Positions 1 to 64,000 of a stretch of 64,000 nucleotides of DNA are shown piece by piece. The notes beneath the pieces were generated by a model. That model searched no databases, had not been told where the DNA came from, and worked only from the letters and a program-made list of their open reading frames with translations. Each line of letters starts with the position of its first letter. Position 1 is the first letter of the stretch. Where the stretch lies: the NCBI GenBank assembly GCA_964521715.1, contig CAZFSS010000002.1, positions 151,828 through 215,827 of the forward strand, read 5' to 3'. Both the position numbers and the translations under genes were made by a program. This DNA comes from an uncultured candidatus Brocadiaceae bacterium. GTDB taxonomy: Bacteria; Planctomycetota; Brocadiia; SM23-32.

Positions 1-208
1 GCTCGCCCCCCTGCCAGCCGAACTTGATCTCGTTCGGCCCGAGGGCCAGGTACTGCTCACAGGCCGCCTCGAAGACGTCGGGCGTCATGCGCGGCCTGTC
101 AACGCCGGGGTAGAGCCGGCCTGCGGACCGGTAGTAGCAGTAGTCGCAGGCCATGTTGCAATCGTGGCCGGCGGGCTTGAACAGGATGCCCAGGTTCGGC
201 TTTCTCAT
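1..208 (-). CDS. Radical SAM protein (anSME/SPASM-like), N-terminal fragment running off the window edge
   Basis: The reverse complement of 1..208 starts with ATG at 208..206 and reads MRKPNLGILFKPAGHDCNMACDYCYY..., with the CX3CX2C radical-SAM cysteine motif (CNMACDYC) near the N-terminus, typical of anSME-like maturases. Confidence 0.5.
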   Translation of the reverse strand, partial: MRKPNLGILFKPAGHDCNMACDYCYYRSAGRLYPGVDRPRMTPDVFEAACEQYLALGPNEIKFGWQGGE

Positions 209-388
209 CGGATCTGGCGAACGATGTCGGAGGCTGGCGGCGCGTGCCGCGCCCTGCCCTCAAGTCCGGGAACCGGTCCCCCTGGTAACACGAGGCGGGC
301 CGCGCCTTCCCTCCCGAAGAGGCGTCCTGCCTCGACCTGTCGGGCGGCGAAACCGGCCGCAGCCGGGCGCGCGGATCGCAACGCGGCG

Positions 389-1180
389 CTACTTGTGCGC
401 GCCGATCTTCTGCAGGAGCGAGTTGATCTTGTCCCGCAGCCGGGCGGCCATCTCGTAGTTCTCCCTGCGGATGGCGATTTCCTGCTCGACCTTGAGGCTT
501 TGCAGCAGTTCCTCGTCATTGAGGGGAACGTTGTGCTTCTCTCTCAGGCTGCGGCGCAGGTCAACAAGGATCTGCCTCTCGGGGTTGTCGCCCCACTGGT
601 CTTCCAGCTCGTACTCGATGCAGAAGGCCTCCACGTCGCGGATGCCGCTGTTGAGCGCGTCCAGCGCCTTGCGCGTGTCGCCGCCGTGCAGGTGGAGCAG
701 CATCTCGGCGCGGGCGCGATCCACCACGAGGCTGGGACGGTAGCGATCGTAGTTGAAGATGATGGCTTCGTCGACGCAGCACTCGCGGATCAGCTTGAGG
801 ATCTTCAGATTGTGGAGTGCGTCGCTGAGGGCGCGGCGGTAATCGGCCAGGTAGAAGAGGGCGCGGCTGCGCCGGTAATAGTCGAAGAGCTCCTCGGCCA
901 GCTCCGAAACCAGTTCGGCGCCCAGCTCCGGGGACGATCCCTCCGACCCGTCCCCGGACGAAGTCGGATGCGCCAGCACGTAGATGCAGTAATCCAATAC
1001 GCTGGGGAAGCCGTGGGGCTTCGTGCCGTCGGGCCGGCCGTCGATCTCCCACTGGATCACGCCGCTGCGGATGCGCAACTGGATCTTCATCGTCCCGTCA
1101 ACGCCCATCACCTTGCGCACGTTGCGGGACTCGTCCCGATCCTCGTAAGGCCAGTCGCCGATGACTATAGACAGGTCCAT
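389..1180 (-). CDS. Hypothetical protein with C-terminal UvrB/UvrC-like (UVR) motif
   Basis: 263-aa ORF. Its C-terminus (EELLQSLKVEQEIAIRRENYEMAARLRDKI) fits the UVR helical hairpin motif. The overlapping + strand ORF 164..1300 is Ala/Arg-rich antisense noise. Confidence 0.5.
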   Translation of the reverse strand: MDLSIVIGDWPYEDRDESRNVRKVMGVDGTMKIQLRIRSGVIQWEIDGRPDGTKPHGFPSVLDYCIYVLAHPTSSGDGSEGSSPELGAELVSELAEELFDYYRRSRALFYLADYRRALSDALHNLKILKLIRECCVDEAIIFNYDRYRPSLVVDRARAEMLLHLHGGDTRKALDALNSGIRDVEAFCIEYELEDQWGDNPERQILVDLRRSLREKHNVPLNDEELLQSLKVEQEIAIRRENYEMAARLRDKINSLLQKIGAHK

Positions 1181-1236
1181 AGTCGGGTCGTTTGCGTGTT
1201 TTGGTTCGGCATCGAGCCGCGCACGCGCCGGACGGC

Positions 1237-1677
1237 TCAGCCGGATGGCGCCGCGTCCTCCTGCTTCCCTTCCGCCTGCCGTTCCGAAGACCGCACGTAG
1301 CGCATGCGCAGGTCAGTCAGCACATTCTGCATGTAAGAGGCTTCGTCGCCGCTCAGGTTCCCCTGAGTCTTCTGCTGAAGCATGGCGATGGTGTCGATCA
1401 AGTATCCGGCTTCGAGGGCGTCTCGCTGCTTCTTGCCGGTCAGCGGGCTCTCCACGTCGCCGAGCGCAACAAGGGTCTGCGTGTAGAGGCCCGCCAGGAG
1501 CACCTCGATGCTCGGCTCCGGAAGCGGGCGGCTTCGGCCCTCCCGGGCTCCGGTCGGTCGCTCGCGCTCCGGCTGCTCCGCCCGCAGCCTCGCCTTCTCA
1601 TCGGCGACGGCCTTCTTCCAGTCCTCGTCAACGTGAAGCTCGGAAGCGTTCTGCTGCTTCTCGTTGTCTTCCGCCAT
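1237..1677 (-). CDS. DUF1844-like hypothetical protein
   Basis: 146 aa with acidic N- and C-termini and a central LLAGLYTQTLVALG segment typical of DUF1844 small proteins. Confidence 0.45.
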   Translation of the reverse strand: MAEDNEKQQNASELHVDEDWKKAVADEKARLRAEQPERERPTGAREGRSRPLPEPSIEVLLAGLYTQTLVALGDVESPLTGKKQRDALEAGYLIDTIAMLQQKTQGNLSGDEASYMQNVLTDLRMRYVRSSERQAEGKQEDAAPSG

Positions 1678-1884
1678 CTGGGTTTCCCAGCAATTGCACC
1701 GCGGACGCCGATCGGCTCCACATCAACTTATTATAGGAGAACGATTCGCGCAGCGCATTTCAAGAGACTTTTCCTCCGGCCGCCCGGGAGCTGGACAGCA
1801 CGGACGGCATGCCTTAGCATACGGCGGGCCGGCGGGAGTTGGCCGGCAGGCAAGAGGGCCAGGCGGACGGAGGCGGGTGCGGCA

Positions 1885-2877
1885 ATGGTTCTATGGGCCG
1901 GAGTGGATGAGGCGGGTTACGGTCCGCGCCTGGGGCCGCTCGTGGTGGCGGGAACGGCCTTCGCCGTCCAGGAGCGTGTGCCGCCGCCGGACCTATGGGA
2001 CCTGCTCGCCGACGCCGTCGCCAAGAACGCCAGAGGCAGCGACGGACGGCTGGTCGTCAACGACAGCAAGAAGGTCTACTCCCCCGCCACCGGCCTGAAG
2101 CGGCTGGAGGAGGGAGTGCTGGCGTTCCTGGCCGTCAGCGAGGAGGCGCGCCGGCGGGCCGGGCGCATTCGCCGCACCGGGGACCTGTTCGCCTTACTGG
2201 AGGGCGAGGGCGCATCGCCCGGCGATCCGTCGCCGTGGTTCCGCCGCGCGGCCGATCTGGCCCTGCCCCTGGAGAGCAACCTCTCGGCGCTGAGAAGCAA
2301 GGCTTCCGTGCTGCGGCGGGCCCTCCGCAGCAGCGGGATCCGGATGCTTTCCGCACGCGCGGCCGTGGTCTTGCCCCTGGAGTTCAACCGCGTCGTCGCC
2401 CGCACGAGGAACAAGTCCCTCCTGCTCTTCCAGAAGTGCGGGCTGATCCTTCAGGAGCTCTGGCGGCGCGCCGGCCCGGGCCAGTCGCACGTGCTCGTGG
2501 ACAAGCACGGCGGAAGGGCGCGCTACAGGCGGCTGCTGCTGGACGTGTTCCCGGCCTGCCGCTGCGACGTCCTGGAGGAGGGTGCCGTGCGCTCCGCCTA
2601 CCGCATCGCCGACCCCGGCCGGTCGGACCGCACCCTCATCATCACCTTCCAGGAGAACGGCGAGGCGCATGCTCTGCCCACGGCGCTCGCCTCGATGACG
2701 GCGAAGTACGTGCGCGAGCTCTACATGCGGGCCTTCAACGCCTACTGGCAGGAGCGCATGGAAGGGCTCAGGCCGACGGCCGGCTACTCCGGCGACGCCG
2801 GGCGGTTCCTGAGCGACATTGCGCCGCTGCTGCGCGCCGAGGAGGTGCCGGTCGAGGCCCTGGTCAGGCGCCGCTAG
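1885..2877 (+). CDS. Ribonuclease HII-like protein with long C-terminal extension
   Basis: ATG at 1885. The N-terminus GVDEAGYGPRLGPLVVAG and a later NDSKKV match the RNase HII catalytic motifs (GxDEAGRGP ... DSKK). The protein is 330 aa, well beyond the usual ~200 aa. The upstream part of ORF 1192..2877 is antisense to the DUF1844 gene. Confidence 0.55.
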   Translation: MVLWAGVDEAGYGPRLGPLVVAGTAFAVQERVPPPDLWDLLADAVAKNARGSDGRLVVNDSKKVYSPATGLKRLEEGVLAFLAVSEEARRRAGRIRRTGDLFALLEGEGASPGDPSPWFRRAADLALPLESNLSALRSKASVLRRALRSSGIRMLSARAAVVLPLEFNRVVARTRNKSLLLFQKCGLILQELWRRAGPGQSHVLVDKHGGRARYRRLLLDVFPACRCDVLEEGAVRSAYRIADPGRSDRTLIITFQENGEAHALPTALASMTAKYVRELYMRAFNAYWQERMEGLRPTAGYSGDAGRFLSDIAPLLRAEEVPVEALVRRR

Positions 2878-2938
2878 CAGGCTGTCAGGCGAGTCGCCTT
2901 GCATTCTCGCAGCCACCGCTCGGCAGCGGCCGCGACCT

Positions 2939-2966
2939 GTAGGGGCACGGCGCGCCGTGCCCCTAC
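2939..2966. repeat. Perfect 28-bp GC-rich palindrome GTAGGGGCACGGCGCGCCGTGCCCCTAC (copy 1 of a dispersed element; terminator/REP-like)
   Basis: Read directly from the sequence. It lies in the intergenic gap after the RNase HII-like gene. The identical sequence recurs at 54663..54690 and a one-mismatch variant at 50919..50946. Confidence 0.8.
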
Positions 2967-3038
2967 GTATCAGTCCGCGCAGGGGACGGTGAAGCGGAGG
3001 CAGTGCCGGAGGACTGACGCCAGATACGGAGGATCGCC

Positions 3039-4019
3039 ATGTCACGCAAGGTCTGGGTAAGCACGACGGCCTTTCACTACTCGGGCGGCCCGACTGTGCA
3101 GGCCAACATCGACAAGGCCGCCCGCCTGATCGACCTCGCCGCCCTGAACCGGCCCGACATCGTCTGCCTGCCGGAGACGTTCGGCTACGTCAACGTCCCG
3201 CACGAGCGGGCCGAGCAGGTGGCCGAACCCATCCCCGGCCCCACCACCGAGATGGCCATCGACCGGGCGAGGAAGCACGGCACGAACGTGATCTGCCCCG
3301 TGCTCCAGAAACTCGACGGCCGGGTCTACAACTCCGCCGTCGTCATCGACCGCGATGGGCAGATCCTGGGAACCTACGACAAGCTGCACCCCGTGACCAC
3401 GAGCTTCGACTTCACGGAGTTCGAGAGCGGCGTCACGCCGGGCCGCGAGCCGAAGGTGTTCGACCTGGACTTCGGCCGGATCGGCATACTGATATGCTTT
3501 GACATCCAGTGCGCGTGCGAGTGGGCGCGGCTGGCCGAGATGGGCGCCGAGATCGTGTTCTGGGCCTCCGCCTACGACGGCGGGTTCCACTTGCGCGCCA
3601 TGGCCTGGGACTACCACTACTACGTGGTCTCCGCCGTGCTATCCTCGCACGCCGGCATCATCGACATGACGGGCGAGGTGCTCGCCCAGACCGAGTCCCC
3701 GCAGGCCGTCGTCGGCCGCGAGATCAACCTGGAGAAGAAGGCCTTCCACACCGATTTCAACGGGTCGCAGATACCGGCCATCCGCCAGAAGTACGGGCGC
3801 GACGTGACCATCCACCGTTACCACCAGGAAGGCGTCATGACGGTTGAGTCGAACCGGCCGGGCCTCACGATCAGGGACCTGATGGCCGAGTTCGACCTGG
3901 AGTCGATCCCCGACTACGTCGCCCGCCACGAGCGCGCGGAATCCTTCACTCGGGCGGGCAAGAAGCCGCCGGCCCAGCCGCCGCGGCGCGTCAAGGCTCA
4001 GTGGGCGTCGCCGGAATGA
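3039..4019 (+). CDS. Carbon-nitrogen hydrolase (nitrilase superfamily) family protein
   Basis: 326 aa with nitrilase-superfamily architecture (E...K...C triad context; ILICFD motif around the catalytic Cys). Confidence 0.8.
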   Translation: MSRKVWVSTTAFHYSGGPTVQANIDKAARLIDLAALNRPDIVCLPETFGYVNVPHERAEQVAEPIPGPTTEMAIDRARKHGTNVICPVLQKLDGRVYNSAVVIDRDGQILGTYDKLHPVTTSFDFTEFESGVTPGREPKVFDLDFGRIGILICFDIQCACEWARLAEMGAEIVFWASAYDGGFHLRAMAWDYHYYVVSAVLSSHAGIIDMTGEVLAQTESPQAVVGREINLEKKAFHTDFNGSQIPAIRQKYGRDVTIHRYHQEGVMTVESNRPGLTIRDLMAEFDLESIPDYVARHERAESFTRAGKKPPAQPPRRVKAQWASPE

Positions 4020-4127
4020 GCGGGTGCGGGGCCCGGCCAGGCGGACCGTGCGGGTCTGCGGCCGGCCTGGCCCGGCGTCAGGAATGCCGGCCTGCGCGCG
4101 GGCGGCGGACCGATCGCCTCAGGTTAC

Positions 4128-4784
4128 TCAGAACAGCCCGGGCGGCTGCGGCGGCCCTTCGGCCAGCGCTATCACGATGAGCCGCAGGTCGTGCCACGCC
4201 TGCCCCTTCTGTCCGGGCGAGCGCAGCAGATAGGCGGGATGGTAGGCCGGCAGGACCGGAATGCCGTTGTAGAAGTGCCACTTGCCCCGCAGGTCGCCCA
4301 TCGAGCGGTTGGTGTCGAGCAGCGCGTTGGAGGCGGGGCGGCCCAGCGCGCAGATGATCTTCGGCCGGACCAACTCGATCTGCCTGTGAAGATAGGGCAG
4401 GCACGCCTCCACTTCGTCGGCGCGGGGATCGCGGTTGTTGGGCGGGCGGCTCTTCAGGATGTTGGTGACGTAGACCTCCTCCCGCCCCAGCCCCATGGCG
4501 AAGACCATCCTGTCCAGGAGCTTGCCGGCGGGACCCACGAAGGGGATGCCCTGCGCGTCCTCCTCCCGCCCGGGCGCCTCCCCGACGAACATCAGGGCGG
4601 CGTTCGGGTCGCCGCGCGCGAAGACCCCCTGCGTCCTGCTCCGGTGCAGCGGGCACCGGGTGCAGCGCATGACCTCCTCTTCGACCTTGCGCAGCTCGGC
4701 GGACGGCCCCGGCGCCTTAAACAGGGCGTCCACGCCCATCATCTTCTCCAGTTCCAGCCGCTTCTTGAGCCGGTCGGGGCGCAT
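4128..4784 (-). CDS. udg: Uracil-DNA glycosylase, family 4
   Basis: The CTRCPL...VFARGDP...LMFVGEAPGREED...GIPFVGPAG motifs are diagnostic of family-4 UDG. Start placed at the internal Met (MRPDRLKK). The 5' ~20 codons of the ORF are uncertain. Confidence 0.8.
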   Translation of the reverse strand: MRPDRLKKRLELEKMMGVDALFKAPGPSAELRKVEEEVMRCTRCPLHRSRTQGVFARGDPNAALMFVGEAPGREEDAQGIPFVGPAGKLLDRMVFAMGLGREEVYVTNILKSRPPNNRDPRADEVEACLPYLHRQIELVRPKIICALGRPASNALLDTNRSMGDLRGKWHFYNGIPVLPAYHPAYLLRSPGQKGQAWHDLRLIVIALAEGPPQPPGLF

Positions 4785-4853
4785 CGGAACTCCGCATTCA
4801 GGCGTCCATCGCGCCATGGTATAGGGCGGCGGGCCGGCATGCAACGGGACGCA

Positions 4854-5834
4854 TCATCGCCCGAGCGCTGCGACTCGGGCGGCCACGTCGCCAACGGACG
4901 GCCAGGCGCCCCCGGGCGCCCGGACCACCTGTACCCTCGGCCCGCGCGGCGCCCACACGCAGGGATCCGTCGGGCCGAAGACCGCCACGGTCGGCGCGCC
5001 CAGGGCGGCGGCCAGATGGGAGACCCCGCTGTCGTTCCCCACGTAGCAGCCGCAGTGCGTCAGAAGCGCGGCCACCCGGCCCAGGTCCAGGCCGGCTGCC
5101 CTGGCCAGCGGCACGCGCAACGGCAGGCGGTCCGCCACTTCCCGGCAGGCCTGCTCGTCCGCCGGGCCTTCGATCAGCAGGATCGGCCTCTCAAGCAGCT
5201 CAGCCAGGCGGGCGAAACGCTCGGGCGGCCAGCACTTCCGCCGCCCCCCGCTTCCCGGATGGATTGCGACCGGCCTGCGGCCCGCAGCCGGGCTGCGGCC
5301 CGCAGGCAAACGCGATGCAAGCCACCGCCCGGCCCGCTCGCCTTCCTCGCGCGGCACGCGTACGTCGGGGAACGGCAGGGGCTCCGGGGCGGGATCCGCA
5401 ACGGCCCGGGCGAAGTGCACGGCCGCATGACCGGGTCCCGGCGGCCGGACGGGCCACGTCAACACGGGGCCGGGGCAGAGACGCCGCACGTTGCTCACCA
5501 GGGCCTCATCCGTGCCGGAGCTGTAGATCACCACGGCGTGCGCCTGCGCGAAGGCGCCCGTGGGGTCCTCAGCCGCGCCGGCGATGAACAGCGGCGTCAG
5601 CAGCGGGGAGTCGAACCGCACGACGCGGACGGGGAAGGCGAGCAACGGCGCGATCTGCTCCGCCCAGGCGGAACCGACCAGCGTGATCGCCGCACGCGGC
5701 GCTTCCCGCAGCATCACCTGGAGCGCGGGCACTGTCAGCAGCGTATCCCCCAGGCCGCCGGGCCTGACGATGGCAACACGCGCCTCCCCGCGCCGGGGCA
5801 AGCCCGCCGCCACTTCCTGCCGCAGCCGCATGGC
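4854..5834 (-). CDS. Glycosyltransferase family 9 (heptosyltransferase-like)
   Basis: GLGDTLLTVPAL near the N-terminus and GNDSGVSHLAAALGAPTVAVFGPTDP near the C-terminus match GT9 (RfaF/WaaC family). Start assumed at MRLRQ. Confidence 0.7.
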   Translation of the reverse strand, partial: AMRLRQEVAAGLPRRGEARVAIVRPGGLGDTLLTVPALQVMLREAPRAAITLVGSAWAEQIAPLLAFPVRVVRFDSPLLTPLFIAGAAEDPTGAFAQAHAVVIYSSGTDEALVSNVRRLCPGPVLTWPVRPPGPGHAAVHFARAVADPAPEPLPFPDVRVPREEGERAGRWLASRLPAGRSPAAGRRPVAIHPGSGGRRKCWPPERFARLAELLERPILLIEGPADEQACREVADRLPLRVPLARAAGLDLGRVAALLTHCGCYVGNDSGVSHLAAALGAPTVAVFGPTDPCVWAPRGPRVQVVRAPGGAWPSVGDVAARVAALGR

Positions 5835-5959
5835 GCCCTCCTTGCATTCCGGCGCTTCGCTCGCCCTCGGGCCGACGTGATGGGTTCTGCTGGAGGCTCC
5901 AAGAAAAGGAGCCACTTCCCACTGGGGGCGGTGGCTCCTGAGTCTGCGGGCTGTCAGCG

Positions 5960-6295
5960 CTATTGCCCGTAAGCGACCGTCGTGAACTTCGCGTAGATGC
6001 CCAGGATGTTCTCGAACCTGTAGTCCGCGTAGTGCACTTTGGTGATGCCGCCGTTGTGGGCGGCCTTCTGGATGCTGGCGTCGCCGATGGCGATCAGGCC
6101 CAGTATGTTCTCAGCCGTCGCTTCGCCGCGCTTCTCGGTGATCGGCGTCTGGTCGTAGTTCAGGCTGAGCGGGGCGTCAACCTGCGCGAATAGCATGCCG
6201 TGACCAGGCACAACGGGCGCCGCGTAGTACCCGGCGCAGCCGACCGACAGCCAGAGAACCCCACAGAGGCCGACAAGGCACGCATACCGTTTCAT
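5960..6295 (-). CDS. TRL-like family lipoprotein
   Basis: Signal peptide plus lipobox (LSVGC) and a C-terminal GDASIQKAAHNGGITKVHYADY pattern typical of the TRL-like domain. Start at MKRYACLVG. Confidence 0.55.
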   Translation of the reverse strand: MKRYACLVGLCGVLWLSVGCAGYYAAPVVPGHGMLFAQVDAPLSLNYDQTPITEKRGEATAENILGLIAIGDASIQKAAHNGGITKVHYADYRFENILGIYAKFTTVAYGQ

Positions 6296-6593
6296 CGCCG
6301 TTTCTCCTCCAAAGAGCTGTAATCCCCGCCTGCAAAGCCACAATCTCCTGCCGGGTCACGTCTGTCCGCCGTCGCCGATCACCTCCTTCCCCGGACCCCA
6401 GCAAAGCCGGCAAACTGTCCTTTTACACCGGGGGCACGCGAATGTCAAGCAGGTGACAGCGCACGCCCGGTTGCCCCGGGCGCGCTCCAACCGGCGCTTG
6501 CCGGCCCCTTTGAAAACGCGCCCCGCCTTGGGCTAGAATGTAAGCGCTGGGTTCTGGGATGCGCACATTTCTGCCAAGCTCGCAGGTATCCAG

Positions 6594-7199
6594 ATGGCAA
6601 CCGAACCGATTCCGGCCGGGCAAGAGGAGTACGAGGAAGAGGAGGAGCGGCCGCGCAAACACCTCTCGGAGCGGCTGCTGGAGTCGCGCATCATCCTGCT
6701 GAACGAGACCATAACCTCCGAGCTGACCGAGGACGTGACGGCCAGGCTCCTGATCCTGGAGGCCGAGGACGGCAAGGCGCCGATAGACGTCTACATCAAC
6801 TCGCCGGGCGGCGGGGTGGACGCGGGGTTCGCCATCTACGATATGGTTCGCTTCATCTCCGCCCCGGTGCGGTGCATATGCACGGGCCTGACCGCCAGCG
6901 CCGCCGTCCTCGTGCTGCTGGCGGCCCCAAAGAAGGCCCGACTGAGCCTGCCCAACGCGCGGTTCCTCATCCACCAACCCTCCGGAGGCGTGGGAGGAAC
7001 CACCGCGGACGTCCAGATCGAAGCCACCCAGATACTGAAGATACGGCAGCGCATAAACGCCCTGATAGCCGAAGAAACGGGCCAGCCCATTGAGAAGGTC
7101 GAAGAGGACACCCGCCGCAACTACTGGATGGACGCCGAGGAGGCCGTCGAGTACGGGCTGATCACTAAGATCGTCACTGCCAAAAAGGACCTCAAGTAA
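6594..7199 (+). CDS. clpP: ATP-dependent Clp protease proteolytic subunit
   Basis: The motifs IYINSPGG, TGLTASAAVLVLLAAP and FLIHQPSGG place the Ser-His-Asp residues in ClpP context. 201 aa. Confidence 0.9.
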   Translation: MATEPIPAGQEEYEEEEERPRKHLSERLLESRIILLNETITSELTEDVTARLLILEAEDGKAPIDVYINSPGGGVDAGFAIYDMVRFISAPVRCICTGLTASAAVLVLLAAPKKARLSLPNARFLIHQPSGGVGGTTADVQIEATQILKIRQRINALIAEETGQPIEKVEEDTRRNYWMDAEEAVEYGLITKIVTAKKDLK

Positions 7200-7302
7200 T
7201 CCGCGCCTGGCCGGGCGTGCGACGGCGCGACTGGTCGACAGTCATGCGGTTACGGATGCTCCGGCGGGGCCCGCGGAGGGCGCGGTGCAAGGAGGCCGTG
7301 AC

Positions 7303-9390
7303 ATGAGGGCATGCCGAACCAACGCAATGATCTGGGTGCTCGCCGGGCTGCTGCTGTGGGGCGCGGCCGCCGGAGCACAGGAACAGGCTCCCGCCGAACA
7401 GCCGCCCCAGCCGCCGCAGGAGCGCCCGGCCAGTTACTCCGTGCGCGAGCTCTCCCACGAGACCTACCAACTGGGCTGCATTGACATGCAGAGCTGCGTC
7501 CAGATCCTGGGCCAGCTCGGCTACAACACGAGCGCGCCCTCAGGGCAGGTCCAAATGGCTCAGTTGCCGGCCGTCTTCCCCATGCCCTCTGGCAGCCCGC
7601 AGAGCATCGTCGTCGACCTCGGCGACGTGTCCAAGACGAAACTCACAGGCGAGACCCTGTCCGCCCCCGAGAACCGGCTGATGATCCTCTACCACAGCAG
7701 CCAGAGCGAAGAGGTGGCGCAGCTGAAGGACCTGCTCGAGGACACAATCGACGTCCCGGAGCGCATGGTGCTGATCGAGGGCATGGTCATCGAGCTGACC
7801 GAAGACAGCCTGAAGGAACTGGGAGTCGAACTGCGGGCCTACGGCGGCGAGCTGCAATGGGGCCAGTTCGCCTCCGAGGTGGGGGGTACAGGGGAGAGCC
7901 AGGCCGCCCTATACCTCTTCCACAACCGGACCGACCTGGCCGCGCCCGCCGACCTGAGGCACCGCGTTGAGGCGACCATCCGCGCCGTCGTCCAGGAGGG
8001 AGGCGCAGAGGTGCTCTCCAGCCCCTCCGTCCTCGTCCTGAACAACCAGAACGCCAACATCCAGGTGACCAGGCAGTTGCCAGTGTTCAATACAGTCCTC
8101 ACCCAGACCACCACAAATGTCAACATAATATGGGAAACCGTCGGCATCATCATGAACATCAAGCCCCGGGTGAGCACTGACGATTCGAACATCGCCATGC
8201 AGATCCTGGTCGAGGTCAGCGAGTCGCCCGAGTTCATCACCGTGCTGACGGGCGAGCGGGAACAAGCGCTCGCGCCCCTGATCGAGCGCCGGGTGGTGCA
8301 GACCGTCGCGCGCGTGCAGGACAACACGCCCTTCATCATAGGCGGCCTGATCCGCAACGAGAAGGCGAAGTCCACCGACAGGATCCCCTTCCTCTCCCGC
8401 ATCCCCCTGCTGGGGAACCTCTTCCAGAGCAAGAGCGACCGGCGCGAGAAGCGGGAGGTCATCATCGTACTCACGCCGCGCGTCATCAAGACGGCCAGCT
8501 CTCACCGCCCCGTCCTGCCGAAGGACACGGACCAGTTCGACTTCCTGGACAGCCGCCTGTTCCGCAACTCCTACCGCCTGAAGGCCGAGGACATCTTCGA
8601 CCTGGCCTTCCTCGAGGAGAACCAGACGATACTGGACGCCATGGCCCGCGTGCGCGGGTTCGTGGTCAGGCACCCCGAGTACGCCAAGCGCTCCCCCTTC
8701 CGGGAGATGGCCCAGGGCAGCATACCGGGCGAGGACGCCATTGTGATCCGCATGATCTACGAGGTCGCCAAGAAGCTCGAGCTGCACGAGCGAATCAAGA
8801 CGGAGCGGATGATCGTCTTCCAGGCGGACCCCGACAAACCCGCCGGCTTCAGCGTCAAGTTCCTCAAGCGACTGCTCGAACAGAGCAGCCCTGACGGGAC
8901 GATCGCCGGCTACTTCGACCGGCCGTATCCGAAGGAAGTGCTCTTCTTCCGCTACCAGCTGCCCATGGGCGACGGCATGAAGGAGGTGCTCTGCTCCCCG
9001 GTGGCGCATCTGGAGCGCAGGCTGGTCCAGAACCAGGACGAGGTGCAGGAAGTCCTGCAGGAGATCAACCGGCTCTACGACGATTACACCTACCATGAGT
9101 TCGCGTTCGTCCTGGACACGGACGCCGATCTGGTGCGGCTCAAGGCGGCCGTGGCGCTGCGCGAGGTGGCCAAGGTGAACAACTTCGAAGACCTGCTGGT
9201 GCTGCGCAGTTTCCGCGTGGGCCGCAGGATCGCAATGCCCCAGATGGAGGAGACCGAGAGGATCTTCCTGGTTGACCACGAAGTGGCCGAATACTTCTTC
9301 AAGAGCGACTACTACTACGCCGCCTTGAAAGCAACGCTGGAGCAGGGCTATAAGATCGTCGAGCAGGCCCTGGCGACGGAGGGACAATGA
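7303..9390 (+). CDS. Secretin-family outer membrane protein (GspD/PilQ-like) with ~300-aa C-terminal extension
   Basis: AAGGAGG RBS at 7288-7294 then ATG at 7303. Signal peptide present. The secretin core signature IPFLSRIPLLGNLFQSKSDRREKREVIIVLTPRVI matches the canonical C-terminal secretin motif. About 300 residues follow the secretin domain. Confidence 0.75.
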   Translation: MRACRTNAMIWVLAGLLLWGAAAGAQEQAPAEQPPQPPQERPASYSVRELSHETYQLGCIDMQSCVQILGQLGYNTSAPSGQVQMAQLPAVFPMPSGSPQSIVVDLGDVSKTKLTGETLSAPENRLMILYHSSQSEEVAQLKDLLEDTIDVPERMVLIEGMVIELTEDSLKELGVELRAYGGELQWGQFASEVGGTGESQAALYLFHNRTDLAAPADLRHRVEATIRAVVQEGGAEVLSSPSVLVLNNQNANIQVTRQLPVFNTVLTQTTTNVNIIWETVGIIMNIKPRVSTDDSNIAMQILVEVSESPEFITVLTGEREQALAPLIERRVVQTVARVQDNTPFIIGGLIRNEKAKSTDRIPFLSRIPLLGNLFQSKSDRREKREVIIVLTPRVIKTASSHRPVLPKDTDQFDFLDSRLFRNSYRLKAEDIFDLAFLEENQTILDAMARVRGFVVRHPEYAKRSPFREMAQGSIPGEDAIVIRMIYEVAKKLELHERIKTERMIVFQADPDKPAGFSVKFLKRLLEQSSPDGTIAGYFDRPYPKEVLFFRYQLPMGDGMKEVLCSPVAHLERRLVQNQDEVQEVLQEINRLYDDYTYHEFAFVLDTDADLVRLKAAVALREVAKVNNFEDLLVLRSFRVGRRIAMPQMEETERIFLVDHEVAEYFFKSDYYYAALKATLEQGYKIVEQALATEGQ

Positions 9391-9704
9391 TGCGGGGCAG
9401 TTGGCTCGCCCTGTTGGCCGCGGCGCCATGCGCGATCCTGGGGTGTTCGGCGCAGTCGGCGTCCCCGGGCACGCAGCCAGCTATCGCCGAGCTGGATGAC
9501 TCCTTAGCGCGCCGGTCCCCGCTGGCCGGACTGGAAGCCGGCACGCCGGCCGAGGAAGTGCGGAACCTGCTCGGAGAGCCGGCCCTCGTGGAGGAGAAGC
9601 AAGAGGACGGAAATGCGGAGGTCTGGTACTACGATGGCGGAGTCGTAGTGATGCAGAAAGGCAAGGTCGCCTTCAGCTACTCGACGGCTGCCTCGCAACC
9701 GTGA
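9387..9704 (+). CDS. Small lipoprotein (candidate pilotin-like partner of the secretin)
   Basis: Its ATG overlaps the secretin stop (ATGA coupling). Signal peptide with lipobox (AILGCS). 105 aa. Confidence 0.5.
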   Translation: MMRGSWLALLAAAPCAILGCSAQSASPGTQPAIAELDDSLARRSPLAGLEAGTPAEEVRNLLGEPALVEEKQEDGNAEVWYYDGGVVVMQKGKVAFSYSTAASQP

Positions 9705-9810
9705 TCCGCGGACGGCGGCATCGGCCGTCCCGAAGGCGGACCGCCGACGCAACGTCGCATTCCCCCGCTCATTGACCCATCGGTCCAGGACCGGACAGGC
9801 TGCAGCAGCC

Positions 9811-11535
9811 ATGAAGACCAGGGCCGTGAATCCGCTCAGCGCGATGGTCCAGCTGATCAAGCCGCACAAGTACCGGGTGCTGGGGGTGCTGGCGTGCCTG
9901 GCGGTGCTGTCGGTCTTCAACCTCGCCCTGCCGATGGTGTTGCGCTTCGTCGTCGACAACGTCTTCAAGGAACCGAAGGAGCCGTCCATCTCCAATGCCG
10001 CCGAACGCCTTGGCATCCTGCCGTACGTCCTCATCATCGTCTTTGTCGTCTACGGGATGCGGAACCTCTTGTTCTACCTGGCCAAGACCCGGGTCATGGT
10101 CGTCGGGGAGAGGACGGCGTTCGAGCTGCGCCAGCGGCTCATCCGCCACCTGCACGCGCTGTCGGTGGACTTCTATCAGCAGAACAAGCCGGGCAAGATA
10201 TCGGCCCGCGTCATGCAGGACGTGCAGGCCATCAAGGAGTTCATCCAGGAAGAGCTGGCCAACTCGATGCTGAACGTCCTGATGCTCGTCGTCGCGTCGG
10301 GCATCATGCTGTACATAGACTGGTTCCTGGCCCTCGTGACGCTGGCCGTGCTCCCCTTCCACGTGCTGGTCTACTACGCCTTCAGGAAGCCGATAGCCAC
10401 CTATGCCCGGCAGGCGAAGGAGCAAACAGCCGACCTGGGCGGCGCCCTGATAGAGCAGTTCGACGGCGCTCCGACCGTCAAGGCCTCCGCCACGCAGCTC
10501 ATCGAACAGGAGAAGATCCGGGAGTCCATGCGCCGGGGCATGCGGGCCCAGATCAAGCAGAGCTGGTACTACGTCCTGCAGAAGGTCGCGGCGGACCTCC
10601 TGGTGGGGATCGGCATCATCATCCTGTACGGCGTCGGCGGATACCTCGTCGTGTCCAGAGGCACGCTGCAGGCGGGGGACTTCGTGGCGTTCTTCCTCTA
10701 CGTGGGGTTGCTCTACCCGCGCCTGCTGGAGCTGGTCGGCCAGGCCGGCAAGTTCGCGCACACCGGCAGCTCGGTCGAACGGGTCTTCGAGATCCTGGGT
10801 ATTGAGCCCAGCGTGCGCGAAAGTCCGAAGGCCCTGCCTCACGAGATCTCCCGCGGCCGGATAGAGTTCCGCAACGTCACCTTCAGCTACGGCAACGGCA
10901 AGGTGCTGGACAACGTCTCGTTCTGCATCGAGCCGCGCGAACACGCCCTCGTCACCGGCCCGAGCGGGTCCGGCAAGAGCACCTGCACGAACCTGATCCC
11001 GCGCTTCTTCGACCCGCAGCAGGGAGCCATACTGATCGACGGCGTGGACGTGCGCGACTTCACCCTCACCTCGCTGAGGCGCCAGATCGGGCTCGTCTTC
11101 CAGGACTGCTTCCTGTTCAACGACACGATCATGGCCAACATCCGCTACGCCGCCCCCGAGGCCAGCGACCAGGCCGTCATCGACGTGGCCCGCCAGGCCT
11201 ATGCGGACGAGTTCATCGAGCGCCTGCCCCACGGCTACATGAGCATCATCGGCGAGGGCGGAATCCAGCTCTCCCAGGGCGAGAAACGGCGCCTGATGAT
11301 CGCCCGCGCCATCCTCAAGAACCCCAGGATACTGATCCTCGACGAGCCGCTCGTCTCGCTCGATCCCATCGCCAGGGAGAGAACCATCGAAGGGCTCGCC
11401 GAGCTGATGAGGAACCGCACCGTGCTGACCATAACCCACTATCCGGCCGAGCTCCCCTATGCCCATAAGCAACTGCACGTCTCCGACGGCGGGGTCACCG
11501 TCAGGGACCTGAGCGGCAAGATCCTGACGTTCTAG
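9811..11535 (+). CDS. ABC transporter ATP-binding/permease protein (type I exporter, MsbA-like)
   Basis: Six-TM N-terminal domain then Walker A (GPSGSGKST), ABC signature (LSQGEKRR) and Walker B (ILILDEP). The 871-aa antisense ORF 9769..12384 is an artefact. Confidence 0.85.
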   Translation: MKTRAVNPLSAMVQLIKPHKYRVLGVLACLAVLSVFNLALPMVLRFVVDNVFKEPKEPSISNAAERLGILPYVLIIVFVVYGMRNLLFYLAKTRVMVVGERTAFELRQRLIRHLHALSVDFYQQNKPGKISARVMQDVQAIKEFIQEELANSMLNVLMLVVASGIMLYIDWFLALVTLAVLPFHVLVYYAFRKPIATYARQAKEQTADLGGALIEQFDGAPTVKASATQLIEQEKIRESMRRGMRAQIKQSWYYVLQKVAADLLVGIGIIILYGVGGYLVVSRGTLQAGDFVAFFLYVGLLYPRLLELVGQAGKFAHTGSSVERVFEILGIEPSVRESPKALPHEISRGRIEFRNVTFSYGNGKVLDNVSFCIEPREHALVTGPSGSGKSTCTNLIPRFFDPQQGAILIDGVDVRDFTLTSLRRQIGLVFQDCFLFNDTIMANIRYAAPEASDQAVIDVARQAYADEFIERLPHGYMSIIGEGGIQLSQGEKRRLMIARAILKNPRILILDEPLVSLDPIARERTIEGLAELMRNRTVLTITHYPAELPYAHKQLHVSDGGVTVRDLSGKILTF

Positions 11536-11598
11536 GCGGGCGCGCAGCACCGAGCTGCGCGCGCCCATCCTCCGCAACCGCAACGGAGGCCGTCCTCG

Positions 11599-12387
11599 AT
11601 GGTGAACCACGCCCCCGAGCGCCCGGCAGCCGACGCGCTCAGGTGCCTCGTCATCATCCCCACGTATAACGAGCGCGAGAACCTGCGGCCCCTCTGCGCG
11701 GCCGTGCTGGCGCAGGGAACCGCCCTCGAAGTGCTCGTCGTGGACGACAACTCGCCCGACGGAACGGGCGACCTGGCCCGCGAACTGGCCGCGCGCGATC
11801 CGCGAGTCCACCTCCTCGAGCGCGAGGGCAAGCTCGGACTCGGCACGGCCCACATCGCCGGCTTCCGGTGGGCGCTGGCCCGGCACTACGAGCGCGTCAT
11901 CACCATGGACGCCGATTTCTCTCACCCGCCGGACCGCATACCGGCGATGCTGGAGGCAAGCCGGCACGCGGACGTCGTCATCGGTTCGCGCTACGTCGAG
12001 GGGGGCGGCCACAAGGACTGGCCCGTGCGCCGGCTCCTGCTCAGCTCCCTGTCCAACGTGGTGGCCCGCCTGGCGCTCCGGCTCGAGCCCGCCGACTGCA
12101 CGGGCGCGTTCCGCTGCTTCCGCCGCCGCGTCCTGGAGCAGATCGCCTTCGAAAACATCGTCGCCGCCGGCTACTCCTTCCAGGAGGAGATGCTGTGGCA
12201 TTGCTCGGGGCGCGGGTTCGCCATCGCAGAGGTGCCGATCGTGTTCGCGGACCGGCAGCGGGGGCGCTCCAAGATATCCTGGCGGGAGGTCTGGGGCGGC
12301 ATCTCGACCGTAATGCGCCTGGCGTTCGCTCCGCCCGGCCGCAAGCGCCCCGCCGGCCCTCCGGAGCCCCGCCGCCGATTGCATTAG
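11599..12387 (+). CDS. Polyprenol-phosphate mannosyltransferase (GT2, Dpm1-like)
   Basis: LVIIPTYNEREN...VVDDNSPDGT...ITMDADFSHPP motifs of the GT2 dolichol-P-mannose synthase family. Confidence 0.8.
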   Translation: MVNHAPERPAADALRCLVIIPTYNERENLRPLCAAVLAQGTALEVLVVDDNSPDGTGDLARELAARDPRVHLLEREGKLGLGTAHIAGFRWALARHYERVITMDADFSHPPDRIPAMLEASRHADVVIGSRYVEGGGHKDWPVRRLLLSSLSNVVARLALRLEPADCTGAFRCFRRRVLEQIAFENIVAAGYSFQEEMLWHCSGRGFAIAEVPIVFADRQRGRSKISWREVWGGISTVMRLAFAPPGRKRPAGPPEPRRRLH

Positions 12388-12405
12388 CCGCGCCGCACAG
12401 GTACC

Positions 12406-13356
12406 ATGTCACCGTCTCGGCGCCCATCGGAGCGATCCTTCTCGGACAGAAAGGAAGCAACATTGAAGACCAGCGGCGCACTCCTGCTGCTTCTCTCCCT
12501 TGCGCTCGCTGCGGCGGGCTGCACGGCTCTTCCGCCGGAGCAGTCGCGGGAGCTTGAAGCCCGCAGACAACAGGCGGCCAACGTGCTGGACACCTTCGCC
12601 GCAGCCATCCGGCAGGACACTCCGGAGGTGGTCGAAGCGCTGCTCGCCCCCGAGCTGTCCGGCGGCATGGCCAGGGAGCTGAGGAAGCGCGCGGAGAGCG
12701 TCGTCTGGCTTCAGCGCTACAGCGGCTACACGCTCGATTCGCAAGGGGCCCTGGATCGCGTGAGCCGCAAGGACTGGCAGCGGGGCGCCTTCCGCGTCGA
12801 AGTGCGCGCCTCCAACGACCAGGGCGAGCGCCTGAGGCACGAGTTCGGGCTGGTCCTGGTCGACGGCCACTGGCGCATCCGCGATTTCAAGCTCACCGAG
12901 CCGGCCCAGGGGGACGCCATCGATCCGCCGGCGGCCGTCAAGGCGGAAGTCATGCCGCAACTGGCCTTCATCCTGGAGAACATGAAAGAGGGACGCATGG
13001 CCGACGTCTTCTACGAGCTGCCGGACAGGGACGTCTGCCGCCGTCGCTCCGTGAAGCTTTCCTGGTGGCAGAAGATCTTCAGCGGCGGCGCCGGGGGCTG
13101 GCTCAGCCTCTATGACGACCTGGAAAGGGCCAAGCAGTTCCACTTCCCCGACTGGCCGGACCCCGACGAAGTCTACGCCTGGGCTTACGCGACGCCGGGC
13201 GGCATCATGGCGGTCTATGAGGTGCCCTACGTCTGGCGCGAGGGAGGCATAGACGAGCCCGACATGCTCAGCATCCGGGTTATCTTCATGAAGACGGACG
13301 ACCGGTGGCGGCTCTACACGCTGCGGCTGATCGGCAAAGGGATCGCCGACGCGTAA
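12406..13356 (+). CDS. Hypothetical lipoprotein
   Basis: N-terminal signal peptide with lipobox (LAAAGC). 316 aa with no recognisable catalytic motifs. The antisense ORF 12409..13143 is rejected. Confidence 0.5.
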   Translation: MSPSRRPSERSFSDRKEATLKTSGALLLLLSLALAAAGCTALPPEQSRELEARRQQAANVLDTFAAAIRQDTPEVVEALLAPELSGGMARELRKRAESVVWLQRYSGYTLDSQGALDRVSRKDWQRGAFRVEVRASNDQGERLRHEFGLVLVDGHWRIRDFKLTEPAQGDAIDPPAAVKAEVMPQLAFILENMKEGRMADVFYELPDRDVCRRRSVKLSWWQKIFSGGAGGWLSLYDDLERAKQFHFPDWPDPDEVYAWAYATPGGIMAVYEVPYVWREGGIDEPDMLSIRVIFMKTDDRWRLYTLRLIGKGIADA

Positions 13357-13401
13357 CGCGCCATCCGCGCCCGGCCCTCAGCGCAGCGGCGCCACCCACC
13401 T

Positions 13402-14406
13402 ATGGGAACCGAGCGGAACGATGCAGAGCGAGCGGCCGAGCTGAGGGTCTGCCCGGACGTGTCGGGGGACGAGCTGCTGAGGTACCTAAGCGTCCGCTTC
13501 GTCACGACGTCCAAGACGGCGCTGCGGCGCCTGATCGCATCGGGCCGGATCCGGGTCGACGGCGGGGCTGCGGAGCCGCGCCGCGTGCTCCGGGCCGGCG
13601 AAGTCATCTCGCTCCCGCCCGAGCTGCGTGCCTCGCCCCTGCCGGAGCAGACCGTCCCCATCAGCGTGCTCTACGAGGATGAAGAGCACCTGTGCGTCGA
13701 CAAGCCCGCGGGCCTTCCGGTGCTGCCGGGCCGCAAGGGAGACGGCGCCGAGTTCCACGAGTCCCTGGTCGCCATGCTCAACCGCAACGCGCCGGACGGC
13801 GGCCCGTACGTGCGCCCCCACCTGGCCCACAGGCTCGACCGCGAGACCTCCGGCGTGCTGCTCGTGGCGAAGTCCGACGGCGCCGGCCGCGCGCTCGGCA
13901 GGCAGTTCGAGCGCCGCCAGGTCGAGAAGACCTACCTCGGCATCATCGAAGGCGTGCTCCCCCGGGCCGAGCTTCGGCTCGACATTCCCCTGCAGCGAAT
14001 GCCCGGCAGCGCGCTGAAGATGCAAGCAGCCCGCCAGGGCGGCAAACCGGCCTCGACCCTGGTCAAGATCGCGGAGCCGTTCGGGCACTTCTCGCTCCTC
14101 GAGATCCGCCCCCTGACCGGCAGGCAGCATCAGATACGCGTGCACCTGGCCGCAGCCGGCCATCCGCTCGCCGTCGACCATCTCTACGGGCGGCGGGACG
14201 AACTGCGCGGAGCGCAGTTCAACGCGATCCTGGGAAGGGCCCGCGCCCGCGCGGATGCGGTCCTGCTCGCCCGCTGCCCCCTGCACGCGGCCTCCGTCAG
14301 GTACCGGCATCCGGGCACGGGCGAGCCGATGGAGCACCGGTCCCCCCTGCCGGCGGACCTGGCGCGGTTCCTTGAGCTTCTGAGGAAGGCCGATCCCCCG
14401 GGCTGA
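13402..14406 (+). CDS. RluA-family pseudouridine synthase (RluD/RluC-like)
   Basis: The catalytic motif HRLDRETSGVLLVAK, the S4-like N-terminal region and conserved GRQHQIRVHL are all RluA-family signatures. Confidence 0.8.
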   Translation: MGTERNDAERAAELRVCPDVSGDELLRYLSVRFVTTSKTALRRLIASGRIRVDGGAAEPRRVLRAGEVISLPPELRASPLPEQTVPISVLYEDEEHLCVDKPAGLPVLPGRKGDGAEFHESLVAMLNRNAPDGGPYVRPHLAHRLDRETSGVLLVAKSDGAGRALGRQFERRQVEKTYLGIIEGVLPRAELRLDIPLQRMPGSALKMQAARQGGKPASTLVKIAEPFGHFSLLEIRPLTGRQHQIRVHLAAAGHPLAVDHLYGRRDELRGAQFNAILGRARARADAVLLARCPLHAASVRYRHPGTGEPMEHRSPLPADLARFLELLRKADPPG

Positions 14407-14530
14407 CGGGCCGCGAGCGCCACGCCGACCCGGCCTTTTGTGGTTGCAATGCGGCGCCCCGGACTGTTACCTTGGAGCAGACTGCGGCCCCGGAACCCAC
14501 CCAACCGCACGCCCGATCGCGGGGAAACCG

Positions 14531-15607
14531 ATGGACGCCAGACAGCCCGTCCTCATCATGATCCAGGGGCCCGAGCCGGGCTGCGTCTACAAGCTGCGCG
14601 ATAACCGCGTCACCACGATCGGCCGCTCCTCCCGCAACACGGTCCGCGTCACCAGTCCGACCGTCAGCCGCTTCCACTGCGAAGTGGCCTGCATCAACGG
14701 CCGATGGGAGGCCAACGACCTCAACAGCAAGAAGGGCACCATGCTGAACGGGCGGCGGATCGCGGACAAGGCGGACCTGAATCCCGGCGACCTGATCCGC
14801 CTGAGCACCACAGTCTTCCGGTTCGACCTCGTGGAAGAGAGCGCGTTGCAGGACAGCGCCCTGATAGCCATAAAGGAAGCCGAGCTCGACCAGCACCTCG
14901 TCGCCAAGGGCGAAGGCATCGGCACGCTCGACGAGATCCGCCTGAGGAGCCGCCTGGAGCGCGAGCAGGCCATGGAGGATCGCCAGTGGAAGCGCTCGGT
15001 CTGGAAGAGCAACCTCGCGTTCCTGGGCGCCGTGGCCGCCGCGACGGCCGCCCTCGTGGCGGGGGCGCTGGCCTGCACCGAGGGCGGCGGTCCCCCAGGC
15101 GTCAGCCCGCTGGCCGGCAAGGAGGCCGCAGCGCTGCAGGCATACGAGCAGGCTATGGCAGCCCTGAATGCCGGCGACCGCGCCGGCGCGATGGCGCGCC
15201 TCGCCCGGATGCAGAACGACTTCGCCGGCACGGAAGCGGCCAAGCGCGCCTCCGAAGCCCGCTCCGAGGCCCTCTGGCTTGCGGTCCAGGAGGGCTTCTC
15301 GAGGGTCGGCGCGCACGAGGCGGAGGCCGACTACGCCGCCGCGCTCGGCCAATACGACCAGCTCGATGGACTCGAGCCGAGCGGCCCGGCCCGGGAGCTG
15401 ATTCGACAACGCCGCCAGTACACGCTTCGGCTCGCCCACGCCGCCTTCAGGACGCTGGAAGAGAACGCAAGCGAGCGCGTCGACGGGGGCGACCGGCAGG
15501 CGGCCCTGGACCTGTACCGCAAGGCGGCGGACAGCATCGGCGTCCCCGAACTCGCCGAGAAAGCCAGGCAGAAGGCGGCGGAACTGGAAGCCGGAGCCGC
15601 CGGCTGA
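14531..15607 (+). CDS. FHA domain-containing membrane protein
   Basis: ATG at 14531. The FHA signature (TIGRSSRNTVRV...SRFHCEV...NDLNSKKGTMLNGRRI) is followed by a TM segment and an Ala-rich, TPR-like C-terminus. Confidence 0.75.
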   Translation: MDARQPVLIMIQGPEPGCVYKLRDNRVTTIGRSSRNTVRVTSPTVSRFHCEVACINGRWEANDLNSKKGTMLNGRRIADKADLNPGDLIRLSTTVFRFDLVEESALQDSALIAIKEAELDQHLVAKGEGIGTLDEIRLRSRLEREQAMEDRQWKRSVWKSNLAFLGAVAAATAALVAGALACTEGGGPPGVSPLAGKEAAALQAYEQAMAALNAGDRAGAMARLARMQNDFAGTEAAKRASEARSEALWLAVQEGFSRVGAHEAEADYAAALGQYDQLDGLEPSGPARELIRQRRQYTLRLAHAAFRTLEENASERVDGGDRQAALDLYRKAADSIGVPELAEKARQKAAELEAGAAG

Positions 15608-15631
15608 CGCAGAGGCAAGGAGGCCACACGC

Positions 15632-16540
15632 GTGGCAAAGCAAGCGACTCAACGTCTGCGCACGAATGAAGAGCGTCTGGTGGAGCAATCGGTCCTCGGC
15701 GAGGTATCGTCGCCCGTGAGCCGGGGAACCTGGAGGGTCGGGCCCGACGGCGCCGCCTCCATCCTGCCGGGCGTCGGCGGGATCACCTACAACTGCAAGG
15801 TGGGCGACAGCGCCATCGAATGGGAGGCCGACCACGTCGAGCCCGGCGTCTCCGTCAAGAACGACAAGGACGACCGGAACACGGCGCTCAACACGCTCGC
15901 CTGCGTCGGCAACGTCGCCCGCGTGGTCAGCGGCGACGCCAAGGGCAGGACCGGGGTCGTCACCGGCAAGCACGGCGGCATCGAACACGTCCTAGTCGAC
16001 TTCGCCGACGCCGTGCTCGACGCGCTGGTGGTCGGCGACAAGGTGCAGATACGGGCCCGCGGCCTCGGCCTGAAGCTGCCCGACCTGCCCCACATCGCGC
16101 TCATGAACCTGGACCCCGGTCTGCTGGAGAAGATGGCGCCGCAACGGGATGGAGACCGGCTTCGCGTGTGCGTCACGTGCGTGGTACCGGCCGCCGTCAT
16201 GGGAAGCGGCCTCGGCGCGCCCCACACCTTCAGCGGCGACTACGACATACAGCTCTTCGATCCGGAAGCCGTCGCGGAGCACGGCCTGGCAAAGCTGCGG
16301 CTGGGCGACATCGTGGCGGTCCAGGACGCCGACCACACGTTCGGCCGCATCTACAGGAAAGGGGCGATGAGCATCGGCATAGTCGTGCATAGCTGCTGCA
16401 AGACGGCCGGACACGGGCCGGGCCTCACGTCGCTGATGAGCAGCGCGGACGGCCGGATCGTGCCCGAGGTCGATCCGTCGGCCAACATCGCCGGGTATCT
16501 GAAGATAGGCTGCAAACGCCCCAAGCGCAGGCGCAAGTGA
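15632..16540 (+). CDS. DUF4438-like hypothetical protein
   Basis: 302 aa. It sits in one operon between the FHA gene and the Ser/Thr kinase. Its last codons overlap the kinase ORF. Confidence 0.5.
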   Translation: MAKQATQRLRTNEERLVEQSVLGEVSSPVSRGTWRVGPDGAASILPGVGGITYNCKVGDSAIEWEADHVEPGVSVKNDKDDRNTALNTLACVGNVARVVSGDAKGRTGVVTGKHGGIEHVLVDFADAVLDALVVGDKVQIRARGLGLKLPDLPHIALMNLDPGLLEKMAPQRDGDRLRVCVTCVVPAAVMGSGLGAPHTFSGDYDIQLFDPEAVAEHGLAKLRLGDIVAVQDADHTFGRIYRKGAMSIGIVVHSCCKTAGHGPGLTSLMSSADGRIVPEVDPSANIAGYLKIGCKRPKRRRK

Positions 16541-16554
16541 CGGCCGTGGCAGGC

Positions 16555-18945
16555 ATGGAACCCAGGCAGTTCGCCAAGTACACGCTGCTCGAGCACATGG
16601 GCAAGGGGGCCGTGGGCAGCGTCTACCGCGCCCGGGACAACCAGGACGGCAGCATCGTCGCCGTCAAGATGTTCGAGTCCACCGCGGAACGCCCGCCCGA
16701 GATGGCCCGCAAGCTGCGCGACCGAGAAGTCCGCATGCTCGTCAGCGTCCAGCACCCCAACGTGGTCAGGTTCCTGGGCTCCGGCGAGGAGGGGGACCAG
16801 TTCTACTACGCCATGGAGCTCGTCGAGGACAGCCTGCTGCGCTGCATGCGGGGGGACGGGGACTTCGAGCTGGTCGACAAGATCCACATCCTCCGCCAGA
16901 CCGCCAGCGCCCTGGTGGCCATCCACCACCAGGGCATCGTCCATCGCGACATCAAGCCGGGCAACATACTGCTGGACCGCGACCCCAACGGCGCCATCCA
17001 CGTCAAGCTCACCGACATGGGCATCGCCAAGAACGTGAGCGAGACGGACATCGTGCGCGAGCAGATCCCCTCCCACATCCCGGGCACGCCCAAGTACCTC
17101 TCGCCCGAGCAGATCCAGATGCTGCCCGTGGACGGACGCGCGGACGTCTTCGGCCTCGGCGTGGTGGCCTACGAGCTGATCATCGGCAGGCCGCCCTTCC
17201 ACGCGGACTCGAGCCAGGGCTACCTGGTGGCGAACGTCGAGCAGCGGCAGGTGCCGCCCCGCCAGGCCGCCGAGTTCGTGCCCGACTTCCTGGACGCCAT
17301 GATCGAAAAGATGCTGGCCAAGGACAGGGAGGAGCGCTACGACTCCGACGCGCTGCTGCGCGACCTGGAGCTCGCCCAGCAGCACCTGATCAGCGGCGCC
17401 CCGCTGGTGGAGCGCACCAACCCCGGCTCCCTCTTCTACGAGCCGCCGCCCTCGGAAGCGCGCGGGGCCGAAGAGCCCGGCTTCATCCGCTCCATAACGC
17501 CCGTCTCGTGGAGCCTCAGCGGCGCCATCGTCATCGCCGGCGCACTGGCGCTCCTGATGCTCTGGCCCCCGGCCAGCCCGGAGGCCCAGGCGCAGCCCGG
17601 CCCGCTGCCCGTGCAGCCCTCCCCGGCGGCCGAGCGCCTGCAAGAGGCCGCCGCCGCTGCGGACGCCGGCCGGTACTGGCAGGCCCTGTGGCTGCTGCGC
17701 GCCGCCCAGACGGAGGACGCTCCCGCCGAGCTACAGCAGAAGGCGCGCGAAGCGTCCCGCCGCGTGCAGGATGCCCTGGCCGAGGACGCCTACGCCGCCG
17801 CCATGAGGATGCTGCAACAGAACCGCCGGGACGAGGCCCAGATCGCCCTGCTCCGCATGGAGGAGTTCCTGCCCGACGCGCAGCGAACCGGCCGGCTCAG
17901 GGACGCGCTGCGCGAACGCGAGCAGGCCGAGTCGCTCGACGAACGCTGGGACGCCGCCGTCCGCAGAACCTACACGCTCGTGACCGAGCGGCGTCATAAG
18001 GAGGCCCTGGCCGTGCACGCGAAGCTGCTGGAGGAATTCGCCGACGACCCGGCCCGCCTCCAGTCGGCCCATCGCATGATCGGCGACCTGCTCGAGAACT
18101 GGGCCCGGTACCTGCTCCAGGTCCCCCCGGACCCCGACGCCATCCGGGAGCTGCTCGACGCCGTCGACGCCTACCGCGCCGCGATCCCCGATCGGCCCCC
18201 GGCTTCCCTCGTGACGCAACTCCGCCTGAAGCTTGCCGAAGCGTACGGCGACCGGCAGCAGTACGCCCTCGCCATCGAGCAGTACGAAGCGGCCGCCCTC
18301 GCGGGGGACGAGGAAGCGGCGAAGCAAGCCCGGGAAGCGATCGAGCGACTGCGCGCGCGCATGACCGAAAGCCCGCAGGAAGCAGAAGACGTCGCGCAGC
18401 GGCTGGAGCGGGACGGGTTCGCCGGCGAGCTCTGGCAGGAACGAACCGACCCCGGCGGAACACAGGCCCTGGCCGACGGCGCCCTCCAGCTCAGGGCACA
18501 GGGCGGGACGGCCGAGACCGTCCTCATGCGCGAGTTCGCCCATCCGGTCCGCACCCTGGGTTTCAGCGCGGCCGCGCAGATCAGGACTTCGGCGAACGTC
18601 CTGGAACGCCCCGGGCACGTCCGGTGCGGGATCGGGATCAGGGATGCGACCGGCAACGTGTTCGAACTCTGCTTCGACGGCGGCTCGTACCTGGTGGCCA
18701 GAAGGTCCGGCCAGGTCTCCGCCGGGGGAGCCGTCCGGAAGGCGTTCGGCGACGAAGGCACGAGCTGGCACAAGCTGGGCCTGCGCTACAACTACGAGAC
18801 GGCCCAGCTGGCCGCCCTGATCGACGACGAGGAGGTGCAACGCTACGACCTGACGCTCTCGGAGTTGCGGCTGCACGTCTTCCTGGCGACGCCGGCCGGA
18901 GTCGCCGCGGGCGCCGACTTCAAGGACCTTTCCTTCCGTCCCTGA
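16555..18945 (+). CDS. Serine/threonine protein kinase with long C-terminal extension
   Basis: Hanks kinase motifs are present: GKGAVGSVY, VAVK and HRDIKPGNILL (the DMG of DMGIAK stands in for the canonical DFG). A TM segment, an Ala-rich region and a ~200-aa C-terminal domain follow. ATG at 16555 preferred; the track start at 16537 is GTG. Confidence 0.85.
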   Translation: MEPRQFAKYTLLEHMGKGAVGSVYRARDNQDGSIVAVKMFESTAERPPEMARKLRDREVRMLVSVQHPNVVRFLGSGEEGDQFYYAMELVEDSLLRCMRGDGDFELVDKIHILRQTASALVAIHHQGIVHRDIKPGNILLDRDPNGAIHVKLTDMGIAKNVSETDIVREQIPSHIPGTPKYLSPEQIQMLPVDGRADVFGLGVVAYELIIGRPPFHADSSQGYLVANVEQRQVPPRQAAEFVPDFLDAMIEKMLAKDREERYDSDALLRDLELAQQHLISGAPLVERTNPGSLFYEPPPSEARGAEEPGFIRSITPVSWSLSGAIVIAGALALLMLWPPASPEAQAQPGPLPVQPSPAAERLQEAAAAADAGRYWQALWLLRAAQTEDAPAELQQKAREASRRVQDALAEDAYAAAMRMLQQNRRDEAQIALLRMEEFLPDAQRTGRLRDALREREQAESLDERWDAAVRRTYTLVTERRHKEALAVHAKLLEEFADDPARLQSAHRMIGDLLENWARYLLQVPPDPDAIRELLDAVDAYRAAIPDRPPASLVTQLRLKLAEAYGDRQQYALAIEQYEAAALAGDEEAAKQAREAIERLRARMTESPQEAEDVAQRLERDGFAGELWQERTDPGGTQALADGALQLRAQGGTAETVLMREFAHPVRTLGFSAAAQIRTSANVLERPGHVRCGIGIRDATGNVFELCFDGGSYLVARRSGQVSAGGAVRKAFGDEGTSWHKLGLRYNYETAQLAALIDDEEVQRYDLTLSELRLHVFLATPAGVAAGADFKDLSFRP

Positions 18946-19148
18946 CCCCCCCTGCTCTTGCTCCTACTCCTGCTCGCAGGCAGGTGCTAGGTTTTAGGTG
19001 CTAGGTGCCAGGAACTGCCCCTACTCCTGCTCCCGCTGTTCGTTGTTCGTTCCTCGTTGTTCGTTCCTCGTAGTCACTGTCCACTGTCGTTACCGTTGTT
19101 CGGCGTTAGTCGTTACTGACAACTGGCCACTGACAACCGGCAACTGAC
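18946..19148. repeat. Low-complexity word-based intergenic repeat element (copy R1: CTCCTACTCCTGCTC / GGTGCTAGGTGC / GTTCGTTGTTCGTT / ACTGGCCACTGACAAC words)
   Basis: Read directly in the convergent gap between the STK and ADH genes. Shares long word strings in the same orientation with 20380..20545 and 50095..50180. Confidence 0.7.
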
Positions 19149-20159
19149 TTAACTGTCGTACTCCAGGATCACGCCCAGCGCTTGCGTGCGGTCGTCCACC
19201 AGCATGTGGAAGGCGTCCACGGCCTCCGCGAACGGGAACCGGTGGGTGATCATCGGCGCCGTCTGGATCTGGCCCTTGCTGACGAGGTCGAGGAAGAGCT
19301 GTCTGTTGCGCACGCGCGTCCACTTGTTGTGCGGGCTGGCGCTTTGCGGGTGCATGGCCGAATGGGCGCCCAGCAGTTGCACGCCGCGAGAGTGCAGGTC
19401 CGTGTAGAGGTCCATGGGCGGCGTGTCGCCGCGGGGCGAGCCGAGCGCCACGACGCGCCCGAGCGTGGCGGCTACCTGGAGCGCCGTAGGGAAGACTTGC
19501 GGGTTGCCGGTCGCCTCGATGACGACCTCGGCCATCTCCCCGCCCGTGAGTTCCTCGACGAGCGCCACGAGGTCCGTCTGCGCCGGGTTGGCGATGGCTG
19601 TGGCGCCGAGCCCCTTGGCGATCTCCAGGCGCTTGTCGCTCAGGTCGACCCCGATGAGCGTTTGAGCGCCGGCTGCGCGCAGGATCTGAAGGGCGAGCTG
19701 GCCAACGATGCCCATGCCGAAGATGACGGCCGTCTCGCCCAGCACGACGCGGCCTATGCGCACGCCGTTCATGGCCGTGGCGCCGAGCGTGTGGAACGTC
19801 GATTCCTCGAACGAGATGCCATCCGGAATGCGCAGGACGTCGCCCCGCTCGGCTATGGCGCGCGTGGCGTGCCGTCCGCCCGTGCAGACGCGGTCGCCTT
19901 TCTTCAGGTCCGTCACGGCCTTGCCCGCGGCAAGGACGGTCCCGGCCGCGGAATAGCCCGACCTGATGGGATACTTGTGCTGGCCCATCTGGATCGGCTT
20001 GGTAATGCCCATCATGTAGGCCAGCTCCGTGCCCGTGCTGATCAGCGTGGCGCACGTCTGGATCAGCACCTGCTCGTCCTTGAGCTCGGGCACGTCAAAC
20101 TCCTCGATCTCCACGACCCCCTTGCAGGGGAACACCGTCTGCCTCGCTCTCCCGGCCAT
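19149..20159 (-). CDS. Zinc-binding alcohol dehydrogenase family protein (MDR superfamily)
   Basis: The GHE-like N-terminal domain, Rossmann motif GMGIVGQLALQILRAAGA and C-terminal MDR fold are present. Start set at MAGRARQ. The upstream 111 codons of the track ORF come from the repeat region. Confidence 0.8.
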   Translation of the reverse strand: MAGRARQTVFPCKGVVEIEEFDVPELKDEQVLIQTCATLISTGTELAYMMGITKPIQMGQHKYPIRSGYSAAGTVLAAGKAVTDLKKGDRVCTGGRHATRAIAERGDVLRIPDGISFEESTFHTLGATAMNGVRIGRVVLGETAVIFGMGIVGQLALQILRAAGAQTLIGVDLSDKRLEIAKGLGATAIANPAQTDLVALVEELTGGEMAEVVIEATGNPQVFPTALQVAATLGRVVALGSPRGDTPPMDLYTDLHSRGVQLLGAHSAMHPQSASPHNKWTRVRNRQLFLDLVSKGQIQTAPMITHRFPFAEAVDAFHMLVDDRTQALGVILEYDS

Positions 20160-20379
20160 TCCGGATCCTCCGCTTCTGCCCTCTATCCCTCGCCCCTCGC
20201 AGGCCGGCGGTCCGTCCGCCGTACGGCGGCCAAGCCCTGCACGAACGGGGCTGCTGGACGACTGGCCCAGCATCTTACCACACCGGCGCGGTGAGGTGCG
20301 AAGTCGCGCCCCCTCCCCGCCGCAATCCTTGCCCCTGCCTTGCCCGCCGAAGCCCTCGCGGAGGCGGGTCGTGCTCTTG

Positions 20380-20545
20380 CTCTTACTCCTGCTCCGCGCG
20401 CCCGCTGTTCCCCTTCGGTTGCGCTCAGGGCCTTCGGGTTGCTCCCGCCGTTCGGCGGGCAAGCGTTGTTCGTTGTTCGTCGTTACTGGCAACTGGCCAC
20501 TGGCAACTGGCCACTGCCGTTACCCTCCCACTGCTTGACGCCCCA
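20380..20545. repeat. Word-based intergenic repeat element (copy R2), direct repeat of R1 on the other side of the ADH gene
   Basis: CTCTTGCTCTTACTCCTGCTC ... GTTGTTCGTTGTTCGTCGTTACTGGCAACTGGCCACTGGCAACTGGCCACTG matches R1 in the same orientation. Confidence 0.7.
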
Positions 20546-20620
20546 AGGCTTTGGCTGTAGCCTGTAGCCGCGTGGGGGCATGCGCTCCCCTTCCCCCACA
20601 GGGCCGCGACAGAGGGGCAG

Positions 20621-21973
20621 ATGGCTCTCTTCGACGATCAGCAGAGCGGGCAAGCTCTTGAGCCGCCCTCGGATGCACCGCTGGCCACGCGGATGCGGCC
20701 GCGCACGCTAGAGGAATTCGTCGGCCAGGAGCACTTCGTCGGCGAGGGGCAGCTTCTCTGGCGGATGATCAAGGCCGACCGGCTCGCCTCCCTCATCTTC
20801 TACGGCCCGCCGGGCACGGGCAAGACGGCGCTGGCCTACGTGATCGCCCGCCGGACGCAGGCGCACTTCGAGCCCATCGACGCCACCACGTCCAACGTGG
20901 CCGAGCTCCGCGAGGTCCTTTCGAAGGCCGTCGAGCGCAAGGGGCGCGGCCAGCGGACCGTCCTGTTCATCGACGAGCTGCACCGCTTCAACCGCGCCCA
21001 GCAGGACGTGCTGCTGCCGGATGTCGAGAAGGGGACCGTCATCCTGATCGGCGCAACGACCCACAATCCCTTCCACTCGATCAACTCGCCGCTCCTGTCG
21101 CGCTCGCAGATATTTCAGTTCAAGCCGCTCGGCCGCGAGCACCTGCGCGAGCTGTTGCTTCAAGCGCTGCGGGACGAGGAGCGCGGGCTGGGCCGGCATC
21201 CCGTGGACCCCGACGACGACGCCCTCGACCTCCTTGCCGAGATGTGCGACGGCGACGCCCGGCGCGCGCTCAACTCGCTCGAGGTCGGCGTGCTGAGCAC
21301 CGAGCCGGGGCCGGGCGGGCGGGTCCGCTTCGACCTGGCCCTCGCCGAAGCCTCCATCCAGCGCAAGGCCCTCGTCTACGACCGCGACGAGGACGAGCAT
21401 TACGACACTGCCAGCGCCTTCATCAAAAGCATGAGGGGCAGCGACCCGGACGCCGCCCTCTACTGGATGGCCAAGATGCTCGAAGGCGGAGAGGACCCGC
21501 GCTTCATCGCGCGCCGCATCGTCATCTGCGCCGCAGAGGACGTGGGCAACGCCGCCCCTTACGCCCTGGTGCTGGCGACCGCCGCTCAGCAGGCCGTCGA
21601 GTTCGTCGGCATGCCAGAGGCGAGGATCCCCCTCGCCCAGGCCGTCACCTACATCGCCTGCGCGCCGAAGAGCAACGCCTCCTGCATGGCCATTGACGCG
21701 GCGGAGAAGGACGTGCGGGAGGGCCGCACGCTCCCAGTGCCCGACCATCTGAAGGACGCCAGCTATCCGGGCGCCGAGCGCCTCGGGCACGGCAAGGGCT
21801 ACAAGTACGCGCACAGCTACGAGGGGCACTGGGTAGACCAGGACTACATCCCCACCACGCGCATCTACTATCGCCCGACCGAGCAGGGGCACGAGAAGAA
21901 CCTCAAGGCCCGCCTCGACGCCATCCGCAAGGCCCGCGGAATCGAAGACAAGCCGCAGGACGACGCCAGGTAA
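20621..21973 (+). CDS. rarA: Replication-associated recombination protein A (AAA+ ATPase RarA/MgsA)
   Basis: Walker A GPPGTGKT, Walker B LFIDELHRF, sensor motifs and the MgsA C-terminal domain. 450 aa. Confidence 0.9.
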   Translation: MALFDDQQSGQALEPPSDAPLATRMRPRTLEEFVGQEHFVGEGQLLWRMIKADRLASLIFYGPPGTGKTALAYVIARRTQAHFEPIDATTSNVAELREVLSKAVERKGRGQRTVLFIDELHRFNRAQQDVLLPDVEKGTVILIGATTHNPFHSINSPLLSRSQIFQFKPLGREHLRELLLQALRDEERGLGRHPVDPDDDALDLLAEMCDGDARRALNSLEVGVLSTEPGPGGRVRFDLALAEASIQRKALVYDRDEDEHYDTASAFIKSMRGSDPDAALYWMAKMLEGGEDPRFIARRIVICAAEDVGNAAPYALVLATAAQQAVEFVGMPEARIPLAQAVTYIACAPKSNASCMAIDAAEKDVREGRTLPVPDHLKDASYPGAERLGHGKGYKYAHSYEGHWVDQDYIPTTRIYYRPTEQGHEKNLKARLDAIRKARGIEDKPQDDAR

Positions 21974-22006
21974 CCACAACGACACAACGAGCACGACGAG
22001 GCACGG
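21974..22006. repeat. Left arm of inverted repeat flanking the GxxExxY gene (AACCACAACGACACAACGAGCACGACGAGGCAC)
   Basis: Its reverse complement matches 22418..22450 at about 80% identity, and it matches the left arm of the hairpin element at 23605..23700. Confidence 0.65.
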
Positions 22007-22008
22007 AG

Positions 22009-22413
22009 TTGGGAGAAGGGGTGCAGTTCGAGCCGGTCCCGCCGGAGACAGAGGCCGTTGCGGCGAACGTCATCGAGGCCGCATTCCGCGTCCACCGCGC
22101 CTTGGGCCCGGGCCTGCTCGAATCTGCCTACGAGGCCTGCGTGTGTCACGAACTAGGCAAGTTGGGCGTCCCATTCGAGCGCCAGATCGACGTCCCCCTC
22201 GAATACGACGGCGTCCGCCTGGGTATAGGTCTACGCCTGGACCTGCTGGTCGGTGAGCGCGTCGTCGTTGAACTGAAAGCCGTGGAGAGGATCCAGCCGC
22301 TCCATGAAGCCCAGTTGCTGACGTACATGAAGTTGACGGGGGTGCGTCTCGGGCTGCTCCTCAACTTCGACGTGAAGCAGTTGAAGGACGGCATAGTGAG
22401 GATGGTCCTGTGA
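22009..22413 (+). CDS. GxxExxY family protein (PD-(D/E)xK-like)
   Basis: 134 aa with the motif GLLESAY (G-x-x-E-x-x-Y) and the overall pattern of the GxxExxY family. Bracketed by inverted repeats. Confidence 0.7.
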   Translation: MGEGVQFEPVPPETEAVAANVIEAAFRVHRALGPGLLESAYEACVCHELGKLGVPFERQIDVPLEYDGVRLGIGLRLDLLVGERVVVELKAVERIQPLHEAQLLTYMKLTGVRLGLLLNFDVKQLKDGIVRMVL

Positions 22414-22417
22414 TGCC

Positions 22418-22450
22418 CGTCAACGTCGTGGGCGTCGTGTCGTCGTGGTT
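22418..22450. repeat. Right arm of inverted repeat flanking the GxxExxY gene (GTCAACGTCGTGGGCGTCGTGTCGTCGTGGTTCC)
   Basis: Reverse complement of the 21974..22006 arm. Contains CGTCGTGTCGTCGTGGTT, the exact complement of the left arm of the 23605..23700 hairpin. Confidence 0.65.
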
Positions 22451-22464
22451 CCCGTAGAGGTGCA

Positions 22465-23604
22465 GTGGGGGGCATGTTCAGGAAGAGGCCACAGGCAGCG
22501 CGGCGCTGGTGCCCGAAGTGCAACGAGCCGATGGGGCCGATGCGCATCGAGGGCACCGAGGCCGACCTGTGCCTGAAGTGCATGGGCATGTGGTTCGAGG
22601 CCGGCGAGCTCTCGCGCGCCTCCGGGCTGAAGATCACCGAGGCACCCACCGGCAGCGCGCTGGCCGGCGCCAGGCGCACGCCCTACCGCTGCCCCTCCTG
22701 CGCCGTCCCCCTGTACGAACGCGAGCTCGACCCCGGCTCCGAGATCCTCATCGACCAGTGCCCCAGGTGCTCGGGCCTGTTCCTCGACCGCGACGAGTTC
22801 GGCCGCGCCCAGAGCTACTTCCGCGCCAAAGGCGCCCCGCGGCTCAAGAGGCGGCGCCCCACGGAGCCGCCGCGCCGCCCCGTCTACACCACGGCCAGCG
22901 ACATAGACGAGGACGGCACGGGCGCCGTCTTGTTCCAGTTCATGACGGGCCTGCCGCTCGAAGTCGGCATGGCCACCACGATCTTCCCGTTCCTGACGGT
23001 CGGGCTGCTGCTGGTCAACACGGCGGCCTTCGTCCTTGCGGCGACCGAGGGCCTGCGGGCGTCGGTGTTCGGATGGGGGCTCGTGCCGTCCGAGGTGCTC
23101 GGGGGACACCGGCTCTACACCTTCCTTACCTCGATGTTCATGCACGGCGGCGTGATGCACCTGGTCGGCAACATGTATTTCCTGTACTTGGTGGGGGACA
23201 ACCTGGAGGAGCGGCTGGGGCGGCTGAAGCTCCTCGGGCTCTACCTTCTGTGCGGGCTGATGGCCGGCGTGGCGCACGTGGTCGGCAATCCCCACTCGAC
23301 GGTGCCGGCCGTCGGCGCGAGCGGGGCGATCTCCGGCCTGATCGCCGCTTACGCAGTGTTCTTCCCGCGCGCGCGGTTCGTGATCCGGTGGTTCTGGTTC
23401 TTCTGGTATCACGTCAAGTTCGGCGTGCCGGCGTGGGGGTACTTCGTCTTCTGGGTGTTGCTTCAGGTCTTCTTCGCGTCGCTGGGCTTGCCGGGCGTGG
23501 CGTGGTGGGCGCACGTGGGGGGCTTTGCGTGCGGGATTGCAGTCGCGTGCTTCGTGCGCTGGCACGAGATGCAGCAGAAACCCTTGCAACCCGCGCGCCG
23601 GTGA
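22465..23604 (+). CDS. Rhomboid family intramembrane serine protease with N-terminal double zinc-ribbon domain
   Basis: Two CxxC...CxxC ribbons (CPKC...CLKC; CPSC...CPRC), then multi-TM rhomboid core with catalytic GASGAISG and a downstream His (AHVGG). Confidence 0.8.
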   Translation: MGGMFRKRPQAARRWCPKCNEPMGPMRIEGTEADLCLKCMGMWFEAGELSRASGLKITEAPTGSALAGARRTPYRCPSCAVPLYERELDPGSEILIDQCPRCSGLFLDRDEFGRAQSYFRAKGAPRLKRRRPTEPPRRPVYTTASDIDEDGTGAVLFQFMTGLPLEVGMATTIFPFLTVGLLLVNTAAFVLAATEGLRASVFGWGLVPSEVLGGHRLYTFLTSMFMHGGVMHLVGNMYFLYLVGDNLEERLGRLKLLGLYLLCGLMAGVAHVVGNPHSTVPAVGASGAISGLIAAYAVFFPRARFVIRWFWFFWYHVKFGVPAWGYFVFWVLLQVFFASLGLPGVAWWAHVGGFACGIAVACFVRWHEMQQKPLQPARR

Positions 23605-23700
23605 AGACGTCAACCACGACGACACGACGTGCACGACGAGGGCACAGCAATCAGAGACCGGCGTTACGTAGTGGTCGTCGTGCCGTTGTGGTTAGAAGGG
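23605..23700. repeat. Hairpin (inverted-repeat) element of the CACGAC-word family, both arms adjacent (MITE/REP-like)
   Basis: AACCACGACGACACGACGTGCACGACGAGGGCAC ... GTGGTCGTCGTGCCGTTGTGGTT is seen in the sequence. Its arms are homologous to the two arms flanking the GxxExxY gene. Confidence 0.6.
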
Positions 23701-25252
23701 AACGTCCGCACGCGATCTCGAAGTCGTCCACGTTTACGCTGCCCGAGGTGTCGGGCCCGAACTCGAGCCGCACGCACTGCCACTGCGTCCAGTCGAGCGG
23801 GAAGCTGCTGAGGGGGATCTCGACCTCCGCCCATCCGCCCTCCAGCTCCGTCACGCCGACGGCATCGGCAGCGGCAGCGGCCGACTTCCCCGCGGCGTCG
23901 CCCATGACCACGCGGAACGCCTCCGGCGGCCGCGCATCGCCGCGCAGGACGAAGCTGAACGTCCCCCCGGCCTCGCGATACTCCGACAGGTCATTGGGAT
24001 GGTAGGGGCCGAGCTCGACCGACGCCCCGCCCTGCTGCCACATGATGCGGAGGGAGGGCGGCGCCTGGCCGAACAGATCGGGGTCCGCCTTCACCTCAAC
24101 GGCGCCGCGCGTCCTGGGCGACGGGCCGGCGAACGGCGTCTCGCCCGAGCATATGGGGAAGGCGTAGTCGGTCGTCCTGGGGCCGAAGTCGGCGGGGACC
24201 TCCTGGCCCGCGGCGGCGAACGCGTTGAGCTCCTTCATCCACTGCGCGGTGCGAGGGCTGAGCTCGGGGATGACGCGGAAGGTGCCCGGCTCCGGCACGG
24301 GATAGAACCAGTGAAAGCCGTATGCCCGGATGCCTTCGCGGATGATGGCCTTCATGTACCAGACGATCTCGGGGTTCTCGCCGTCCGCGGTGAGGCGGGG
24401 CTCAGCGCCGAACTCGCCCAGGAACAGGGGCTTGCCCACCTCGCGGGCGGCCGCGACCTGCCCGCGCACCATGCGGACGTAGTCCCGCTCCGTGTGCCAG
24501 TTGTAAGTCCACGGGTCGTTCGTGTAGGCGTGGATGCTGGTGATGTCGATGCCGCGGGAGGCGTTGATGTTGACCCAGCCCCGGCGGCTCTCAGGGGTGT
24601 CCGGCCAGTGCATGCCGCCGTCCACGCCGCTGCTGATGAGGTGATTGGGGTCGACGGCCTTCAGGTCCGCGGCGGCCTGCTCGTAGAAGCGCCTGGTCCC
24701 CGGCAGATCGTCCGGACTGCCGCGGTACTCGTTGGCCACCTCCCAGAAGAGGATCTGCGTCTCGTCCTTGTAGCGCGCGCAGAAGTCCTGGACGAATTCC
24801 TTCCAGGCGCGGTAGGCTTCGCTATCGACGTCGAACCTGCTGCCGGGCGCGGCGCTGGCGGGCAGTTCCGTGAAGGTGAGGATCAGGTATATCCCGTCGG
24901 TCCTGCATGGATCGACGAACACCCGGTCGAACTCACGGTAGAAGGCGTCGCGGTCCTGCCGCCATCTGTCGTAGGTGGCGGCATTCTCGCCCTCGCCGGT
25001 GCCGGGGACCCACGTGCGGATGGCGTTGAAGCCGTAGTCCTTGCAGTTGCGCAGGCCTGATGCGAACCACGGCCCGTTGAACTTGAACCAGTGGCCCACG
25101 GCCGGGTCGCAGCAGTTGGCCCGAATCGAGAAGGGCCGTCCGTCCTTGCAGAACGTGCCGTCCCTGATCGTCAGGAAGCCCCGCTGCGGGCCGTCACCCG
25201 CCGCGACGCCTGCGCCCAGAACCGCGACGGCCGCCGCCACTGCGCCGCACAC
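23651..25252 (-). CDS. Glycoside hydrolase family 5 (clan GH-A) protein with C-terminal beta-sandwich domain, secreted
   Basis: Catalytic acid/base motif ILFWEVANE and nucleophile motif PLFLGEFG are present, with a signal-like N-terminus. The start is uncertain: GTG at 25252 is proposed, and the track ORF extends to 25612. Confidence 0.7.
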   Translation of the reverse strand: MCGAVAAAVAVLGAGVAAGDGPQRGFLTIRDGTFCKDGRPFSIRANCCDPAVGHWFKFNGPWFASGLRNCKDYGFNAIRTWVPGTGEGENAATYDRWRQDRDAFYREFDRVFVDPCRTDGIYLILTFTELPASAAPGSRFDVDSEAYRAWKEFVQDFCARYKDETQILFWEVANEYRGSPDDLPGTRRFYEQAAADLKAVDPNHLISSGVDGGMHWPDTPESRRGWVNINASRGIDITSIHAYTNDPWTYNWHTERDYVRMVRGQVAAAREVGKPLFLGEFGAEPRLTADGENPEIVWYMKAIIREGIRAYGFHWFYPVPEPGTFRVIPELSPRTAQWMKELNAFAAAGQEVPADFGPRTTDYAFPICSGETPFAGPSPRTRGAVEVKADPDLFGQAPPSLRIMWQQGGASVELGPYHPNDLSEYREAGGTFSFVLRGDARPPEAFRVVMGDAAGKSAAAAADAVGVTELEGGWAEVEIPLSSFPLDWTQWQCVRLEFGPDTSGSVNVDDFEIACGRSLLTTTARRPLRNAGL

Positions 25253-25575
25253 CTTAAGAGCCTCTAACAGAATGACCCGTGGCCGCGACGGAGCGGATTT
25301 CCCCGCAGGCCAAGGAGCGTCGGGCGCCGGCGCACTAGGGGTCCGATGCGCCAAGCCTGCGCGACGCCGGAATGCGGCGAAGGACGCCCGTCCCTTCGGG
25401 TTGCGCCTCAGGCCGGCGTCTGCTGTGTCAGGTCTCCTCGCCGTGCCTGACCCTGGCACGGGCTCGGAGCCCTTCCTTGCATCCATCCGGCCGGAGGCGC
25501 AACGCGGCTCACGCGGCATTCCGTCAGAGGCTCTAAGCCCATAGACGCCCGTCATGCCCCTTCCCTCCCCAGGAT

Positions 25576-25670
25576 CGCGCCGTGCCATCCCGAGCGGTCC
25601 GCAGCTCCGCACCTGTCATCCCGAGCGGTCCGCAGCTCCGCACCTGTCATCCCGAGCGGTCCGAAGCTCC
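25576..25670. repeat. 31-bp tandem direct repeat (CATCCCGAGCGGTCCGCAGCTCCGCACCTGT), about 2.7 copies, with internal palindrome CGGTCCGC/GCGGACCG
   Basis: Read directly in the intergenic region upstream (promoter side) of the GH5 gene. Confidence 0.8.
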
Positions 25671-25835
25671 GCGGACCGCGAGGGATCTCGCGCCCGGGAG
25701 GGCGGCGGCTGTCGGACCGGCGAGATTCCTCTTGCGCCATACGGCGCACTCGGAATGACACAGGGTGACCTCGCGCCCTGCCACCCGTGCCTCTCGCTCC
25801 GTGACTCACGTATTCTGCACCGGCGGCAAGGTTTG

Positions 25836-28700
25836 TCAAGGGTTGGGCGCGGCGGCGCCGGCGAGTGCCCGCTTGTAGAAGAACCTGGCCTGCGCGGCCT
25901 GCGGCCCTTCCGGCTCGAACTCCATGGCCCTGCGCAGGTTCTCCAATGCCTCCGTCCGGCGGCCCGCGGCCAGGCATCTGCGCCCGGCGGCCAGGTACAG
26001 GGAGGACAGGGCCGTTTGCCGGAGGAACTCGGCATTCCTGTCATCCGGGTTCAGCGCCAGGCACCGGCCGAAGGCGGCCTCCATCTGCTGGAACGTGCTC
26101 ACGTAGGCCTCGGCGCTGACGGGCAGCGCGTCCAGCACCACCCAGTAGTATTCGGCTGCGCCCAGCTCGGCCGTGGCCCCGGACCAGCGGGCGACGCGCT
26201 CACGCACCTCGGCGCTCTCCTCTGGCGGGACGTTGACCAGCCGCGGCCAGACGGACTGCCTCGCCGCATGAAGGAGCCGGACGTTGCGCGGATAGCCCGC
26301 CGGCGAACGGGGCCGGCCGCAGTGGAACTCCACAAGCGGACGGTCGTCGGTATGCAGCGGCCCGGGCCCGATAAGGTCCCGCAGCGCCTCGTCCGCGCAG
26401 CAGAATCCGTCCAGCAGGTCGTACACGTCTTGCACGTCGCAGCGGGCGAGGTGGGCGCGCGCCGCGGGCCGGTTCACGCGGGCCCGGACGTCCTGGAAAT
26501 CGATGCGCAGGGGCTCCTCGGTGCCCACCAGCACGCAATGACCCGGAGTGCACTTATACCAGACGCTGGTGTAGGGGAACTCCGCCTGGAACGAGCGGAT
26601 CAGCGTCTTGAAGTCCTCGTGCGGCATTGCGTGCAGGGGCAGCCACTGGCACATCACGCCGCCGGGCGCCAGGATGCGCTTGCACTCCCTGTAGAAGTCC
26701 GTGGTGTAGAAGCTGGCGTTGCCGCTGCTGACGCCCGGGTGGATGATGCCGGCCTGAATGACGTCATACTTCTGCTTTGTCCCGAGCACGTAGTTGCGCC
26801 CGTCGTCGACGTAGAGGCGGACGTGTTCGTCCGACAGGATGTCGTTGTTCACGTGCTTGAAGAAGCGGTTGGCTTCGATCACCCCGCCGCTCAGTTCCAC
26901 CACGTCTACGTCCAGGTCGTGAACGCGACAGGCCCAGGCGGTGAACCCGATGCCGAAGCCGATCAGCAGCGCCCGCTTCGGGTGCGGGTGCAGCAGAACG
27001 GGGTAATGGGCGATCATCTCGTGGCTCGGCCGGTCCAGGCGACCGGTCTCGGCCACGACGCTGTGGTTGACCAGCAGAAGGCGCGTGTGCTCGTAGGCGT
27101 CCACGACGGACACGGTGCTCTCGACGCCATCGTCGTAGTCCAGAAGCTCGCGCTGCTCGATGGCCTGGAGCACCTGGCTGGCGTCGACCAGAGGCACAGG
27201 GCGCAGCACGAGCAGCAATGCCACGGGCACCAGAGCGGCCGCCGAAACGCCGAGCCCCACCCGCACAGACCGCCTGAGCCGGCGCACGGGGTCGGCCCGG
27301 AACACCCAGGCCGCCAGGCCCAGGTTGATCAGCGCCGTCGCGATGATGGTCCGCTGGACCCCTAGCAAGGGGATCAGGACGAAGCCTCCGGCGAAAGCGC
27401 CGAAGATCGAGCCCAGCGTGTCCAAACAGCCGATGACGCCCATCTTTCGGCCCAGCTTCGCCAGGGCCGGCACATAGATGCGGGAGACCACCGGCATCGT
27501 GGCGCCCATAAAGGCCGTGGGCGGCAGGATGACCAGGCAGGTGACAGCGAACGAGCCGAACGTCGCCCCCGCCCAGTGCCATCGCAGCAGCGACTGCCGA
27601 AAACCGGCGTGGAAGCGCATCATCCACGGCAGCAGCGGTATCGTGATGAGGGCCGTGACCGCTATGCCCAGCTCGATCAGGCCCAACACCCGATACGGGT
27701 CGGGCGTGCGGTCCACCCACCGCTTCACCGCGAACGCGCCCACTGACAGCCCTGCCAGGAACGTGGCCACGATGGCGGTGATGGCGTAGATGTTCGTCTG
27801 AAGGAAGAAGATCAGCATGCGCATCCAGGCCATCTGGTAAACGAGGGAGGTGAAACCCTCGATGCCGAAGACCCAGAGGGCCACCTTCACCGCGCCGGGC
27901 AGTGGGGGTGCCGCGGCGGGTTCCGGCATCGGCACGGCCGCATCAGGCGCGCCCTTCGGTCCCAGGCGCCGGTCCAGGGCCAGCGCCCCCAGCGCCACGG
28001 CCAGGTTCAGCGACGCCGCCAGGGCGTGCGTGCCGTTGACGCCGAGCAGCTCGATGAAGGCATAGCCAGCCAGCATGCATCCGATGAAGGCGCCCAGGTT
28101 ATTGGCCGAATAGAGCCCGGCCACCTCCTTGCCCAGGCGTTCTGCGTGCGAGACGTAGGCGCGCGAGAGGACCGGCAGCGTGCCGCCCATCAGCGACGTA
28201 GGCACCAGCAACACCGCGAACGAGAGCCCGAACCGCACCAGGCTCATCACGTAGTGGTTCTGCCCGAAGGGCCCGTAGAACGCCACGTAGACGGGCTCCA
28301 GGGCTTCGGCGATCAGCGGGAAGAGCGCTCCGAAGGCACCGATCCCGAGCTCCAGCATCGCAAAGAGCACCAGAGGCCGGCGCCACCGGTCCGCCAGCCG
28401 CCCGAAGTAAAGGCTCCCCAGGGCCAGGCCCGCCATGAACGTCGTGACCACCGCGCTGGTGGCGTAGACGGTCACACCGAACACGAGGTAGAGCTTCCTG
28501 GCCCACACGATCTGGTAGACCAGGGCCGCAACGCCCGAGAGGAAGAACATCAGCAGCATCACGTAAGCTGCTCCCCGGGACGCGCGGGCCCGACCGACCG
28601 GTTCCGATGTGGTTCCAGCCTGGGACACCAGAGCCCTCTGGCTGCGATCCTGAAGCACACCAAAGGTCTGGATTCTCGACGAAAGGTTCGGACGTTTCAA
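25836..28700 (-). CDS. Fused MFS-like transporter / spermidine synthase-family (polyamine aminopropyltransferase-like) protein with C-terminal TPR
   Basis: An N-terminal ~14-TM region is followed by a spermidine-synthase fold (GGGDGGV-like motif; VELSGGVIEANRFF...DVIQAG) and C-terminal TPR-like repeats. The real start may be the internal Met near 28559. Confidence 0.7.
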   Translation of the reverse strand: MKRPNLSSRIQTFGVLQDRSQRALVSQAGTTSEPVGRARASRGAAYVMLLMFFLSGVAALVYQIVWARKLYLVFGVTVYATSAVVTTFMAGLALGSLYFGRLADRWRRPLVLFAMLELGIGAFGALFPLIAEALEPVYVAFYGPFGQNHYVMSLVRFGLSFAVLLVPTSLMGGTLPVLSRAYVSHAERLGKEVAGLYSANNLGAFIGCMLAGYAFIELLGVNGTHALAASLNLAVALGALALDRRLGPKGAPDAAVPMPEPAAAPPLPGAVKVALWVFGIEGFTSLVYQMAWMRMLIFFLQTNIYAITAIVATFLAGLSVGAFAVKRWVDRTPDPYRVLGLIELGIAVTALITIPLLPWMMRFHAGFRQSLLRWHWAGATFGSFAVTCLVILPPTAFMGATMPVVSRIYVPALAKLGRKMGVIGCLDTLGSIFGAFAGGFVLIPLLGVQRTIIATALINLGLAAWVFRADPVRRLRRSVRVGLGVSAAALVPVALLLVLRPVPLVDASQVLQAIEQRELLDYDDGVESTVSVVDAYEHTRLLLVNHSVVAETGRLDRPSHEMIAHYPVLLHPHPKRALLIGFGIGFTAWACRVHDLDVDVVELSGGVIEANRFFKHVNNDILSDEHVRLYVDDGRNYVLGTKQKYDVIQAGIIHPGVSSGNASFYTTDFYRECKRILAPGGVMCQWLPLHAMPHEDFKTLIRSFQAEFPYTSVWYKCTPGHCVLVGTEEPLRIDFQDVRARVNRPAARAHLARCDVQDVYDLLDGFCCADEALRDLIGPGPLHTDDRPLVEFHCGRPRSPAGYPRNVRLLHAARQSVWPRLVNVPPEESAEVRERVARWSGATAELGAAEYYWVVLDALPVSAEAYVSTFQQMEAAFGRCLALNPDDRNAEFLRQTALSSLYLAAGRRCLAAGRRTEALENLRRAMEFEPEGPQAAQARFFYKRALAGAAAPNP

Positions 28701-28865
28701 GCACGGGCCAATCAGCGGCCGCCGGCCCCTGAACCGCTCCCACGACTTGAGGGGGGCCGTCCGCCGAGCGCTTGACAGCCGCGCGGGCAGGACGCAGAAT
28801 CTCCGGAGTCACACTGCCGGTGCGTGCAGATGCGCTCTGCATCGAGCCGGGAGAAAGGAACTGCA

Positions 28866-29573
28866 ATGGACCGCACCGAGAAGCTGCACATCGCGGCGTT
28901 CGGAGCGCACGCCGGGGACGTGGAGTTCACGTGCGCCCACGTGCTCGCCAAGTACGCCATGCACGGGCACAGGGCGACGATCGTGCACGTGACGCTGGGC
29001 GAGGCCGGGCACCCCGGGATGTCGCGTCAGGACTATGCCGAACAGCGCAAGGTCGAGACGCGCGCGGCGGCCGAGATCCTGGGCGCTGAGGTCCGCTACA
29101 TGCCCTACGCCGACGGCGAGCTGACGGCGTCCCCGGAGACGGAACTCGCCGTCTGCGACCGGATCCGCGAACTAAAGCCCGACATCGTGCTGACACACTG
29201 GCGCGGCAGCCTCCACCAGGACCACGTGCTGACCCACCACCTGGTGACGCGAGCGGTGCTGCTGGCGCGGCTCGATTCGGTCCGGCGCGATCTGCCTCCC
29301 CACGCCGTCGGGAGCGTCTATTTCGCGGAGAACTGGGAGGACCCGCAGGACTTCGTGCCGGAGGTCTACGTGGACATCGAGGAGTCGTATGAGAGGTGGC
29401 TGGAGGCGGCAAACAGGCACGCGTTGTTCCGCGGCGAAGTCGTCAGGTTCCCCTACCAGGAGTACTACAAGGCACTGGCCCGCGTGCGGGGCGCCGAGTC
29501 GGGCTGCCAGCACGCCATCGCCCTCATGCGGCACAGGCCGGTCGAGAAACGCGCCCTCCAGTTCCTGCCGTGA
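28866..29573 (+). CDS. PIG-L family deacetylase (LmbE-like)
   Basis: The IAAFGAHAGDVEFTCAHVLAKY ... HQDHVLTHHL motifs (His-x-Asp-Asp and HxxH zinc site) fit PIG-L/LmbE. ATG at 28866. Confidence 0.75.
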   Translation: MDRTEKLHIAAFGAHAGDVEFTCAHVLAKYAMHGHRATIVHVTLGEAGHPGMSRQDYAEQRKVETRAAAEILGAEVRYMPYADGELTASPETELAVCDRIRELKPDIVLTHWRGSLHQDHVLTHHLVTRAVLLARLDSVRRDLPPHAVGSVYFAENWEDPQDFVPEVYVDIEESYERWLEAANRHALFRGEVVRFPYQEYYKALARVRGAESGCQHAIALMRHRPVEKRALQFLP

Positions 29574-29615
29574 TCGCACCCGGGGGGCCGGCGCCCGCCA
29601 CGGAGGCTCACGCCA

Positions 29616-30569
29616 ATGAAGCCCGGCATCAGGGACTACCGGATGGACGACGCGGAGGCCGTGGTCGAGCTGTGGGACCGCTGCCTCGTGCGCGATCCCA
29701 TCACGCGCGGCATCTTCGAGGACAAGGTCCTGCTCGACCCCAACTTCGACGTCGGGGGCTGCAAGGTGGCTGAAGCGGACGGGCGCATCGTCGGCTTCGC
29801 CCACGCCGTCGTGCGGACGACTCCCTACCCGCGCGGCTTCGAGGCCCTGCTGGAAGCCGACCGGGACAAGGGCTGGATCGTCGCCCTGTTCGTCCATCCG
29901 GACCAGCGCCGCCGGGGCATCGGCAGCGCGCTGCTCGATGAGGCGCTCCAGTTCATCCGCGCCCGGGGCAGGAAGCAGGCGATCCTCTTCAACTACACGC
30001 CCAACTACCTGCTCGTCGGCGTGGACCGCGAGGGCTACCCCGGCGCGCTCGAGTTCTACCGCCGTCACGGGTTCGAGCCCGGCGGGGAGACCGTGGGGAT
30101 GGGCATCGACCTGAACGGCTTCGTCGTGCCCGAGGCCGTCTGGCAGACGGAAGCGAAGCTGAAGGAAGGCGGCATCGAGGCGCGCCCCTTCGACCGCCGC
30201 TACATCGTGCCCGCCGTTTCCTTCTTCCTGGAGCACTTCCCCACCTGGCTCCACTACTTCGAAGACAAGCTCGCGCGCGGCCACGAGCCGGACGAGATGG
30301 TGATCGTGCTGCGCGGCGACGAGGTCGTCGGCTACTGCCAGCACCGCTATTACCACCACGTCGAGCGCACCGGCCCGTTCGGCGTCCGGGCCGACCTGAG
30401 GGGCAAGAAGGTCGGCACCGTGATGCTCCACAAGCTGCTGGAGCGCATGGCCCAGAAGGGCTACAAGTACGCCTGGTTCACGTCGACCGACCTGGGGACG
30501 GCGGATTACTACGCGAAGGCGGGCTACAAGGTGATACGCCGCCACGTGGGGATGGCCAGGGGGCTGTGA
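29616..30569 (+). CDS. GNAT family N-acetyltransferase (tandem GNAT domains)
   Basis: Two acetyl-CoA binding motifs (QRRRGIGSALL; RGKKVGTVMLHKLL) in 317 aa. Confidence 0.7.
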   Translation: MKPGIRDYRMDDAEAVVELWDRCLVRDPITRGIFEDKVLLDPNFDVGGCKVAEADGRIVGFAHAVVRTTPYPRGFEALLEADRDKGWIVALFVHPDQRRRGIGSALLDEALQFIRARGRKQAILFNYTPNYLLVGVDREGYPGALEFYRRHGFEPGGETVGMGIDLNGFVVPEAVWQTEAKLKEGGIEARPFDRRYIVPAVSFFLEHFPTWLHYFEDKLARGHEPDEMVIVLRGDEVVGYCQHRYYHHVERTGPFGVRADLRGKKVGTVMLHKLLERMAQKGYKYAWFTSTDLGTADYYAKAGYKVIRRHVGMARGL

Positions 30570-30588
30570 CCAAGGCCCGTGCCGCCGC

Positions 30589-31878
30589 TCAGGCGCGGCA
30601 CTCCTGTTCGATGCGGCGGCAGACCTCGACGGCGGTCTGGATGCGCTCCCCGGGCTGCTTGGCCATCATCTGCTGGATGATCCCGGAGGCGCTGAGGGCC
30701 AGGTCCCTGCGCACCCGGTGCGGGGGCACGAGCGGCTCGTCAAGGTGCTTCTGGCAGACCTCCAGCGCCGTCCCGCCAGTGAACGGCGGCTGCCCCGTCA
30801 CCATGTGATACCACGTGGCCCCCAGGGAGTAGATGTCGCTGCGCGCGTCCGCGCGCCTGGCGTCCCTGATCTGCTCGGGCGCCATGTAGGAGGGCGTGCC
30901 CATGCCCACGCCGCTGGGAGTGAGCGCCGTCAGGTCGGGATCGGCGCGGCGCACCAATCCCAGATCGGCCAGCTTCGCCACGCCTTCGCGCGTGACAAGG
31001 ATGTTGCTCGGCTTGATGTCGCGATGGATCACGCCTTGCTCGTGCGCGTAGGCCAGCCCCCTGGCGGTCTGCATCACGATTCGGGAGGCCTCGCCCGGCG
31101 CCAGGGGCCCCGACTCCAGGATCATGTCCCGCACGCTCTTGCCGGGGACGAACTCCATGGCGTAGAAGTAGCGCCCGCCGTCCTCCTCAAACGCAACGCC
31201 CCTGACGATGTTCGGGTGTTCGAGCTTCATCGCCGCCTGGGCTTCGCGGAAGAAGCGCGTCAGCAGCGGACGCTTTCTGGCCACGTCGGCCGGCAGCACC
31301 TTGAGGGCCACGGTGCTGTCGTCCGGGCCGTGCGCGAGCCACACGCTGCCCATGCCGCCCTGGCCGATCTTGCGCACGATGGCAAACTGGCCCAGCGTGT
31401 CCACGTCGAGGTCGCCGGCCGCCTGCCGCAGCCTCTCGGCCGCCTCCTGGTCGAGCAGGTTCTGGAGGACGGCGCAATCCCACAGCGGGATGATCGACCC
31501 CTGCTCCCGCTTCCTGGCCTGGAACTCCAGGCATCGGCGCAGCTGGTCGCGCGTCAGCGCCCGTTGCGTCAACGCAAGCCGCCCGAACCGGTCCTCCTGG
31601 GGCGTGCCCACCGCGGCGACCACCATCGGCAGCGCGGCCGCCTGTGCGTGGGGCTTCTCGGCAGTCGGCTCGCCGAGCCCCCGCTTAGGCTTACCGTCGC
31701 GAGGCGGCCCGATCGGTTTACCCCATGGCTCCAGGTCGAACCGAGGGCTGATCCACCTGTTATACACCGCCCTGCTGAGGTGGTAGAGGCCGCCCAGTAT
31801 CAGCGCGACTGTCCCCATGCCCAGCAGGATGGCCGCTGGTCCCAAGAAGACTCGCAGGTCGATAGAGCCGATCTGCAC
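30589..31878 (-). CDS. Serine/threonine protein kinase with N-terminal TM anchor
   Basis: Kinase domain with GQGGMGSVWLA, VALK, HRDIKPSNILV and DLGLV motifs. N-terminal TM helix. Confidence 0.8.
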   Translation of the reverse strand: MQIGSIDLRVFLGPAAILLGMGTVALILGGLYHLSRAVYNRWISPRFDLEPWGKPIGPPRDGKPKRGLGEPTAEKPHAQAAALPMVVAAVGTPQEDRFGRLALTQRALTRDQLRRCLEFQARKREQGSIIPLWDCAVLQNLLDQEAAERLRQAAGDLDVDTLGQFAIVRKIGQGGMGSVWLAHGPDDSTVALKVLPADVARKRPLLTRFFREAQAAMKLEHPNIVRGVAFEEDGGRYFYAMEFVPGKSVRDMILESGPLAPGEASRIVMQTARGLAYAHEQGVIHRDIKPSNILVTREGVAKLADLGLVRRADPDLTALTPSGVGMGTPSYMAPEQIRDARRADARSDIYSLGATWYHMVTGQPPFTGGTALEVCQKHLDEPLVPPHRVRRDLALSASGIIQQMMAKQPGERIQTAVEVCRRIEQECRA

Positions 31879-31949
31879 AGTTTACGATTCCTATCGGAGG
31901 GCGCAGCGCACCGGGTCGCGCAGGACTATAGTCGTGGGGGAGCCGACTG

Positions 31950-32861
31950 TCAAGACGGGCGTGCAGCGGCCCGCCCGCCCCCGCCGACCGGGCCCTCCTC
32001 GACAGCGGCGGACCGCTGAAGCAGCGTCACCAGCGCCCAGGCATAAAGCATCGAGTCGGCCAGAATCTCGATCCCGTGCAGCCCCCGCATGAAGAGCGGC
32101 AGCCAGAAGCTCTGGATCAGTCCGAACAGCCCTACCAGCGCGAAGTGCGCGAACCCGAGGGCCAGGATCAGCCGCCCCCGCGGCCCCGACCAGGCCACCA
32201 GGATGGGAAGCGAAACGAGGAGGAACAGCACGCTGCGCACCATCTGGACGGGGATGATCGTCCCCCAGCCCGGCATACGCAGCCCGAAGGCCCCCTCCCT
32301 GTAGTAGTCGGCCACGATCAGCCCGACGGGCGTGCCGAACAGGAAGTAGACGGCGGGGAAAGCCAGCACCGCCAGCCCAAGGCGCCACGCCCACGACGCG
32401 TCCCGCCGGCCCGAGAAGAAACGCCTCAGGTCCTCGCAGAGGCGGCCCTCGCCGTCCTCAGCCCTGAACAGCAGCGCCACCAGCCCCGCGCACATCAGGC
32501 ACGGCAGCAGAACGAGCGCCGCCATCGCGCCCGTCCCGCGCATCGTCGTGAAGACATGGGCCTCTATGGCGGTGTTGACGCCCAGCGTCACGAACGCGAA
32601 CGCACCCAGCATCGTCCACCGAGTCCCGAACCGGCCGCACAGACTGCGGGCGACCGGCGCCAGCCCGAGCACCACCACAAGGCTGCCGAGGAGCAGGCCG
32701 GCGGCCATCGTGGCTTCATCTGCCCCCTCCGGCATGGCAGGGAGCTCGAGCCCGAGCGCCTGGACCAACGCGGCGCCCGCCATCGTGCCGACGACGTAAG
32801 CCGCCGCACAGACGGGCACCTTCCACAGATAGGACAGGGCAGTTCCGATCGCAGTTCTCAC
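31950..32861 (-). CDS. Integral membrane protein, hypothetical
   Basis: 303 aa with 8 or more hydrophobic helices. The overlapping + strand ORFs are Arg/Pro/Gln-rich artefacts. Confidence 0.5.
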   Translation of the reverse strand: MRTAIGTALSYLWKVPVCAAAYVVGTMAGAALVQALGLELPAMPEGADEATMAAGLLLGSLVVVLGLAPVARSLCGRFGTRWTMLGAFAFVTLGVNTAIEAHVFTTMRGTGAMAALVLLPCLMCAGLVALLFRAEDGEGRLCEDLRRFFSGRRDASWAWRLGLAVLAFPAVYFLFGTPVGLIVADYYREGAFGLRMPGWGTIIPVQMVRSVLFLLVSLPILVAWSGPRGRLILALGFAHFALVGLFGLIQSFWLPLFMRGLHGIEILADSMLYAWALVTLLQRSAAVEEGPVGGGGRAAARPS

Positions 32862-33016
32862 GGGCGTCGGCTCCTCCGGTCAGGGCGCCCCGAGCCCCAA
32901 CGACAGCGGCAGCGGACGGCATTGTACCGCTGCGGCGCCGCGCCCGCCACAGGCACAATCTTGACAAACAAGGGCGGCCGACGTACGCTTGCCATCGGAT
33001 ATCGAGGAGGCGACCT

Positions 33017-34177
33017 ATGGACGGGCCGACCGGGGGCAGCGCCGTGGAGCGGGGTGGCGTGAGCGCCGGCGACTTCGCCACCGAGGTCCTTGCCGGCCTG
33101 GTCCTGGTGGGCCTGGCTGCAACGCGGCTCCACAACTTCCTGCTCTTCCACAGCCTCGCCGAGATCTTCAGCATCGTCGTCGCGTGCGGCACCTTCATGG
33201 TCGTGTGGAACGCACGCCGGTACGTCGTCAACAACTACGTGATGTTCATCGGCATCGCGCTGTTGTTCGTCGCCCTGGTGGACACGCTCCACATGCTGGC
33301 GTACAAGGGCATGGGGGTGTTCCAGACGCCGGGCAGCAACCTGACCGTCCAGCTCTGGATGGTGGCCCGCTTGCTGCAGGGCGTCTCGTTCCTGCTCGCG
33401 CCCATTTTCATCCGCCGCAGGCTCAGGGCCGTTCCCGTGCTCGTCTTCTACGTCCTGGCCACGTTCCTCCTGCTCGCGTCGGTCTTCTACTGGGACCTGT
33501 TCCCCGTGTGCTACACGGAGGGCGCCGGGCTTACGGCCTTCAAGAAGGCCAGCGAATACGCCGTATGCGCCGTCCTGATCGGCTCGATGTTCCTGCTGCT
33601 GAAGAACCGCCGCTCGTTCGACCGCCACGTGGTGAGCGTGCTGGTCCTGTCCCTGGGGTTCACCATAGCCTCCGAGCTCGCCTTCACGCTGTACGTGGAC
33701 GTCGACAGCCCCGTCAGCATGCTGGGCCACCTGCTGAAGATCGTGGCCTTCTACCTCATTTACAAGGCCGTCATCGAGGCCAGCCTCGTGCGGCCCCACC
33801 GGACCCTATACAGGGAGTTGAAGGAAAGCGAGGAGGCCCTGCGCGCCAGCGAGCTGCGCTTCCGCCGAATGGTCGACGAGAGCCCGGACGGCGTGGTCGT
33901 GGTCAGCCAGGGCGGAATCGTCCGCTACATGAACCCCGCTTCCCAGGCGCTCCTGGGCGCGAAGGCCGACGCGATGATCGGCAAGCCTTTCCAGCACTCA
34001 ATCAAGCCGGGCAAGACGACGCTGCTGAGCATCGCGCCCGTGGAAACGGGCACGGTCACCCTCAGGGCCCGCATGGTCGGGACGCAGTGGGTCGGCGAGC
34101 CGGCCTACCTGCTGACCCTGCACGACATAAGCGACCAGCACCCCGTCGACACGGAGCCGCAGGCCCGGCTGCCGTAG
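33017..34177 (+). CDS. Membrane sensor protein (MASE-like multi-TM N-terminus + PAS domain), no output domain
   Basis: A seven-TM-like N-terminal region is followed by a PAS fold (RFRRMVDESPDGVVVVSQGGIVRYMNPASQALLG). The protein stops straight after the PAS domain, at the island boundary. Confidence 0.6.
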   Translation: MDGPTGGSAVERGGVSAGDFATEVLAGLVLVGLAATRLHNFLLFHSLAEIFSIVVACGTFMVVWNARRYVVNNYVMFIGIALLFVALVDTLHMLAYKGMGVFQTPGSNLTVQLWMVARLLQGVSFLLAPIFIRRRLRAVPVLVFYVLATFLLLASVFYWDLFPVCYTEGAGLTAFKKASEYAVCAVLIGSMFLLLKNRRSFDRHVVSVLVLSLGFTIASELAFTLYVDVDSPVSMLGHLLKIVAFYLIYKAVIEASLVRPHRTLYRELKESEEALRASELRFRRMVDESPDGVVVVSQGGIVRYMNPASQALLGAKADAMIGKPFQHSIKPGKTTLLSIAPVETGTVTLRARMVGTQWVGEPAYLLTLHDISDQHPVDTEPQARLP

Positions 34178-34435
34178 GCGCGGCGCGGTTTCTGAGGGCA
34201 GATGTGGGCCGGGGCAGCGCAAGCGAGAGGATCAACCGAAAGACCAGAAGGCGGGGCAGTCGGACGGCCCGGGAGGCCGAGATCGACGAGCTGGCTGCTG
34301 ACCTCTGGGGCCTGTCGAAGGCGGAGCTGAAGGACATCCAGGATTCCTTGGCGGACCTAATGGAATGAGTGGTTGAGGCGTCGGCGGACATGTCGGGTCA
34401 AGTCACACATCACGGGTGGGTCGAAGGGGAATCCA

Positions 34436-36049
34436 ATGCCGGGTACTAGGCCGTTCGGTACGAAAGACATAGGCGGCGAGCTATTGCCGATCCTCACGCG
34501 GGGCATCTACCGTGACCCGCTGGACACGCTTAGGGAGTACGTCCAGAACTCCATAGATGCTGGCGCTCACCATATCCAGGTCGCGATCACCTCTGACCTC
34601 ATCTCGGTGCGCGACGACGGAGCGGGCATGACGCGACAGGTCGCCGAGCGCGCCATCCGCTTGGGCATGTCCGACAAGGACCCTACTCAGGACGTTGGTT
34701 TCAGGGGCATAGGTGTCTACAGCGCTTTTAACGTATGCCAGAAGCTGGAAATCTACACGCGCCCGCGAGCCGGAGAGCCTTCCAAGTTGGTGTTCGACTT
34801 TGCGAGAACCCGCGAGAAGCTTCAGGACGAAGAGCAGCGCAGGCTGAACGGCAAGCCCTCAGGGCTCGACTTGGTGGCCCTATTGGGCGACTCGGTGTGG
34901 GTCGAGGAGTGCAGCGAGTGCCCAATAGCAGCAAGCGGCACAGTGGTGTTACTGGTAGGCATCCGGGGTGACGTGTACGGCCGACTGACAGACCGAGGGG
35001 CGGTCCGTCAGTATCTGGAGTCAGTTGTACCGCTACCGTTCCCGCCGGCGTTTGCCTATAAGCATCAGATAGAGGCCAGGTTCCGACAGGATGATTACCG
35101 GGTGGTGGACATGGAACTCACCATAGACGGACGGAACGAGGCCATTTGCAGGCCGTACCGGGACTCCATGTTCACACACGGCAAAGGGATTGGGCCGAAG
35201 TTCTACCCTCTGAGCCATGTTCTGGCTCGCGGCAAGCTGGGGTTCGCCTGGGTCTGCCTTAACGACGCACGTAGGTACCTGCCCGACCGGGCATTGCGCG
35301 GCCTTCTGGTCAAGAAGTTCGGCTTCTCTGTTGGTGACAGGGATTACTTCGCCCGCTACTTCTCGCGCCAGGTCTTCAACAACCGTGTGACGGGCGAGAT
35401 CATCGTTACCCGTGACGAGCTCGTTCCGAACGCTGCAAGGTCTGAGTTCGAACCTAGCCCCATCCGAGATGCTCTTTACCTCGCCTTCTCCAACCTGGCG
35501 GCCAAGGTTTCGAGGTGGGCCAACCAGGTTCAAGAGGAACTGAAAGCCAGAGAAGAGCTTCAGGAGATCTCTCCTGAGGTCTTCAGAATCGCCGAAGAAG
35601 TTCCTCTGTCGGAACGGGACGTACCTAAGCTATTGTCTCTGAATAACGTACTCTCCTCCTACGAGAGCAGGCTCAGGACTCACCACGCGAAACTGAAGAA
35701 GATGAACCCAGGGCTGCTCAGGCGGACGCTGACGGCGCTTGCTCAGACCCAGGACACCATCGCCGAGGTGCTAAGCGCTCAACAGCTCGGAGGTGAGGCG
35801 CGCAAAGGGCGGGTAAGACGGGCCGGGAGGCTGCTGGTTACCGCACCATCCGAAGAGGAGCTCGCCCACGCGCGGGAGAAACCCCATACCCTGGTCGACA
35901 TCGTTGGCTATCTCGGCATGGACCTCAGCGCTGACGCCACCCTTCTTCTTGAGTACATCGACAGGGAAGTCCTGCAGCGGAAGCTCTCGCCTGTAGAGTA
36001 CGCCGAGTGCATGGCGGATCTCCTTGCGTTCCTGGAGGAGAGCCTGTGA
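34436..36049 (+). CDS. GHKL-superfamily ATPase (Hsp90/MORC-like, HATPase_c_3) with ~400-aa C-terminal region
   Basis: Bergerat-fold motifs are present: N-box LREYVQNSIDAGA, G1 box ISVRDDGAGM, G2 box VGFRGIGVYSAF (compare Hsp90 IGQFGVGFYSAF). An RBS-like GAAGGGGA precedes the ATG at 34436. The stop is 2 nt before the next gene. Confidence 0.7.
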   Translation: MPGTRPFGTKDIGGELLPILTRGIYRDPLDTLREYVQNSIDAGAHHIQVAITSDLISVRDDGAGMTRQVAERAIRLGMSDKDPTQDVGFRGIGVYSAFNVCQKLEIYTRPRAGEPSKLVFDFARTREKLQDEEQRRLNGKPSGLDLVALLGDSVWVEECSECPIAASGTVVLLVGIRGDVYGRLTDRGAVRQYLESVVPLPFPPAFAYKHQIEARFRQDDYRVVDMELTIDGRNEAICRPYRDSMFTHGKGIGPKFYPLSHVLARGKLGFAWVCLNDARRYLPDRALRGLLVKKFGFSVGDRDYFARYFSRQVFNNRVTGEIIVTRDELVPNAARSEFEPSPIRDALYLAFSNLAAKVSRWANQVQEELKAREELQEISPEVFRIAEEVPLSERDVPKLLSLNNVLSSYESRLRTHHAKLKKMNPGLLRRTLTALAQTQDTIAEVLSAQQLGGEARKGRVRRAGRLLVTAPSEEELAHAREKPHTLVDIVGYLGMDLSADATLLLEYIDREVLQRKLSPVEYAECMADLLAFLEESL

Positions 36050-36050
36050 C

Positions 36051-37010
36051 ATGGCGGCGATGTTCGCGGACCATCCACGAAAGAAGGTAGTGCGCGAGGA
36101 CTGGGATACTCCCGTCCTCAACTTCCTGCACGACAGGTGGAACCACGGATACTTCTACTTTGGGCTGCCGGGGCCACAAGCCTTGGACATCAGGCTGTGG
36201 CGCGAGATGATCCGCCGGGTGGTCGCGTTCGAAATCGAGGAAGCGCACTCCAGAGATCCGAGGAGATCGATTGTCGAGCTCAACAGGCAGTTGGCGCTAC
36301 TTGGGGTGCCGTACTCAGTGTACTGCGGTCCTTTGGAGGAAGTCGTGTTGGGCGGCGTAGACTATGATGGTAGGCAGCTCGAGATCAAGGAGTTTGTTAC
36401 GCTGTTCAACCTGGACTTCTGCAATTCCATCACCGGAGCAGTGCGAACGGCTCATGGCAAGAGATACCTGCGTTTCGAGGCCCTCCGAGAGATCGTGAGC
36501 TTCCAACGACGACTCTACCGTGCTGCAGGGGTCTCCCGGTTTGTGATGCTGGTCACGGTACAGGATGCTTTCCACGTCCGACAGCTTAGGAGCTTCGTGT
36601 CAAACCCCGACCTGCCATCGGAGACAGCCGACTACTTAAGTGAGGTCCTAAGGGACAGAGGTCTACCGGACAAGGCCTTCGCATGCGATACCGCTCTACT
36701 GAAGGCCTTCGTCTTCACGTGTCTCAGAGAGTACCTGAGAGGGCAAAACGCCACTTCAGTCTTTCTGCCGCCCGTCGTCTACTATGGTGCTGCCGGACAT
36801 ACTCAGATGATGCACTTCGTCGTCGTGTGCGCCATGGAGAGGGAGGATACCGCCCTGGTTGAGGATCCCCAGGGGGCGGCGGATTTCCTTGGCATGCAGG
36901 TGTTGCGGGCCGACGAGCGGGATATCAAACCAGAGGCGGCTTGCGGCCCAGTGCGCGCTGTGGTCACTGATAGCGTCTCAGTTGTCAGGAACTACCTCTT
37001 CGATGAGTAG
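36051..37010 (+). CDS. Hypothetical protein, possible divergent Rossmann-fold (methyltransferase-like) protein; middle gene of the island operon
   Basis: 320 aa. A beta1-loop-helix-beta2 pattern (YFYFGLPGPQALDIRLWREMIRRVVAFEIEE) and a later LFNLDFCNS resemble SAM-MTase motifs I/II/IV, but weakly. The start is 2 nt after the upstream stop and the end overlaps the next gene by 8 nt. Confidence 0.55.
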   Translation: MAAMFADHPRKKVVREDWDTPVLNFLHDRWNHGYFYFGLPGPQALDIRLWREMIRRVVAFEIEEAHSRDPRRSIVELNRQLALLGVPYSVYCGPLEEVVLGGVDYDGRQLEIKEFVTLFNLDFCNSITGAVRTAHGKRYLRFEALREIVSFQRRLYRAAGVSRFVMLVTVQDAFHVRQLRSFVSNPDLPSETADYLSEVLRDRGLPDKAFACDTALLKAFVFTCLREYLRGQNATSVFLPPVVYYGAAGHTQMMHFVVVCAMEREDTALVEDPQGAADFLGMQVLRADERDIKPEAACGPVRAVVTDSVSVVRNYLFDE

Positions 37011-38535
37011 AACTGCGAAGCACGTCCAGGCAGTAAGGGGCTTCAGCCGCAGTCGACTCGGCGGGCAGCCTCGCCGTCGGACTGCGCTGCTCATCAACCC
37101 GCCCGTCTACGACACGCAATACTGGGCGCAGTGGAGCCAGCCGTACGGCTTGCTGAGAATCGCCGCACTGCTCAGGAAACACCGCTACAAGCGCATCGAG
37201 CTGTTCGACTTCATGGAAACCGATGGACAGCGAAAGGTCTACCAGCACCGGATCAACCGCGAAGAGGAGTACTCTGAGCGAGACCAGCCCTCCCGCCCTA
37301 CTCAGCCGGTGAAGATCGGCAAGAACGGTGAAGAGCTAAGCCTGTACAAGCAGCACTTCGGCAAGACGTGGGCGGAGTTCGACGAGTGGCTCGACGAGAA
37401 GGGCTTCACCGGCAAGCATCCGCCGCACGAAGTCTGGATCTCCGCCATCATGACTTACTGGTGGGAGAGCGTACGAGACCTGACCGTCCGGTTGCGGCGC
37501 CGGTTCGGCAAGCACACCACGATCCTACTCGGTGGTGTTTACCCAACGCTCTGCCCTCAGCACGCGGCCAGGATGACCGAGGCCGACATCGTGGTCGCAG
37601 GCGAGGTGAAGGAGGCGAACGACCTCTGGACGGACCTGTCCCTCTATGAGACCCCGCCTGACTATGCCATCATCACCCCGACGCGCGGCTGCCCCTACAA
37701 CTGCGGCTATTGCGCTCAGAAGGCCCTGAACCGCGGCCGTCGGAAGCCCTGCCGTCGCGACCCAGACGACCTGCTGGCGGAAATGAAGGACAAGCACGAC
37801 CGCTACGGCATCCGCGAGTTCGCGTTCTACGCCGACTACCTCCTCTTCGACTACGAGCACTGCTTGCTGCCACTGCTCCGGCGCATCGTTGAAGAGGGGT
37901 TGCCGTTCAAGCTGCACGCACCAGAGGGCCTGCACGTGCGCACGCTATGCCAGTCCCAGGAGCTCGTCGACCTGCTGAAGGCCTCTGGCTTCGAGAAGGT
38001 CTACCTGCCCTTCGAGCACATCGACCAAGACTACCTAGCTGCCCTGAACCGGGACCATGTGGGGATTGAACACTTCGTGAAGGCAGTGCGTATGATCGAG
38101 AAAGCGGGGTTCCGCATGCGCAACCTGGAGGTCAACGCCTTCGTTCTGTACGGCCTGCCCCAGGAGAAGATCGACGACGTGGTAAGGAGTGTGCTCTTTG
38201 TCTCAGAGGTGGTGGGCTCGATAATCCCCATGCTATTCACCCCCGTGCCGACGACTCAGGTCTACGAGGACTTTCTGCCATTCATCCGGGAGCGAGGATG
38301 GGATCGGGACCTGCACATGCTGAACGGCAAGCTCTATCCGTTCCTCGAGCTGAACGAAGGCTCCGTGAGCGACTACGTTGACCTCCAACGGCTGATGTAT
38401 ATGCTGAACGCGCACTACCGCAGCGCTTCCTTCCGTCCCTTTGGCAACACTCTAGTGGCCCAAAGCTTCCGAAACAACCTAGCGAACGGATTCAGTGAGC
38501 GCGTCGCTCGGATGGCGGCGGGTGCCGACACGTAA
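37003..38535 (+). CDS. B12-binding domain-containing radical SAM protein (class B radical SAM)
   Basis: The N-terminal LLINPPVYDTQY...LLRIAALLRKHRYKRIELFDF matches the cobalamin-binding domain of class B rSAMs. The canonical CX3CX2C cluster motif (TRGCPYNCGYCAQ) follows at about residue 240. 510 aa. ATG overlaps the end of the upstream gene (GATGAGTAG). Confidence 0.75.
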   Translation: MSRTAKHVQAVRGFSRSRLGGQPRRRTALLINPPVYDTQYWAQWSQPYGLLRIAALLRKHRYKRIELFDFMETDGQRKVYQHRINREEEYSERDQPSRPTQPVKIGKNGEELSLYKQHFGKTWAEFDEWLDEKGFTGKHPPHEVWISAIMTYWWESVRDLTVRLRRRFGKHTTILLGGVYPTLCPQHAARMTEADIVVAGEVKEANDLWTDLSLYETPPDYAIITPTRGCPYNCGYCAQKALNRGRRKPCRRDPDDLLAEMKDKHDRYGIREFAFYADYLLFDYEHCLLPLLRRIVEEGLPFKLHAPEGLHVRTLCQSQELVDLLKASGFEKVYLPFEHIDQDYLAALNRDHVGIEHFVKAVRMIEKAGFRMRNLEVNAFVLYGLPQEKIDDVVRSVLFVSEVVGSIIPMLFTPVPTTQVYEDFLPFIRERGWDRDLHMLNGKLYPFLELNEGSVSDYVDLQRLMYMLNAHYRSASFRPFGNTLVAQSFRNNLANGFSERVARMAAGADT

Positions 38536-38567
38536 CAGCAAAACCCGAACCTAGCCGGAGGGTCGCC

Positions 38568-39221
38568 ATGTTCGCAAGAGTCTGGTTGTCTGCCGTTCTG
38601 GCCCTTTTGCTCGTGCTCGGCGGCGCCGCGCCCGCGGCCCCTCAGCCGGGCCAGCCTCTGCCCCTGCTCGCCCCGCAGACCGAAGGCGGTAAGCCTCTGA
38701 TGCAGGCGCTCAAGGCGCGCCAGTCGTCGCGCTCCTACAGCAGCGAGCCGCTGCCGGCGCAGGTGCTGTCCAACCTTCTCTGGGCCGCCTGCGGCGTGAA
38801 CCGCCCCGAATCCGGAAAGCGCACCGCGCCCACCGCCGTCAACTGGCAGGAGATAGACGTCTACGTCGCCACGGCCGACGGGCTCTACCTGTTCGACGCG
38901 CACGCCCACGCGCTCAACCCAGTGCTGAGCGAGGACATCCGCGCGCTGACCGGCACCCAGCCCTTCGTAGCGCAGGCGCCTGTCAACCTGGTCTACGTGG
39001 CGGACTTCGCGCGCATGGGCCGGGCGTCCCAGGCGGACAGGGATTTCTACTCCGCCACGGACACGGGCTTCATCAGCCAGAACGTCTACCTTTACTGCGC
39101 TTCCGAGGGACTGGCAACCGTGGTCCGGGGCCTGGTTGACCGCCCCGCCCTGGCCAAGCGCATGGGCCTGCGGCCCGACCAGAAGATCATCCTCGCGCAA
39201 TCGGTCGGCTACCCGCAGTAG
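38568..39221 (+). CDS. Nitroreductase family protein with N-terminal signal peptide
   Basis: A signal peptide is followed by nitroreductase-fold motifs (KARQSSRSY...LSNLLWAACGVNRPESGKRTAPTA...). 217 aa. Confidence 0.65.
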   Translation: MFARVWLSAVLALLLVLGGAAPAAPQPGQPLPLLAPQTEGGKPLMQALKARQSSRSYSSEPLPAQVLSNLLWAACGVNRPESGKRTAPTAVNWQEIDVYVATADGLYLFDAHAHALNPVLSEDIRALTGTQPFVAQAPVNLVYVADFARMGRASQADRDFYSATDTGFISQNVYLYCASEGLATVVRGLVDRPALAKRMGLRPDQKIILAQSVGYPQ

Positions 39222-39297
39222 CGCGGGCGCTAGGCCGGGGAACACAGCGAGGAGCCCGAGCAGCACAGGATACTTCAGCCCCGAGGGGATGCTACTG

Positions 39298-40209
39298 ATG
39301 GAGAAGACGGTGCTTTCGTTTTTCTGCGACGACACCAGTCCGTACGGGCGGCCGGCGGACGCGTTCAAGACCTTCCTGGACTTCATCTCGGCCGAGGGCG
39401 CCGGGGGGGAATCCACCGTCCTCCTGGCGCCGGGCTCCGGCGAACGCACGCTGAGCCAGCCCACGACCGATCTCGAACGCCGGTACGTCCAGCAGGTCCG
39501 GCGCGCGTTCGACTGCGGGATCGACACGCACATGGAGGTCATGACGCACGGCGGGGTCTATGACTTCGAGCGCGGCTGCGTGCCCGAAGGCGTCATCCAC
39601 GAGGGGCTCTGGCTCCACGAGCCGGACGTCTCGGTCGCCACTTACGAATCCTACCTGGGGCACATCATCGAGGAGGGCGAGAGGGCCGGCATCCGGTTCA
39701 CCGGCTTCACCTGGCCCGGCTGCGGATGCGAGGCGTGCACGAAGCGATACGCCGAGCTGCGCGAGCGGGGCATCACCGACCTGAACCCGAACGTCTGGCA
39801 GGCGTTGCTGAACCTGGCCAGGCGCGGCAAGTTCCGCGGGCCCACCGTGCCGTGCTTCGTCCACGGAAGGGAGCAGGTGCGCCTGATGGCGGCCGACGGC
39901 AAGTATGCCGTCTACGACATGCCCGTCTACGCGGACGACTGGTTCGGCATCTGGGAGAATGACCCGGCGCGCGTGAACGCCGACTACTACATCGCTGCGG
40001 ACGGCCGGTCCGGCCGCTTCGTCGAGATCGTGAAGTCCGGCGCGCCCTACTGCTTCTACTACTGCCACTGGCAGGGCGCCAACCCGGCCGACGGCGTCGG
40101 GTGGAAGGCGTTCCAGGAGGTGATCCGGCGCGTCAACCGCCACCTGAGCGACCGCGTCGAGTGGATGCGGCCGAGCGAGTTCACGGACCGCTGGCATCAG
40201 CAGCACTGA
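39298..40209 (+). CDS. DUF2334-like (polysaccharide deacetylase-like) hypothetical protein
   Basis: The N-terminal LSFFCDDTSPYG resembles the hDDvsP motif of DUF2334. 304 aa. The last ~60 nt are duplicated at 41147..41208. Confidence 0.45.
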   Translation: MEKTVLSFFCDDTSPYGRPADAFKTFLDFISAEGAGGESTVLLAPGSGERTLSQPTTDLERRYVQQVRRAFDCGIDTHMEVMTHGGVYDFERGCVPEGVIHEGLWLHEPDVSVATYESYLGHIIEEGERAGIRFTGFTWPGCGCEACTKRYAELRERGITDLNPNVWQALLNLARRGKFRGPTVPCFVHGREQVRLMAADGKYAVYDMPVYADDWFGIWENDPARVNADYYIAADGRSGRFVEIVKSGAPYCFYYCHWQGANPADGVGWKAFQEVIRRVNRHLSDRVEWMRPSEFTDRWHQQH

Positions 40210-40295
40210 GAGCCTCTGACAGGACCCCGCGCCTGTGGCGTCGGCACGGCCCAGGCGCACAAGCTTCGAGCCGGGCGTACCTCGCGCCAGCGGCG

Positions 40296-40324
40296 TTGAT
40301 TCGGACGCACGCGGCCTCCATAAT
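40296..40324 (+). promoter_or_regulatory. Sigma70-like promoter candidate for the MNT/HEPN cassette (-35 TTGATT, 17-bp spacer, -10 CATAAT)
   Basis: TTGATTcggacgcacgcggcctcCATAAT is read directly, about 70 nt upstream of the AGGAGG RBS and GTG start of the nucleotidyltransferase gene. Confidence 0.35.
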
Positions 40325-40395
40325 GGTCATTGATCGGCGGCCCGGGCGTGCACCCCACAGGACCCGATCCGCCCGGACAATCAGGAGGAAGATCG

Positions 40396-40677
40396 GTGGA
40401 CACCAAGCTGAGAGAGCGCATTGGGCGTGCCGCTCTGGTCCTGAAAGCTGCGGGGGCGAGCGAGGTGTACGTCTTCGGCTCGGCTGCGTCGGGCGAACTG
40501 CGCGAAAGCTCCGACATCGACCTTGCCGTGTCGGGTCTGCCTCCCGAGAAGTTCTTTGTGGCGATGGCCCAGGCGGGGGACGCTCTGGGCCGTGGGCTCG
40601 ATCTCGTCGACCTGGACGAGGAGTGCCCTTTCACCCGCTACCTGAAGGAAGAGGGAGAGCTGCAGCGCGTGGAGTAG
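40396..40677 (+). CDS. Nucleotidyltransferase domain protein (minimal NTase, MNT-type antitoxin-like)
   Basis: The GSAASGELRESSDIDLAV motif is the GS...DxD NTase signature. AGGAGG RBS then GTG at 40396. The track ORF starts earlier, at 40330. Confidence 0.7.
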   Translation: MDTKLRERIGRAALVLKAAGASEVYVFGSAASGELRESSDIDLAVSGLPPEKFFVAMAQAGDALGRGLDLVDLDEECPFTRYLKEEGELQRVE

Positions 40678-40720
40678 GCTTCGGAAGCAGGCGGCGGTTG
40701 AGTGTGAGCAGATCCAGGAG

Positions 40721-41131
40721 TTGCTCGACGTCCATCGTCCCGTGCTGCAGAAGTGCGCCGCTGCTGAACCGGACCCCATCGAGCTCTCCGCGCTCGGCGC
40801 GATGTTGCATGCGTTCTACACTGGCGTCGAGAACATCCTGAAGCGTATCACGGTCGAGCTGGGCGAAGACCTGCCGCGCGGCGAGGCATGGCACCGGCAA
40901 CTGCTGAACGCCATGGCGCGTGCTGGGCGTAGCCGTCCGGCTCTCATTTCCGAATCGCTGCGGGACGCGTTACGTCCCTACCTCGAGTTCCGCCACGTGT
41001 TCCGGCAGGCGTACACATTCCAGCTCAAATGGCCGCGGATGGCCAGGCTCGTCGTCGAGTCCGAGGCCATCTTCAAGCAGTTCGAGAAGGAGCTCGACGC
41101 TTTCCTGGAGGCCGACAAAGGGGCGGGGTAG
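40721..41131 (+). CDS. HEPN-domain protein (HI0074 / NTase substrate-binding-like; toxin-like partner of the MNT)
   Basis: 136-aa helical protein with an R-x6-H HEPN-like motif (RPYLEFRH) and the usual adjacency to a minimal nucleotidyltransferase. Confidence 0.6.
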   Translation: MLDVHRPVLQKCAAAEPDPIELSALGAMLHAFYTGVENILKRITVELGEDLPRGEAWHRQLLNAMARAGRSRPALISESLRDALRPYLEFRHVFRQAYTFQLKWPRMARLVVESEAIFKQFEKELDAFLEADKGAG

Positions 41132-41146
41132 TTGGAGTTACCTCCG

Positions 41147-41208
41147 GCGACCGCGTCGAGTGGATGCGGCCGAGCGCGTTCACGGACCGCTGGCACCAGC
41201 ACCACTGA
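41147..41208. repeat. ~60-bp direct duplication of the 3' end of the DUF2334-like gene (copy 2; copy 1 at 40149..40209), bracketing the MNT/HEPN cassette
   Basis: CGACCGCGTCGAGTGGATGCGGCCGAGCG[A/C]GTTCACGGACCGCTGGCA[T/C]CAGCA[G/C]CACTGAG is about 95% identical between the two positions. Confidence 0.8.
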
Positions 41209-41234
41209 GGGCCGCCCAAGAGAAAGGACAGGCG

Positions 41235-44009
41235 ATGCAGCACCAGGAGCAGCATCCGCAAATGGCACGCATCCAGAAGCCGAAGCGGGAAGGCACGGGC
41301 GGCGCCGCCGTCGCCCTTGCAGCGATCGTTCTGGTCGCCGCGTTTCAGGCGGCTTCACCGGCAGAAGGGACGGACATGAAGAACCTGGTTTCCAACGGTG
41401 ACTTCTCGGAGATCTGGCTCGGCAGCCCCGCAGGATGGGAAACTTCGGGAAACGAGCAGAACGTGGACCAGCGCCTGGAGGCCGTCCTGGAAGGCGGCAA
41501 CCGTTACGCGAAGCTAACCTGCACGCGCTGCGAGGGAAGCGGCGGCTCGGACCACGCGATGATCGCGCAGATTGGCGGCGCCGCGCTCGAAGAGGGCAAG
41601 TCCTATGAGTTCTCCTGCCGGGCGCGCGCCGAGGGCCTCAAAGGGCGGACCGTCAACGTGGCCATGCGCGACACGGACGGCTGGCACGAGTGCGGGCTGA
41701 GCGCCGACCTCGTCCTGCGCGCCTCCTGGAAGGAGTTCCGCAACGTGTTCCAGGCAACGCGCTCGGTGGGGCCGACGGGGCGGCTCCAGTTCTGGTACAC
41801 CGAGCCGGGCACGTTCTACCTGGACGACGTCAGCATCGTCGAGGTCGCCGTCGGCGATGTCGAGTTCACCGACGTCGTCCCGCCAACAGGCGGCAAGAAC
41901 CTGGTGCCGAACGGCTCCTTCGAGGTCGGGGCGGGCGGATGGTCATCGTTCGGCAATCCGGCTGGCTGGGGCAATATGTGCCGCTTGCACGGGACGATCG
42001 AGCCGTCAGGCGGCGCCGACGGCCGGGCGTTCCTGCGCGTGCCGATGGGCGAAGGCCGGGCGCCCACCTTCTACTTCGACTACTTCGCGCCCGTTGCCAG
42101 GCGGCCAACGATGGCGCTGGCCGCGAACCTGGGATGGATCCCCGTCGAGGCCGGCCAGCCCTACACGCTCTCCTGCGACATGCGGGCCGACGTCGACGGC
42201 GTCGCGGCCACCATCGGCGCGTTCGCCAAGGCGCCGGAGGGCCGTTCGTGGGAGAACTCGCACCACCACGCGCAGAAGGTCAGGCTCTCGACCTCATGGC
42301 AGCGCTGCTCCCTCACGTTCCGCCCCGCCTACCGCTACGTCTTCGTCACCGTCGGGCCGGACCTGGATGAGGATGCGCGCGTGGACGTGGACATCGACGC
42401 CGTCCAACTGGAGAGGGGCGAGCGGGCGACGCCCTTCGAGCCGCGCAGCCCGGTGGAGGTGGCCGTCGAGCCCTCCGCGCCCGGTGGCATCTTCGCGGTC
42501 GGCGAGCCGGCCGCGCTCCACCTGCGGGCGTGCAATCACAGCGACGGCGCTGAGGCCGTGCGCTTCTCCTTCCAGGTCGCCGACTTCTTCGGCCGGCCCG
42601 TCGCGCTGCCGGGGGCCGCGCTGGAGGTCGCCCCGCGCGGGATCGCGGAGGGGCAGGTGCAGCTCCCCGGGGACTGGCGGGGCTACTACCGTGTCCGCGC
42701 CAGCTACGACTCCGGGAGCGGCAGCAGCTCCCAGGACGTGCGCCTCGCCTTCGTCCCGCCGCAGACGCGTGACGATTCGGTCATCGGCATCAATCACGCG
42801 TTCAACGACGCCTACCTGATCCAGCTCGCGCGCAAGGCCGGCATCACGTGGTACCGCGACTGGTCGCTCAAATGGCAGCACCTGGAGCCCGAGCCCGGCC
42901 GGCTCGACTGGCAGGTCGGCGACGTGCAGATAGACCGGGTGCTCAGAGAGGGCGTGCACCTGATGGCGCTGCTGCCGCCGTTCCCGTCCGCGAACTGGTC
43001 ATCGACCGCCGACCCGGACATGCAGGCGTCCTCGTGGGAGGCCGGCCGCCAGGCGTGGGCGCCGAAGGAGCCGCAGAAGCTCGCCGAGTTCGTCGGAAAG
43101 GCCGTCTCGCGTTACAAGAACCGAGTCAAGGTCTGGGAGTTCCTGAACGAGCCGATCTTCACCTCTTACGCCCTGCCGCGCGCGGGCGGCTACGAGCCGG
43201 CCGACTACGTCCGGCTGCTGGCCCCGGTTTCGGCGGCAATGCGGCAGGCCGATCCCGACTGCAAAGTCATGGGCGGCATCGCCGGCGGGACGGGCACCTA
43301 CACGCGCGAGGTCATCGGCGCCGGGTGCCTGGACTACGTGGACATCTTCAACCTGCACATCTACCCCGGGGCCGCCGCGCCCGAATCGTTCCTGGACGGC
43401 ATGGACGCGCTTCTGGCCCTGATGGACGAGCACGGCGGGCGCAAGCCGATCTGGATGACCGAGTTCTCCTACTACGCCGAGGACGACCTGCCGCGCCGGC
43501 CCTTCATCCCGGCCCCGGACTCCTGGTCGGAATCGCGCCTGCTGGCCGACGAGCGCGAATGCGCCGAGATGACGATCCGGTTCTGCGTCATCATGATGTC
43601 GCGCGGGGTGGAGAAGGTCTTCATCCACTCCGGCTCGAGCGGCACTGTGAACATGCCGAACACGGAATGCTGCGTCTTCAAGTACGGCGGCGCGCCGGCG
43701 AAGGTGCTTCCGGCCATCGCAGTGTTCACGGACTTGATGGGACCGTCGCCGAAGTGCGTCGGCCAGGCGCGGCTCGGCGAGGACGCGTACATCTTCGGGT
43801 TCGAGACGGGGGAGCGCAGTGTGCTGGTGTGCTGGAGCGCGTTCGACGAGGCGGAGGTCGCGCTGCCCGAGGGCGCGCGGTGCCTCGACTTCATGGGCAA
43901 CGAGCTGCCGGCGCGCCGCGTCCCCCTCACCCCGACGCCCATCTACCTGATCGGCCCGCCCGGCGCGGGCGAACAGCTCGGCCGGTCACTGGGCAAGGTT
44001 GGCTCTTGA
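41235..44009 (+). CDS. Secreted glycoside hydrolase (clan GH-A) with two N-terminal carbohydrate-binding-module-like domains
   Basis: RBS AGAAAGGA then ATG at 41235, with a signal peptide. Two CBM4/9-like beta-sandwich segments (NLVSNGDFSE...; NLVPNGSFEVGAGGW...) are present. The catalytic core carries acid/base VWEFLNEP and nucleophile PIWMTEFS. Confidence 0.7.
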   Translation: MQHQEQHPQMARIQKPKREGTGGAAVALAAIVLVAAFQAASPAEGTDMKNLVSNGDFSEIWLGSPAGWETSGNEQNVDQRLEAVLEGGNRYAKLTCTRCEGSGGSDHAMIAQIGGAALEEGKSYEFSCRARAEGLKGRTVNVAMRDTDGWHECGLSADLVLRASWKEFRNVFQATRSVGPTGRLQFWYTEPGTFYLDDVSIVEVAVGDVEFTDVVPPTGGKNLVPNGSFEVGAGGWSSFGNPAGWGNMCRLHGTIEPSGGADGRAFLRVPMGEGRAPTFYFDYFAPVARRPTMALAANLGWIPVEAGQPYTLSCDMRADVDGVAATIGAFAKAPEGRSWENSHHHAQKVRLSTSWQRCSLTFRPAYRYVFVTVGPDLDEDARVDVDIDAVQLERGERATPFEPRSPVEVAVEPSAPGGIFAVGEPAALHLRACNHSDGAEAVRFSFQVADFFGRPVALPGAALEVAPRGIAEGQVQLPGDWRGYYRVRASYDSGSGSSSQDVRLAFVPPQTRDDSVIGINHAFNDAYLIQLARKAGITWYRDWSLKWQHLEPEPGRLDWQVGDVQIDRVLREGVHLMALLPPFPSANWSSTADPDMQASSWEAGRQAWAPKEPQKLAEFVGKAVSRYKNRVKVWEFLNEPIFTSYALPRAGGYEPADYVRLLAPVSAAMRQADPDCKVMGGIAGGTGTYTREVIGAGCLDYVDIFNLHIYPGAAAPESFLDGMDALLALMDEHGGRKPIWMTEFSYYAEDDLPRRPFIPAPDSWSESRLLADERECAEMTIRFCVIMMSRGVEKVFIHSGSSGTVNMPNTECCVFKYGGAPAKVLPAIAVFTDLMGPSPKCVGQARLGEDAYIFGFETGERSVLVCWSAFDEAEVALPEGARCLDFMGNELPARRVPLTPTPIYLIGPPGAGEQLGRSLGKVGS

Positions 44010-44040
44010 CCACGCTGAAGCGATCCAGCTAAAAGCCCTT

Positions 44041-44964
44041 TCACTTCTCGCCCCCCCGGTCCGTCTCGACATGTCCATCATCACCATCCTGACGGCGCGC
44101 CCGCCGCACCGCCTCAATGAGCAGGTTGATGAGATCTTCGCGAGCCCGCATATAGCCTGACTGGCCAACGGCGGCCTCCTTCAGCATGTCGCTGGCGCTG
44201 GGTCTCTCGCGCTTGCGTTCGGCAAGATAAAGGAGGACAACCAGATAGATCACATAAGCCGTCAGAAGCATACAGACAATGCCCCATACAGCTGGGTTCC
44301 GCACGGGGCTCGACCCCCTGCTGACGCAACCTGCCAGATCGCCCAATGAGCACTGCTTCGGACTGGGGCCCTCATCTTGGCTGACAACGATGTTATCAGT
44401 TACTGTGGGAGCGACTAAAGGCACTTGCTGGCCAAGCTCAAATCGAAAGATCGCCAGAAGGAAAGCTCCGGGCGCTAGGCGCTGACCTTCGTCGCGTGCT
44501 CTCACTATCAGGAAGCTAGGACGAGTTGCGTTGCCTCCGTTCCAAGCTTCCAGCTTGCGACGGCAATCGCCGTCGAGTTCACCCCACACGCCAGGATATA
44601 CCTGGACGAACGTCCTTGTTGCGCCGCTTGGAAGCGGAACTGTGGCGCTGACTTTGCGCGCAGTTCCGCTTCCTACGTTGACGACCAATAGCGACAACTG
44701 AACCGAGGCCACAGCCGTGCTATCGGCCTCAACCACGGAGTTCCACGTCGCACACCACCGGACATCAGGGCCTGCGAGTAAGCGTGCCACAGCAGGCCAG
44801 ACGAAGGGAATCACAATCAAGATGACAGCGGCGAGCCCGCGGAGGATGTGCTTTAAGCTGCGCGTGATCCAGGCCCCTAGCCAGCAGTTGACCCCTCCGG
44901 TCCAGCCGGATCCGAGACCGCAGGATACTCCCCCTCCCGCACCGCAGGCGCGAACGCACTCCAA
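44041..44964 (-). CDS. Hypothetical 2-TM membrane protein in a low-GC cassette
   Basis: N-terminal TM (LAAVILIVIPFVWPAV) and C-terminal TM (VWGIVCMLLTAYVIYLVVLLYL). Lower GC than the surroundings. The 5' end overlaps the upstream ORF by 88 nt, so the true start is uncertain. Confidence 0.35.
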   Translation of the reverse strand: MECVRACGAGGGVSCGLGSGWTGGVNCWLGAWITRSLKHILRGLAAVILIVIPFVWPAVARLLAGPDVRWCATWNSVVEADSTAVASVQLSLLVVNVGSGTARKVSATVPLPSGATRTFVQVYPGVWGELDGDCRRKLEAWNGGNATRPSFLIVRARDEGQRLAPGAFLLAIFRFELGQQVPLVAPTVTDNIVVSQDEGPSPKQCSLGDLAGCVSRGSSPVRNPAVWGIVCMLLTAYVIYLVVLLYLAERKRERPSASDMLKEAAVGQSGYMRAREDLINLLIEAVRRARRQDGDDGHVETDRGGEK

Positions 44965-45515
44965 AGCTGGTCGAAAAGCTGCAACAGCCGACCAGCCGTC
45001 TTAGGGTCGTTGAAGCACGCCTCTGCTTGGACGGTCAAGTCGGCCTCGTTGGTTGCCCCTGCAAACTTGTACGGATGTGGATCCTCCAGGCGATAGCCGC
45101 GGTCATCGACCACTGTGAAGTGTGGCACGCGATCGCCATACTCACGGCTTCCACTGAAACGCAGGGCAAACCTGTCCGGGAAGTCCTGGCTCAGTGCTGC
45201 GACGCTTTTGCAGAGCTGTGCGGTGCCACCGGCTGGGCGTTCGTCCCAGACCAGGATGCGGGTATAGAGGTCTCTGGCCCTGTTTCGAAGAAGTGGGGCG
45301 AGCTCATCGAAAACGACATGGGGAAGCTCACCCGTCAAGAGGCAGACGGTAGAGCCAGCGCTCTCGATCAACTCCTTCAACACGAAGATGGCCGAGGTGA
45401 TAGTGCGGTTTGGTATACGTGCGGCGCCTCTCGTCTTTCTCTGCAGGCGCACCATCCCCCGGTACTCGACGGAAAGGTCGTCTTCTCGGTATTTGAATGG
45501 CTTCTCGTCACCCAT
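44877..45515 (-). CDS. Hypothetical protein (low-GC cassette, upstream partner of the 2-TM protein)
   Basis: 212 aa with no family recognised. Lower-GC codon usage. Confidence 0.4.
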   Translation of the reverse strand: MGDEKPFKYREDDLSVEYRGMVRLQRKTRGAARIPNRTITSAIFVLKELIESAGSTVCLLTGELPHVVFDELAPLLRNRARDLYTRILVWDERPAGGTAQLCKSVAALSQDFPDRFALRFSGSREYGDRVPHFTVVDDRGYRLEDPHPYKFAGATNEADLTVQAEACFNDPKTAGRLLQLFDQLWSAFAPAVREGEYPAVSDPAGPEGSTAG

Positions 45516-46150
45516 GGCCGGTGCCTCAACCAGAATCGACTATCAGGCTAACCAGAGGATACACTCTCGAAGAACTTCAGGAGGGCGATCGTACGGACTT
45601 GGCTGGTTTGCTACCCCTGAACAGGGGAATAGGCGCAAATCAAGGGAAACTCAGAAAAAGCAAGGCGAAAATGAGCCGCCAGCCTCGTCCTCCGGCGCCG
45701 TCGCAGGCGCCTTACGGCGGCGGCGACTCATACGGTTCTGGGACTTGCCCCCGCGGAGGCCGAGGTCGGCCCCTGCTGCCGGACCCGAACAACTCACTCA
45801 ACCGCGCCAACGTGTCCATGGTACCCATGGCCTGCTCCCATCGGTAGAGTAGGGACTGCATTCACAATGTCTCTGCTCACAGTGGCCCCCCATCCGGCTG
45901 GGCCCTCCCCGCTTCTTCACCATGTCGCCACACTGTAGCACCACGGAAACGGCATGTCAAGGCCAATTCCGACGTTTTCGCGATTTTCCAGACCTCCGAG
46001 AACGTGGTTCCACAGCCCACGACACATGCACAGGAAGGACCTCCTTCTAGGTCATCGGATAGGGCTCGTTGCGCAAAACGGGGATATGTCGAGTGGCAGT
46101 TTCTGGGTAGGTTTCGTAAAATCCACTCTATCAAAGTCGCGACACCCTTG

Positions 46151-47047
46151 TCAAGTAGCCAGATCTGGTTCTTGAACTGCCTGTGGGCCAATGCCGAAGC
46201 CCAGCATCCGGAATTGGGACGCCAGGCGGTCCCGGGCCCTCGCCAGGGGATCACCGCGAGGGATCAGGGGCTTGCCCGCGCCGAAGTCCGAGTTGCAGTC
46301 GGCAAAGGCGGCGTGGCCGCGGGCGTTGTCCCCGCGCGCGCTGACGTGCTGCAACCCGTCCTTCCACCGGTACACGTAGCTGATGTCCTCGTCGGCCGGG
46401 TTCCAGGTGTAGAGCTTGCCCGCGCGCCGGAACGCCTCGAGCAGCGCCTTCGCCTGACCGCTCACCCTCGGCGGATAGCCGCCGAGCCTCAGCGCCTCCT
46501 GCCGCTCGAAGACCATCTGGCCCTCGAAGACGTTGTGGCACGGGCCGCGCACCTCAAATCTCTCCCTCGGGCCAACGGCCCACCAGGCCGCGCGCGCCTT
46601 CGCGCAGCGCGGCAATGCACAGTGATCAGTGCAGAGTGATAAAGGAACGGATTCAACGGCTACGTCAAGGGGCCAGGGGCGGCCCGTTAGGGCCGAGACG
46701 CACATGGTGAGGTGCCAGGGCAGGTACAGATCGTCGTCGTCCCAATGCGCCACGAGCGGTGTCCCGGCAGCTTCGAGAAGGGCCTGCCGTTTGTGGCCGA
46801 GCGTCGGGAACCGCACCGGATGGTTGACCACGTGGACGCAGTCGGGCGCGCTCCCGAGGGCGATGGGCACCGGCGCGTCGTTGAGGACGAGGAGATGCTT
46901 CTCGCCGGGGTAGTCCTGCAGGAGGAAGCAGGCGACGGCGTCGCGCAGGCGCTCAAACCGACCGTACGTCGGACACAAGGCCGTCACGGACGGCCAGTGG
47001 CCAGTGCTGAGTGGCGAGTGATGAGTGGAGGGCAACAGATCAGGCAT
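46151..47047 (-). CDS. Glycosyltransferase family 2 protein
   Basis: VTALCPTYGRFERL...LLVLNDAP is the GT2 N-terminal signature. Its start overlaps the stop of the upstream GT2 gene by 8 nt. Confidence 0.65.
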   Translation of the reverse strand: MPDLLPSTHHSPLSTGHWPSVTALCPTYGRFERLRDAVACFLLQDYPGEKHLLVLNDAPVPIALGSAPDCVHVVNHPVRFPTLGHKRQALLEAAGTPLVAHWDDDDLYLPWHLTMCVSALTGRPWPLDVAVESVPLSLCTDHCALPRCAKARAAWWAVGPRERFEVRGPCHNVFEGQMVFERQEALRLGGYPPRVSGQAKALLEAFRRAGKLYTWNPADEDISYVYRWKDGLQHVSARGDNARGHAAFADCNSDFGAGKPLIPRGDPLARARDRLASQFRMLGFGIGPQAVQEPDLAT

Positions 47048-48032
47048 GGGAGTCTCTCTCGAGGTCGCAGGCCCAGCCGTGGTCGAGGCGGTCGACGGGT
47101 TCGCCGTACGGCGAATAGATCATCTCGAACCGGCGACGAGCTTCGAGGATCACGCGGGGGCGCTGCGGGCCTCCTCCGCGCCAACTCCCGGAGCTATGGA
47201 GGCCGAGCCCTCCTCCGGTCCGACTCCAGGAGCTATGGAGGCCAGAACCTCCTCCGCTCCAAACGCCGGAGCTACGGAGCCCAAGCCCACCACCCGACGG
47301 CCAGGAGCGGCGGATGCGGTCCTGGCGACTGCGAAGAAGCATGCGGAGCGCGCGGCGGTGCTGAACCTCTTCCGACATCCCGGCCAAACCCGCGAAGTTC
47401 TGGAGCCGGCCCGGGCAGCCGGCCCGCATCCAGGCGCGCGCGGCCTGGCGCTCGACCAGGCGCCGGTCGGGCTTGACGCCCTTCATGTGAAAGAGCAGCG
47501 GCCCATCGCTTCGGCCGGGGCTCACGCTGCCGAGGTCCTTGAGGGCGGCCGCGCTGCCGCCTGCCCAGCGGCCGCCAGGCAGCAGCCGGCGGTTCCAGAA
47601 GACGTGGCAGCGGTCGTAGTGGCGCAAGCGCTGGGTCGAGTGATCGAAGTCGCCCCACATCTCGCAGAGCTGGAGGTGAACGAGGGGCCGTTGCCCCGCC
47701 GTACGGCGGGCGGCCAGTTCGCGGATGATCCCCGCGTTGTATTCGGCGAGCACGTCGTCGGAGTCGAGCCAGAAGAGCAGGTCCGAGTCGGTCGCAGCCA
47801 GCAGGCGGTTGCGGGCCTCGATCCAGCCGAGCTGGCGCTCTCCCTCGTGCCGCAGCAGGCGGATGTGCGGATGCTGGCGCGCGACTTCGAGCACCACGTC
47901 GGGCGTCAGGTCGTCCGAGCAGTCATCGAGCACGACGATCTCGTCGAAATAGGGCGCGATGCTGTTCAGAGAGAACCACAGCGCGTAGTCGTCGTTGTGG
48001 GCGGGGATGAGGGCTGTGAGGCGGTCCTTCAT
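47040..48032 (-). CDS. Glycosyltransferase family 2 protein with Gly/Ser-rich tandem-repeat C-terminal region
   Basis: LTALIPAHNDDYAL...VVLDDCSDD (GT2). The C-terminus SWPSGGGLGLRSSGVWSGGGSGLHSSWSRTGGGLGLHSSGSW is encoded by a ~45-bp imperfect tandem repeat at 47170..47295. Confidence 0.7.
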   Translation of the reverse strand: MKDRLTALIPAHNDDYALWFSLNSIAPYFDEIVVLDDCSDDLTPDVVLEVARQHPHIRLLRHEGERQLGWIEARNRLLAATDSDLLFWLDSDDVLAEYNAGIIRELAARRTAGQRPLVHLQLCEMWGDFDHSTQRLRHYDRCHVFWNRRLLPGGRWAGGSAAALKDLGSVSPGRSDGPLLFHMKGVKPDRRLVERQAARAWMRAGCPGRLQNFAGLAGMSEEVQHRRALRMLLRSRQDRIRRSWPSGGGLGLRSSGVWSGGGSGLHSSWSRTGGGLGLHSSGSWRGGGPQRPRVILEARRRFEMIYSPYGEPVDRLDHGWACDLERDSHA

Positions 48033-48069
48033 AAGGTCCGGGGCCCTTTCATCGTTCTGCCTTCAGGGT

Positions 48070-48630
48070 TCAGGGTTCCTTGACGACCCACCAGCACCAC
48101 GCCGGCCCCGTGCGCACTCGGTCGCCGAACGCCTCATCCACGGCACGCCTGACGCCCCACGCGTGATCCCACCGCCCGTAGTCGTGGCCGGAAAGGACTC
48201 CGTCCCTGCGCACCTTCGGCCACCAGAACGCGATGTCCTCGCGGACGAACTCGTATGCATGATTGGCGTCAATGAACGCGAAGTCCAGGCTGCCGTCGGG
48301 GACCAGCGCGGCGGCGTCGCGGCTGAACTCGCGCAGCACGACCACGCGGTCGCGGAAGGGCTCGATGCGCCGGCGGAATCGCTCGCAGGCGCGGTCCAGC
48401 AGGCGCTGGTTCGGCCATGCGATCCTGCGGCCCGCCCTGTCCGCGTCGTACTCCGGGTAGTGCCGCCACGGGTCCACGCAGTAGAGCTTCCGCAGGCCGG
48501 GCAGCCGCTTGAGGAGCGCGGCGCTGGTGCGGCCCTCTTTGACGCCGATCTCGGCGCCCACGGCGTGCGGCCGGTCACGGAGCAGCTCCGCCAGCACGCC
48601 CCAGCGCGTCGTCGCCTTGATGCGGTTCAT
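48070..48630 (-). CDS. Class I SAM-dependent methyltransferase (TylF/CmcI-like)
   Basis: ELLRDRPHAVGAEIGVKEGRTSAALL (motif I) and LDFAFIDANHAYEFV (the characteristic DxxH..Y pattern). Start at MNRIKA, overlapping the upstream gene by 4 nt. Confidence 0.65.
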   Translation of the reverse strand: MNRIKATTRWGVLAELLRDRPHAVGAEIGVKEGRTSAALLKRLPGLRKLYCVDPWRHYPEYDADRAGRRIAWPNQRLLDRACERFRRRIEPFRDRVVVLREFSRDAAALVPDGSLDFAFIDANHAYEFVREDIAFWWPKVRRDGVLSGHDYGRWDHAWGVRRAVDEAFGDRVRTGPAWCWWVVKEP

Positions 48631-49283
48631 CGCAGCGGGCTCCTCCAGCGTCTGGCGCCGTGGTGATGGATGAGGCCGGGGGCCTCGCCCTTCCAGGCGA
48701 AGCTGTGCTCCCGGCAGGTCCAGTGGGCCACGGGCCAGCCGGCCTCGAGCACCGCCAGGGCGAGGGCGTACTGGTCCAGCATCCACCAGTTTGTCTTGTT
48801 CTGCCGGCGCTGGGGGTCTTCCAGGCCGGCCTCGCGCACCGCCCGCATCCAGCGCGGCCACGACTCGGCGAGCGTAGACGCAACGTGCGCGCGGCACAGG
48901 AACACGCCGGCGTTGAAGCCCGGCCGCGCCGGCAGGCCGAAGTGCCCGCACAGTGCCGACCACTGCGGCCCCCGAACCGATCCCTCGCTCCAGGCCGAGC
49001 CGACCCGGGCGTTGAACTCCGCCGCGCCGGCCGTCAGGAGGCGGAGCGGCCCGGTCACCTCCGTGTCTGCGTCGAGGAAGAGCACCCACGAGTCCGGCGG
49101 CGCGCCTCCGGCCGGCAGTGCGGCGGGCTTGACGCCGTAGGCGTAGTCGCCGGGGTCGACCTCGACGATGCGCACCCGAATGCCGGGATTATGGCGGGCC
49201 GCCGTGTAAGCGCTGGCGGCGGCCATGCGGCGATAGCGCGGATGCGGCGTGACGGCGTAGCAGACGGTCAGTTCGTCAGACAT
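48627..49283 (-). CDS. Putative nucleotide-diphospho-sugar transferase-like protein
   Basis: A LFLDADTEV segment (DxD-like) in 218 aa. Coupled to neighbours by 4/8-nt overlaps. Confidence 0.4.
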   Translation of the reverse strand: MSDELTVCYAVTPHPRYRRMAAASAYTAARHNPGIRVRIVEVDPGDYAYGVKPAALPAGGAPPDSWVLFLDADTEVTGPLRLLTAGAAEFNARVGSAWSEGSVRGPQWSALCGHFGLPARPGFNAGVFLCRAHVASTLAESWPRWMRAVREAGLEDPQRRQNKTNWWMLDQYALALAVLEAGWPVAHWTCREHSFAWKGEAPGLIHHHGARRWRSPLR

Positions 49284-50070
49284 ACCCGAGCGCCGCCAGT
49301 TTCTGCTCTGTGCTTTCATCGCCGCGCGAGACGTCCCGATCGCGCGACTCGATCGCCAGCCACGGCACTTCGTAGAGCGCGGGGTATTGCCAGTGGCACT
49401 CATGCCCGAAGTTGCCGTCCACCTCGGGTTCGCAGAGGCACTCGCCGTGATCGGAGGTGACGACGACGGTGCCGTCAAGCTCCCGCGCGAGGAGGCGCGC
49501 CGCGTTCCAGGCGAGGCGCAGGTTGCCCTCGTAAGCACGGCACAGGAGCGCGGCGTCGAGCGCGCCCCGCTTCACCAGTTGGTCGGGACGCTTGAGCCCG
49601 TGGCAGGCGCGCCCGAAGTCGTGCGTGCTTCTGCCCCACCGCGCCGCGGCCAGCGGCGGCGAACCGATGTAGGGCGAGTGGGGTTGCAGATAGTGCACCA
49701 CCACGCGCCGGCCGTCGAGCAGTCCGAACTGACGGTAGCCGCTCACGATGCCGTTGACGCTGAGCGGGTGGACCGACGGTATCTCCAACTCGGTGAGGCG
49801 GCCCCACTGCGTGCGCCAGACGCTGACCAGCTCGATCCCCAGCCCGAGGGCCCGCACTTCGCGGTCGACGACGGGATTGGCCGTGAAGTAGAGCACGCCC
49901 AGCTCCCGAAGCAGCGGCCCAACGCGCGCGATCCACTGGGCGGTGCAGACGGCAGGCGAGCGGACGGCCTGCGCGCCCGCAACGCCCATGCGCCGCACGT
50001 GCGCCCCAAAGCAGTCGGCGCGGCAGGCGTCCAGGACGATCAGCGCGTCCCAGGGCACGCGGCGGATCAT
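49276..50070 (-). CDS. Alkaline-phosphatase superfamily protein (sulfatase/phosphotransferase-like)
   Basis: VLDACRADCF near the N-terminus and VTSDHGE later match the metal-binding signatures of this superfamily. Start at MIRRVPW. The upstream codons of the track ORF come from repeat R3. Confidence 0.45.
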   Translation of the reverse strand: MIRRVPWDALIVLDACRADCFGAHVRRMGVAGAQAVRSPAVCTAQWIARVGPLLRELGVLYFTANPVVDREVRALGLGIELVSVWRTQWGRLTELEIPSVHPLSVNGIVSGYRQFGLLDGRRVVVHYLQPHSPYIGSPPLAAARWGRSTHDFGRACHGLKRPDQLVKRGALDAALLCRAYEGNLRLAWNAARLLARELDGTVVVTSDHGECLCEPEVDGNFGHECHWQYPALYEVPWLAIESRDRDVSRGDESTEQKLAALGYV

Positions 50071-50094
50071 GTCAAGCTGAGACTCCACGCGGGA

Positions 50095-50180
50095 CCCCAG
50101 GTGCTGGGTAAGAGGTGCTGGGTGACAGGTTCTAGGTGCTAGACGTTCGTTGTTCGTTGTTCGTTGGTCGTTGTTCGTCA
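50095..50180. repeat. Word-based intergenic repeat element (copy R3: GGTGCTAGGTGCTAG / GTTCGTTGTTCGTT / CACTGTCCACTGGCC)
   Basis: Shares the same words and orientation as R1 (18946..19148). Confidence 0.65.
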
Positions 50181-50390
50181 CTGTCCACTGGCCGCTGGCT
50201 TCTGTCGTTCAACGCCGGCGCGGAGAAAGCCGAGGCCGAGCGCCCCCAGGGCAGCCCAAATGAAGTCCGGGATCTCCACGCCGCAATACGACAGCATCCC
50301 GCAGAGCAGGATTGTCGCGGCGATCAGGTAGGTGCGTTTCCCCACGATCCACGAGCGGATTGGCTCGGGGGGCTCGACTTCATCGCTCAT
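50178..50390 (-). CDS. Small membrane protein (70 aa), hypothetical
   Basis: Two hydrophobic helices. Overlaps the upstream small ORF by 11 nt. Confidence 0.4.
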   Translation of the reverse strand: MSDEVEPPEPIRSWIVGKRTYLIAATILLCGMLSYCGVEIPDFIWAALGALGLGFLRAGVERQKPAASGQ

Positions 50391-50565
50391 CTCGCATCTC
50401 CTTGATCGCTTGAGCCCACCTGGCGTCGGCGGCGTCGGCGCGGCCGAAAGCCGCCTGTATCTCTTCCGCGGTCACATCCTTGCCGGAGCTGATGGCCCGT
50501 TCGACGAGCACCGCCAGCTCGCCAATAACTCGCAGCAGCACCAGCGTCTCCGTCAGTTCATTCAT
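50380..50565 (-). CDS. Small hypothetical protein (61 aa)
   Basis: Helical and acidic. Overlapping stop/start contexts couple it to its neighbours. Confidence 0.35.
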   Translation of the reverse strand: MNELTETLVLLRVIGELAVLVERAISSGKDVTAEEIQAAFGRADAADARWAQAIKEMRDER

Positions 50566-50914
50566 CGTTTCTGGCCTCCACGTCCATGAGCGCCTTCGTC
50601 AGCGCCGCCATTGCGCGGTTGTAGTTCTCGACCGCGGAAGTCTCCGGTTCGCCGGACTCCAGGGCGGCGCGCCATGCGTCGAGCGCGGCACGCGCGGCGG
50701 CGCGCCACACGTCTATCCGGGCCGCCTGTGCGTCGTCGATCAACCCGGCGCTGCGGAGGTCCGCCAGCATGCTGACCGTCGAGGCGTAGGCGTCCGTGGC
50801 CGTGCGGAGCTGGGCGCGCTGCGAGCTCGCGCAGCCGGCGACGACCATCAGTGCCAACCAGAGCGCCAGCAGAAAGGACACCCGTCGCCCCACGTCTATT
50901 CGCTTCCTCATTGC
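50558..50914 (-). CDS. Hypothetical lipoprotein (118 aa)
   Basis: Signal peptide plus lipobox (MVVAGCASS). Ala-rich helical body. Confidence 0.5.
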   Translation of the reverse strand, partial: AMRKRIDVGRRVSFLLALWLALMVVAGCASSQRAQLRTATDAYASTVSMLADLRSAGLIDDAQAARIDVWRAAARAALDAWRAALESGEPETSAVENYNRAMAALTKALMDVEARNDE

Positions 50915-50918
50915 TTCC

Positions 50919-50946
50919 TCCCGGGCACGGCTCGCCGTGCCCCTAC
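50919..50946. repeat. Variant copy of the GC-rich palindrome (GGGCACGGCTCGCCGTGCCCCTAC)
   Basis: A one-mismatch version of the 28-bp palindrome at 2939 and 54663. Lies between the lipoprotein gene and the GT ORF. Confidence 0.6.
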
Positions 50947-50949
50947 CGG

Positions 50950-53322
50950 TCACCGTCCACTCGCCACTGGCCTCTGCCGTGCGGCCATCCATGCCTTGAT
51001 CGCGCGGATGGCGCGGTCGCGATTCTGCCAGTGGCCCGGCTGGGCCGTCGCGGCGGCGCTACGCTGCAGCAGGTCCTTGCAGCGATGGCCAAGCCTGGCG
51101 GGGATCCGGTGCCAGGCCGGCCGCCCGCCGCTGATGCAGAGCGAGACGTAGACGTCGTCCTCGCGGTGGCTCAGGCCGTCGAAGTCGGCGAGCGTCGGGA
51201 TTTCCAGCGGCACGCGCTCCAGCAGCGCCCGCCGCATCAGCATGAACCGGCCCTTCACGACGTCGCACGCCGTGCCCGTCGTCGTCCCGTTGTGGTGGCG
51301 GCCGTGCCGGTAGTCCTTGCCCTCGACCTCCGACCAGCCGAAGAAGCCGACGATGCCGTCCGGGCATTCCTCGCGGCAGGCGGCAATCGCGTCCTCGAGC
51401 ACGCGCTCGTCCGCGAAGACCAGGTCGTCGTCCATCGAGCAGACGAACTCGGTGTCGGCCAGCGCGGCGAGCGCCCAGCGCGGGAAGCAGCCGAGGTTCC
51501 GGCTCGACTGCACGGAAAGCTCGACCAACTCGTGATCCGGGGCCCGGCCGCCCTCGGGCGCGTTGTCCCAGAGGAAGACCTGCGGCCGGAGCGTCTGCGA
51601 AGCGAGGCAGTCGAGCAAGGGGCCGAAGTTCTCCGGCCGTTTCCAGTTGAGCAGGCAGACGGTCACGGACGGGTCCACCACGGATGGATTCACCACGGAG
51701 ACACGGAGGTCACCGAGAACGGCAGGAACAGGGGGAACGGCCCCGGACGGGGCCTGGGGAACGGCGACGGTAGGGGCGGTGTTTTGTGTCTTGCCGTTAT
51801 CAAGGTTCTTGTCTTTCTCCGTGCTCTCCGTCCGGCCTTCGCAGCCGATGCTGCTACGGCGGAGTAGGCTGTCTCCGTGGTGCGCTTTGAGCGCCTTCGC
51901 CTCCGTCTTGAGCTCGTTGTCCTCGATCTGGTTGCGGTCGGCGGCGGGGTTGACGATGACCTTGCCGTGCGGAGCGAGCAGGCGGCGAGCCAGCGCCGCG
52001 CATTCTTCCTGCATCTCTCCGCCGACGAGCACCAGGTCGAACTCGCCGCCGATTTCCTGGCCGGCCCGCGGGTAGTCCCGGCCGAGCTTCGCCTTGAGGA
52101 GCTTGATCCCGTTGGCACCACAGATATCCCACCAGTTGTCCGCGCGATGGCCCGGCATCTCGACGGCGCTGATCTCGGCCTTCGGCAGGATCCTGCGCGC
52201 CAGGAGCGTGGCCTCGCCGGGCCGCCATTGGAGCACGCGCGCGCCGGCGCCGCCCGGCTTGTCCGCCGTACGGCGGACGATCTCACGGCAGGCGGTCTCC
52301 ACCTCCGGCAGCCACTCGTGCTCGGGGTGTGGCGCGTCTACGGTCGCGTGCTTGCCGCAGAGGTGAGTGAAGACGTCCTCGACGGGCCGCGTCCAGCGCA
52401 CGGGCGTGTTGCACTCGGTGGCAGCACGAAAGGCTTCTTCGGCGAGCCGGGCAACGGCCTTTGCGCCGAGCTGCCTGGCGCACCATCCTTCGAACCGCCT
52501 CTGCCAGACCTCGCGACCGAACAGCAGCGCCGTGCAGCGCGCGGCGTTCTTCCACTTCTCGGTGCCCGCGTCGGGGACCGGGTTCGCCCCGCGATAGAGA
52601 TGGCGGAAGACGACGTCCCGGCTGAAAAGCACGGGGATATCGAGCAGGAAGGCCTTGACGGCGATGGCCTGTTCGCTGAAGCCCCAGCGCCCGGCCGTGT
52701 CGTCCCAGAGCGTGCCGGTGGCCGCCTCCAGCCGCTCGGCGGTGGCGCGGCCCATCACGTAGCCCGCCCCCATCGGCGCGGGCGAGCGCGCCCATTGCTC
52801 CGTCGGCGCCTTGGCTATGTGCGACCACTTAGGCTGGAGGGCTTCCTTACGGTTGCAGAACAGGTCGCAGCAGAACAGGCGGTTGCCCTTCTGGTGCTCC
52901 AGCCCGTTGCTGCCCGCGCAGACGAAGCACTCGCTTTGCAGGGCGCGCCGGGCCAGCACCTCCAGGCCGCCGGCAGGGAACCGCATGTGGGCGTCGTGGA
53001 AGCTGACGACGTTGCAGCCGAGCTCCACCGCGAGCTTCCAGCCGGCGTTGCGGGCCCGGCCGACGCCGGCCGGTCTCTCGTGCCGAACGAGGCGCACGTT
53101 CCCGAGCTCACGAGCGAACGAGCAACTGTCGTCCGTGGAGCCGTCGTCGACCAGGATGATCTGAAGGTCCGCGTCGCCGACCGATTCGGCGAGCGAACGC
53201 ACGGTCTGAGCCACCTGTCCGCCCTCGTTCAGAGCGGTGACGACGGCGCCGATGCGGAGGGCGGGGACGGCGCCAGGGCAGTCAGGGTTGCACTCGGCAG
53301 GGCTGACGACGCGGACGGCCAC
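50950..53322 (-). CDS. Multi-domain glycosyltransferase ORF (GT2 domain + methyltransferase-like region + second GT domain) containing an in-frame hairpin-repeat insertion; may be two genes fused by the repeat
   Basis: Contains the GT2 signature IGAVVTALNEG...ILVDDGSTDDS, then FDLVLVGGEM...LLAPHGKVIV (MTase-like C-terminus), then the repeat-encoded linker, then VTVCLLNWKRPENFGPLLDCLASQ... (a second GT domain). No in-frame stop separates the parts. Start is uncertain: no ATG is present; GTG at 53322 is proposed, TTG at 53613 in the track. Confidence 0.45.
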   Translation of the reverse strand: MAVRVVSPAECNPDCPGAVPALRIGAVVTALNEGGQVAQTVRSLAESVGDADLQIILVDDGSTDDSCSFARELGNVRLVRHERPAGVGRARNAGWKLAVELGCNVVSFHDAHMRFPAGGLEVLARRALQSECFVCAGSNGLEHQKGNRLFCCDLFCNRKEALQPKWSHIAKAPTEQWARSPAPMGAGYVMGRATAERLEAATGTLWDDTAGRWGFSEQAIAVKAFLLDIPVLFSRDVVFRHLYRGANPVPDAGTEKWKNAARCTALLFGREVWQRRFEGWCARQLGAKAVARLAEEAFRAATECNTPVRWTRPVEDVFTHLCGKHATVDAPHPEHEWLPEVETACREIVRRTADKPGGAGARVLQWRPGEATLLARRILPKAEISAVEMPGHRADNWWDICGANGIKLLKAKLGRDYPRAGQEIGGEFDLVLVGGEMQEECAALARRLLAPHGKVIVNPAADRNQIEDNELKTEAKALKAHHGDSLLRRSSIGCEGRTESTEKDKNLDNGKTQNTAPTVAVPQAPSGAVPPVPAVLGDLRVSVVNPSVVDPSVTVCLLNWKRPENFGPLLDCLASQTLRPQVFLWDNAPEGGRAPDHELVELSVQSSRNLGCFPRWALAALADTEFVCSMDDDLVFADERVLEDAIAACREECPDGIVGFFGWSEVEGKDYRHGRHHNGTTTGTACDVVKGRFMLMRRALLERVPLEIPTLADFDGLSHREDDVYVSLCISGGRPAWHRIPARLGHRCKDLLQRSAAATAQPGHWQNRDRAIRAIKAWMAARQRPVASGR
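51660..51850. repeat. Large imperfect inverted-repeat (hairpin) element of the CACGGAG-word family, lying in-frame inside the GT ORF
   Basis: The left arm CACCACGGAGACACGGAGGTCACCGAGAACGG is complemented by the right arm GTTCTTGTCTTTCTCCGTGCTCTCCGT...GTCTCCGTGGTG. A second copy with the same architecture lies at 53400..53540. Confidence 0.65.
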
Positions 53323-53399
53323 CGGGTCGCGCCGGCAGTTGAGCCGCTTCGAGCAGGAGCAGGATCGCGAGGCGAAGATGCACCAGGCCTCGTACCGCC

Positions 53400-53540
53400 C
53401 CTTCACCACGGAGGCACGGAGGCCACCGAGAACGGCGGAATCGGGGGGCACGACCACGCCAACAGACCCGGAGGCTTTGTTGCCGGTACCAGAGCCCTTG
53501 TCTTTCTCCGTGTTCTCCGTGTCTCCGTGGTGGACTTGCT
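53400..53540. repeat. Second copy of the CACGGAG-word hairpin element
   Basis: CACCACGGAGGCACGGAGGCCACCGAGAACGG ... CTTGTCTTTCTCCGTGTTCTCCGTGTCTCCGTGGTGGAC. Confidence 0.65.
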
Positions 53541-53581
53541 CCCAGCGGCCCACCGGCAGGCCGGCGGCACGGCGCTGGGCA

Positions 53582-54001
53582 TCAGCCAACCGCTGGCGCA
53601 GACTCGGCGTCAAGGTCGAGCCCCTCCTCCTGGGCGGCCTCCTTGGCCACGACCTGGCTGACCATGCCGCCGGCGACCGCCTCGACGAGGAAGTCGCCCT
53701 GCACTTCCGGCCCGGTGATCTTCGCGAGCGCCAGCGTCAGCAGCGGCTTGCAGCGCTCCCGTTCGACTTCGAGCGCAGCCTCCTCGGCCTCCTTGCGCTC
53801 GGCCTCCATGTCCACCGGCTCGAGGCCCTGCCAGAAGCCGGAGGGGCAATTCGCATCCGGCCCCTCCATGAAGCCGTCGTCGAGTTCGAGATCGCCGCCG
53901 CGCCAGTCGCAGTGCGGCCACGCCCAGACCGTCTCATGGCGGGTGTGGCGGTGCGGGCACGTGTGGCAGCGGTTGATTCGGGCCAGCTTGATTCCGTCCA
54001 T
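53582..54001 (-). CDS. Hypothetical protein with N-terminal Cys/His cluster
   Basis: ATG at 54001 preceded by an AGGAGGT RBS. 139 aa. A CHTCPHRH...HCDW metal-binding-like cluster sits ahead of an acidic helical C-terminus. Confidence 0.5.
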   Translation of the reverse strand: MDGIKLARINRCHTCPHRHTRHETVWAWPHCDWRGGDLELDDGFMEGPDANCPSGFWQGLEPVDMEAERKEAEEAALEVERERCKPLLTLALAKITGPEVQGDFLVEAVAGGMVSQVVAKEAAQEEGLDLDAESAPAVG

Positions 54002-54010
54002 CGTTACCTC

Positions 54011-54640
54011 CTAGGCTGCGGGTGTGGTCGACGTGCCAGAGCACCAGAGCACGGTGCAGCTCGGGTCGGTCGTCTCGGTGCATACGCAACCTTCCCCGAC
54101 GCACCATGGGTTGTATTCGTGGCTGCACTCCCAGGTCAGGTAGTCGCCGGTCGGGTCGCACTCCGGGTCCGGCCAGGGCGGGATGGTGAAGATGAAGCGG
54201 CAGTTTCGCCAGCCGCCGAGCCATACCGGGCAGATGCACTGGATCCAGATGACCCAGTGGTGGAAGTCGCCGCCCTGCCGCGAGTCCCACAGGATGATGG
54301 AGTAGCGTTCGCCGTTCGGGCCGACCCAGCGCTTCGCCCAGGTGCAGTCATGCTCCCACTCCAGCACGTGCGCGCCGTTCAGAACGGACATGTCGCCGAC
54401 GGGATATTCGGCCTCGGTGGTGGTGCCGCCGACTCCGATGCAGAGGCAGTTGCGCCCCTGGATGCCGGCGATGTCGACGCAGATGTGGTCCGGCATGGGC
54501 GGGTCGCAGGCGTTGCAGCCGTTCTGCGGCCCGCCGCTGGGCGTCGTCGTGCTGCCCGGGTGCAGGCACTGGATGATCAGGTGGGCGGCTGCGCTCTTCA
54601 GCAGCCGGCCGCTGGAGGCCGATTTCTTCAGGTGGGCCAA
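54011..54640 (-). CDS. Cys/Trp-rich secreted protein sharing a repeated Cys-rich domain with the giant tail-like protein
   Basis: NCRFIFTIPPWPDPECDPTGDYLTWECSHE is homologous to NCRFVAWGPDTPCDPTGQYELQECEDGGC in the 1038-aa protein. The track start is TTG. Confidence 0.45.
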   Translation of the reverse strand: MAHLKKSASSGRLLKSAAAHLIIQCLHPGSTTTPSGGPQNGCNACDPPMPDHICVDIAGIQGRNCLCIGVGGTTTEAEYPVGDMSVLNGAHVLEWEHDCTWAKRWVGPNGERYSIILWDSRQGGDFHHWVIWIQCICPVWLGGWRNCRFIFTIPPWPDPECDPTGDYLTWECSHEYNPWCVGEGCVCTETTDPSCTVLWCSGTSTTPAA

Positions 54641-54662
54641 GTGTTACTCCGTGCTCCGAGAA

Positions 54663-54690
54663 GTAGGGGCACGGCGCGCCGTGCCCCTAC
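54663..54690. repeat. Perfect 28-bp GC-rich palindrome GTAGGGGCACGGCGCGCCGTGCCCCTAC (copy 2; extended to 32 bp by AAGTAG/CTACTT)
   Basis: Identical to 2939..2966. Sits between two minus-strand phage-region genes. Confidence 0.8.
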
Positions 54691-54698
54691 TTCAATGT

Positions 54699-56761
54699 CT
54701 AACACGGCTCGGGCGTGTCGATGGTCACGCGCACCTCAGGGCTGACGGCGACGAGGGCGCCCGCCGCGTCATACGTGAAGTCCCGGTAGAAGGCGTAGAG
54801 CTTCTGGTCGCCCGAGTGGTTGTAGGCCATGCGCACCAGTTGCGTGACGACCACGCAGCCGTAGCCGAGAGTCCAGGAATCGTCGAAGGCCTCGTCGGTT
54901 TCGGCTGTGCTCCCGATCTCGAAGCAAGGCCCCTCCGTGGTGGTGGAGGCCGGGGCCGGGGCCTCGGTGGTGTGTCTGACGGCGGGATTCTGGATCTGGC
55001 AGTCGTAGATGTCCTCGCTGAGCGCCAGCTCCCGCTGGGCGAACAGGTTGAGCTCGAGGCGCCGCTTCAGCTCCGAGTAGTCCTCCAGCATGTAGAACGT
55101 GTTGGCGACGGAGATGTCGGTCCTGGCCTGGTCGAAGTTGTAGAGCACCTCGACGGCGTTCACGCGGAGGGCCGACCACTGCATGGGGTCCGTCGGGCCG
55201 GGCGTCGTCGTGGTGCCAGCGCCCGAGGACGTGCTGCCGCCGGGGGTCGTGCTCGTCGTCGTGGGGCCCAGATTGACCACGTTGTAGCGGCGCAGCAGGC
55301 CGAACCTGTCGAAGTCCACGCCGTCGCACCGCAGCGCGCCCTGCCGCCGCACGTCCCTGAGCAGGCGCAGCAGGCGCTCGGCCAGGATCTCCATCGCCGT
55401 CTCGTCATCGGCGGTGCCGGGCTGGGGCCAGCTCGTCACGTGCCGGAACGCCGTGTCGTACACGGTCCGCGTCCGCTCGTAGCCGTAGCAGGCGTACGCG
55501 TCCCCCGAAGGCCCGGCCTGGACCGTGAAGGGGACTTCCGCCCAGTACCATCCCCACAGCTTCTCGCCGGGGCCGAGCGACGGCACGTGCGGGAATGCGA
55601 TCATGCGGCTGGCCAGCAGCCAGTAGACGTCCGACTCGGTGTAGAACGTCTTCGCCCCGGCGTCCGTGCCGACGTATATGCGCGGCAGGTGGCTCAGGAT
55701 TCCCGAGCCGGCGGGGGGCGTGTAGGCTCCGGCCTCGTCGATCGGCTTGCCCGTGACTGCCCGCTTGGGTTGGGCCACCGCGCGGTAGGCGGCGGCGAAA
55801 TCCCGCCAGGGCGCCGCCACCAGCTCCAACTCGCCCAGGTCGCCCGTGCCCGGGTTGCCCGTGCCCTCGATGTTGGCGGGCTGCTCCTCAACGGTGCGGT
55901 CGGTCCCCTGGATGACGATGGTGGAGCAGACGCCGTCCAGGCTCCAGTCGAGCTCGTTGCCGAGCAGCTCGTAATCTGTGCCCGCCTCGTCCTGCCAGTG
56001 TCCGAGCCGGCCGGCCTGGAGGTCCTCGGCCGGGAGCGAGTCCATGTCCACGACGACGAGCGCGCCGCTGGCCGGGTCGATGTACCAGCCCCAGAAGCCG
56101 CCGTTCAGCGCCAGCAGCAGGCTGATTGCGTCCGCCACGCTCGTGTTGTCCACGCTGAACTCGCCGACCACGCTGTCCAGGCTCAGGATCGTCCCCGCGT
56201 CGTGGTCGGCGATGTCCGCAGCGGTCAGATACTCGTCGGTGACGCAGTTGGCGTTGCCGTGGTGGCCGGGGATGTCGGACACGGCGCCGCCGTCCGTGGT
56301 GGTGCCCCCGTGGGTCACGGGGAGGCCGAGGGCGTGCTCCAGGATGTCGATGATGATCTCGCCGGCGGTCCACTTGCCGCCGTCCTTCCCCGGCGAATCT
56401 TCCCCGCCCTGGCCGTCGTAGCAGGTATGCCCGCGGCGGTTCCAGACGTAGAAGCCGCGCCCGTTGATGCGGACGGGTTCGTTCTCCAGGCGGAAGCGCT
56501 TGTCGGACGCCACGTACGTGACGCCTTCCTCGCCGACGCCGCCCGGGCGGACGTCCGTGACGTTGCCGCGGAACAGCACGCGCCCGGAGTCGTCGTTGAT
56601 GCGCACCGCGTCCCACAAGCCGGCCGGCCCGCCGTACGGCGGGTCGTGCCGGGCCGCGCAGAACAGCTCCGCCTGCCAGGCCCGCACGTAAGACGCGCGG
56701 ATGCTCCTGATCGTCAGCTCCCTGTTGCGCGCGCCGTTGATGAACAGCCGGATGCCCATGA
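54699..56761 (-). CDS. Phage tail-like structural protein with Thr/Pro-rich linker (687 aa)
   Basis: ATG at 56761. A large beta-rich protein with a TTTSTTPGGSTSSGAGTTTTPGPT linker, lying in the phage structural block. Confidence 0.5.
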
Positions 56762-56770
56762 CTCCTCGCT

Positions 56771-59700
56771 TCAGACGTAGAGAGTGACCTCGGACGGACA
56801 GTCGCTGCAGGTGCCGCCCGTCTTCGAGTAGGTGCCGCCCGGACACGATTGCGCGTAGGCCGTCTTCTGATAGATGCAGGTCTTGCCGGTCGGGCCGTGC
56901 GTGACGGTGAACTTCCATGCGCCCGCCAAGCAGGTGAGGTTGCCGGAGGTGCACGAGCCGGCCGCCTGGCTCATAGGCCAGATGCAGTCGCTCGACCGCG
57001 TCCACTTCATCGTGGTGCCGGAGCACGCGACTGCGTGGCCGCACTTCATGCCGGCGAAGCCCGCGCACGAGTAGGTCGCCGCGCATGTGCCCGTGCAGTA
57101 CGACGAGCTCGGGCAAGCCGGGACCGGCGGCGCTTCAGTCGTCGTCGTAGCCTCTTCCGTGGTCGTAGTCGTCCCTGGAAGAGTCGTGGTGCTCGTCGTG
57201 GTTCCCGCCTTCGTCGTAGTCGTCGCACACGGGGCCACAACGCACGTGGCGCCAACCGATTTCTCGCAACTGCCCCCGTCGGCGCAGCCCGCGTCGTTGC
57301 AGTCCAGCTCGCTGTAGACCCCTGCCGGCTCGCAGGGCCAATTGTCGTCCGGGCCCGCCCAAATCTTCGAGCACCCGCCGCCGTACGGGCCGACGGTCAG
57401 GCCCACGTTGTAGCGATTCACGCCCGTGCGGGCGACTTCGACGGCCACATCCTCGTCCTGGTACAGCCAGTAGCAGTCCGGATGCTGCCGGGTGGCCTGC
57501 CAGGTGCCGTTGCCGGCTGCGAAATCTCCGCCCAGCCCGGCGAACGTCACGCAGTAGGCCTCGAGAACGGGCGGCTCGCAGTCGTCGCAGTCCGGCTCCT
57601 CCGTCGTCGTGCTGCCCGGCTCCGTTGTCGTTGTCGTCTTGGGAAGGGTCGTCGTGCTCGTTGTGCTCGTCGTGGTTTCCTGGGGCCCCGGCGCCTGGCC
57701 GCAGCGATAGACGTCGAGCCACATCCCGCAGCACTCGCCCATCTCGGCGTTCTCGTAGCGCCCGTCCGGGCAGTCGGAGCAGTTCCGCGCCATCGGGAAC
57801 TTGAACGTGCAGTCGATCCCATCGCCGTGGACGGTGAAGTACCAGTAGGCCTGGTTGTTCGCTTCATCGTACGTGCAGTCGATTTTGCTGACGGTCAGGC
57901 CGTCCGGCGCCTCGGTATTGAGCCAGAAGCATTCGCTCCGGCCGTTGCTCCAGCGGATCCAGCCGGCCTCGCTCCCGCACCATCCCGGCCACCACGCCTC
58001 ATAGCACTCGTCGCACATGTTCTGGCAGTACGCGCCCGTCGGGCCGCAGGTATCGGCGTAGACCGTGAGCGAGTCGCCGACGTAATCCGCGCAGCAGGCC
58101 GGGCCGGAGACCAGGTCGAATGCCCCCTCCGGGCAGGCCGGCGTGTGGGCCGCCAGCTCGTAGACGCAGTTGAGGCAGCCGCACGTCCCGCAGTAGGCCG
58201 TGAACGTCCAGACCCCCTCGCCGACGCAATGAATTGCATTGAGCGTCCAGCCGGACGGAATCGTCCCCGGGACCGGCTCCCAGACGCACACCTCCTCCAT
58301 CAGCTCGAACCGCGCGGTCCCCGCCGAACACTTCTTGCCCGGCGGCGGCGGGCAGGGATACGCCGGCAGGTCCACATAAAGTTCCGAGCAACAGTAGTTG
58401 CACAGGCCGCCGCAGAGGCACCCATCCAGCTCGTCTCCGTCGTCCGGCCCGAAGACCCAGATCGCGCTCTCGGCCCCGCTCTCCTCACAGGTATTCCCGT
58501 CGAAGCAGCCGCCGTCCTCACACTCCTGCAGTTCGTACTGGCCGGTCGGGTCACACGGCGTGTCCGGCCCCCACGCCACGAACCGGCAGTTTGGGTTCAG
58601 CGCGTAACTGATCTCCCAGCGGCCGTTCGCGGCGTCCCATTCGAGCGCCAGGTCGAGCCCGCCGTAGGTCTGTTCCCAGCGGCAACCGTTCTCCCAGTCC
58701 AGCCAGTGCACGCCGTTCAGAGGGGCGAAGTCGCCCGTCATCTGGCAGAACAGCACCCGGTAGTCGGCCTTTAGCGGCGGCTCGCAGCCGCCCTCCGTGG
58801 TCGTCGTTCCCGGCAGAGCGGTGGTCGTCGCCGGCGGCGTGCTCGTTGTGGCAGGTGGCGTCGTGGTGCCGCCGGGCGCCGTCGTCGTCGTGCCCGGCTC
58901 CGCCGTGGTCGTGGTACCCGCCTCCGCCGTGGTCGTGCTGGCCACTTCCCCCGTCGTGCTGGTCACTGCCGTCAGCGTCGTCGTCGTGCCCGTCGTGCTC
59001 GTCGTGGTTTCCGCGGGCGGCGTCGTCTCCGGCGGCTCGACCGGATGCGTCGTCGTGGTGGGCAGCGGCGCCTCCGTCGTGGTCCACTCCGCGCAGTTCA
59101 CCTCCATCGCGAAGGTGGCCTCGAACGCCGTGTGCCGCCTGTCCGTGTGCACCGGCCGCATGTCCTCCAGCACGACGCCGGCGAACGTGTTTCCGTTTCC
59201 GGTCAGGTCGACGGGCCGCGGGCCGATCTCGCGCTCCAGGTCCTCCAGGTAGCGGGCGAGGTTCTGGGCGCTCACGGCGGCATAGGACCGGACGATGAAG
59301 CGGATGGCCGCGCCGCGCGCCGGCCCGCGCGCCCTGGCCCCGCGCGCCCGCGGGATCTCGCGCAGCGGGTAGTCCCGCTGCATGTCGATCCGCATGCCTT
59401 CAGCGTGGTGACCCAGCGCCACGCCGCCGGCGGCGTAGTCGAGGAGCGTCCCCGTGCCGGCATAGACGTCCGGCGCGTCGGGCGCCGGGAATGACGGCCA
59501 CGGCTCGCTCGACTTCTCCGGGCTGCCGAACTGGAGCGACAGGTCAACGAAGCGGTAGGCGCGCACCTCCGCCAGGCCGTCAACGCAGACGCTCTCGCCG
59601 AACGTGGCCCGCTTGGCGAAGTTGTCCTCGAAGGCAACCGTGCCCGGCGCCGAGCAAGCCAGTGCCCGCAGGCGCTCGTAGGCGTAGCGCTCGGCGTCGC

Positions 59701-59887
59701 CCAAGTTCGCGCGGAGCCGCTGCCCGGTGACGTGAACGCCCATCACGCCGCCGCCCGAATCGAAGAGCGCGGCAGGCTCGCCGTGCGGCGTCAGCGACGC
59801 GTTGCGGCGCACCGCCCCCGGCGTGGCGAAGACGTGCTCGCCCAGCTCGATCGCGATCTTGCCGTCGTCGAAGTATCCCTGCCCCAT
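56771..59887 (-). CDS. Giant phage tail/fibre-like protein (1038 aa) with Thr-rich linkers and three or more copies of a ~80-aa Cys-rich repeat domain
   Basis: ATG at 59887. An N-terminal ~290-aa domain is followed by long T/P/A linkers and repeated W..W..C.W...NC.F..GPD.PCDPTG.Y.L.EC modules. Confidence 0.55.
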   Translation of the reverse strand: MGQGYFDDGKIAIELGEHVFATPGAVRRNASLTPHGEPAALFDSGGGVMGVHVTGQRLRANLGDAERYAYERLRALACSAPGTVAFEDNFAKRATFGESVCVDGLAEVRAYRFVDLSLQFGSPEKSSEPWPSFPAPDAPDVYAGTGTLLDYAAGGVALGHHAEGMRIDMQRDYPLREIPRARGARARGPARGAAIRFIVRSYAAVSAQNLARYLEDLEREIGPRPVDLTGNGNTFAGVVLEDMRPVHTDRRHTAFEATFAMEVNCAEWTTTEAPLPTTTTHPVEPPETTPPAETTTSTTGTTTTLTAVTSTTGEVASTTTAEAGTTTTAEPGTTTTAPGGTTTPPATTSTPPATTTALPGTTTTEGGCEPPLKADYRVLFCQMTGDFAPLNGVHWLDWENGCRWEQTYGGLDLALEWDAANGRWEISYALNPNCRFVAWGPDTPCDPTGQYELQECEDGGCFDGNTCEESGAESAIWVFGPDDGDELDGCLCGGLCNYCCSELYVDLPAYPCPPPPGKKCSAGTARFELMEEVCVWEPVPGTIPSGWTLNAIHCVGEGVWTFTAYCGTCGCLNCVYELAAHTPACPEGAFDLVSGPACCADYVGDSLTVYADTCGPTGAYCQNMCDECYEAWWPGWCGSEAGWIRWSNGRSECFWLNTEAPDGLTVSKIDCTYDEANNQAYWYFTVHGDGIDCTFKFPMARNCSDCPDGRYENAEMGECCGMWLDVYRCGQAPGPQETTTSTTSTTTLPKTTTTTEPGSTTTEEPDCDDCEPPVLEAYCVTFAGLGGDFAAGNGTWQATRQHPDCYWLYQDEDVAVEVARTGVNRYNVGLTVGPYGGGCSKIWAGPDDNWPCEPAGVYSELDCNDAGCADGGSCEKSVGATCVVAPCATTTTKAGTTTSTTTLPGTTTTTEEATTTTEAPPVPACPSSSYCTGTCAATYSCAGFAGMKCGHAVACSGTTMKWTRSSDCIWPMSQAAGSCTSGNLTCLAGAWKFTVTHGPTGKTCIYQKTAYAQSCPGGTYSKTGGTCSDCPSEVTLYV

Positions 59888-59941
59888 CAGGTAGCCCCGT
59901 GTTCCCTCTGGCCGTTGATCGGCGCGGCCAATGGATTCCGG

Positions 59942-60184
59942 CTAACTCCTGGCCGTCGCCAGCCGTTTGAGCTGCCGCTTGACGCGATCAAGGTCTTCCT
60001 TCATCGAGTTGACGATTGCCAGGTTCCGCTGGTGCAATCGAAGGCTCTGCTCGGCGAGAGCCGCAACCAGGCTCCGGACCGACTCCAGGGCGCGCTGCTC
60101 CTGGCGCCAGCGCTCGGCCGACTCCTCGCAGGCTTCGCGAAGGCGTTCCAGCTCGGCATCGAGGGACGGTCTGATCTCGCTCAC
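59942..60184 (-). CDS. Small coiled-coil protein (80 aa), possible assembly chaperone
   Basis: Its stop overlaps the start region of the downstream gene. Heptad-like helical sequence. Confidence 0.4.
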   Translation of the reverse strand: MSEIRPSLDAELERLREACEESAERWRQEQRALESVRSLVAALAEQSLRLHQRNLAIVNSMKEDLDRVKRQLKRLATARS

Positions 60185-61107
60185 GGGCTCTCCCCTTCGG
60201 TGGTGGTCCGGGCCAGGTTCACGGCGTACACCAGGTCGTCCCCCTCCTCGTCGGTCCCTGCTTCCGTTCGAAGGACGGCCCGCGCCAGACGGGCGGGCTC
60301 GGCCTCCTCTGCGCTTTCCTCGGCGTGGAGCACGGGAAGCGCCAGGTCAAGGACGTGCCCCTCCGGGTGGGCGAAGGCGGCCTCGAAGCTCAGCGTCCCG
60401 CCGCTGCGCACGGCCGCGTTGAACGCGTCGCCGTCGTCCAGCTTCCGTAGCTCGACGGAGACGGCCCGCTGGCCGGCCGCCAGGAACGCAATCGTCCCGC
60501 CCCGGTTCGGCCCAGCCGCAAGATGATTCCGCACTCGCAGCGTGAACTGCTCGACTCCGGTGACCTCCGCGCCGTCCAGCTTCACGACGGCCCCATCGAA
60601 CACGAACGGCACCGGGCTCAGGCCCCCATAGTCGAAGTCGCCCTCCTCGAGACCGGGGGCCGCCTCTTCGGCCGCGGCCTGCAACGCGAATCGGAACTCG
60701 GCATCGCGCCCGAGCGCCGACGCGACGACGTCGAGTCCGTCCGCCTTCACGCCCAGGTAGCGGCGCGGGTCCGCCGGCGTGTAGTAGTCCATGCAGTAGC
60801 CGGGCAGCTCGCCGTCCTGACGGTCGAGCGCCACGTCGAGCAGAAGCTCCGCAACCTGCGGCCAGGGCAGCGTGACGAAAGCGCCGCTCACCAACTGCAA
60901 GTAGCTGACGTGCACCGACCTGCGCCAGCCGCCGTAGTAGGTGTCCGGCCGGAAGCGCGGGCTGGCGGCCTTCAGGCTGAAGCCGTCCCCGAGCACCGGC
61001 ACGGCCTGCCACGCAGGCTCGTCCGGGCAGGAGCCCCACGCCTCCTCGCGGCAGAGGCGCAGATGGCGCCGCCGCCCGTAGTGCCAGTTGCCGCTCGGTC
61101 CGCCCAT
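60181..61107 (-). CDS. Phage structural protein, hypothetical (tail-associated)
   Basis: 309 aa from the internal ATG at 61107. The position is consistent with a phage structural gene, though no family was recognised. Start is uncertain (the track ORF extends to 61308). Confidence 0.4.
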   Translation of the reverse strand: MGGPSGNWHYGRRRHLRLCREEAWGSCPDEPAWQAVPVLGDGFSLKAASPRFRPDTYYGGWRRSVHVSYLQLVSGAFVTLPWPQVAELLLDVALDRQDGELPGYCMDYYTPADPRRYLGVKADGLDVVASALGRDAEFRFALQAAAEEAAPGLEEGDFDYGGLSPVPFVFDGAVVKLDGAEVTGVEQFTLRVRNHLAAGPNRGGTIAFLAAGQRAVSVELRKLDDGDAFNAAVRSGGTLSFEAAFAHPEGHVLDLALPVLHAEESAEEAEPARLARAVLRTEAGTDEEGDDLVYAVNLARTTTEGESP

Positions 61108-61157
61108 GCCGTTCCTCGCCCTGATGCCTATGCTCGCCCTCGTCGCGGGCCTTGACG

Positions 61158-61607
61158 CTAGATCCTTCGCCAGAGCAGCTCGACGTCGATCGTCGCCGTC
61201 CAGATGAGGCGGGCCGCCTCCTCGCGCGGAACGGCCGACCAGACGACGCGCTGCACGCGCAGCCCCGTCAAGCCGTCCGACGCCAGCCCCAGGCAGTCCT
61301 CGTTGCACGCCCGGACGCGGTCGAGCACGAGGGCGACGAGCTCCTCACAGGGCTGCACGTCCTGGCCGGCGGTGGCCACCTCGACGCGGAGGACCTGCGG
61401 CATCTCCCTCTCAACGTTCGCGACGTGAACTTCGGCGCCCTCGGCCGGGGCGACGCTGAGCGCGGGGCAGAACGCCGGTTCGACGTCGTGACGGCGCTTG
61501 AGCCCCGGCCCGAAGTCGAACCACGTCTTGACCCGCCCGTCTATCTCGGAGTCGCCCTGCAACGCGGCGATCAGCCCGAGCCGGCCGTCTGTCAGGAAGT
61601 TGCTCAT
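61158..61607 (-). CDS. Phage structural protein, hypothetical
   Basis: 149 aa, in the phage block between the connector and tail genes. Confidence 0.4.
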   Translation of the reverse strand: MSNFLTDGRLGLIAALQGDSEIDGRVKTWFDFGPGLKRRHDVEPAFCPALSVAPAEGAEVHVANVEREMPQVLRVEVATAGQDVQPCEELVALVLDRVRACNEDCLGLASDGLTGLRVQRVVWSAVPREEAARLIWTATIDVELLWRRI

Positions 61608-61618
61608 TGCATCCTCTG

Positions 61619-62050
61619 CTAGAGCGGCTCGTCCCGGCCGAAGAGCCTCGGCTGGGTCTCGTAGCGCACCCGCGGAGCGGCCGCGCTCTCATTGGGAGTC
61701 GGCTCGAAGCCGAGCGAGACGGCCCCCGCCACCACCTGTTGCAGCCAGGCGACGTCGTCCTCGTACTGGGCGCGCACGTCGTCCGTCACGCTGTCCCGCC
61801 CAAGCCGCAGGAAGTAGACCGCCAGATTGACGGCCCGCGTCTTGAGCGCCTGCGGGCACTCGTCGTCGGGCTTGACGACGGGCACGCTGAACCTGACGGC
61901 CAGGTAGCTGTCGATCAGGGCCTCGGCGCTGCCGATCGCCTGTGCGACCACGGCTTCGTCCGGCTCTGCGTCGCCGTCGTAGTCGGCCAGCGCAGCCAGG
62001 TCCTGCTCGCCGATCCTGGTCTGAACGTCATCGAAGGTGCAGTAAGCCAT
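61619..62050 (-). CDS. Phage head-tail connector protein (gp6-like)
   Basis: The N-terminal MAYCTFDDVQTRIGEQDL...DEAVVAQAIGSAEALIDSYL matches the gp6-like connector family pattern (Y.tledvk..l.i....dd..l..li.aA...ie.y). Start at the internal ATG 62050. Confidence 0.55.
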   Translation of the reverse strand: MAYCTFDDVQTRIGEQDLAALADYDGDAEPDEAVVAQAIGSAEALIDSYLAVRFSVPVVKPDDECPQALKTRAVNLAVYFLRLGRDSVTDDVRAQYEDDVAWLQQVVAGAVSLGFEPTPNESAAAPRVRYETQPRLFGRDEPL

Positions 62051-62149
62051 GTCCGACTCCCACTCGTCCTGATGGTCAAGGGGGGCGGGGGACTGGGCCG
62101 CCCTGAGACTGCCCAAGGGCGGCCCCCCGTTGATGCCGGCCTCTGGCCG

Positions 62150-63037
62150 CTATCCTCCCCCGCTACTCGCGTGCACGAGCCACGGCGCCAGCAGGGCCAC
62201 GGCGCAGCGCCGCCTGCCCTTGTAGGCGTAACGCTCCCGGTAGAAGGCGTCCTCGTCGCCGGGATCCTCCTTCGCCGTGAACTCCGGCCCCTCGCGGTCC
62301 TGAAGCACCATGGGCTTGACGGGGTCGGTGTCCATGACGAACCACACCTGGCTGTCGCCGAGCCGGCTCAGCACCAGCAGGTCGCATTTCTTGTACATGC
62401 GGTTGGACTGGCCGCCGTCGAGGTACTGGATCTCCAGTATCCCCTCGGCCGCGGCGCGGTTGGCGGAGCCGCAGACGAGCAGGTCGGCCTGCAGGCCGAG
62501 GCGCGCCCCGTCCGGGCCGGCATGCCCCTCGAGCGCCGTCATGGCCGCCTCGAAGTTTTCGCTCGTCAGCGCTGCGTCGTCGCGGTTGGACCAGGCCGCC
62601 CCGCCGACCCATTCGTGCCCGGCGCTGAAGACGGTGGTGCCGTCGATCCACTGGTCGGTGAACCCGGCCAGGAGCGCCTCGGCGGCGAGCCGCAGCGGAT
62701 AGAGGGCCGCGCGGCGGCCGAGCTGCCGCACCCCCGGCGCGTAGACGCCGACGTTGTCGTCTGCGATGTCGTTGCGGTGCACCTGCACGATGCGGGCGAA
62801 CGTCCTGTTCGGCACGCTCTGCACGAAGGCGCCGATGCTGGTGATCGTCACCTCGTCGAGGACCTCCTCCAGGTCGCCCAGCAGCGTGGCCACGGGATAC
62901 TTCTCCGTGCCGCTCGTGCTCGGCACGACCTCCATCAGGCGCAGTATGCGCTCGTTCTCCGTCGTCTGAACGGCCTCGGTGAAGGTGGCCTTGAGGCCGG
63001 TGAAGACGGCTTCCAGATTCCCCTGCGTGATCTGCAT
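62150..63037 (-). CDS. Phage major capsid protein (Mu gpT-like major head subunit)
   Basis: MQITQGNLEAVFTGLKATFTEAVQTTE... resembles the conserved N-terminus of Mu-like gpT major head proteins. 295 aa from the internal ATG. The track ORF starts with TTG at 63100. Confidence 0.55.
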   Translation of the reverse strand: MQITQGNLEAVFTGLKATFTEAVQTTENERILRLMEVVPSTSGTEKYPVATLLGDLEEVLDEVTITSIGAFVQSVPNRTFARIVQVHRNDIADDNVGVYAPGVRQLGRRAALYPLRLAAEALLAGFTDQWIDGTTVFSAGHEWVGGAAWSNRDDAALTSENFEAAMTALEGHAGPDGARLGLQADLLVCGSANRAAAEGILEIQYLDGGQSNRMYKKCDLLVLSRLGDSQVWFVMDTDPVKPMVLQDREGPEFTAKEDPGDEDAFYRERYAYKGRRRCAVALLAPWLVHASSGGG

Positions 63038-63105
63038 GCTTCGCACCTCCGTTACGGGTCGGATCGGCGCCTCACGCCGTACGGCGGACGGGCGCCGCAA
63101 TCGGG

Positions 63106-63570
63106 TTACACGCCGGCCGTCGTCGTGGTCGCCGGGGTCCAGCTCTTGCCGGCCAGGACGGCCGCGTCGATGGACACCCAGCAGTCCCCTGCGCCCTCGA
63201 TCCTGTCGATGACGCCGACAGCCACGTCGTTGTCCACGTCGTCGGCGACGGCCACGGTGTGGTCGTCCGCGGCGTAGACCTGAGCGCTGAGGGCCGACTG
63301 GTCGAGCGCGGACGCGGAGTCGAGGCGGTAACGGCCCCGACGCCTGACGACGACGCTCACGTCCCCGTCGCCGCCGTTGCGGTTATCGGCCTGGGCTGTG
63401 GCGACGCCCTCGAAGACCAGGCCCGCCGTGTCGGCCGCCGGCACGGCGTAGCCGTCCACGTCGCTGCACACCAGGGAGCCGGCGAAGATGCGCGTCTCCG
63501 CGCCCACGGGGATCGAGAGCAGGTCCCCGAGGCTGTACTCCGTGTTCCTGTCAGAAGCTAAGGCTGCCAT
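63106..63570 (-). CDS. Phage-associated hypothetical protein (possible head decoration/DUF2190-like)
   Basis: 154 aa immediately upstream of the capsid gene. Asp/Val-rich beta protein. Confidence 0.4.
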   Translation of the reverse strand: MAALASDRNTEYSLGDLLSIPVGAETRIFAGSLVCSDVDGYAVPAADTAGLVFEGVATAQADNRNGGDGDVSVVVRRRGRYRLDSASALDQSALSAQVYAADDHTVAVADDVDNDVAVGVIDRIEGAGDCWVSIDAAVLAGKSWTPATTTTAGV

Positions 63571-63632
63571 TCATCCACCTCCTCAAGTGGTTTGGTCTGT
63601 GCGGGCCGGGCGCGGCCGCTAGTCAGCGGCCG

Positions 63633-63878
63633 CTAGTCCGCTGCCGCAACAAACGCCTCCGCCGAGAGCCCGAGCTGGCGGCAGACGGATTCCTCGGCCT
63701 CATCGAGCCGCCGGCCGCCGGCCTTGCGCGGCGCGGGCTGCGGCGCGCGCTGCGGCTGCATCAGGACGGGCATGGCGTTGAGCACGTGCCGCGTCGCTTC
63801 GAGGTCGTTCAGGGCCTCCCGCAGGTAGAAGTCGCGGTGCGCCGGCGGGACCTTGCCGGCCGCGACCGCTTCGTCCAC
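63633..63878 (-). CDS. Small phage-associated hypothetical protein
   Basis: 81-aa ORF in the phage block. Weak evidence. Confidence 0.3.
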   Translation of the reverse strand: MDEAVAAGKVPPAHRDFYLREALNDLEATRHVLNAMPVLMQPQRAPQPAPRKAGGRRLDEAEESVCRQLGLSAEAFVAAAD

Positions 63879-64000
63879 CAGCGCGCCTGCCTCCGCGTCG
63901 CGCTGCGACTGCTGGAGGGCTTCGACGGCGTTGAGTATCCCGAGCTCGGGCGCGTCCGGTTCGAGGCCGAGCCTGGCGCGCAGCGCGTCAAGGCACGCGC

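Follow-up and report, generated by a model that had tools for sequence, protein, structure and literature searches.

A radical SAM gene recurs as the constant member of an apparently undescribed, restriction-modification-like gene system

What might a radical SAM protein do when its neighbors are an ATPase and a protein of no obvious family? In the 64 kb window (the whole stretch of DNA that we analyzed), positions 37003..38535 of the + strand encode such a protein, of 510 amino acids, which we will call rSAM. The original prediction was that it is a class B (cobalamin-dependent) radical SAM enzyme outside of any biosynthetic cluster, and that its substrate might be a macromolecule. It treated rSAM as an isolated gene. 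We found instead that rSAM is the constant member of a modular, mobile, and restriction-modification-like system, and we propose that it may act on DNA.

The rSAM open reading frame is intact, and its ATG at 37003 aligns with the start position that its homologs share. These homologs are 57-80% identical and are spread over many phyla; the protein from the window retains all of the residues that are invariant in the family. It has a Rossmann-like, “B12-type” N-terminal domain (residues ~25-210, with an insert at 72-140), then a TIM-barrel core, and then a helical C-terminal region. Both of the sequence elements that were initially noticed are present: LLINPP at residues 29-34 (nucleotides 37087-37104) and CPYNCGYC at 37690..37713 (+ strand), which is the CxxxCxxC [4Fe-4S]/SAM motif with C230, C234, and C237. 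These are the sole invariant cysteines of rSAM (16 homologs; alignments A1 and A7), which argues against an auxiliary Fe-S cluster. Membership in the radical SAM superfamily is clear from this motif, from a Pfam match to PF04055 (Radical_SAM; residues 224-395, E=7e-18, 65.7 bits with a gathering cut-off of 29.5), and from fold matches to many radical SAM structures. The best PDB fold matches of the AlphaFold model (pLDDT 78, pTM 0.81) are to QCMT/MgmA (9ccb), AprD4 (6fd2), TsrM (6wtf), MiaB/MtaB, and OxsB. Searching PDB by sequence gave nothing better than E=0.008.

rSAM has the domain architecture that is typical of class B. QCMT/MgmA, TsrM, TokK (7kdx), and OxsB (5ul4) have the same domain order (a Rossmann-like domain and then a TIM barrel with CxxxCxxC), they give the best fold matches as well as weak profile matches, and class B enzymes share with rSAM the N-terminal pattern LLINPP...GLLRIAALL...D. 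However, rSAM is only 11-17% identical to these four proteins, its Rossmann domain contains an insert of 70 residues, and the B12-binding family PF02310 matches residues 139-205 below the gathering cut-off (E=4.6e-6; 26.9 bits instead of 32.1). The contexts differ as well: restriction-modification-like for rSAM, but antibiotics, cofactors, or the maturation of methyl-coenzyme M reductase for the class B enzymes.

Although the Rossmann-like domain superposes on QCMT, TsrM, and OxsB, the cobalamin-free AprD4 and MiaB/MtaB match it equally well. The fold match to AprD4 is on par with that to QCMT (E=4e-12, TM 0.57-0.64), and ArsL is a weak NCBIfam match. AprD4 and ArsL lie within the similarity network of B12-dependent radical SAM proteins yet bind no cobalamin, and the presence of a B12-like Rossmann domain is not proof of cobalamin binding (PMC12931638). 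(AprD4 and ArsL have small-molecule substrates, in the aminoglycoside and arsinothricin pathways, and they have no context in common with the gene from the window.) The predicted class-B-like architecture thus stands, but cobalamin dependence does not follow from it; we consider it an even bet that rSAM uses cobalamin. As stated originally, there is no cobalamin riboswitch nearby: Rfam, at gathering thresholds, had no matches of any kind in the 64 kb window.

Among characterized class B clades, we considered TsrM, Fom3, GenK, HpnP/HpnR, BchE, PhpK, KedN5, ladderane, and BzaD. None of the curated NCBIfam clades scores rSAM above its cut-off. The matches (Sden_1168, ladderane, BchE, PhpK, HpnJ, HpnR, KedN5, AprD4, and ArsL) reach 15-47 bits versus cut-offs of 250-775, and they fall chiefly on the radical SAM core and its flanks (~residues 200-423). 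Sden_1168 is the best (47 bits, cut-off 575); others include BchE (40.5, cut-off 481), PhpK (28.3, cut-off 600), HpnR (18.8, cut-off 650), and KedN5 (15.8, cut-off 700). These scores place rSAM outside of the characterized small-molecule clades, as expected from the original prediction. We also rejected a methylthiotransferase (MiaB, RimO, or MtaB), as there are no invariant cysteines outside of CxxxCxxC and TIGR00089 gives 17 bits versus 251.

rSAM is the third and last gene of a tightly packed operon. The first gene (34436..36049, + strand) encodes a GHKL ATPase of 537 amino acids (HATPase_c_3, MORC/MutL-like). The second (36051..37010, + strand) encodes a protein of 319 amino acids, which we call mid. 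The GHKL stop codon is 1 nucleotide ahead of the start of mid, and the stop codon of mid overlaps the start of rSAM by 8 nucleotides. In composition profiles, the three genes coincide with a low-GC islet at 34400..38550 (57-62% GC, versus 66-72% in the flanks).

The identification of the first gene as a GHKL ATPase is borne out by PF13589 (E=1e-13; 51.6 bits, cut-off 25). The N, G1, G2, and G3 boxes of its Bergerat fold are intact (E35..N39..D42, D61xG63xG65, G89..G92xG94, and G169-T170), and they correspond to the invariant motifs ExxQNxxDA, DxGxGM, GFxGIGxYS, and GT in alignment A6. This HATPase_c_3 Bergerat fold with all of its motifs resembles the prokaryotic MORC/paraMORC proteins from restriction-modification contexts, MzaB from MZA, and BbrUII/HgiDII. 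However, the NCBIfam and PADLOC matches to MzaB, TmtA, and BbrUII/HgiDII are weak (26-39 bits, far under the family cut-offs of 550-850), and the partner genes, for a methyltransferase-fold protein and rSAM, differ from those of MORC, MZA, or BbrUII/HgiDII.

mid was originally described as unknown. Its AlphaFold2 model (pLDDT 93) has the fold of a class I Rossmann SAM-methyltransferase: all 50 top PDB fold matches are class I methyltransferases (E ~1e-5, TM 0.3-0.5). mid matches no Pfam methyltransferase family, and a sequence search of PDB was empty; its weak matches to PF28273/NF047698 make it PP_RS20740-like. In the literature that we searched, PP_RS20740 is mentioned once, as a hypothetical protein, in work on furfural tolerance. 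The motifs YxGLPG...D, AF(E/Q/D), and NLDFC are invariant. The ribose-binding acidic residue of motif II varies in the alignment (E/Q/D/K), so mid could be inactive as a methyltransferase. We rejected a 647-amino-acid type of GHKL protein as a GHKL-mid fusion, as it has no similarity to mid and its C-terminus is DUF4145-like.

Of all the genes in the ~110 related loci that we compared, rSAM is the constant one. To count partners, we used the 48 non-redundant loci with over 3 kb of upstream sequence. At 45 of the 48, one of two partner sets, or both, are directly upstream of rSAM and on the same strand. The larger group (28/48) has a NurA-like nuclease, a HerA ATPase, and a type IIG N6-adenine methyltransferase; 15/48 have the GHKL ATPase with or without mid; and 2/48 have both sets. 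These neighbors are conserved across Chloroflexota, Acidobacteriota, Bacillota, Hakubella, and others, and the full locus is present in a named species, Neomoorella glycerini, whose genome is complete (CP046244, positions ~1,628,746-1,637,524). The prediction that biosynthetic genes are absent near rSAM also held, and none were seen in any locus that we examined.

The partner of 557 amino acids is HerA (PDB 7f6d_B, E=5e-53) and that of 377 amino acids is NurA-like (7f6d_H, E=0.04). The methyltransferase has a full-length match to REase_MTase_IIG from PADLOC (1269 bits) and contains the NPPW motif. The pair thus matches chains B and H of the HerA-NurA end-resection machine of D. radiodurans (7f6d), and it recalls HerA-based defense. 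Unlike in 7f6d, NurA-HerA comes here together with a type IIG methyltransferase and rSAM; the pair is absent from the window.

Within the NurA-HerA-methyltransferase loci, the median pairwise identities are 64.6% for rSAM, 63.8% for NurA, 67.8% for HerA, and 56.2% for the methyltransferase. At the GHKL loci, rSAM holds 64% identity, with GHKL and mid at 28-32%. In the tree of rSAM, the GHKL-linked copies are scattered over several separate places. Also, homologs of mid with ~30% identity are still found in GHKL-mid-rSAM operons with different rSAMs, which are 22-27% identical to the window's (L113, L114, L115, and L116); L114 and L116 additionally carry NurA-HerA of the same families (HMM E=1e-43 and 1e-150). 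Modules have been exchanged around rSAM.

Partial sets are found too. The triad occurs by itself, with 7-10 kb of flanking sequence and without the methyltransferase, NurA, or HerA, in at least 6 unrelated loci (L004/L062, L033, L038, L013, L025, and L115). Loci without the methyltransferase also include GHKL-rSAM only (L010, L017, and others) and NurA-HerA-rSAM (L094/L095). rSAM stands alone at two or three loci (L002/L061 and L012), and L117 has GHKL-mid without rSAM. The variable slot holds typical defense-island genes (DUF3800, DUF4268, SocA/Panacea, or a GHKL-DUF4145 fusion), and an integrase adjoins L029. A more distant rSAM, at 46% identity, adjoins a Dam-like methyltransferase and two DndB-like proteins.

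The locus in the window is a 5'-truncated composite. At 34273..34368 (+ strand), tblastn identified the last ~29-30 codons and the stop codon of a type IIG N6-adenine methyltransferase (REAEIDELAADLWGLSKAELKDIQDSLADLME), separated by 67 bp from the GHKL start that follows. This remnant is 69-82% identical to the C-termini of methyltransferases from over 15 loci. The best match is L028, at 82% amino acid identity and 79% nucleotide identity across 86 bp, and L028 also has the rSAM nearest to the window's (80%). A MASE3-PAS sensor that lacks an output domain neighbors the remnant, with the deletion junction at ~34180-34270. L001 has a MASE3 sensor nearby as well, but we do not consider it a member of the element: the two sensors are 35% identical, on opposite sides of rSAM, and in opposite orientations. 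The truncated, composite state of this copy had been missed originally.

The system is apparently undescribed. No catalogued defense system in PADLOC-DB v2 matched: rSAM hit only PDC-M51A (E=0.005), GHKL hit TmtA and MzaB weakly, mid and the NurA-like protein had no hits, and only the type IIG methyltransferase matched fully. rSAM, mid, the NurA-like protein, and the proteins that we call c60 and d249 fit no curated family in NCBIfam, Pfam, or PADLOC. In the literature that we searched, we found no link between a radical SAM protein and GHKL, NurA-HerA, or type IIG methyltransferases. In phage and plasmid collections, tblastn found no copy of rSAM, just remote matches to the radical SAM core, and no matches for mid; in IMG/VR, a profile of the close rSAM family had no matches. 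A broad profile did find relatives in IMG/VR at 23-31% identity, which adjoin SPASM radical SAM enzymes and are uninformative about the window's clade. As relatives at 23-25% identity sit with SPASM enzymes, the superfamily does not have one uniform function.

Given that we found no published description, the case for a defense role is one of guilt by association. On that basis, the system probably does serve in defense. Like BREX, DISARM, Dnd/Ssp, Dpd, and MADS, it is mobile and modular and brings together large ATPases, a nuclease, and an enzyme that modifies DNA. The partner methyltransferase weakly matches PglX and MAD2, the partner HerA weakly matches mad8, and the DndB-like neighbors of the 46% relative recall Dnd/Ssp. 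But the core genes of those systems (PglZ, BrxC, DrmA/B, DndACDE, DpdA, and the mad core genes) are missing here, and to our knowledge, none of the five contains a B12-type radical SAM protein. (QueE feeds the Dpd pathway and is a radical SAM enzyme as well, but it is unrelated.)

Since rSAM is the constant gene of a mobile and restriction-modification-like system, its likeliest role would be radical chemistry on DNA. DNA was one of the macromolecules that were originally suggested, and the conserved GHKL, NurA/HerA, N6-adenine DNA methyltransferase, and DndB-like neighbors all point to it; as the substrate of rSAM, we give it nearly even odds. Our main reading, with a probability of roughly 45%, is that rSAM is a subunit of a defense system and acts on DNA. 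In the mechanism that we propose, rSAM would be the constant catalytic subunit of a modular anti-invader system. The translationally coupled GHKL-mid-rSAM operon would sit on a horizontally acquired islet, whose ancestor may have encoded the NurA-like nuclease, HerA, the type IIG methyltransferase, a variable slot, and rSAM before its 5' part was deleted. Radical chemistry on DNA would start from the one [4Fe-4S]/SAM site of rSAM, perhaps aided by cobalamin bound in its Rossmann-like domain. That this chemistry is a modification step is a tentative proposal. Its most plausible target would be on or beside the adenine that the partner methyltransferase has methylated, and this second step could be, for instance, a C-alkylation or an extension of the N6-methyl group. 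The product would be a self mark that is difficult to forge, and the ATPases (GHKL, or HerA with NurA) would scan, clamp, and degrade unmarked DNA. Some loci lack the methyltransferase, so a strict dependence on the partner's methyl mark would need methylation from elsewhere in the genome. Other points that weigh against our main reading are that we recognized no nuclease in the window's triad, that the phage and plasmid collections yielded no copy, that L117 does without rSAM, and that motif II of mid varies. The full proposal, that rSAM marks genomic DNA as self through a radical modification not known before, and that the system represents a new restriction-like defense family, is more speculative still.

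Alternatively, rSAM might be the effector: the ATPases and methyltransferase would be sensors that activate it, and it would make a chain-terminating or toxic nucleotide analog, as viperin or OxsB do, or drain SAM or nucleotides. rSAM lacks a variable specificity domain and has unrelated partner sets, which suits a small and universal substrate, and the window's triad offers no other effector candidate. One of the fold matches is OxsB, an enzyme that converts dAMP/dATP to oxetanocin, an antiviral nucleoside. There are also precedents for radical SAM enzymes in anti-phage defense, namely the prokaryotic viperins (pVips) and Ophion (OpnA; bioRxiv 10.1101/2025.09.30.679545). However, those proteins, whose known or proposed products are nucleotide analogs, lack the Rossmann N-terminal domain and have no sequence or family match to rSAM: PADLOC and NCBIfam gave no viperin match, and fungal viperin (6b4c) matches over the core only (TM 0.26). 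OxsB matches only weakly (TM 0.34-0.47, rmsd 15-17 Å), the conserved partners include no nucleotide kinase, phosphatase, or HD protein, and the NurA-HerA loci already have nucleases. Modification is the better fit to the recurrent association of rSAM with DNA adenine methyltransferases from unrelated classes, so we consider an effector unlikely.

It is less likely again that rSAM modifies a protein, in the manner of QCMT/MgmA and Mmp10, which methylate methyl-coenzyme M reductase, and that it matures or regulates a partner subunit. The glutamine C-methylase QCMT/MgmA is the best fold match (9ccb, E=2e-12, TM 0.51-0.61), but at 17% identity this reflects the general fold only. The partners (GHKL, HerA, or type IIG methyltransferase) are interchangeable and unrelated, so no common protein substrate is apparent, and some loci have one partner or none. 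There is no precursor-peptide gene and no SPASM domain.

We think it similarly improbable that the window's copy is a decaying leftover whose triad stopped working once NurA, HerA, and the methyltransferase were lost. The methyltransferase remnant and the sensor at the deletion junction fit such decay. But all three open reading frames are intact, no invariant residue of rSAM or ATPase box of GHKL is lost, the same triad stands alone elsewhere, and identical copies were found in three other sequencing runs. Finally, the class-B-like architecture, and the labels “YgiQ/UPF0313” or “B12-binding radical SAM” that relatives carry in some sources, could suggest an ordinary tailoring enzyme for small molecules with coincidental neighbors, but the synteny across phyla contradicts this, as do the low curated-family scores and the lack of biosynthetic genes at every locus, and we give it very little weight.

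If rSAM modifies DNA as proposed, it would be without known precedent as a B12-type radical SAM enzyme that acts on DNA, and its product would be the first two-step epigenetic mark in bacteria to be built on m6A. Radical SAM (and possibly cobalamin) chemistry would join the means by which bacteria mark or attack DNA. There would be a new multi-gene defense family with interchangeable partner sets, either NurA-HerA-type IIG methyltransferase or GHKL-methyltransferase-fold protein, and a large unannotated branch of “B12-binding radical SAM” proteins (262 representatives, E<1e-30) would gain a function. Even if rSAM does not modify DNA, the conserved synteny makes it a strong candidate for a defense gene that current catalogs have missed.

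In the window, the gene for the radical SAM protein (rSAM) is the last of three head-to-tail genes on the + strand, which fill an islet of low GC content (57-62%, versus 66-72% in the flanks). The first gene encodes a GHKL ATPase (34436-36049; PF13589) that retains every Bergerat-fold box. The second, mid, encodes a 319-aa protein (36051-37010); it starts 1 nt past the GHKL stop, and its own stop overlaps the ATG of rSAM (37003-38535) by 8 nt. For mid, no Pfam-A family scores above threshold, and PP_RS20740 (NF047698, PF28273) is a weak match, but its predicted structure (AlphaFold, pLDDT 93) matches only class I SAM-methyltransferases. Its invariant motifs YxGLPG...D and NLDFC occupy the canonical positions of motifs I and IV; in the alignment of homologs, the acid of motif II is not constant. 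Downstream, a nitroreductase-family gene (38568-39221, +) starts 33 bp past the rSAM stop, in host-like DNA (70% GC). This gene is not kept beside rSAM elsewhere and is therefore probably no part of the system. Adjacent nucleotidyltransferase (Polbeta/NTP_transf_2) and HepT-like genes (40396-40677 and 40742-41131, +) form an MNT/HepT-type toxin-antitoxin pair 2 kb 3' of rSAM (gene calls are from the identical contig L030). A second low-GC islet (44000-46300; 59-61% GC) may be a further acquired element; ORFs on its minus strand (44041-44964 and 44877-45515) carry no annotation.

At the core of this mobile, modular gene system is the conserved rSAM protein; DNA ATPases, a nuclease, and adenine DNA methyltransferases make up the rest. 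Close relatives form a tight clade (57-80% identity) that is scattered over Chloroflexota, Acidobacteriota, Bacillota, Hakubella, Ktedonobacter, and unclassified metagenome bins. We fetched about 110 loci and mapped the neighboring genes with tblastn; clustering the rSAMs at 97% left 48 non-redundant loci with more than 3 kb upstream. Directly upstream of rSAM, 28 of the 48 encode a 377-aa protein, a 557-aa protein, and a ~1090-aa methyltransferase, 8 encode GHKL and mid, 7 encode GHKL only, 2 have both sets, and 3 have neither. The 557-aa protein is HerA (PDB 7f6d_B, E = 5e-53) and the 377-aa protein is NurA-like (7f6d_H, E = 0.04). The methyltransferase matches REase_MTase_IIG along its full length (PADLOC, 1269 bits) and contains the N6-adenine motif NPPW. 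Between the methyltransferase and rSAM is a variable slot, which is empty or contains DUF3800, DUF4268, a SocA/Panacea protein, a "c60" protein, or a GHKL gene. Variants include NurA-HerA-rSAM without the methyltransferase (L094/L095), NurA-rSAM (L009), and a permuted order, rSAM-NurA-HerA-methyltransferase (L102). An integrase adjoins another locus (L029), and a staphylococcal-nuclease-like (SNase) gene lies directly 5' of the NurA-HerA-methyltransferase-DUF3800-rSAM locus of Neomoorella glycerini (CP046244; L001 172-696). Two loci have a partial second copy of rSAM (residues ~302-497) about 1.4 kb 3' of the full gene (L024 2492-3078 and L111 6035-6621).

At the NurA-HerA-methyltransferase loci, all four genes diverged in step (median pairwise identities of 64.6% for rSAM, 63.8% for NurA, 67.8% for HerA, and 56.2% for the methyltransferase). 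At GHKL loci, the medians are 64% for rSAM, 28% for GHKL, and 32% for mid, and the GHKL-linked rSAMs occupy several separate spots on the rSAM tree; therefore, GHKL(-mid) modules docked repeatedly upstream of rSAM. The two partner sets are parts of one larger system. GHKL-mid-rSAM operons are kept even for mid homologs of ~30% identity (L113, L114, L115, and L116), whose rSAMs (374-667 aa) are 22-27% identical to the window's and share the motifs TYWW, GG(V/I)Y..L, and RGCxxxCxxC; as an exception, L117 has GHKL-mid without rSAM. What seems to be the most complete version of the system is a six-gene operon from a Pyrinomonadaceae MAG and one other genome (L114 898-10000 and L116 1003-10044): NurA-like, HerA, two GHKLs, mid (the methyltransferase-fold protein), and a 650-aa rSAM. 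Its NurA and HerA belong to the same families as at the sister loci (HMM E = 1e-43 and 1e-150). Two GHKL loci (L013 and L025) carry an additional, different HerA/FtsK-like ATPase. An Ignavibacteriales MAG (MBN1639241.1; L118 194-7075) provides a third kind of DNA-modification context: a 46%-identical rSAM followed by a DndB-like gene, a 320-aa gene, a Dam-like (MethyltransfD12) methyltransferase, and another DndB-like gene. More distant relatives in IMG/VR contigs (L120-L126, ~5500-9400; 23-25% identity, profile E ~1e-88) follow a second rSAM/SPASM-type enzyme and a pair of small conserved ORFs, with a type I restriction R subunit near the L120 group. This gene group appears to be a different pathway.

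The original prediction was of a class B (cobalamin-dependent) enzyme. The class-B-like architecture is real, given the Pfam matches, motifs, and predicted fold; cobalamin use is putative. The intact 510-aa ORF matches Radical_SAM (PF04055) at residues 224-395 (E = 7e-18; 65.7 bits, cut-off 29.5), and it has a B12-binding match (PF02310) at residues 139-205 that is below the cut-off (E = 4.6e-6; 26.9 bits versus 32.1). Residues 29-34 are LLINPP. The protein has a single Fe-S cluster, because C230, C234, and C237 (from CPYNCGYC) are the only invariant cysteines in alignments of the family. The AlphaFold model (pLDDT 78, pTM 0.81) combines a Rossmann-like N-domain with a TIM-barrel core. Its best matches in PDB include proteins that bind cobalamin, namely QCMT/MgmA (9ccb; E = 2e-12, TM-score 0.51-0.61), TsrM (E = 4e-11, 0.45-0.50), and OxsB (E = 9e-8, 0.34-0.47), and proteins that do not, namely AprD4 (6fd2; E = 4e-12, 0.57-0.64) and MtaB/MiaB (E = 8e-11 to 2e-8, 0.40-0.53). 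AprD4 and ArsL are inside the B12-rSAM similarity network, yet they do not bind cobalamin (2026 review, PMC12931638). As predicted, there is no cobalamin riboswitch: at Rfam's gathering thresholds, the entire 64-kb window (1-64000, ~68% GC) has no RNA gene of any kind, no tRNA, and no riboswitch.

Judging from gene content, the system probably acts against invaders, in the manner of restriction-modification (probability of about 0.75). A weak point is that the triad of GHKL, mid, and rSAM includes no recognizable nuclease. Whether rSAM acts on DNA is close to an even bet. Its most economical role, which we propose tentatively, would be a second step that is coupled to adenine methylation: the partner methyltransferase would methylate adenine, and rSAM would then add a radical modification. 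We suggest this because rSAM lacks any specificity domain, is compatible with unrelated methyltransferases, and is found alongside nucleases that require a self mark. In tRNA, similarly, Trm5 makes m1G and the rSAM enzyme TYW1 then acts on that N-methyl group. The absence of the methyltransferase from some rSAM loci is a weak point of the two-step role. The weak structural match to OxsB is consistent with a viperin- or OxsB-like effector that makes a nucleotide analog or depletes nucleotides; this seems unlikely, since the recurring links to adenine methyltransferases from unrelated classes are better explained by modification. A protein-modifying enzyme like QCMT, despite the fold match to it, is more doubtful still.

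The window's copy has a truncated, composite origin. The 3' end of a type IIG methyltransferase gene (~30 codons plus the stop; 34273-34368, +) remains 67 bp before the GHKL start. This remnant is 69-82% identical to over 15 methyltransferase C-termini, and the best match is from L028 (82% at the amino-acid level; 79% nucleotide identity across 86 bp), which also has the nearest rSAM (80%; the two rSAMs are sisters on the tree). A MASE3-PAS membrane sensor (386 aa; 33017-34177, +) ends 60-95 bp short of the remnant and lacks a kinase or any different output domain; it looks to have been truncated at the same junction as the defense locus. The sensor's end and the remnant thus indicate that NurA, HerA, and most of the methyltransferase were lost at one deletion/insertion junction (~34180-34270). 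The intact methyltransferase-GHKL-rSAM composite is still present in L103, and L100 has a similar remnant. This truncation could mean that the window's copy is a decaying remnant, which is improbable. The triad is probably still functional, because its three ORFs are undisrupted and keep every family-invariant residue, identical copies were found in three sequencing runs, and the same triad stands alone elsewhere (in L004/L062, L033, L038, L013, L025, and L115, 7-10 kb of flank lacks NurA, HerA, and methyltransferase genes). Least plausible by far is a tailoring enzyme with coincidental neighbors: curated rSAM families all score the window's protein at just 15-47 bits (cut-offs of 250-775), so it does not belong to a characterized tailoring clade; membership in one would have undercut the original prediction.

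PADLOC-DB v2 has no models for rSAM, mid, or the NurA-like protein, and the literature that we searched, including recent surveys of HerA-based, Dnd, and BREX-related systems, does not describe the system. A 2025 modularity screen reported a different rSAM system, Ophion (bioRxiv 10.1101/2025.09.30.679545), and does not describe the window's type. The clade is rare (22 loci among 185,579 species-representative genomes) and recurs in metagenomes from sediments and anaerobic settings; the larger family of which it is the tip has 262 representatives at E < 1e-30. Modification-based multi-gene defense is already known, and the rSAM system is probably a new form of it, with a real chance that it represents new DNA chemistry.

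Follow-up and report, generated by a model that had tools for sequence, protein, structure and literature searches.

Restriction-modification gene complexes reportedly undergo insertion with long target duplication, as Nobusato et al. are said to have described in 2000 in Gene 259:99. Homology-facilitated illegitimate recombination was likewise reportedly described in 2002 by de Vries and Wackernagel and by Prudhomme et al. For the type VII HepT/MntA toxin–antitoxin systems, we take the reference structures to be PDB 5yep and 7bxo (Shewanella SO_3166/3165) and 7ae6-7ae9 (Aphanizomenon HEPN/MNT).

Long target duplications around restriction-modification systems are documented by Furuta, Abe & Kobayashi (2010; PMC2853133) and also in PMC3874152, and they have been tentatively attributed to double-strand breaks made by those systems (PMC2853133). 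Insertion sequences of the IS1634/IS1630 type in Mycoplasma, which generate long variable target duplications, are cited in the same article (PMC2853133). Homology-facilitated illegitimate recombination and displaced orphan 3' regions are treated in PMC5361080, which also discusses the “C-terminal displacement” of Rhs, CDI and T6SS effector-immunity arrays. In the literature on toxin–antitoxin pairs with long direct repeats or target duplications, we found no specific report.

Here, we analyzed a stretch of 64,000 nucleotides (64 kb; hereafter, the window), in which a foreign toxin–antitoxin cassette has very probably been inserted with duplication of the end of a host gene, designated gene X.

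Structure of the Locus

The host genes, the repeat copies and the insert are arranged as follows.

39298..40209, + strand: gene X, encoding a conserved hypothetical protein of 303 aa whose predicted fold is deacetylase-like (CE4-type); the final 60 nt of the gene lie in the left repeat copy
40148..40214, + strand: left repeat copy, which covers the final 19 gene X codons, their stop and 5 nt beyond it
40215..41146, + strand: insert, a toxin–antitoxin cassette with its own promoter, 932 bp
41147..41213, + strand: right repeat copy, which is a gene X 3' end, displaced or duplicated, whose frame and stop are intact
41235..44009, + strand: downstream host gene, encoding a secreted protein of 924 aa, carbohydrate-binding and glycosidase-like (Pfam CBM_4_9 at 4e-15; Glyco_hydro_cc match weak)

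The segment at 40148-40214 recurs as a direct repeat at 41147-41213 with a spacing of 999. The initial annotation was right that a repeat exists, but its length is 67 nt rather than ~60 nt, and its identity is 94% (63/67) rather than ~95%. A 28-mer and a 31-mer derived from the repeat each occurred exactly twice in the window, the repeat k-mers had no match in shuffled versions of it, and no other dispersed high-identity repeat of such size was present within the 64 kb. The repeat was also absent from the 103 unrelated loci searched. Across the window and these loci, the search for further copies, of the kind proposed in the initial annotation, returned just the two copies within the window. 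The left copy encodes DRVEWMRPSEFTDRWH, a peptide that forms the conserved C-terminus in a protein family of wide distribution; the left copy is therefore not a generic repeat, and its assignment specifically to the 3' end of the upstream gene was confirmed. The right copy differs from the left by E->A, one silent change at H, Q->H and one base past the stop codon. Beyond it, the sequence continues into an apparently original 21-nt spacer and then into the downstream gene. Four independent Logan assemblies (L001, L002, L102 and L103) were 100% identical to the window at this locus, and three of the four spanned both repeat copies, so an assembly artefact is ruled out.

These data place the entry point of the cassette 60 nt 5' of the gene X stop codon. 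Gene X is still intact because its last 67 bases flank the 932-bp insert on both sides. The gene had been described as DUF2334-like, and this was not borne out: searches of Pfam and NCBIfam, DUF2334 included, gave no match. At E ≤ 1e-20 it has 528 homologs, of which the nearest non-self one is 67% identical. In the AlphaFold model of the protein (pLDDT 93.6), the top Foldseek PDB matches were the polysaccharide/peptidoglycan deacetylases 3qbu and 3rxz (E ~5e-6, TM ~0.5), so that the predicted structure resembles polysaccharide and peptidoglycan deacetylases at the level of the fold only. No compositional break, which would mark a chimeric end, was found near the 3' end of gene X. The start of the downstream gene was called identically in independent assemblies, and this gene presumably once lay directly 3' of gene X.

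The Toxin–Antitoxin Cassette

Within the insert and at its right junction, the following features were identified.

40296..40324, + strand: sigma-70-like promoter, TTGATT-17 nt-CATAAT
40383..40388, + strand: ribosome-binding site AGGAGG, 7 nt 5' of the MNT GTG start (40396), conserved in L014
40396..40677, + strand: MNT antitoxin (MntA-like minimal nucleotidyltransferase), 93 aa
40667..40669, + strand: lost HepT start, GCG where relatives have GTG, ATG or TTG
40670..41131, + strand: HepT-like HEPN toxin frame, 153 codons after the lost start; PF20797 HepT-like_2 at 1.6e-31
41132..41146, + strand: spacer at the right junction, 15 nt from the toxin stop to the right repeat copy

The limits of the cassette were delineated by its nearest relative, L014, which is 82.5% identical at the nucleotide level from ~14 nt past the left repeat to exactly the toxin stop. 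The L014/L015 similarity (82.5% nt) spans 40228 to 41120, and the toxin stop codon occupies 41129-41131. Beyond the toxin stop and outside the cassette limits, the flanks of L014 are unrelated to the window. The cassette also differs from its surroundings in composition, with a GC3 of 0.80-0.82 vs 0.89-0.94 in the neighbouring genes. When the sequence 3' of the toxin gene in L014 was aligned with the right repeat, the score was 15 vs 10.2 ± 1.6 in shuffles, and 8 of 500 shuffles scored at least as high; as an indication that the repeat travels with the cassette, this likeness is too weak to claim. A small hairpin (-9.6 kcal/mol, z = -2.05) lies across the right junction.

The promoter is the single sigma-70-like site in 40000-41400 (1 found vs 0.1 expected). 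L014 and L016 both retain its TTGATTC and the GCATAATG -10 block, and L017 shares the latter element. Thus, the promoter, the AGGAGG ribosome-binding site and the two gene products named in the initial annotation, a minimal nucleotidyltransferase (Polbeta/NTP_transf_2 matches) and a HEPN protein (HepT-like_2 match), were all recovered. The MNT protein matched Pfam Polbeta at 1.2e-9 and NTP_transf_2 at 2.9e-7, and its PDB match was the minimal nucleotidyltransferase 1wot. In its translation, the GS-x10-DxD motif reads GSAASGELRESSDID.

The locus shares with the type VII HepT/MntA systems the gene order, in which the MNT gene is followed by an overlapping HEPN gene, as well as the GS-x10-DxD motif in MNT. 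Its toxin model (AlphaFold, pLDDT 88.6) superposes on HepT, the best PDB matches being the HepT/HEPN toxins 7bxo, 7ae6 and 5yep (TM up to 0.73/0.85). However, the window toxin falls in the Pfam HepT-like_2 branch, for which sequence comparison gave no relative of solved structure, and the MNT protein matched NCBIfam MntA_antitoxin at 1e-10 with 41 bits, under the model cutoff of 60. In the motif region of the toxin (F-R-H-V-F-R-Q-A-Y), R-x4-[H/Q]-x-Y stands at the position of the catalytic/AMPylation motif. The R-H dyad and the Tyr are invariant among relatives, whereas the position of the His in the canonical R-x4-6-H catalytic motif is occupied by Gln in the window and in 81 of 120 relatives, and by His in 30 of them. 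An addiction or defence module is the role that the cassette would have in relatives, with MNT neutralising the HepT RNase and loss of the pair being penalised.

A further difference from HepT/MntA concerns the start codon of the toxin. Homologous toxins begin with M/V-W-x-[KR]-L-R-K-Q, whereas the window has A-W-S-R-L-R-K-Q. Among the 60 loci in which the W codon could be located, GTG, ATG or TTG precedes it in 57, and GCG was found only in the window and in L062; L014 has GTG. The two genes overlap by ~11 nt in relatives, and the GTG -> GCG change leaves the overlapping MNT protein unaltered. Canonical in-frame starts next occur at 40721 (TTG), 40742 (GTG) and 40802 (ATG), and a toxin starting at one of them would be shorter at the N terminus by 17 to 44 residues, among them helix 1 and the invariant E11. 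Gene callers gave versions of 109 and 129 aa, vs 154 aa in homologs. Because the ancestral GTG start is now GCG, which would abolish translation from this codon, the full-length toxin is probably no longer made and the toxin is probably disabled. The insertion in this genome is well delimited, recently foreign and probably decaying.

Flanking Repeats in the Cassette Family

We compared the flanks of 76 testable relatives of the cassette with shifted pseudo-cassettes as controls, at a threshold of E<1e-7. Flanking direct repeats were detected in 18 of the 76 relatives and at none of the 76 shifted control positions (Fisher p = 2.4e-6). Counted per site group, 10 of 53 had repeats vs 0 of 76 controls, which corresponds to ~10 independent sites. 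L083/L085, which have two tandem paralogous cassettes and were initially counted as repeat-bearing, were left out. The repeats vary in length (27-136 nt) and differ per site, each corresponding to the 3' end or 5' end of the local neighbouring gene or to a terminator. Among repeats from 11 sites there was no common core, save a terminator hairpin shared by L053 and L075. The inserts at the other repeat-bearing sites are mostly cassette-sized (831-1318 nt; 1706 nt in L035), and at six sites the distance from the toxin stop codon to the right junction ranges from -4 to +27 nt. In L038-40, the 53-nt repeats are 98-100% identical and stop within the target ORF, whose reading frame at the left copy therefore runs on into the insert. 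The right copy in L035 is decayed and contains an in-frame stop.

No terminal inverted repeats were found at the ends of the window insert, and in the family only 2 of 76 loci had weak matches, both of them terminator hairpins. The family has no conserved insert ends; the ends vary. No recombinase was detected in the insert genes or in the ORFs tested nearby (29.6-38.5 and 44-53.6 kb), and there is no tRNA in the 64-kb window. Viral contigs contained no relatives of the cassette, and on plasmids there were only remote ones (≤38% identity). A DNA transposon or MITE was rejected, as the insert ends have no inverted repeats and the duplication, at 27 to 83 nt, is neither short nor fixed in length. 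These results show that the cassette family has a recurrent signature, in which the end of an adjacent gene is duplicated over a long stretch that differs between loci, with no recombinase in the insert or the ORFs tested, no inverted termini and no common core.

Origin of the Repeats

Judged from sequence comparison, the most likely route to the repeats appears to be displacement of the resident gene end. An incoming DNA fragment would carry the cassette together with the adjoining end of a gene homologous to the resident one. It would recombine by homology on the gene-end side and join illegitimately on the other side, in the process called homology-facilitated illegitimate recombination or “C-terminal displacement.” The resident gene end would be shoved downstream and survive as the right copy. 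Overlapping junctions would give a duplication and non-overlapping junctions a deletion, and recombination between the two repeats could remove the cassette again, leaving gene X intact. Displacement requires a donor in which the cassette already abuts the same gene, and it therefore leaves the first insertion unexplained.

Two related locus groups suggest one-sided homologous recombination of this kind. In the cysS group, a displaced cysS 3' end follows the cassette in L052, L069 and L090, and six syntenic relatives have the cassette but no displaced cysS end. The displaced copies of these three lineages keep the frame and stop, and their changes fall mainly at the third codon position (4/2/9 for the three positions, p = 0.03). 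Between L052 and L069, the flanks are 88-93% identical, whereas the cysS 3' end plus the cassette are just 72% identical. In the second group, L061 has the repeat, and L076, with the same flanks, has no repeat and is missing 1.2 kb that L061 retains.

It is possible, but in our judgment rather unlikely, that the repeats arose as a true de novo duplication of a long target site, with the two copies identical at birth and the right one having drifted since. Nicks on opposite strands ~67 bp apart, or breaks at differing positions on sister chromosomes, would then have been closed by fill-in, and a linear cassette fragment would have been joined by end-joining or by an unknown trans-acting enzyme. 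The variable, target-derived repeat lengths, the near-identical 53-nt repeats ending in the target ORF of L038-40, the in-frame stop in the right copy of L035 and the mostly non-synonymous differences at the window all agree with such an origin, and the like signature around restriction-modification systems has been read in this way (PMC2853133). However, the displaced cysS copies of three lineages keep frame and stop and differ mostly synonymously, closely related cysS-group genomes bear divergent cassettes at the same site, and syntenic relatives have a cassette without a repeat. In addition, there was no enzyme candidate in the insert or among the ORFs tested around it. When differences were pooled across sites, the third-position excess (18/32) rejected pure drift (p = 0.006) but not a model with one copy constrained and one drifting (p = 0.14). 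The window copies have three coding differences only (one synonymous, two not), in which a donor-derived copy and drift are indistinguishable. The decayed copy in L035 and the near-identical repeats in L038-40 fit a de novo duplication equally well.

The initial annotation had proposed a target duplication left by a mobile cassette. Its core stands, namely a discrete, horizontally moving MNT/HEPN unit with its own promoter and a duplicated gene 3' end. The staggered, transposase-type cut that the term implies is to be taken with reserve, as no inverted repeats, conserved ends or shared core were found, and the related loci point to displacement.

A search for empty sites was made at the window and at L038-40, which looks like the youngest insertion. 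Exact searches with gene X and with the downstream gene recovered nothing but the same strain, so the window yielded no empty site. P0007, P0004 and P0012, the gene X homologs nearest in sequence (≤67% identity), lie in unrelated contexts, and a genome scan gave homologs of at most 58% identity. L003, considered as a carrier of both gene X and the cassette, does not carry both. As the nearest homolog is 67% identical and non-syntenic and no empty site was found, the insertion at the window is deduced indirectly, and its mechanism from the related loci. For L038-40, an empty site was likewise not found: identical matches to the flanking protein occurred only in cassette-bearing contigs or in contigs that break at the repeat, and the 78% relative was not syntenic.

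Integrative elements commonly target gene 3' ends and bring a replacement end with them, and toxin–antitoxin pairs are the genes most resistant to deletion. On this basis, a larger island or prophage with an integrase could originally have entered at the 3' end of gene X, with the repeats as its attL/attR, and internal deletions could have reduced it to the toxin–antitoxin pair, like a cis-mobilisable remnant; a site-specific integrative class is also described in PMC2853133. We consider this improbable, as the unit conserved with L014 fills the space between the repeats except for ~14 nt at its left end and 15 nt at its right end, with no remnants of element ends, and inserts at the other repeat-bearing sites are mostly cassette-sized too. 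Moreover, the repeats share no core, neither an integrase (among the ORFs tested within ~10 kb) nor a tRNA was found in the window, and homologs were absent from viral contigs and only remote on plasmids.

Tandem duplications are frequent in bacteria, and tandem paralogous cassettes are known at L083/L085, so a local duplication of the gene X end could have preceded the landing of an unrelated cassette, or the arrangement could be a coincidence. Both are very unlikely: the same geometry recurs at ~10 independent sites vs 0 of 76 control positions, a recurrence that makes later landing in an unrelated tandem duplication unlikely, and the limits of the cassette coincide with those of the repeats.

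MNT/HEPN pairs are common integron cargo and the repeat length falls inside the attC range, but the integron/attC scar suggested in the initial annotation was rejected as having almost no chance of being correct, because the repeat is conserved protein-coding sequence without an attC-like single-strand fold (z from -1.3 to +0.5 vs shuffles), a conserved promoter lies within the cassette itself, the 64 kb contain no array of additional repeat copies and the ORFs tested (29.6-38.5 and 44-53.6 kb) included no integrase.

Discussion

Taken as a whole, our account, in which a horizontally acquired MNT-HepT (type VII-like) cassette bears a recurrent family signature produced by the proposed displacement mechanism, is one that we hold to be evenly poised between right and wrong. 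Its closest known parallel is the “insertion with long target duplication” of restriction-modification systems. These are likewise small addictive units without a mobility gene, and the direct target repeats on their two sides are long (tens to hundreds of bp), variable and specific to the locus; the repeats frequently extend over the 3' end of an adjacent gene, and the two copies fall slightly short of identity. In the terms used by Furuta et al. (2010), the window insert is <20 kb (932 bp), has no mobility gene and is bounded by direct repeats >30 bp (67 nt). The cargo differs, being an RNase-type toxin–antitoxin pair that does not cleave DNA, so a drive through double-strand breaks made by a restriction enzyme cannot apply here. 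The published restriction-modification cases also rest on comparison with empty sites, whereas none was found for the window.

C-terminal displacement in Rhs, CDI and T6SS systems has the homology anchor in a conserved adjacent gene, the illegitimate far join and the orphan resident end downstream that we propose for the cassette, and there too relatives with and without the displaced piece coexist. In those systems, however, what is displaced is a working toxin tip or immunity gene and arrays accumulate, whereas in the MNT-HepT family it is 27-83 nt from the end of a housekeeping or enzyme gene, without evident function, and the process is deduced from sequence. The IS1634/IS1630 elements make the same long, variable direct target repeats as the cassette family, but they encode a transposase and have inverted termini, neither of which is present in the cassette.

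The result at the window is modest on its own. Toxin–antitoxin pairs are among the most widely transferred prokaryotic genes, and how free-standing chromosomal pairs enter is poorly understood. As a speculation to which we give little credence, the cassette family, and perhaps small addiction modules generally, may be a recombinase-less mobile unit with a dedicated mode of entry that makes long variable target duplications, perhaps cycling by excision through recombination between the repeats and re-integration as a one-repeat circle. Such a cycle would equal the “virus-like life cycle” that Kobayashi's group proposed for restriction-modification systems and, if true, would be independent of DNA cleavage by the cargo. 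The occurrence of the same signature at ~10 independent sites of an RNase-type cassette, and at no control position, argues for a general route, which would begin with recombination anchored in a conserved gene next door; selection would then favour junctions that spare both the host gene and the selfish pair.

Gene-End Duplication Around a Toxin–Antitoxin Cassette

The duplication of a host gene's 3′ end reported in the initial annotation was borne out as a 67-nt direct repeat (40148–40214 and 41147–41213; spacing 999), in which 63 of 67 bases are identical. The left copy is the 3′ end of ORF 39298–40209 (hereafter gene X) and encodes DRVEWMRPSEFTDRWHQQH followed by the stop codon; the WMRPS[EAQD][YF]TD block of this peptide is conserved in hundreds of homologs. 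The right copy retains the frame and the stop codon (…PSAFTDRWHQHH, stop); 21 nt of spacer separate it from the ATG that opens the gene for a CBM_4_9 protein of 924 aa. The three coding differences between the copies are uninformative on the origin of the duplication. When the 60-mer was searched for elsewhere, repeat-derived probes gave exactly two matches in the window and zero in shuffled windows, and among 107 fetched loci the probe was present in four, all of them same-strain contigs. Four independent Logan assemblies matched this part of the window at 100% identity, with both copies spanned in three; therefore, the repeat structure is real and is not an assembly artefact.

The 67-nt pair is the sole dispersed high-identity repeat of such size within the 64 kb. 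The window also contains tandem repeats at 25583–25675 and 47170–47286 (31-nt × 3 and 39-nt × 3), GTTCGTT-type short tandem repeats 31 kb apart (19024–19085 and 50131–50178), and a 41-nt repeat with 83% identity spaced by 1.7 kb (51791–51831 and 53480–53520).

The promoter, ribosome-binding site, and MNT (antitoxin) and HEPN (toxin) genes described between the copies were all found, as follows.

Features between the repeat copies
40215–41146: insert, 932 bp between the repeat copies
40296–40324: promoter TTGATT-17-CATAAT, the single such site in the region
40383–40388: AGGAGG ribosome-binding site
40396–40677: MNT gene, 93 aa, with Polbeta and NTP_transf_2 matches and a GS-x10-DxD motif
End at 41131: HepT-like_2 reading frame (PF20797, 1.6e-31)

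Sequence search alone found no solved relative of the toxin. Its AlphaFold model (pLDDT 88.6) is an all-helical bundle whose best PDB matches are HepT/HEPN toxins of type VII toxin–antitoxin systems (7bxo, 7ae6-9, 5yep; TM up to 0.73/0.85). The active-site segment in the window is FRHVFRQAY (∼40994–41020). Among 120 HepT-like_2 members (P0121–P0240), 81 have Gln and 30 have His where R-x4-H places its canonical catalytic His, and the adjoining R-H dyad and a Tyr are invariant. The characterised HepT toxins may have a different active-site arrangement from this family.

Loss of the Toxin Start Codon

Relatives of the toxin are 154 aa long, with the N-terminus M/V-W-x-[KR]-LRKQ and a start codon that overlaps the end of the MNT gene. 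At this position (40667–40669), the window has GCG versus GTG in the closest relative, locus L014; in the overlapping MNT gene, the encoded residue is unaffected (CGT to CGC). The W codon that comes after the start was identifiable in 60 of 80 related loci, and GTG, ATG, or TTG precedes it in 57 of these; the other 20 begin with V/M-S/L-D-K-L, most reading as a GTG start. Apart from the window, GCG occupies the start position in one of the 80 loci (L062, near 2966–2971). Beyond this position, the first canonical starts in frame are TTG at 40721, GTG at 40742, and ATG at 40802, and initiation at any of these would drop helix 1 and the invariant E11. Gene callers gave the toxin gene 109 or 129 aa, in keeping with the loss of the canonical start. 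Judging from the sequence, the toxin is probably disabled in the window, and we infer that it is not produced; GTG-to-GCG may be a recurrent route by which the toxin is silenced and the antitoxin kept.

The Cassette as a Foreign Unit

The closest cassette, in L014/L015, has 82.5% nucleotide identity over an alignment that begins at window position 40228 and stops at the toxin stop codon. Outside this span, which comes within ∼14 nt of the left repeat and 15 nt of the right one, the sequences are unrelated. Less similar cassettes (L016 and L017; 70–72% identical) lie in other gene contexts and have the promoter −10 block in common. The GC3 of the cassette is 0.80–0.82 versus 0.89–0.94 in three neighbouring genes. 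These limits and this composition mark the cassette out as a discrete unit of foreign origin. No relatives were found on viral contigs, and those on plasmids were remote ones only. In L014, the stretch that follows the toxin gene (950–990) weakly resembles window 41141–41180 in the right repeat copy (local score 15 versus 10.2 ± 1.6 in shuffles, reached by 8 of 500). A genuine likeness would mean that the repeat moves together with the cassette, but its significance is too low to rely on.

Gene X had no match in Pfam or NCBIfam, and its model (pLDDT 93.6) has a fold-level likeness to CE4-type deacetylases, so that its earlier “DUF2334-like” label holds only loosely. No recombinase was found among the window ORFs tested within ∼10 kb, and no tRNA in the window. 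The nitroreductase gene, gene X, the cassette, and a glycosidase-like gene form a block (38500–44050) of ∼0.68 GC and GC3 0.89–0.94, with flanks (36–38.4 kb and 44.1–46 kb) of 0.57–0.60 GC. No repeats were seen flanking this 5.5-kb block, which might as a whole be an acquired island. The lower-GC stretch just upstream (34373–38535) encodes a 558-aa HATPase_c_3 protein with weak PADLOC matches to TmtA and MzaB, an overlapping 328-aa ORF without a family, and a B12-binding radical SAM protein, which could form a defence-type cluster.

Flanking Repeats Across the Cassette Family

We fetched 80 loci (53 site groups) with toxin relatives at 52–72% amino-acid identity, of which 76 were testable, and in each looked for sequence shared by two 700-nt flanks, one to the left of the MNT gene and the other to the right of the toxin gene. 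Same-strand flanking repeats were present in 18 of the 76 (27–136 nt; 88–100% identity; E 1e-7 to 1e-57), and the remaining loci gave chance 9–15-mers and two weak 22-nt matches (E ∼1e-3). When pseudo-cassettes shifted by 2.3 or 3.2 kb in the same loci served as the control, 0 of 76 had repeats (Fisher p = 2.4e-6). Excluding L083/L085, a tandem paralogous cassette pair, the signature occurs at ∼10 independent sites plus the window. The flanking duplication is thus a trait of the cassette family. These family-wide repeats, together with the cassette limits set by comparison with L014 and the lower GC3 of the cassette, support the main reading of the initial annotation, a mobile toxin–antitoxin cassette inserted with gene-end duplication.

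The repeated sequence differs at every site.

Sequence forming the repeat
Upstream gene 3′ end: window; cysS in L052/L069; L035; 42-aa ORF in L038-40
Ribosome-binding site, ATG, and first 30–70 nt of the downstream gene: L061, L059, L070
Early coding segment of the downstream gene: L045
Terminator-like hairpin region: L053/L048, L075

Across sites, the repeats have no common core, and neither terminal inverted repeats nor conserved insert ends were found. Insert lengths are mostly 831–1318 nt (1706 nt in L035), and at six sites the distance of the right junction from the toxin stop codon is −4 to +27 nt. The L061 junction is within that codon, the toxin TGA overlapping the ATG of the downstream host gene (4456–4459). 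In the related L076 (∼4450), the MNT gene starts ∼15 nt past the upstream gene's stop codon, too close for a separate promoter to fit.

The two cassettes of L083/L085 are 75% identical overall, but identity reaches 94% in a 136-nt stretch that includes the promoter and MNT start (3616–3751 versus 4876–5011). This pattern resembles local gene conversion, or a joint formed when the paralogous cassettes recombined. The cassettes of L038-40 and L104 lie between a SLFN/AlbA_2-HATPase_c_4 gene and a WYL/BrxR-like regulator. Their repeat stops five codons short of the 42-aa ORF's stop, giving the new tail RLGI instead of KIII. The L105 and L106 assemblies break (contig starts) at the L038-type repeat, and these breaks could hide an empty allele.

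Origin of the Duplication

At nine syntenic loci, cysS is followed by the cassette. In L052, L069, and L090, a second cysS 3′ end and a ∼230-nt spacer come after the cassette; the other six loci are without the second copy, and the downstream gene follows ∼25 nt after the toxin gene. All three displaced copies retain the frame and stop codon, and most of the differences among them fall on third codon positions (at minimum 4/2/9 changes by codon position, p = 0.03), as if each had been coding until recently. Between L052 and L069, the flanks are 88–93% identical versus only 72% for the cysS 3′ end plus cassette, and in L090 the cysS tail adjoining the cassette is highly divergent. There, cysS (87–1706) continues into a long, aberrant C-terminal extension ahead of the cassette, and an intact cysS-type 3′ end (…LEDTPDGTTWRIK, stop) lies after the toxin gene (2530–2601). 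In another pair with the same flanks (81% identical), L061 has the repeat, and L076 lacks both the repeat and 1.2 kb kept in L061.

These two patterns fit one-sided homologous entry with gene-end displacement, the probable route. Homology would hold one side of an incoming fragment carrying the cassette and the end of a neighbouring gene, and the opposite side would be attached by an illegitimate junction; overlapping junctions would leave the resident gene end as a displaced copy, and non-overlapping junctions would delete resident DNA. Such a route matches homology-facilitated illegitimate recombination and also the “C-terminal displacement” proposed at Rhs and T6SS loci (PMC5361080).

A long target duplication arising de novo is a serious rival, because the evidence is not uniform: the 53-nt repeats of L038-40 are 98–100% identical (L038 3352–3404 versus 4486–4538; also L039, L040, and L104), the displaced copy in L035 has decayed, the window differences do not discriminate, and the excess of third-position changes pooled over sites (18/32) is incompatible with pure drift (p = 0.006), though compatible with one copy under constraint and the other drifting (p = 0.14). 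As no empty site was found for the window locus, we infer both the insertion and its mechanism there. The integron/attC-type scar offered as an alternative in the initial annotation was rejected: the repeat is coding sequence without an attC-like fold (z −1.3 to +0.5), the cassette has its own promoter, and neither an integrase among the ORFs tested nor a cassette array was found.

Relation to Known Systems

The closest description of this signature is the “insertion with long target duplication” of restriction–modification systems. These units are addictive, small, and free of mobility genes; the repeats around them are long, vary in length, derive from the target, and in many cases overlap the 3′ end of a neighbouring gene, and the authors suggested the involvement of DNA breakage by the restriction enzyme (PMC2853133; PMC3874152). 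In contrast, the cargo here is an RNase-type toxin–antitoxin pair, and the same signature at such a pair argues against a requirement for that breakage. Within the limited literature searched, we found no report of this signature for toxin–antitoxin cassettes. The window locus itself is an ordinary, probably decaying toxin–antitoxin insertion; the interest lies in the recurrence of the signature across the cassette family, where it parallels an unexplained mode of restriction–modification mobility.

Follow-up and report, generated by a model that had tools for sequence, protein, structure and literature searches.

The window, by which we mean the whole 64-kb stretch of DNA that was analysed, contains a glycosyltransferase gene on its minus strand (50950..53613), identified as an ORF that starts at a TTG codon and translates into 887 aa. 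In this protein, an N-terminal peptide is followed by a GT2 and Cys-rich module (aa 75-400) and then by a Rossmann domain that is methyltransferase-like and degenerate (aa about 455-558); the C-terminal domain is GT64-like (aa 646-880). Pfam matches the GT2 part at aa 121-304 (1.5e-22) and the GT64 part weakly, and Foldseek relates the GT2 part to polypeptide GalNAc-transferases (E about 1e-15). An earlier, sequence-only reading of this DNA had called a GT2, a methyltransferase-like and a second glycosyltransferase domain, and all three calls prove right. Catalytic columns that are invariant in the alignment of homologues are kept in the window protein, and the database record P0001 holds an identical protein of 887 aa. 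AlphaFold models the protein with a mean pLDDT of 78; the only long stretches below 50 are aa 17-74 and aa 559-645, which are the linkers that bear the repeats described below.

Upstream on the same strand, a Cys-rich ORF of 139 aa (53582..54001), recognized from the ORF list and the sequence, overlaps the start of the glycosyltransferase gene by 32 nt with its 3′ end. Homologues of this ORF are joined to the glycosyltransferase N-terminus in six related proteins (P0006, P0009, P0012, P0015, P0018 and P0034), and the motifs W.WP.C and ANCP.G.W are common to the ORF and these six N-terminal extensions. The glycosyltransferase gene adjoins phage-like head and tail genes, which are Mu-like in a related locus (L001). 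Elsewhere in the window, a Thr-rich stretch with CGTCGTG words (58780-59040) was tried as a further hairpin candidate and turned out to be a coding low-complexity region.

Two hairpins built from CACGGAG words lie inside the glycosyltransferase gene at the places noted by the sequence-only reading, with slightly corrected ends and with the gene on the minus strand. These are two copies, A and B, of one hairpin element, in direct orientation and in the same reading frame of the minus-strand ORF; the hairpins themselves are given here without a strand. Each arm of the element consists of three tandem CACGGAG words, and its ends read TTCACCAC...GTGGTG. Copy B (53402..53534), delimited by repeat search, fold and arm profile, is an ORF-less word hairpin that follows a short conserved N-terminal peptide and precedes the Cys-rich module. 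Its core (53404-53532) measures 129 nt and supplies the 43 codons for aa 28-70; a left arm at 53404-53432 and a right arm at 53504-53532 (29 nt each, 86% complementary) enclose a loop of 71 nt.

Copy A (51689..51884), delimited by the same methods and by alignment to copy B, is decayed or rearranged. Its core (51691-51882) spans 192 nt, or 64 codons, read as aa 578-641, with outer arms of 13 nt that are 100% complementary and a loop of about 85-150 nt; neither loop holds a GxxExxY ORF (see below). The alignment of both copies reveals a 38-nt insert (51832..51869) within the right arm of copy A, which it breaks in two; the insert folds into a small hairpin of its own. A 24-nt tandem duplication lies in the loop (51732..51777; 22 nt at 82% identity, spacing 24), and an extra element terminus, GTCCACCACGGA, is found just outside the copy (51673..51684; 12 nt, 100% complementary), identical to the reverse complement of the right end of copy B. 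Aligned in direct orientation, the two copies show 83-84% identity across stretches of 57 and 41 nt. Both are in frame without a stop codon, as had been proposed, and the translations agree with those given then (HHGDTENTEKDK...AVLGGLRASVV and HHGDS...TESTEKDK...AVLGDLRVSVV). GC3 in the glycosyltransferase frame amounts to 0.75-0.95 and falls to 0.60-0.65 within both repeats. For copy B, translation is less secure than for copy A, as the GTG codons at aa 69-70 could serve as alternative starts, which would put copy B in a 5′ leader.

Several measures put the match between the copies beyond chance. The sequence CACCACGGAG is present 5 times where 0.31 occurrences would be expected, a count reached in 0 of 100 shuffles, and the predicted RNA folds have energies of -69.9 kcal/mol for copy B (z = -2.8) and -95 kcal/mol for copy A (z = -4.8). 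An arm profile made only from elements of other genomes detects just copies A and B in the 64-kb window (E 5e-9 to 2e-7), with 3e-8 and 1.5e-7 for copy B and 4.6e-9 for the left arm of copy A, the split right arm giving two weak matches. No terminator-like site is present on either strand of 50800-54200, and readings of the hairpins as terminators or promoters were rejected. Searches of Rfam 15 with the window region and 14 related loci found no family; the only matches, to generic microRNA hairpins, were below threshold and due to chance.

The age of the three-domain architecture relative to the repeats can be read from its orthologues. Among 73 homologues found, most are single proteins of 770-990 aa that cover 85-99% of the query; more than 60 of these single proteins are 38-65% identical to it. 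The closest relatives (L122 and L123; 62-65% protein identity, with flanks 78-83% identical in DNA) share the three-domain layout, with shorter linkers of non-repeat sequence and no hairpins. Because homologues are mostly full-length and the closest relatives are fused without repeats, the fusion is ancestral: it is older than the repeats, which did not create it. In other orthologues, the same linker junctions hold hairpins of like design with other words (CGCAGAG, CGCAGAT and CACGAAG), and their reading frame sometimes differs, resulting in peptides such as SPQRAQRTQRT versus HHRGTEGTEN. Word-hairpins reach a density of 0.18 per kb in the glycosyltransferase orthologues versus 0.07 in the flanks, about 2.4 times as high. 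Relatives lacking the repeats are only 73-83% identical, so that none provides an empty site near enough in sequence for reading off exact ends or duplications of the target site, and comparison of the window copies with those of L001 gives loop identities of 0.6-0.85 with no pattern bearing on orthology.

The arms are not confined to this gene. Including copies A and B, 27 complete hairpins with these arms were collected (25 from other genomes), from Acidobacteriota, Planctomycetota, Alphaproteobacteria, Gemmatimonadota and Chloroflexota; the family is also found in Bacteroidota. They share ends and arms of the form TTCACCAC-(CACRGAG)x3 ... GTGGTGAA, with 1-2 spacer bases between words. Most copies are intergenic, and some are in frame within genes, for instance twice in that for an Lhr-like helicase and also in that for a DnaE2-like polymerase. 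Stop codons are rare in the element because its left half is nearly free of T and its right half nearly free of A: on average 3.07 of 6 frames are open per element versus 1.33 in shuffles, and the core of copy B is stop-free in 6 of 6 frames (5 of 6 when two flanking bases on each side are included). The core length is a multiple of three in 16 of the 27, and in 10 of 21 when in-gene copies are left out, which by a rough estimate is not significant. Arm mismatches, judged by eye in a few elements, are a mixture of G·U and A·C and thus do not tell RNA from DNA structure as the selected form. Neither arm had an exact-pattern match in viral contigs, and BLAST of the locus against phage genomes and of the element against plasmids gave no match. 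Literature searches for the word strings, for Planctomycetes repeats, for REPIN/RAYT and for intervening-sequence proteins found no description, and the family has apparently not been described previously.

A larger form of the hairpin carries a gene. Within the window, between rarA/mgsA and a rhomboid protease gene, an ORF-bearing cassette of a sister word family is located on the plus strand (21972..22450), recognized from its sequence and from arms that pair in the minimum-free-energy fold. It is built from the words CACAACG, CACGACG and CACGGAG, mostly unlike those of copies A and B, and ends in AACCAC...GTGGTT. Its loop contains a GxxExxY gene (22021-22413; TIGR04256, E = 3.5e-41), encoding a small protein with a PD-(D/E)XK nuclease fold (TIGR04256 / Pfam PDDEXK_3, PF13366) that is not a known transposase. 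The CACGACG word family is also represented by a mini hairpin without an ORF (23612..23693; fold -38 kcal/mol, z = -2.9), which overlaps the 3′ end of a convergent GH5 gene (23651-25612, minus strand), including its final codons and stop.

The arm type of copies A and B itself flanks GxxExxY genes in other loci (L093, L171, L172, L173 and L177), and cultured Bacteroides finegoldii, Bernardetia and Sphingomonas have GxxExxY between arms of this type too. Where the N-terminus of a GxxExxY protein is over-extended, it starts with HHRGTEDTE or HHRDTESTE. Between two Sphingomonas species, the fabD-fabG spacer is filled in one and empty in the other. One of the cassettes (L173) adjoins a Y1_Tnp gene, whose product, used as a single tblastn query, had no match in the 64-kb window or in the other loci. 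GxxExxY is very abundant, with at least 8,000 candidates scored, all at E below 1e-10, and many of the contigs that carry it are only 0.6-1.3 kb long. No relatives were found in the viral contigs searched, and no solved structure matched by sequence. The family has been listed as being of unknown function with many horizontal transfers (PMC3424549); searches of the literature for GxxExxY and its Pfam and TIGRFAM accessions found nothing tying it to hairpin arms.

How the repeats came to lie in one long frame can be explained in several ways. According to the sequence-only reading, they are either a linker of repeat origin within a true multi-domain enzyme or an insertion that erased an intergenic stop. 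The second alternative would mean the fusion of two or three once-separate genes. Stop-free elements could in principle fuse genes, and the N-terminal junction does vary, the upstream Cys-rich ORF being separate in the window and fused in six orthologues; in one of these, P0009, the junction is exactly a hairpin. Yet P0015 and P0034 show the fusion while having no hairpin, the upstream ORF retains its own stop at 53582, and the GT2/methyltransferase-like part is joined to the GT64-like domain in nearly all homologues, hairpin-free ones included. The repeat-free fused orthologues refute stop removal for copy A, and the orthologue comparison, which the sequence-only reading had itself named as a refuting test and which shows single contiguous proteins and non-repeat linkers in the closest relatives, refutes it for this gene, leaving it highly improbable. 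The long ORF encodes a real enzyme that was fused long ago and whose parts were not joined by the repeats, so the linker half of the earlier interpretation stands and the fusion half falls. Misassembly or sequencing error, to which one might turn as repeats often break or mis-join metagenome assemblies and many GxxExxY contigs are short, is even harder to credit: frame, codon bias and conserved domains run on at both sides of each copy, and two contigs of a related locus that is arranged in the same way, one from ENA and one from JGI, deposited separately and differing in length, agree at 100% identity across 14.6 kb.

A role for the hairpins as functional cis-elements, acting as ribosome pause sites between domains, as RNase III sites or as recombination sites that swap modules between phages, is more probable than these and still appears unlikely. 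In at least 10 orthologous lineages, hairpins recur at these domain boundaries, and their density is higher within the gene than around it; both window copies are in the gene and none is elsewhere in the window. Copies A and B bracket the GT2 and methyltransferase-like module in direct orientation, P0070 has a different C-terminal module beyond the same linker, and two loci that are 89-92% identical bear different hairpins at the same sites. However, the closest relatives work without hairpins, words, loops, lengths and even frames vary by lineage, the same element is found in unrelated genes and intergenic spacers of other phyla, and it has no terminator-like tail, promoter or Rfam match. Selection could instead act on the linker peptide, with the DNA palindrome being incidental, as both window copies and both copies in P0009 share their frame and encode similar peptides. 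P0006 and P0008, however, use a different frame for the same words, disorder is predicted for the segments, and identical arms are present in non-coding spacers and around GxxExxY genes, which makes selection on the peptide a very remote prospect.

We therefore favor, as the probable explanation, that copies A and B are small, ORF-less, interspersed palindromic elements lodged in the linkers of an already fused glycosyltransferase, and that they represent the gene-less form of the GxxExxY cassette. The element has a variable loop, whose 5′ half is rich in purines and whose 3′ half is rich in pyrimidines, between the ends TTCACCAC...GTGGTGAA. It settled in the two disordered inter-domain linkers after the fusion, where the ribosome would translate straight across the repeats, resulting in low-complexity spacers of 43 and 64 residues. 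The repeats would be tolerable in a coding region because their arms are stop-free, their cores are a multiple of three and the host linkers are unstructured. Both copies would then be the gene-less version of a larger hairpin that carries GxxExxY in its loop. Judging from their distribution, the elements are probably mobile, potentially moved in trans by GxxExxY or by a Y1 transposase, and the hairpin presumably has no function for its host gene. A model of purely random lodging, however, does not predict that both CACGGAG-family copies of the 64-kb window are in one gene, nor the enrichment among orthologues.

On a broader scale, we tentatively suggest a superfamily of 'word-hairpin' cassettes across phyla, a possibility we hold with less than even confidence. 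Its autonomous form would encode GxxExxY, and its stop-free, gene-less form would colonize the linkers of conserved genes (the glycosyltransferase and the Lhr-like and DnaE2-like genes), with hairpin-bearing sites being re-occupied or overwritten. Re-occupation of sites that already have a hairpin would explain the different word families at the same glycosyltransferase junctions. If true, such a superfamily would be a broader counterpart of the palindromic elements of Rickettsia, the genus from which in-frame palindromic inserts are best known. The element also offers a first hypothesis for GxxExxY, as cargo or engine of a hairpin cassette. In-frame inserts resembling those of Rickettsia are now seen in several phyla, which bears on gene calling, domain-boundary prediction and metagenome assembly, and the recurrence of different variants at the same linkers provides a concrete system for how elements choose or keep their sites.

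Among known systems, the Rickettsia palindromic elements (RPE) are the closest analogue of the hairpins. RPE are scattered palindromic repeats of ~100-150 bp that can lie in frame in genes and be translated, leaving the protein intact; work on them is cited in PMC1779305 and reviewed among prokaryotic MITEs in PMC10969869. The likeness resides in the continuous ORF with conserved domains flanking disordered inserts, here and in the Lhr-like and DnaE2-like genes. RPE (RPE-1 to RPE-8) are known from one genus, whereas the present hairpins are found in several phyla, with tandem 7-nt words, several frames and a GxxExxY form; as the hosts are Planctomycetota and other phyla, the comparison is one of analogy. 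Near-perfect inverted repeats of up to 284 bp are also in frame in mitochondrial protein genes of Nematomorpha, with both arms translated (PMC6649704). Those palindromes belong to animal mitochondria and form no interspersed family and no gene-bearing version, unlike the hairpins described here, which have both.

An insert that forms a stem inside a host transcript without killing host function recalls the intervening sequence (IVS) of 23S rRNA in Coxiella burnetii, a small selfish insert with terminal inverted repeats, a long stem and an optional loop ORF, S23p (PMC4990558). Elements of this type sit in a helix of 23S rRNA and are cut out by RNase III. The present copies, in contrast, are in a protein gene or in spacers instead of rRNA and are translated by read-through, RNA excision not being known for them, and the ORF of the larger form is GxxExxY instead of the four-helix bundle S23p. 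Another relevant comparison is with REP/REPIN, short interspersed hairpins that are non-autonomous, have many copies and show lineage-specific variants suggesting co-evolution with a cognate protein (PMC3116915, PMC3733652). The present hairpins are likewise short and interspersed, and one cassette (L173) has a neighboring Y1_Tnp gene; REP/REPIN-RAYT systems have a cognate Y1 (RAYT) transposase gene flanked by the repeats. REPs are defined as imperfect palindromes of 20-40 nt tagged at one end with the tetranucleotide GTAG or CGTC (PMC3733652), whereas the present elements have no such tag, end in TTCACCAC / GTGGTGAA, have arms of tandem words and are also found inside genes. With a generic MITE, finally, the hairpins have in common the terminal inverted repeats shared by dispersed copies and, through the GxxExxY cassettes, a larger relative that has the same ends and carries a gene.

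Copies A and B, two CACGGAG-word hairpins (palindromic elements whose arms consist of tandem 7-nt words), represent a gene-less element that is compositionally unable to encode stops and sits in frame within disordered linkers of an enzyme fused long ago. The host ORF (50950..53613, minus strand) starts with TTG and spans 887 codons. The copy B core (53404-53532; 129 nt, 43 codons, aa 28-70) has arms of 29 nt each that are 86% complementary, with 71 nt between them. The copy A core (51691-51882; 192 nt, 64 codons, aa 578-641) has perfectly complementary outer 13 nt, a right arm divided by a 38-nt insert (51832-51869), and a loop with a 24-nt tandem duplication. The copies are in direct orientation and share 83-84% identity across the arms and adjoining loop. 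CACCACGGAG occurs 5 times, against 0.31 expected, and both copies fold into more stable RNAs than shuffled sequences (z = -2.8 and -4.8). Together, they are the sole matches in 64 kb to an arm profile built exclusively from other genomes. Both cores are translated without a stop codon in the host frame; with the inverted repeats and the foreign-arm profile, this confirms the sequence-only reading of two in-frame hairpins in a long glycosyltransferase ORF. Codon-position GC gives a single uninterrupted coding frame, with GC3 dropping within the repeats.

Searching 5.8 billion proteins yielded 72 homologues besides an identical 887-aa entry. Most homologues are single full-length proteins (770-990 aa, 85-99% query coverage, 38-65% identity) from Planctomycetota and Brocadiia metagenome-assembled genomes, and in a 17-sequence alignment the three domains are collinear throughout, with invariant columns kept in the window protein. 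The nearest relatives (proteins P0002-P0004, loci L122 and L123; flanking genes at 78-83% DNA identity) have shorter, non-repeat linkers and no hairpin within the glycosyltransferase gene. The proposal that a repeat had erased an intergenic stop falls with these fused, repeat-free relatives, the finding that had been named beforehand as its refutation. Judged from these comparisons, the fusion is ancient and was not made by the repeats.

The domain description of the sequence-only reading (GT2, methyltransferase-like, second glycosyltransferase) agrees with our assignments: a GT2 domain (aa 121-304) whose nearest fold is that of polypeptide GalNAc-transferases (Foldseek E about 1e-15), a degenerate methyltransferase-like Rossmann domain (aa 459-561), and a GT64-like C-terminal domain. 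AlphaFold models these domains confidently, with pLDDT < 50 at aa 17-74 and 559-645, both holding repeat-encoded segments, and otherwise just in a three-residue dip (811-813) and the C-terminal tail (881-887). With repeats inside low-pLDDT linkers and collinear homologues, the alternative of a repeat-derived linker in a multi-domain enzyme is upheld. Copy B separates a short N-terminal peptide that P0002 and P0005 conserve, MTPSLRQRLA, from a Cys-rich module. We are less sure of the translation of copy B than of copy A, since the GTG codons at aa 69-70 might serve as alternative starts. In P0009, the orthologue at locus L001 from another genome, a homologue of window ORF 53582-54001 is fused ahead of the equivalent hairpin, which is thus clearly internal. 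In itself, the glycosyltransferase gene is ordinary.

ORF 53582-54001 (minus strand) encodes a Cys-rich protein of 139 aa with CxxC, W.WP.C and ANCP.G.W motifs and shares 32 nt with the start of the glycosyltransferase gene. At least six orthologues have its homologue fused to the N-terminus of the glycosyltransferase, and the family thus varies between split and fused at this junction. A phage-like structural module on the minus strand (54011-63570) encodes a major head protein (PHROG 371, 4e-53), a head-tail adaptor (8e-37) and a tail tube (Pfam Phage_tube_2). This head-tail-glycosyltransferase order recurs in L001, there with Mu-like protease, gpT and Gp36 domains, so the glycosyltransferase seems to be part of a prophage-like cluster conserved in Planctomycetota. 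The module also encodes a 1038-aa protein (56771-59887, minus strand) without a Pfam match, containing a long Thr-rich low-complexity stretch, especially at 58780-59040. The GT2 domain of the neighbouring glycosyltransferase is similar to mucin-type polypeptide GalNAc-transferases, a hint of O-glycosylation of a phage structural protein. Downstream of the glycosyltransferase, two further GT2 genes and a Methyltransf_24 gene (46151-49089, minus strand) form a glycosylation cluster adjoining the phage-like genes.

Across 49 fetched orthologous loci, about a dozen lineages carry hairpins of like architecture at variable junctions of the glycosyltransferase gene: the N-terminal junction, aa about 260-280, aa about 395-463, the linker at aa 577-649, aa about 690, and the C-terminal end. 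Their words vary by lineage (CACRGAG, CGCAGAG/CGCCGAG, CGCAGAT, CACGAAG), and a fifth type, ACAGGAT, was seen solely in the L123 flank. The CACAGAG words of P0006 and P0008 are read in a different frame, giving SPQRAQRTQRT rather than HHRGTEGTEN. L001 (53% protein identity) holds five copies in 22.8 kb, two intergenic and three in the gene. In L001, a half element consisting of the left arm alone (12754-12900) overlaps the C-terminal codons and stop of P0009, with the tail ...QRHREHRERTVVLMGG. In a comparison of the window and L001 copies for orthology, loop identities of 0.6-0.85 followed no pattern. In loci L142 and L154, which are 89-92% identical, the same sites carry hairpins differing in words and loop lengths, both intergenic and intragenic (L142 9514-9623 vs L154 about 9700-9950; about 6140-6350 in both). 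Such differences speak for turnover at sites that are permissive or preferred, and not for one conserved ancestral element; the elements look as if they replace one another in place.

Beyond this gene, we scanned 185,579 genomes with CACCACRGAGNCACRGAG and counted only paired arms, because by our estimate ~280 single matches are expected by chance. Among the matches listed, the fetched loci, with L001 and the window, contain at least 27 complete hairpins, in hosts including Acidobacteriota (among them the cultured Geothrix limicola), Planctomycetota, Alphaproteobacteria, Gemmatimonadota and Chloroflexota. The consensus is TTCACCAC-RGAG-N-CACRGAG-N(1-2)-CACRGAGAA, a loop of about 10-130 nt, and then the mirror image. 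T makes up 12% of the 5′ half and A 11.5% of the 3′ half; on average 3.07 of six frames are open per element, compared with 1.33 in shuffles, and the copy B core is open in all six. The majority of CACRGAG-family hairpins are intergenic; other in-frame copies lie in an Lhr-like helicase gene (two, L047) and a DnaE2-like polymerase gene (one, L115). A terminator reading of the hairpins was rejected. No Rfam family matched the element, and we found no description of the family in the literature, our incomplete coverage of which makes an earlier one possible. The window also contains inverted repeats without word structure at 48801-48935 and 25257-25534 (30-nt arms at 80% and 25-nt arms at 84% complementarity).

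The element shares its arms with cassettes in which the hairpin loop holds a gene for GxxExxY (TIGR04256), a protein of the PD-(D/E)XK nuclease fold. CACRGAG arms surround this gene in L093 (41-nt arms, 95% complementarity), L172, L173 and Bacteroides finegoldii; L171 has the left arm only. Variant words occur at GxxExxY genes of Sphingomonas, where the cassette occupies the fabD-fabG spacer and a second species has that spacer empty, and of Bernardetia, a weaker case in that its left side keeps just two intact CACAGAG words. In Gemmatirosa, an ORF-less hairpin adjoins the gene. GxxExxY proteins with upstream-running called starts begin HHRGTEDTE, HHRDTESTE or HEGHEGHE. The window has a cassette of a second word family (CACAACG/CACGACG/CACGGAG; 21972-22450) with arms AACCACAACGACACAACGAGCACGACGAGGCACGGAG / CGTCAACGTCGTGGGCGTCGTGTCGTCGTGGTT and an enclosed GxxExxY gene (E = 3.5e-41). 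This cassette begins inside the TAA stop of rarA/mgsA, ahead of a rhomboid protease gene. Its sibling, an ORF-less CACGACG-family mini hairpin (23612-23693), lies 8 nt past the stop of the rhomboid gene. A convergent GH5 glycoside hydrolase gene (23651-25612, minus strand) takes its final ~13 codons from the right arm of this mini hairpin and its stop codon from the loop. GxxExxY proteins form a very large family with many contigs of under 1.3 kb, which is what repeats would be expected to give. The family is listed as being of unknown function, with numerous horizontal transfers (PMC3424549); no solved structure matches it by sequence.

These shared arms suggest that the element spreads along with GxxExxY cassettes as their non-autonomous partner, and GxxExxY may act on the hairpin or an extruded cruciform. 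Alternatively, a Y1 transposase might do so: in L173, a Y1_Tnp (IS200/RAYT-type) gene (665-1231) lies directly upstream of a CACAGAG-armed cassette, inside a DUF1156-DUF499 operon. It is the sole instance in the loci we examined and the one adjacent gene that speaks for this option. The main rival holds that the hairpins serve the host gene, for example in ribosome pausing, RNA processing or module exchange. Their recurrence at domain boundaries and their enrichment in the glycosyltransferase gene (0.18 word hairpins per kb, vs 0.07 in flanks, ~2.4-fold) favor it; however, close relatives are repeat-free, and the element also occurs in unrelated genes and spacers. Within coding DNA, copies would persist only at places where their length, reading frame and position do no harm. 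The element offers a testable lead on GxxExxY.

Among known systems, REPs are defined by a GTAG or CGTC tag that the element lacks (PMC3733652). Rickettsia palindromic elements behave alike in different hosts and are an analogue (PMC1779305, PMC10969869). The 23S rRNA intervening sequences differ in location, the present element being outside rRNA, but have a similar architecture of a stem with an optional small ORF (PMC4990558).
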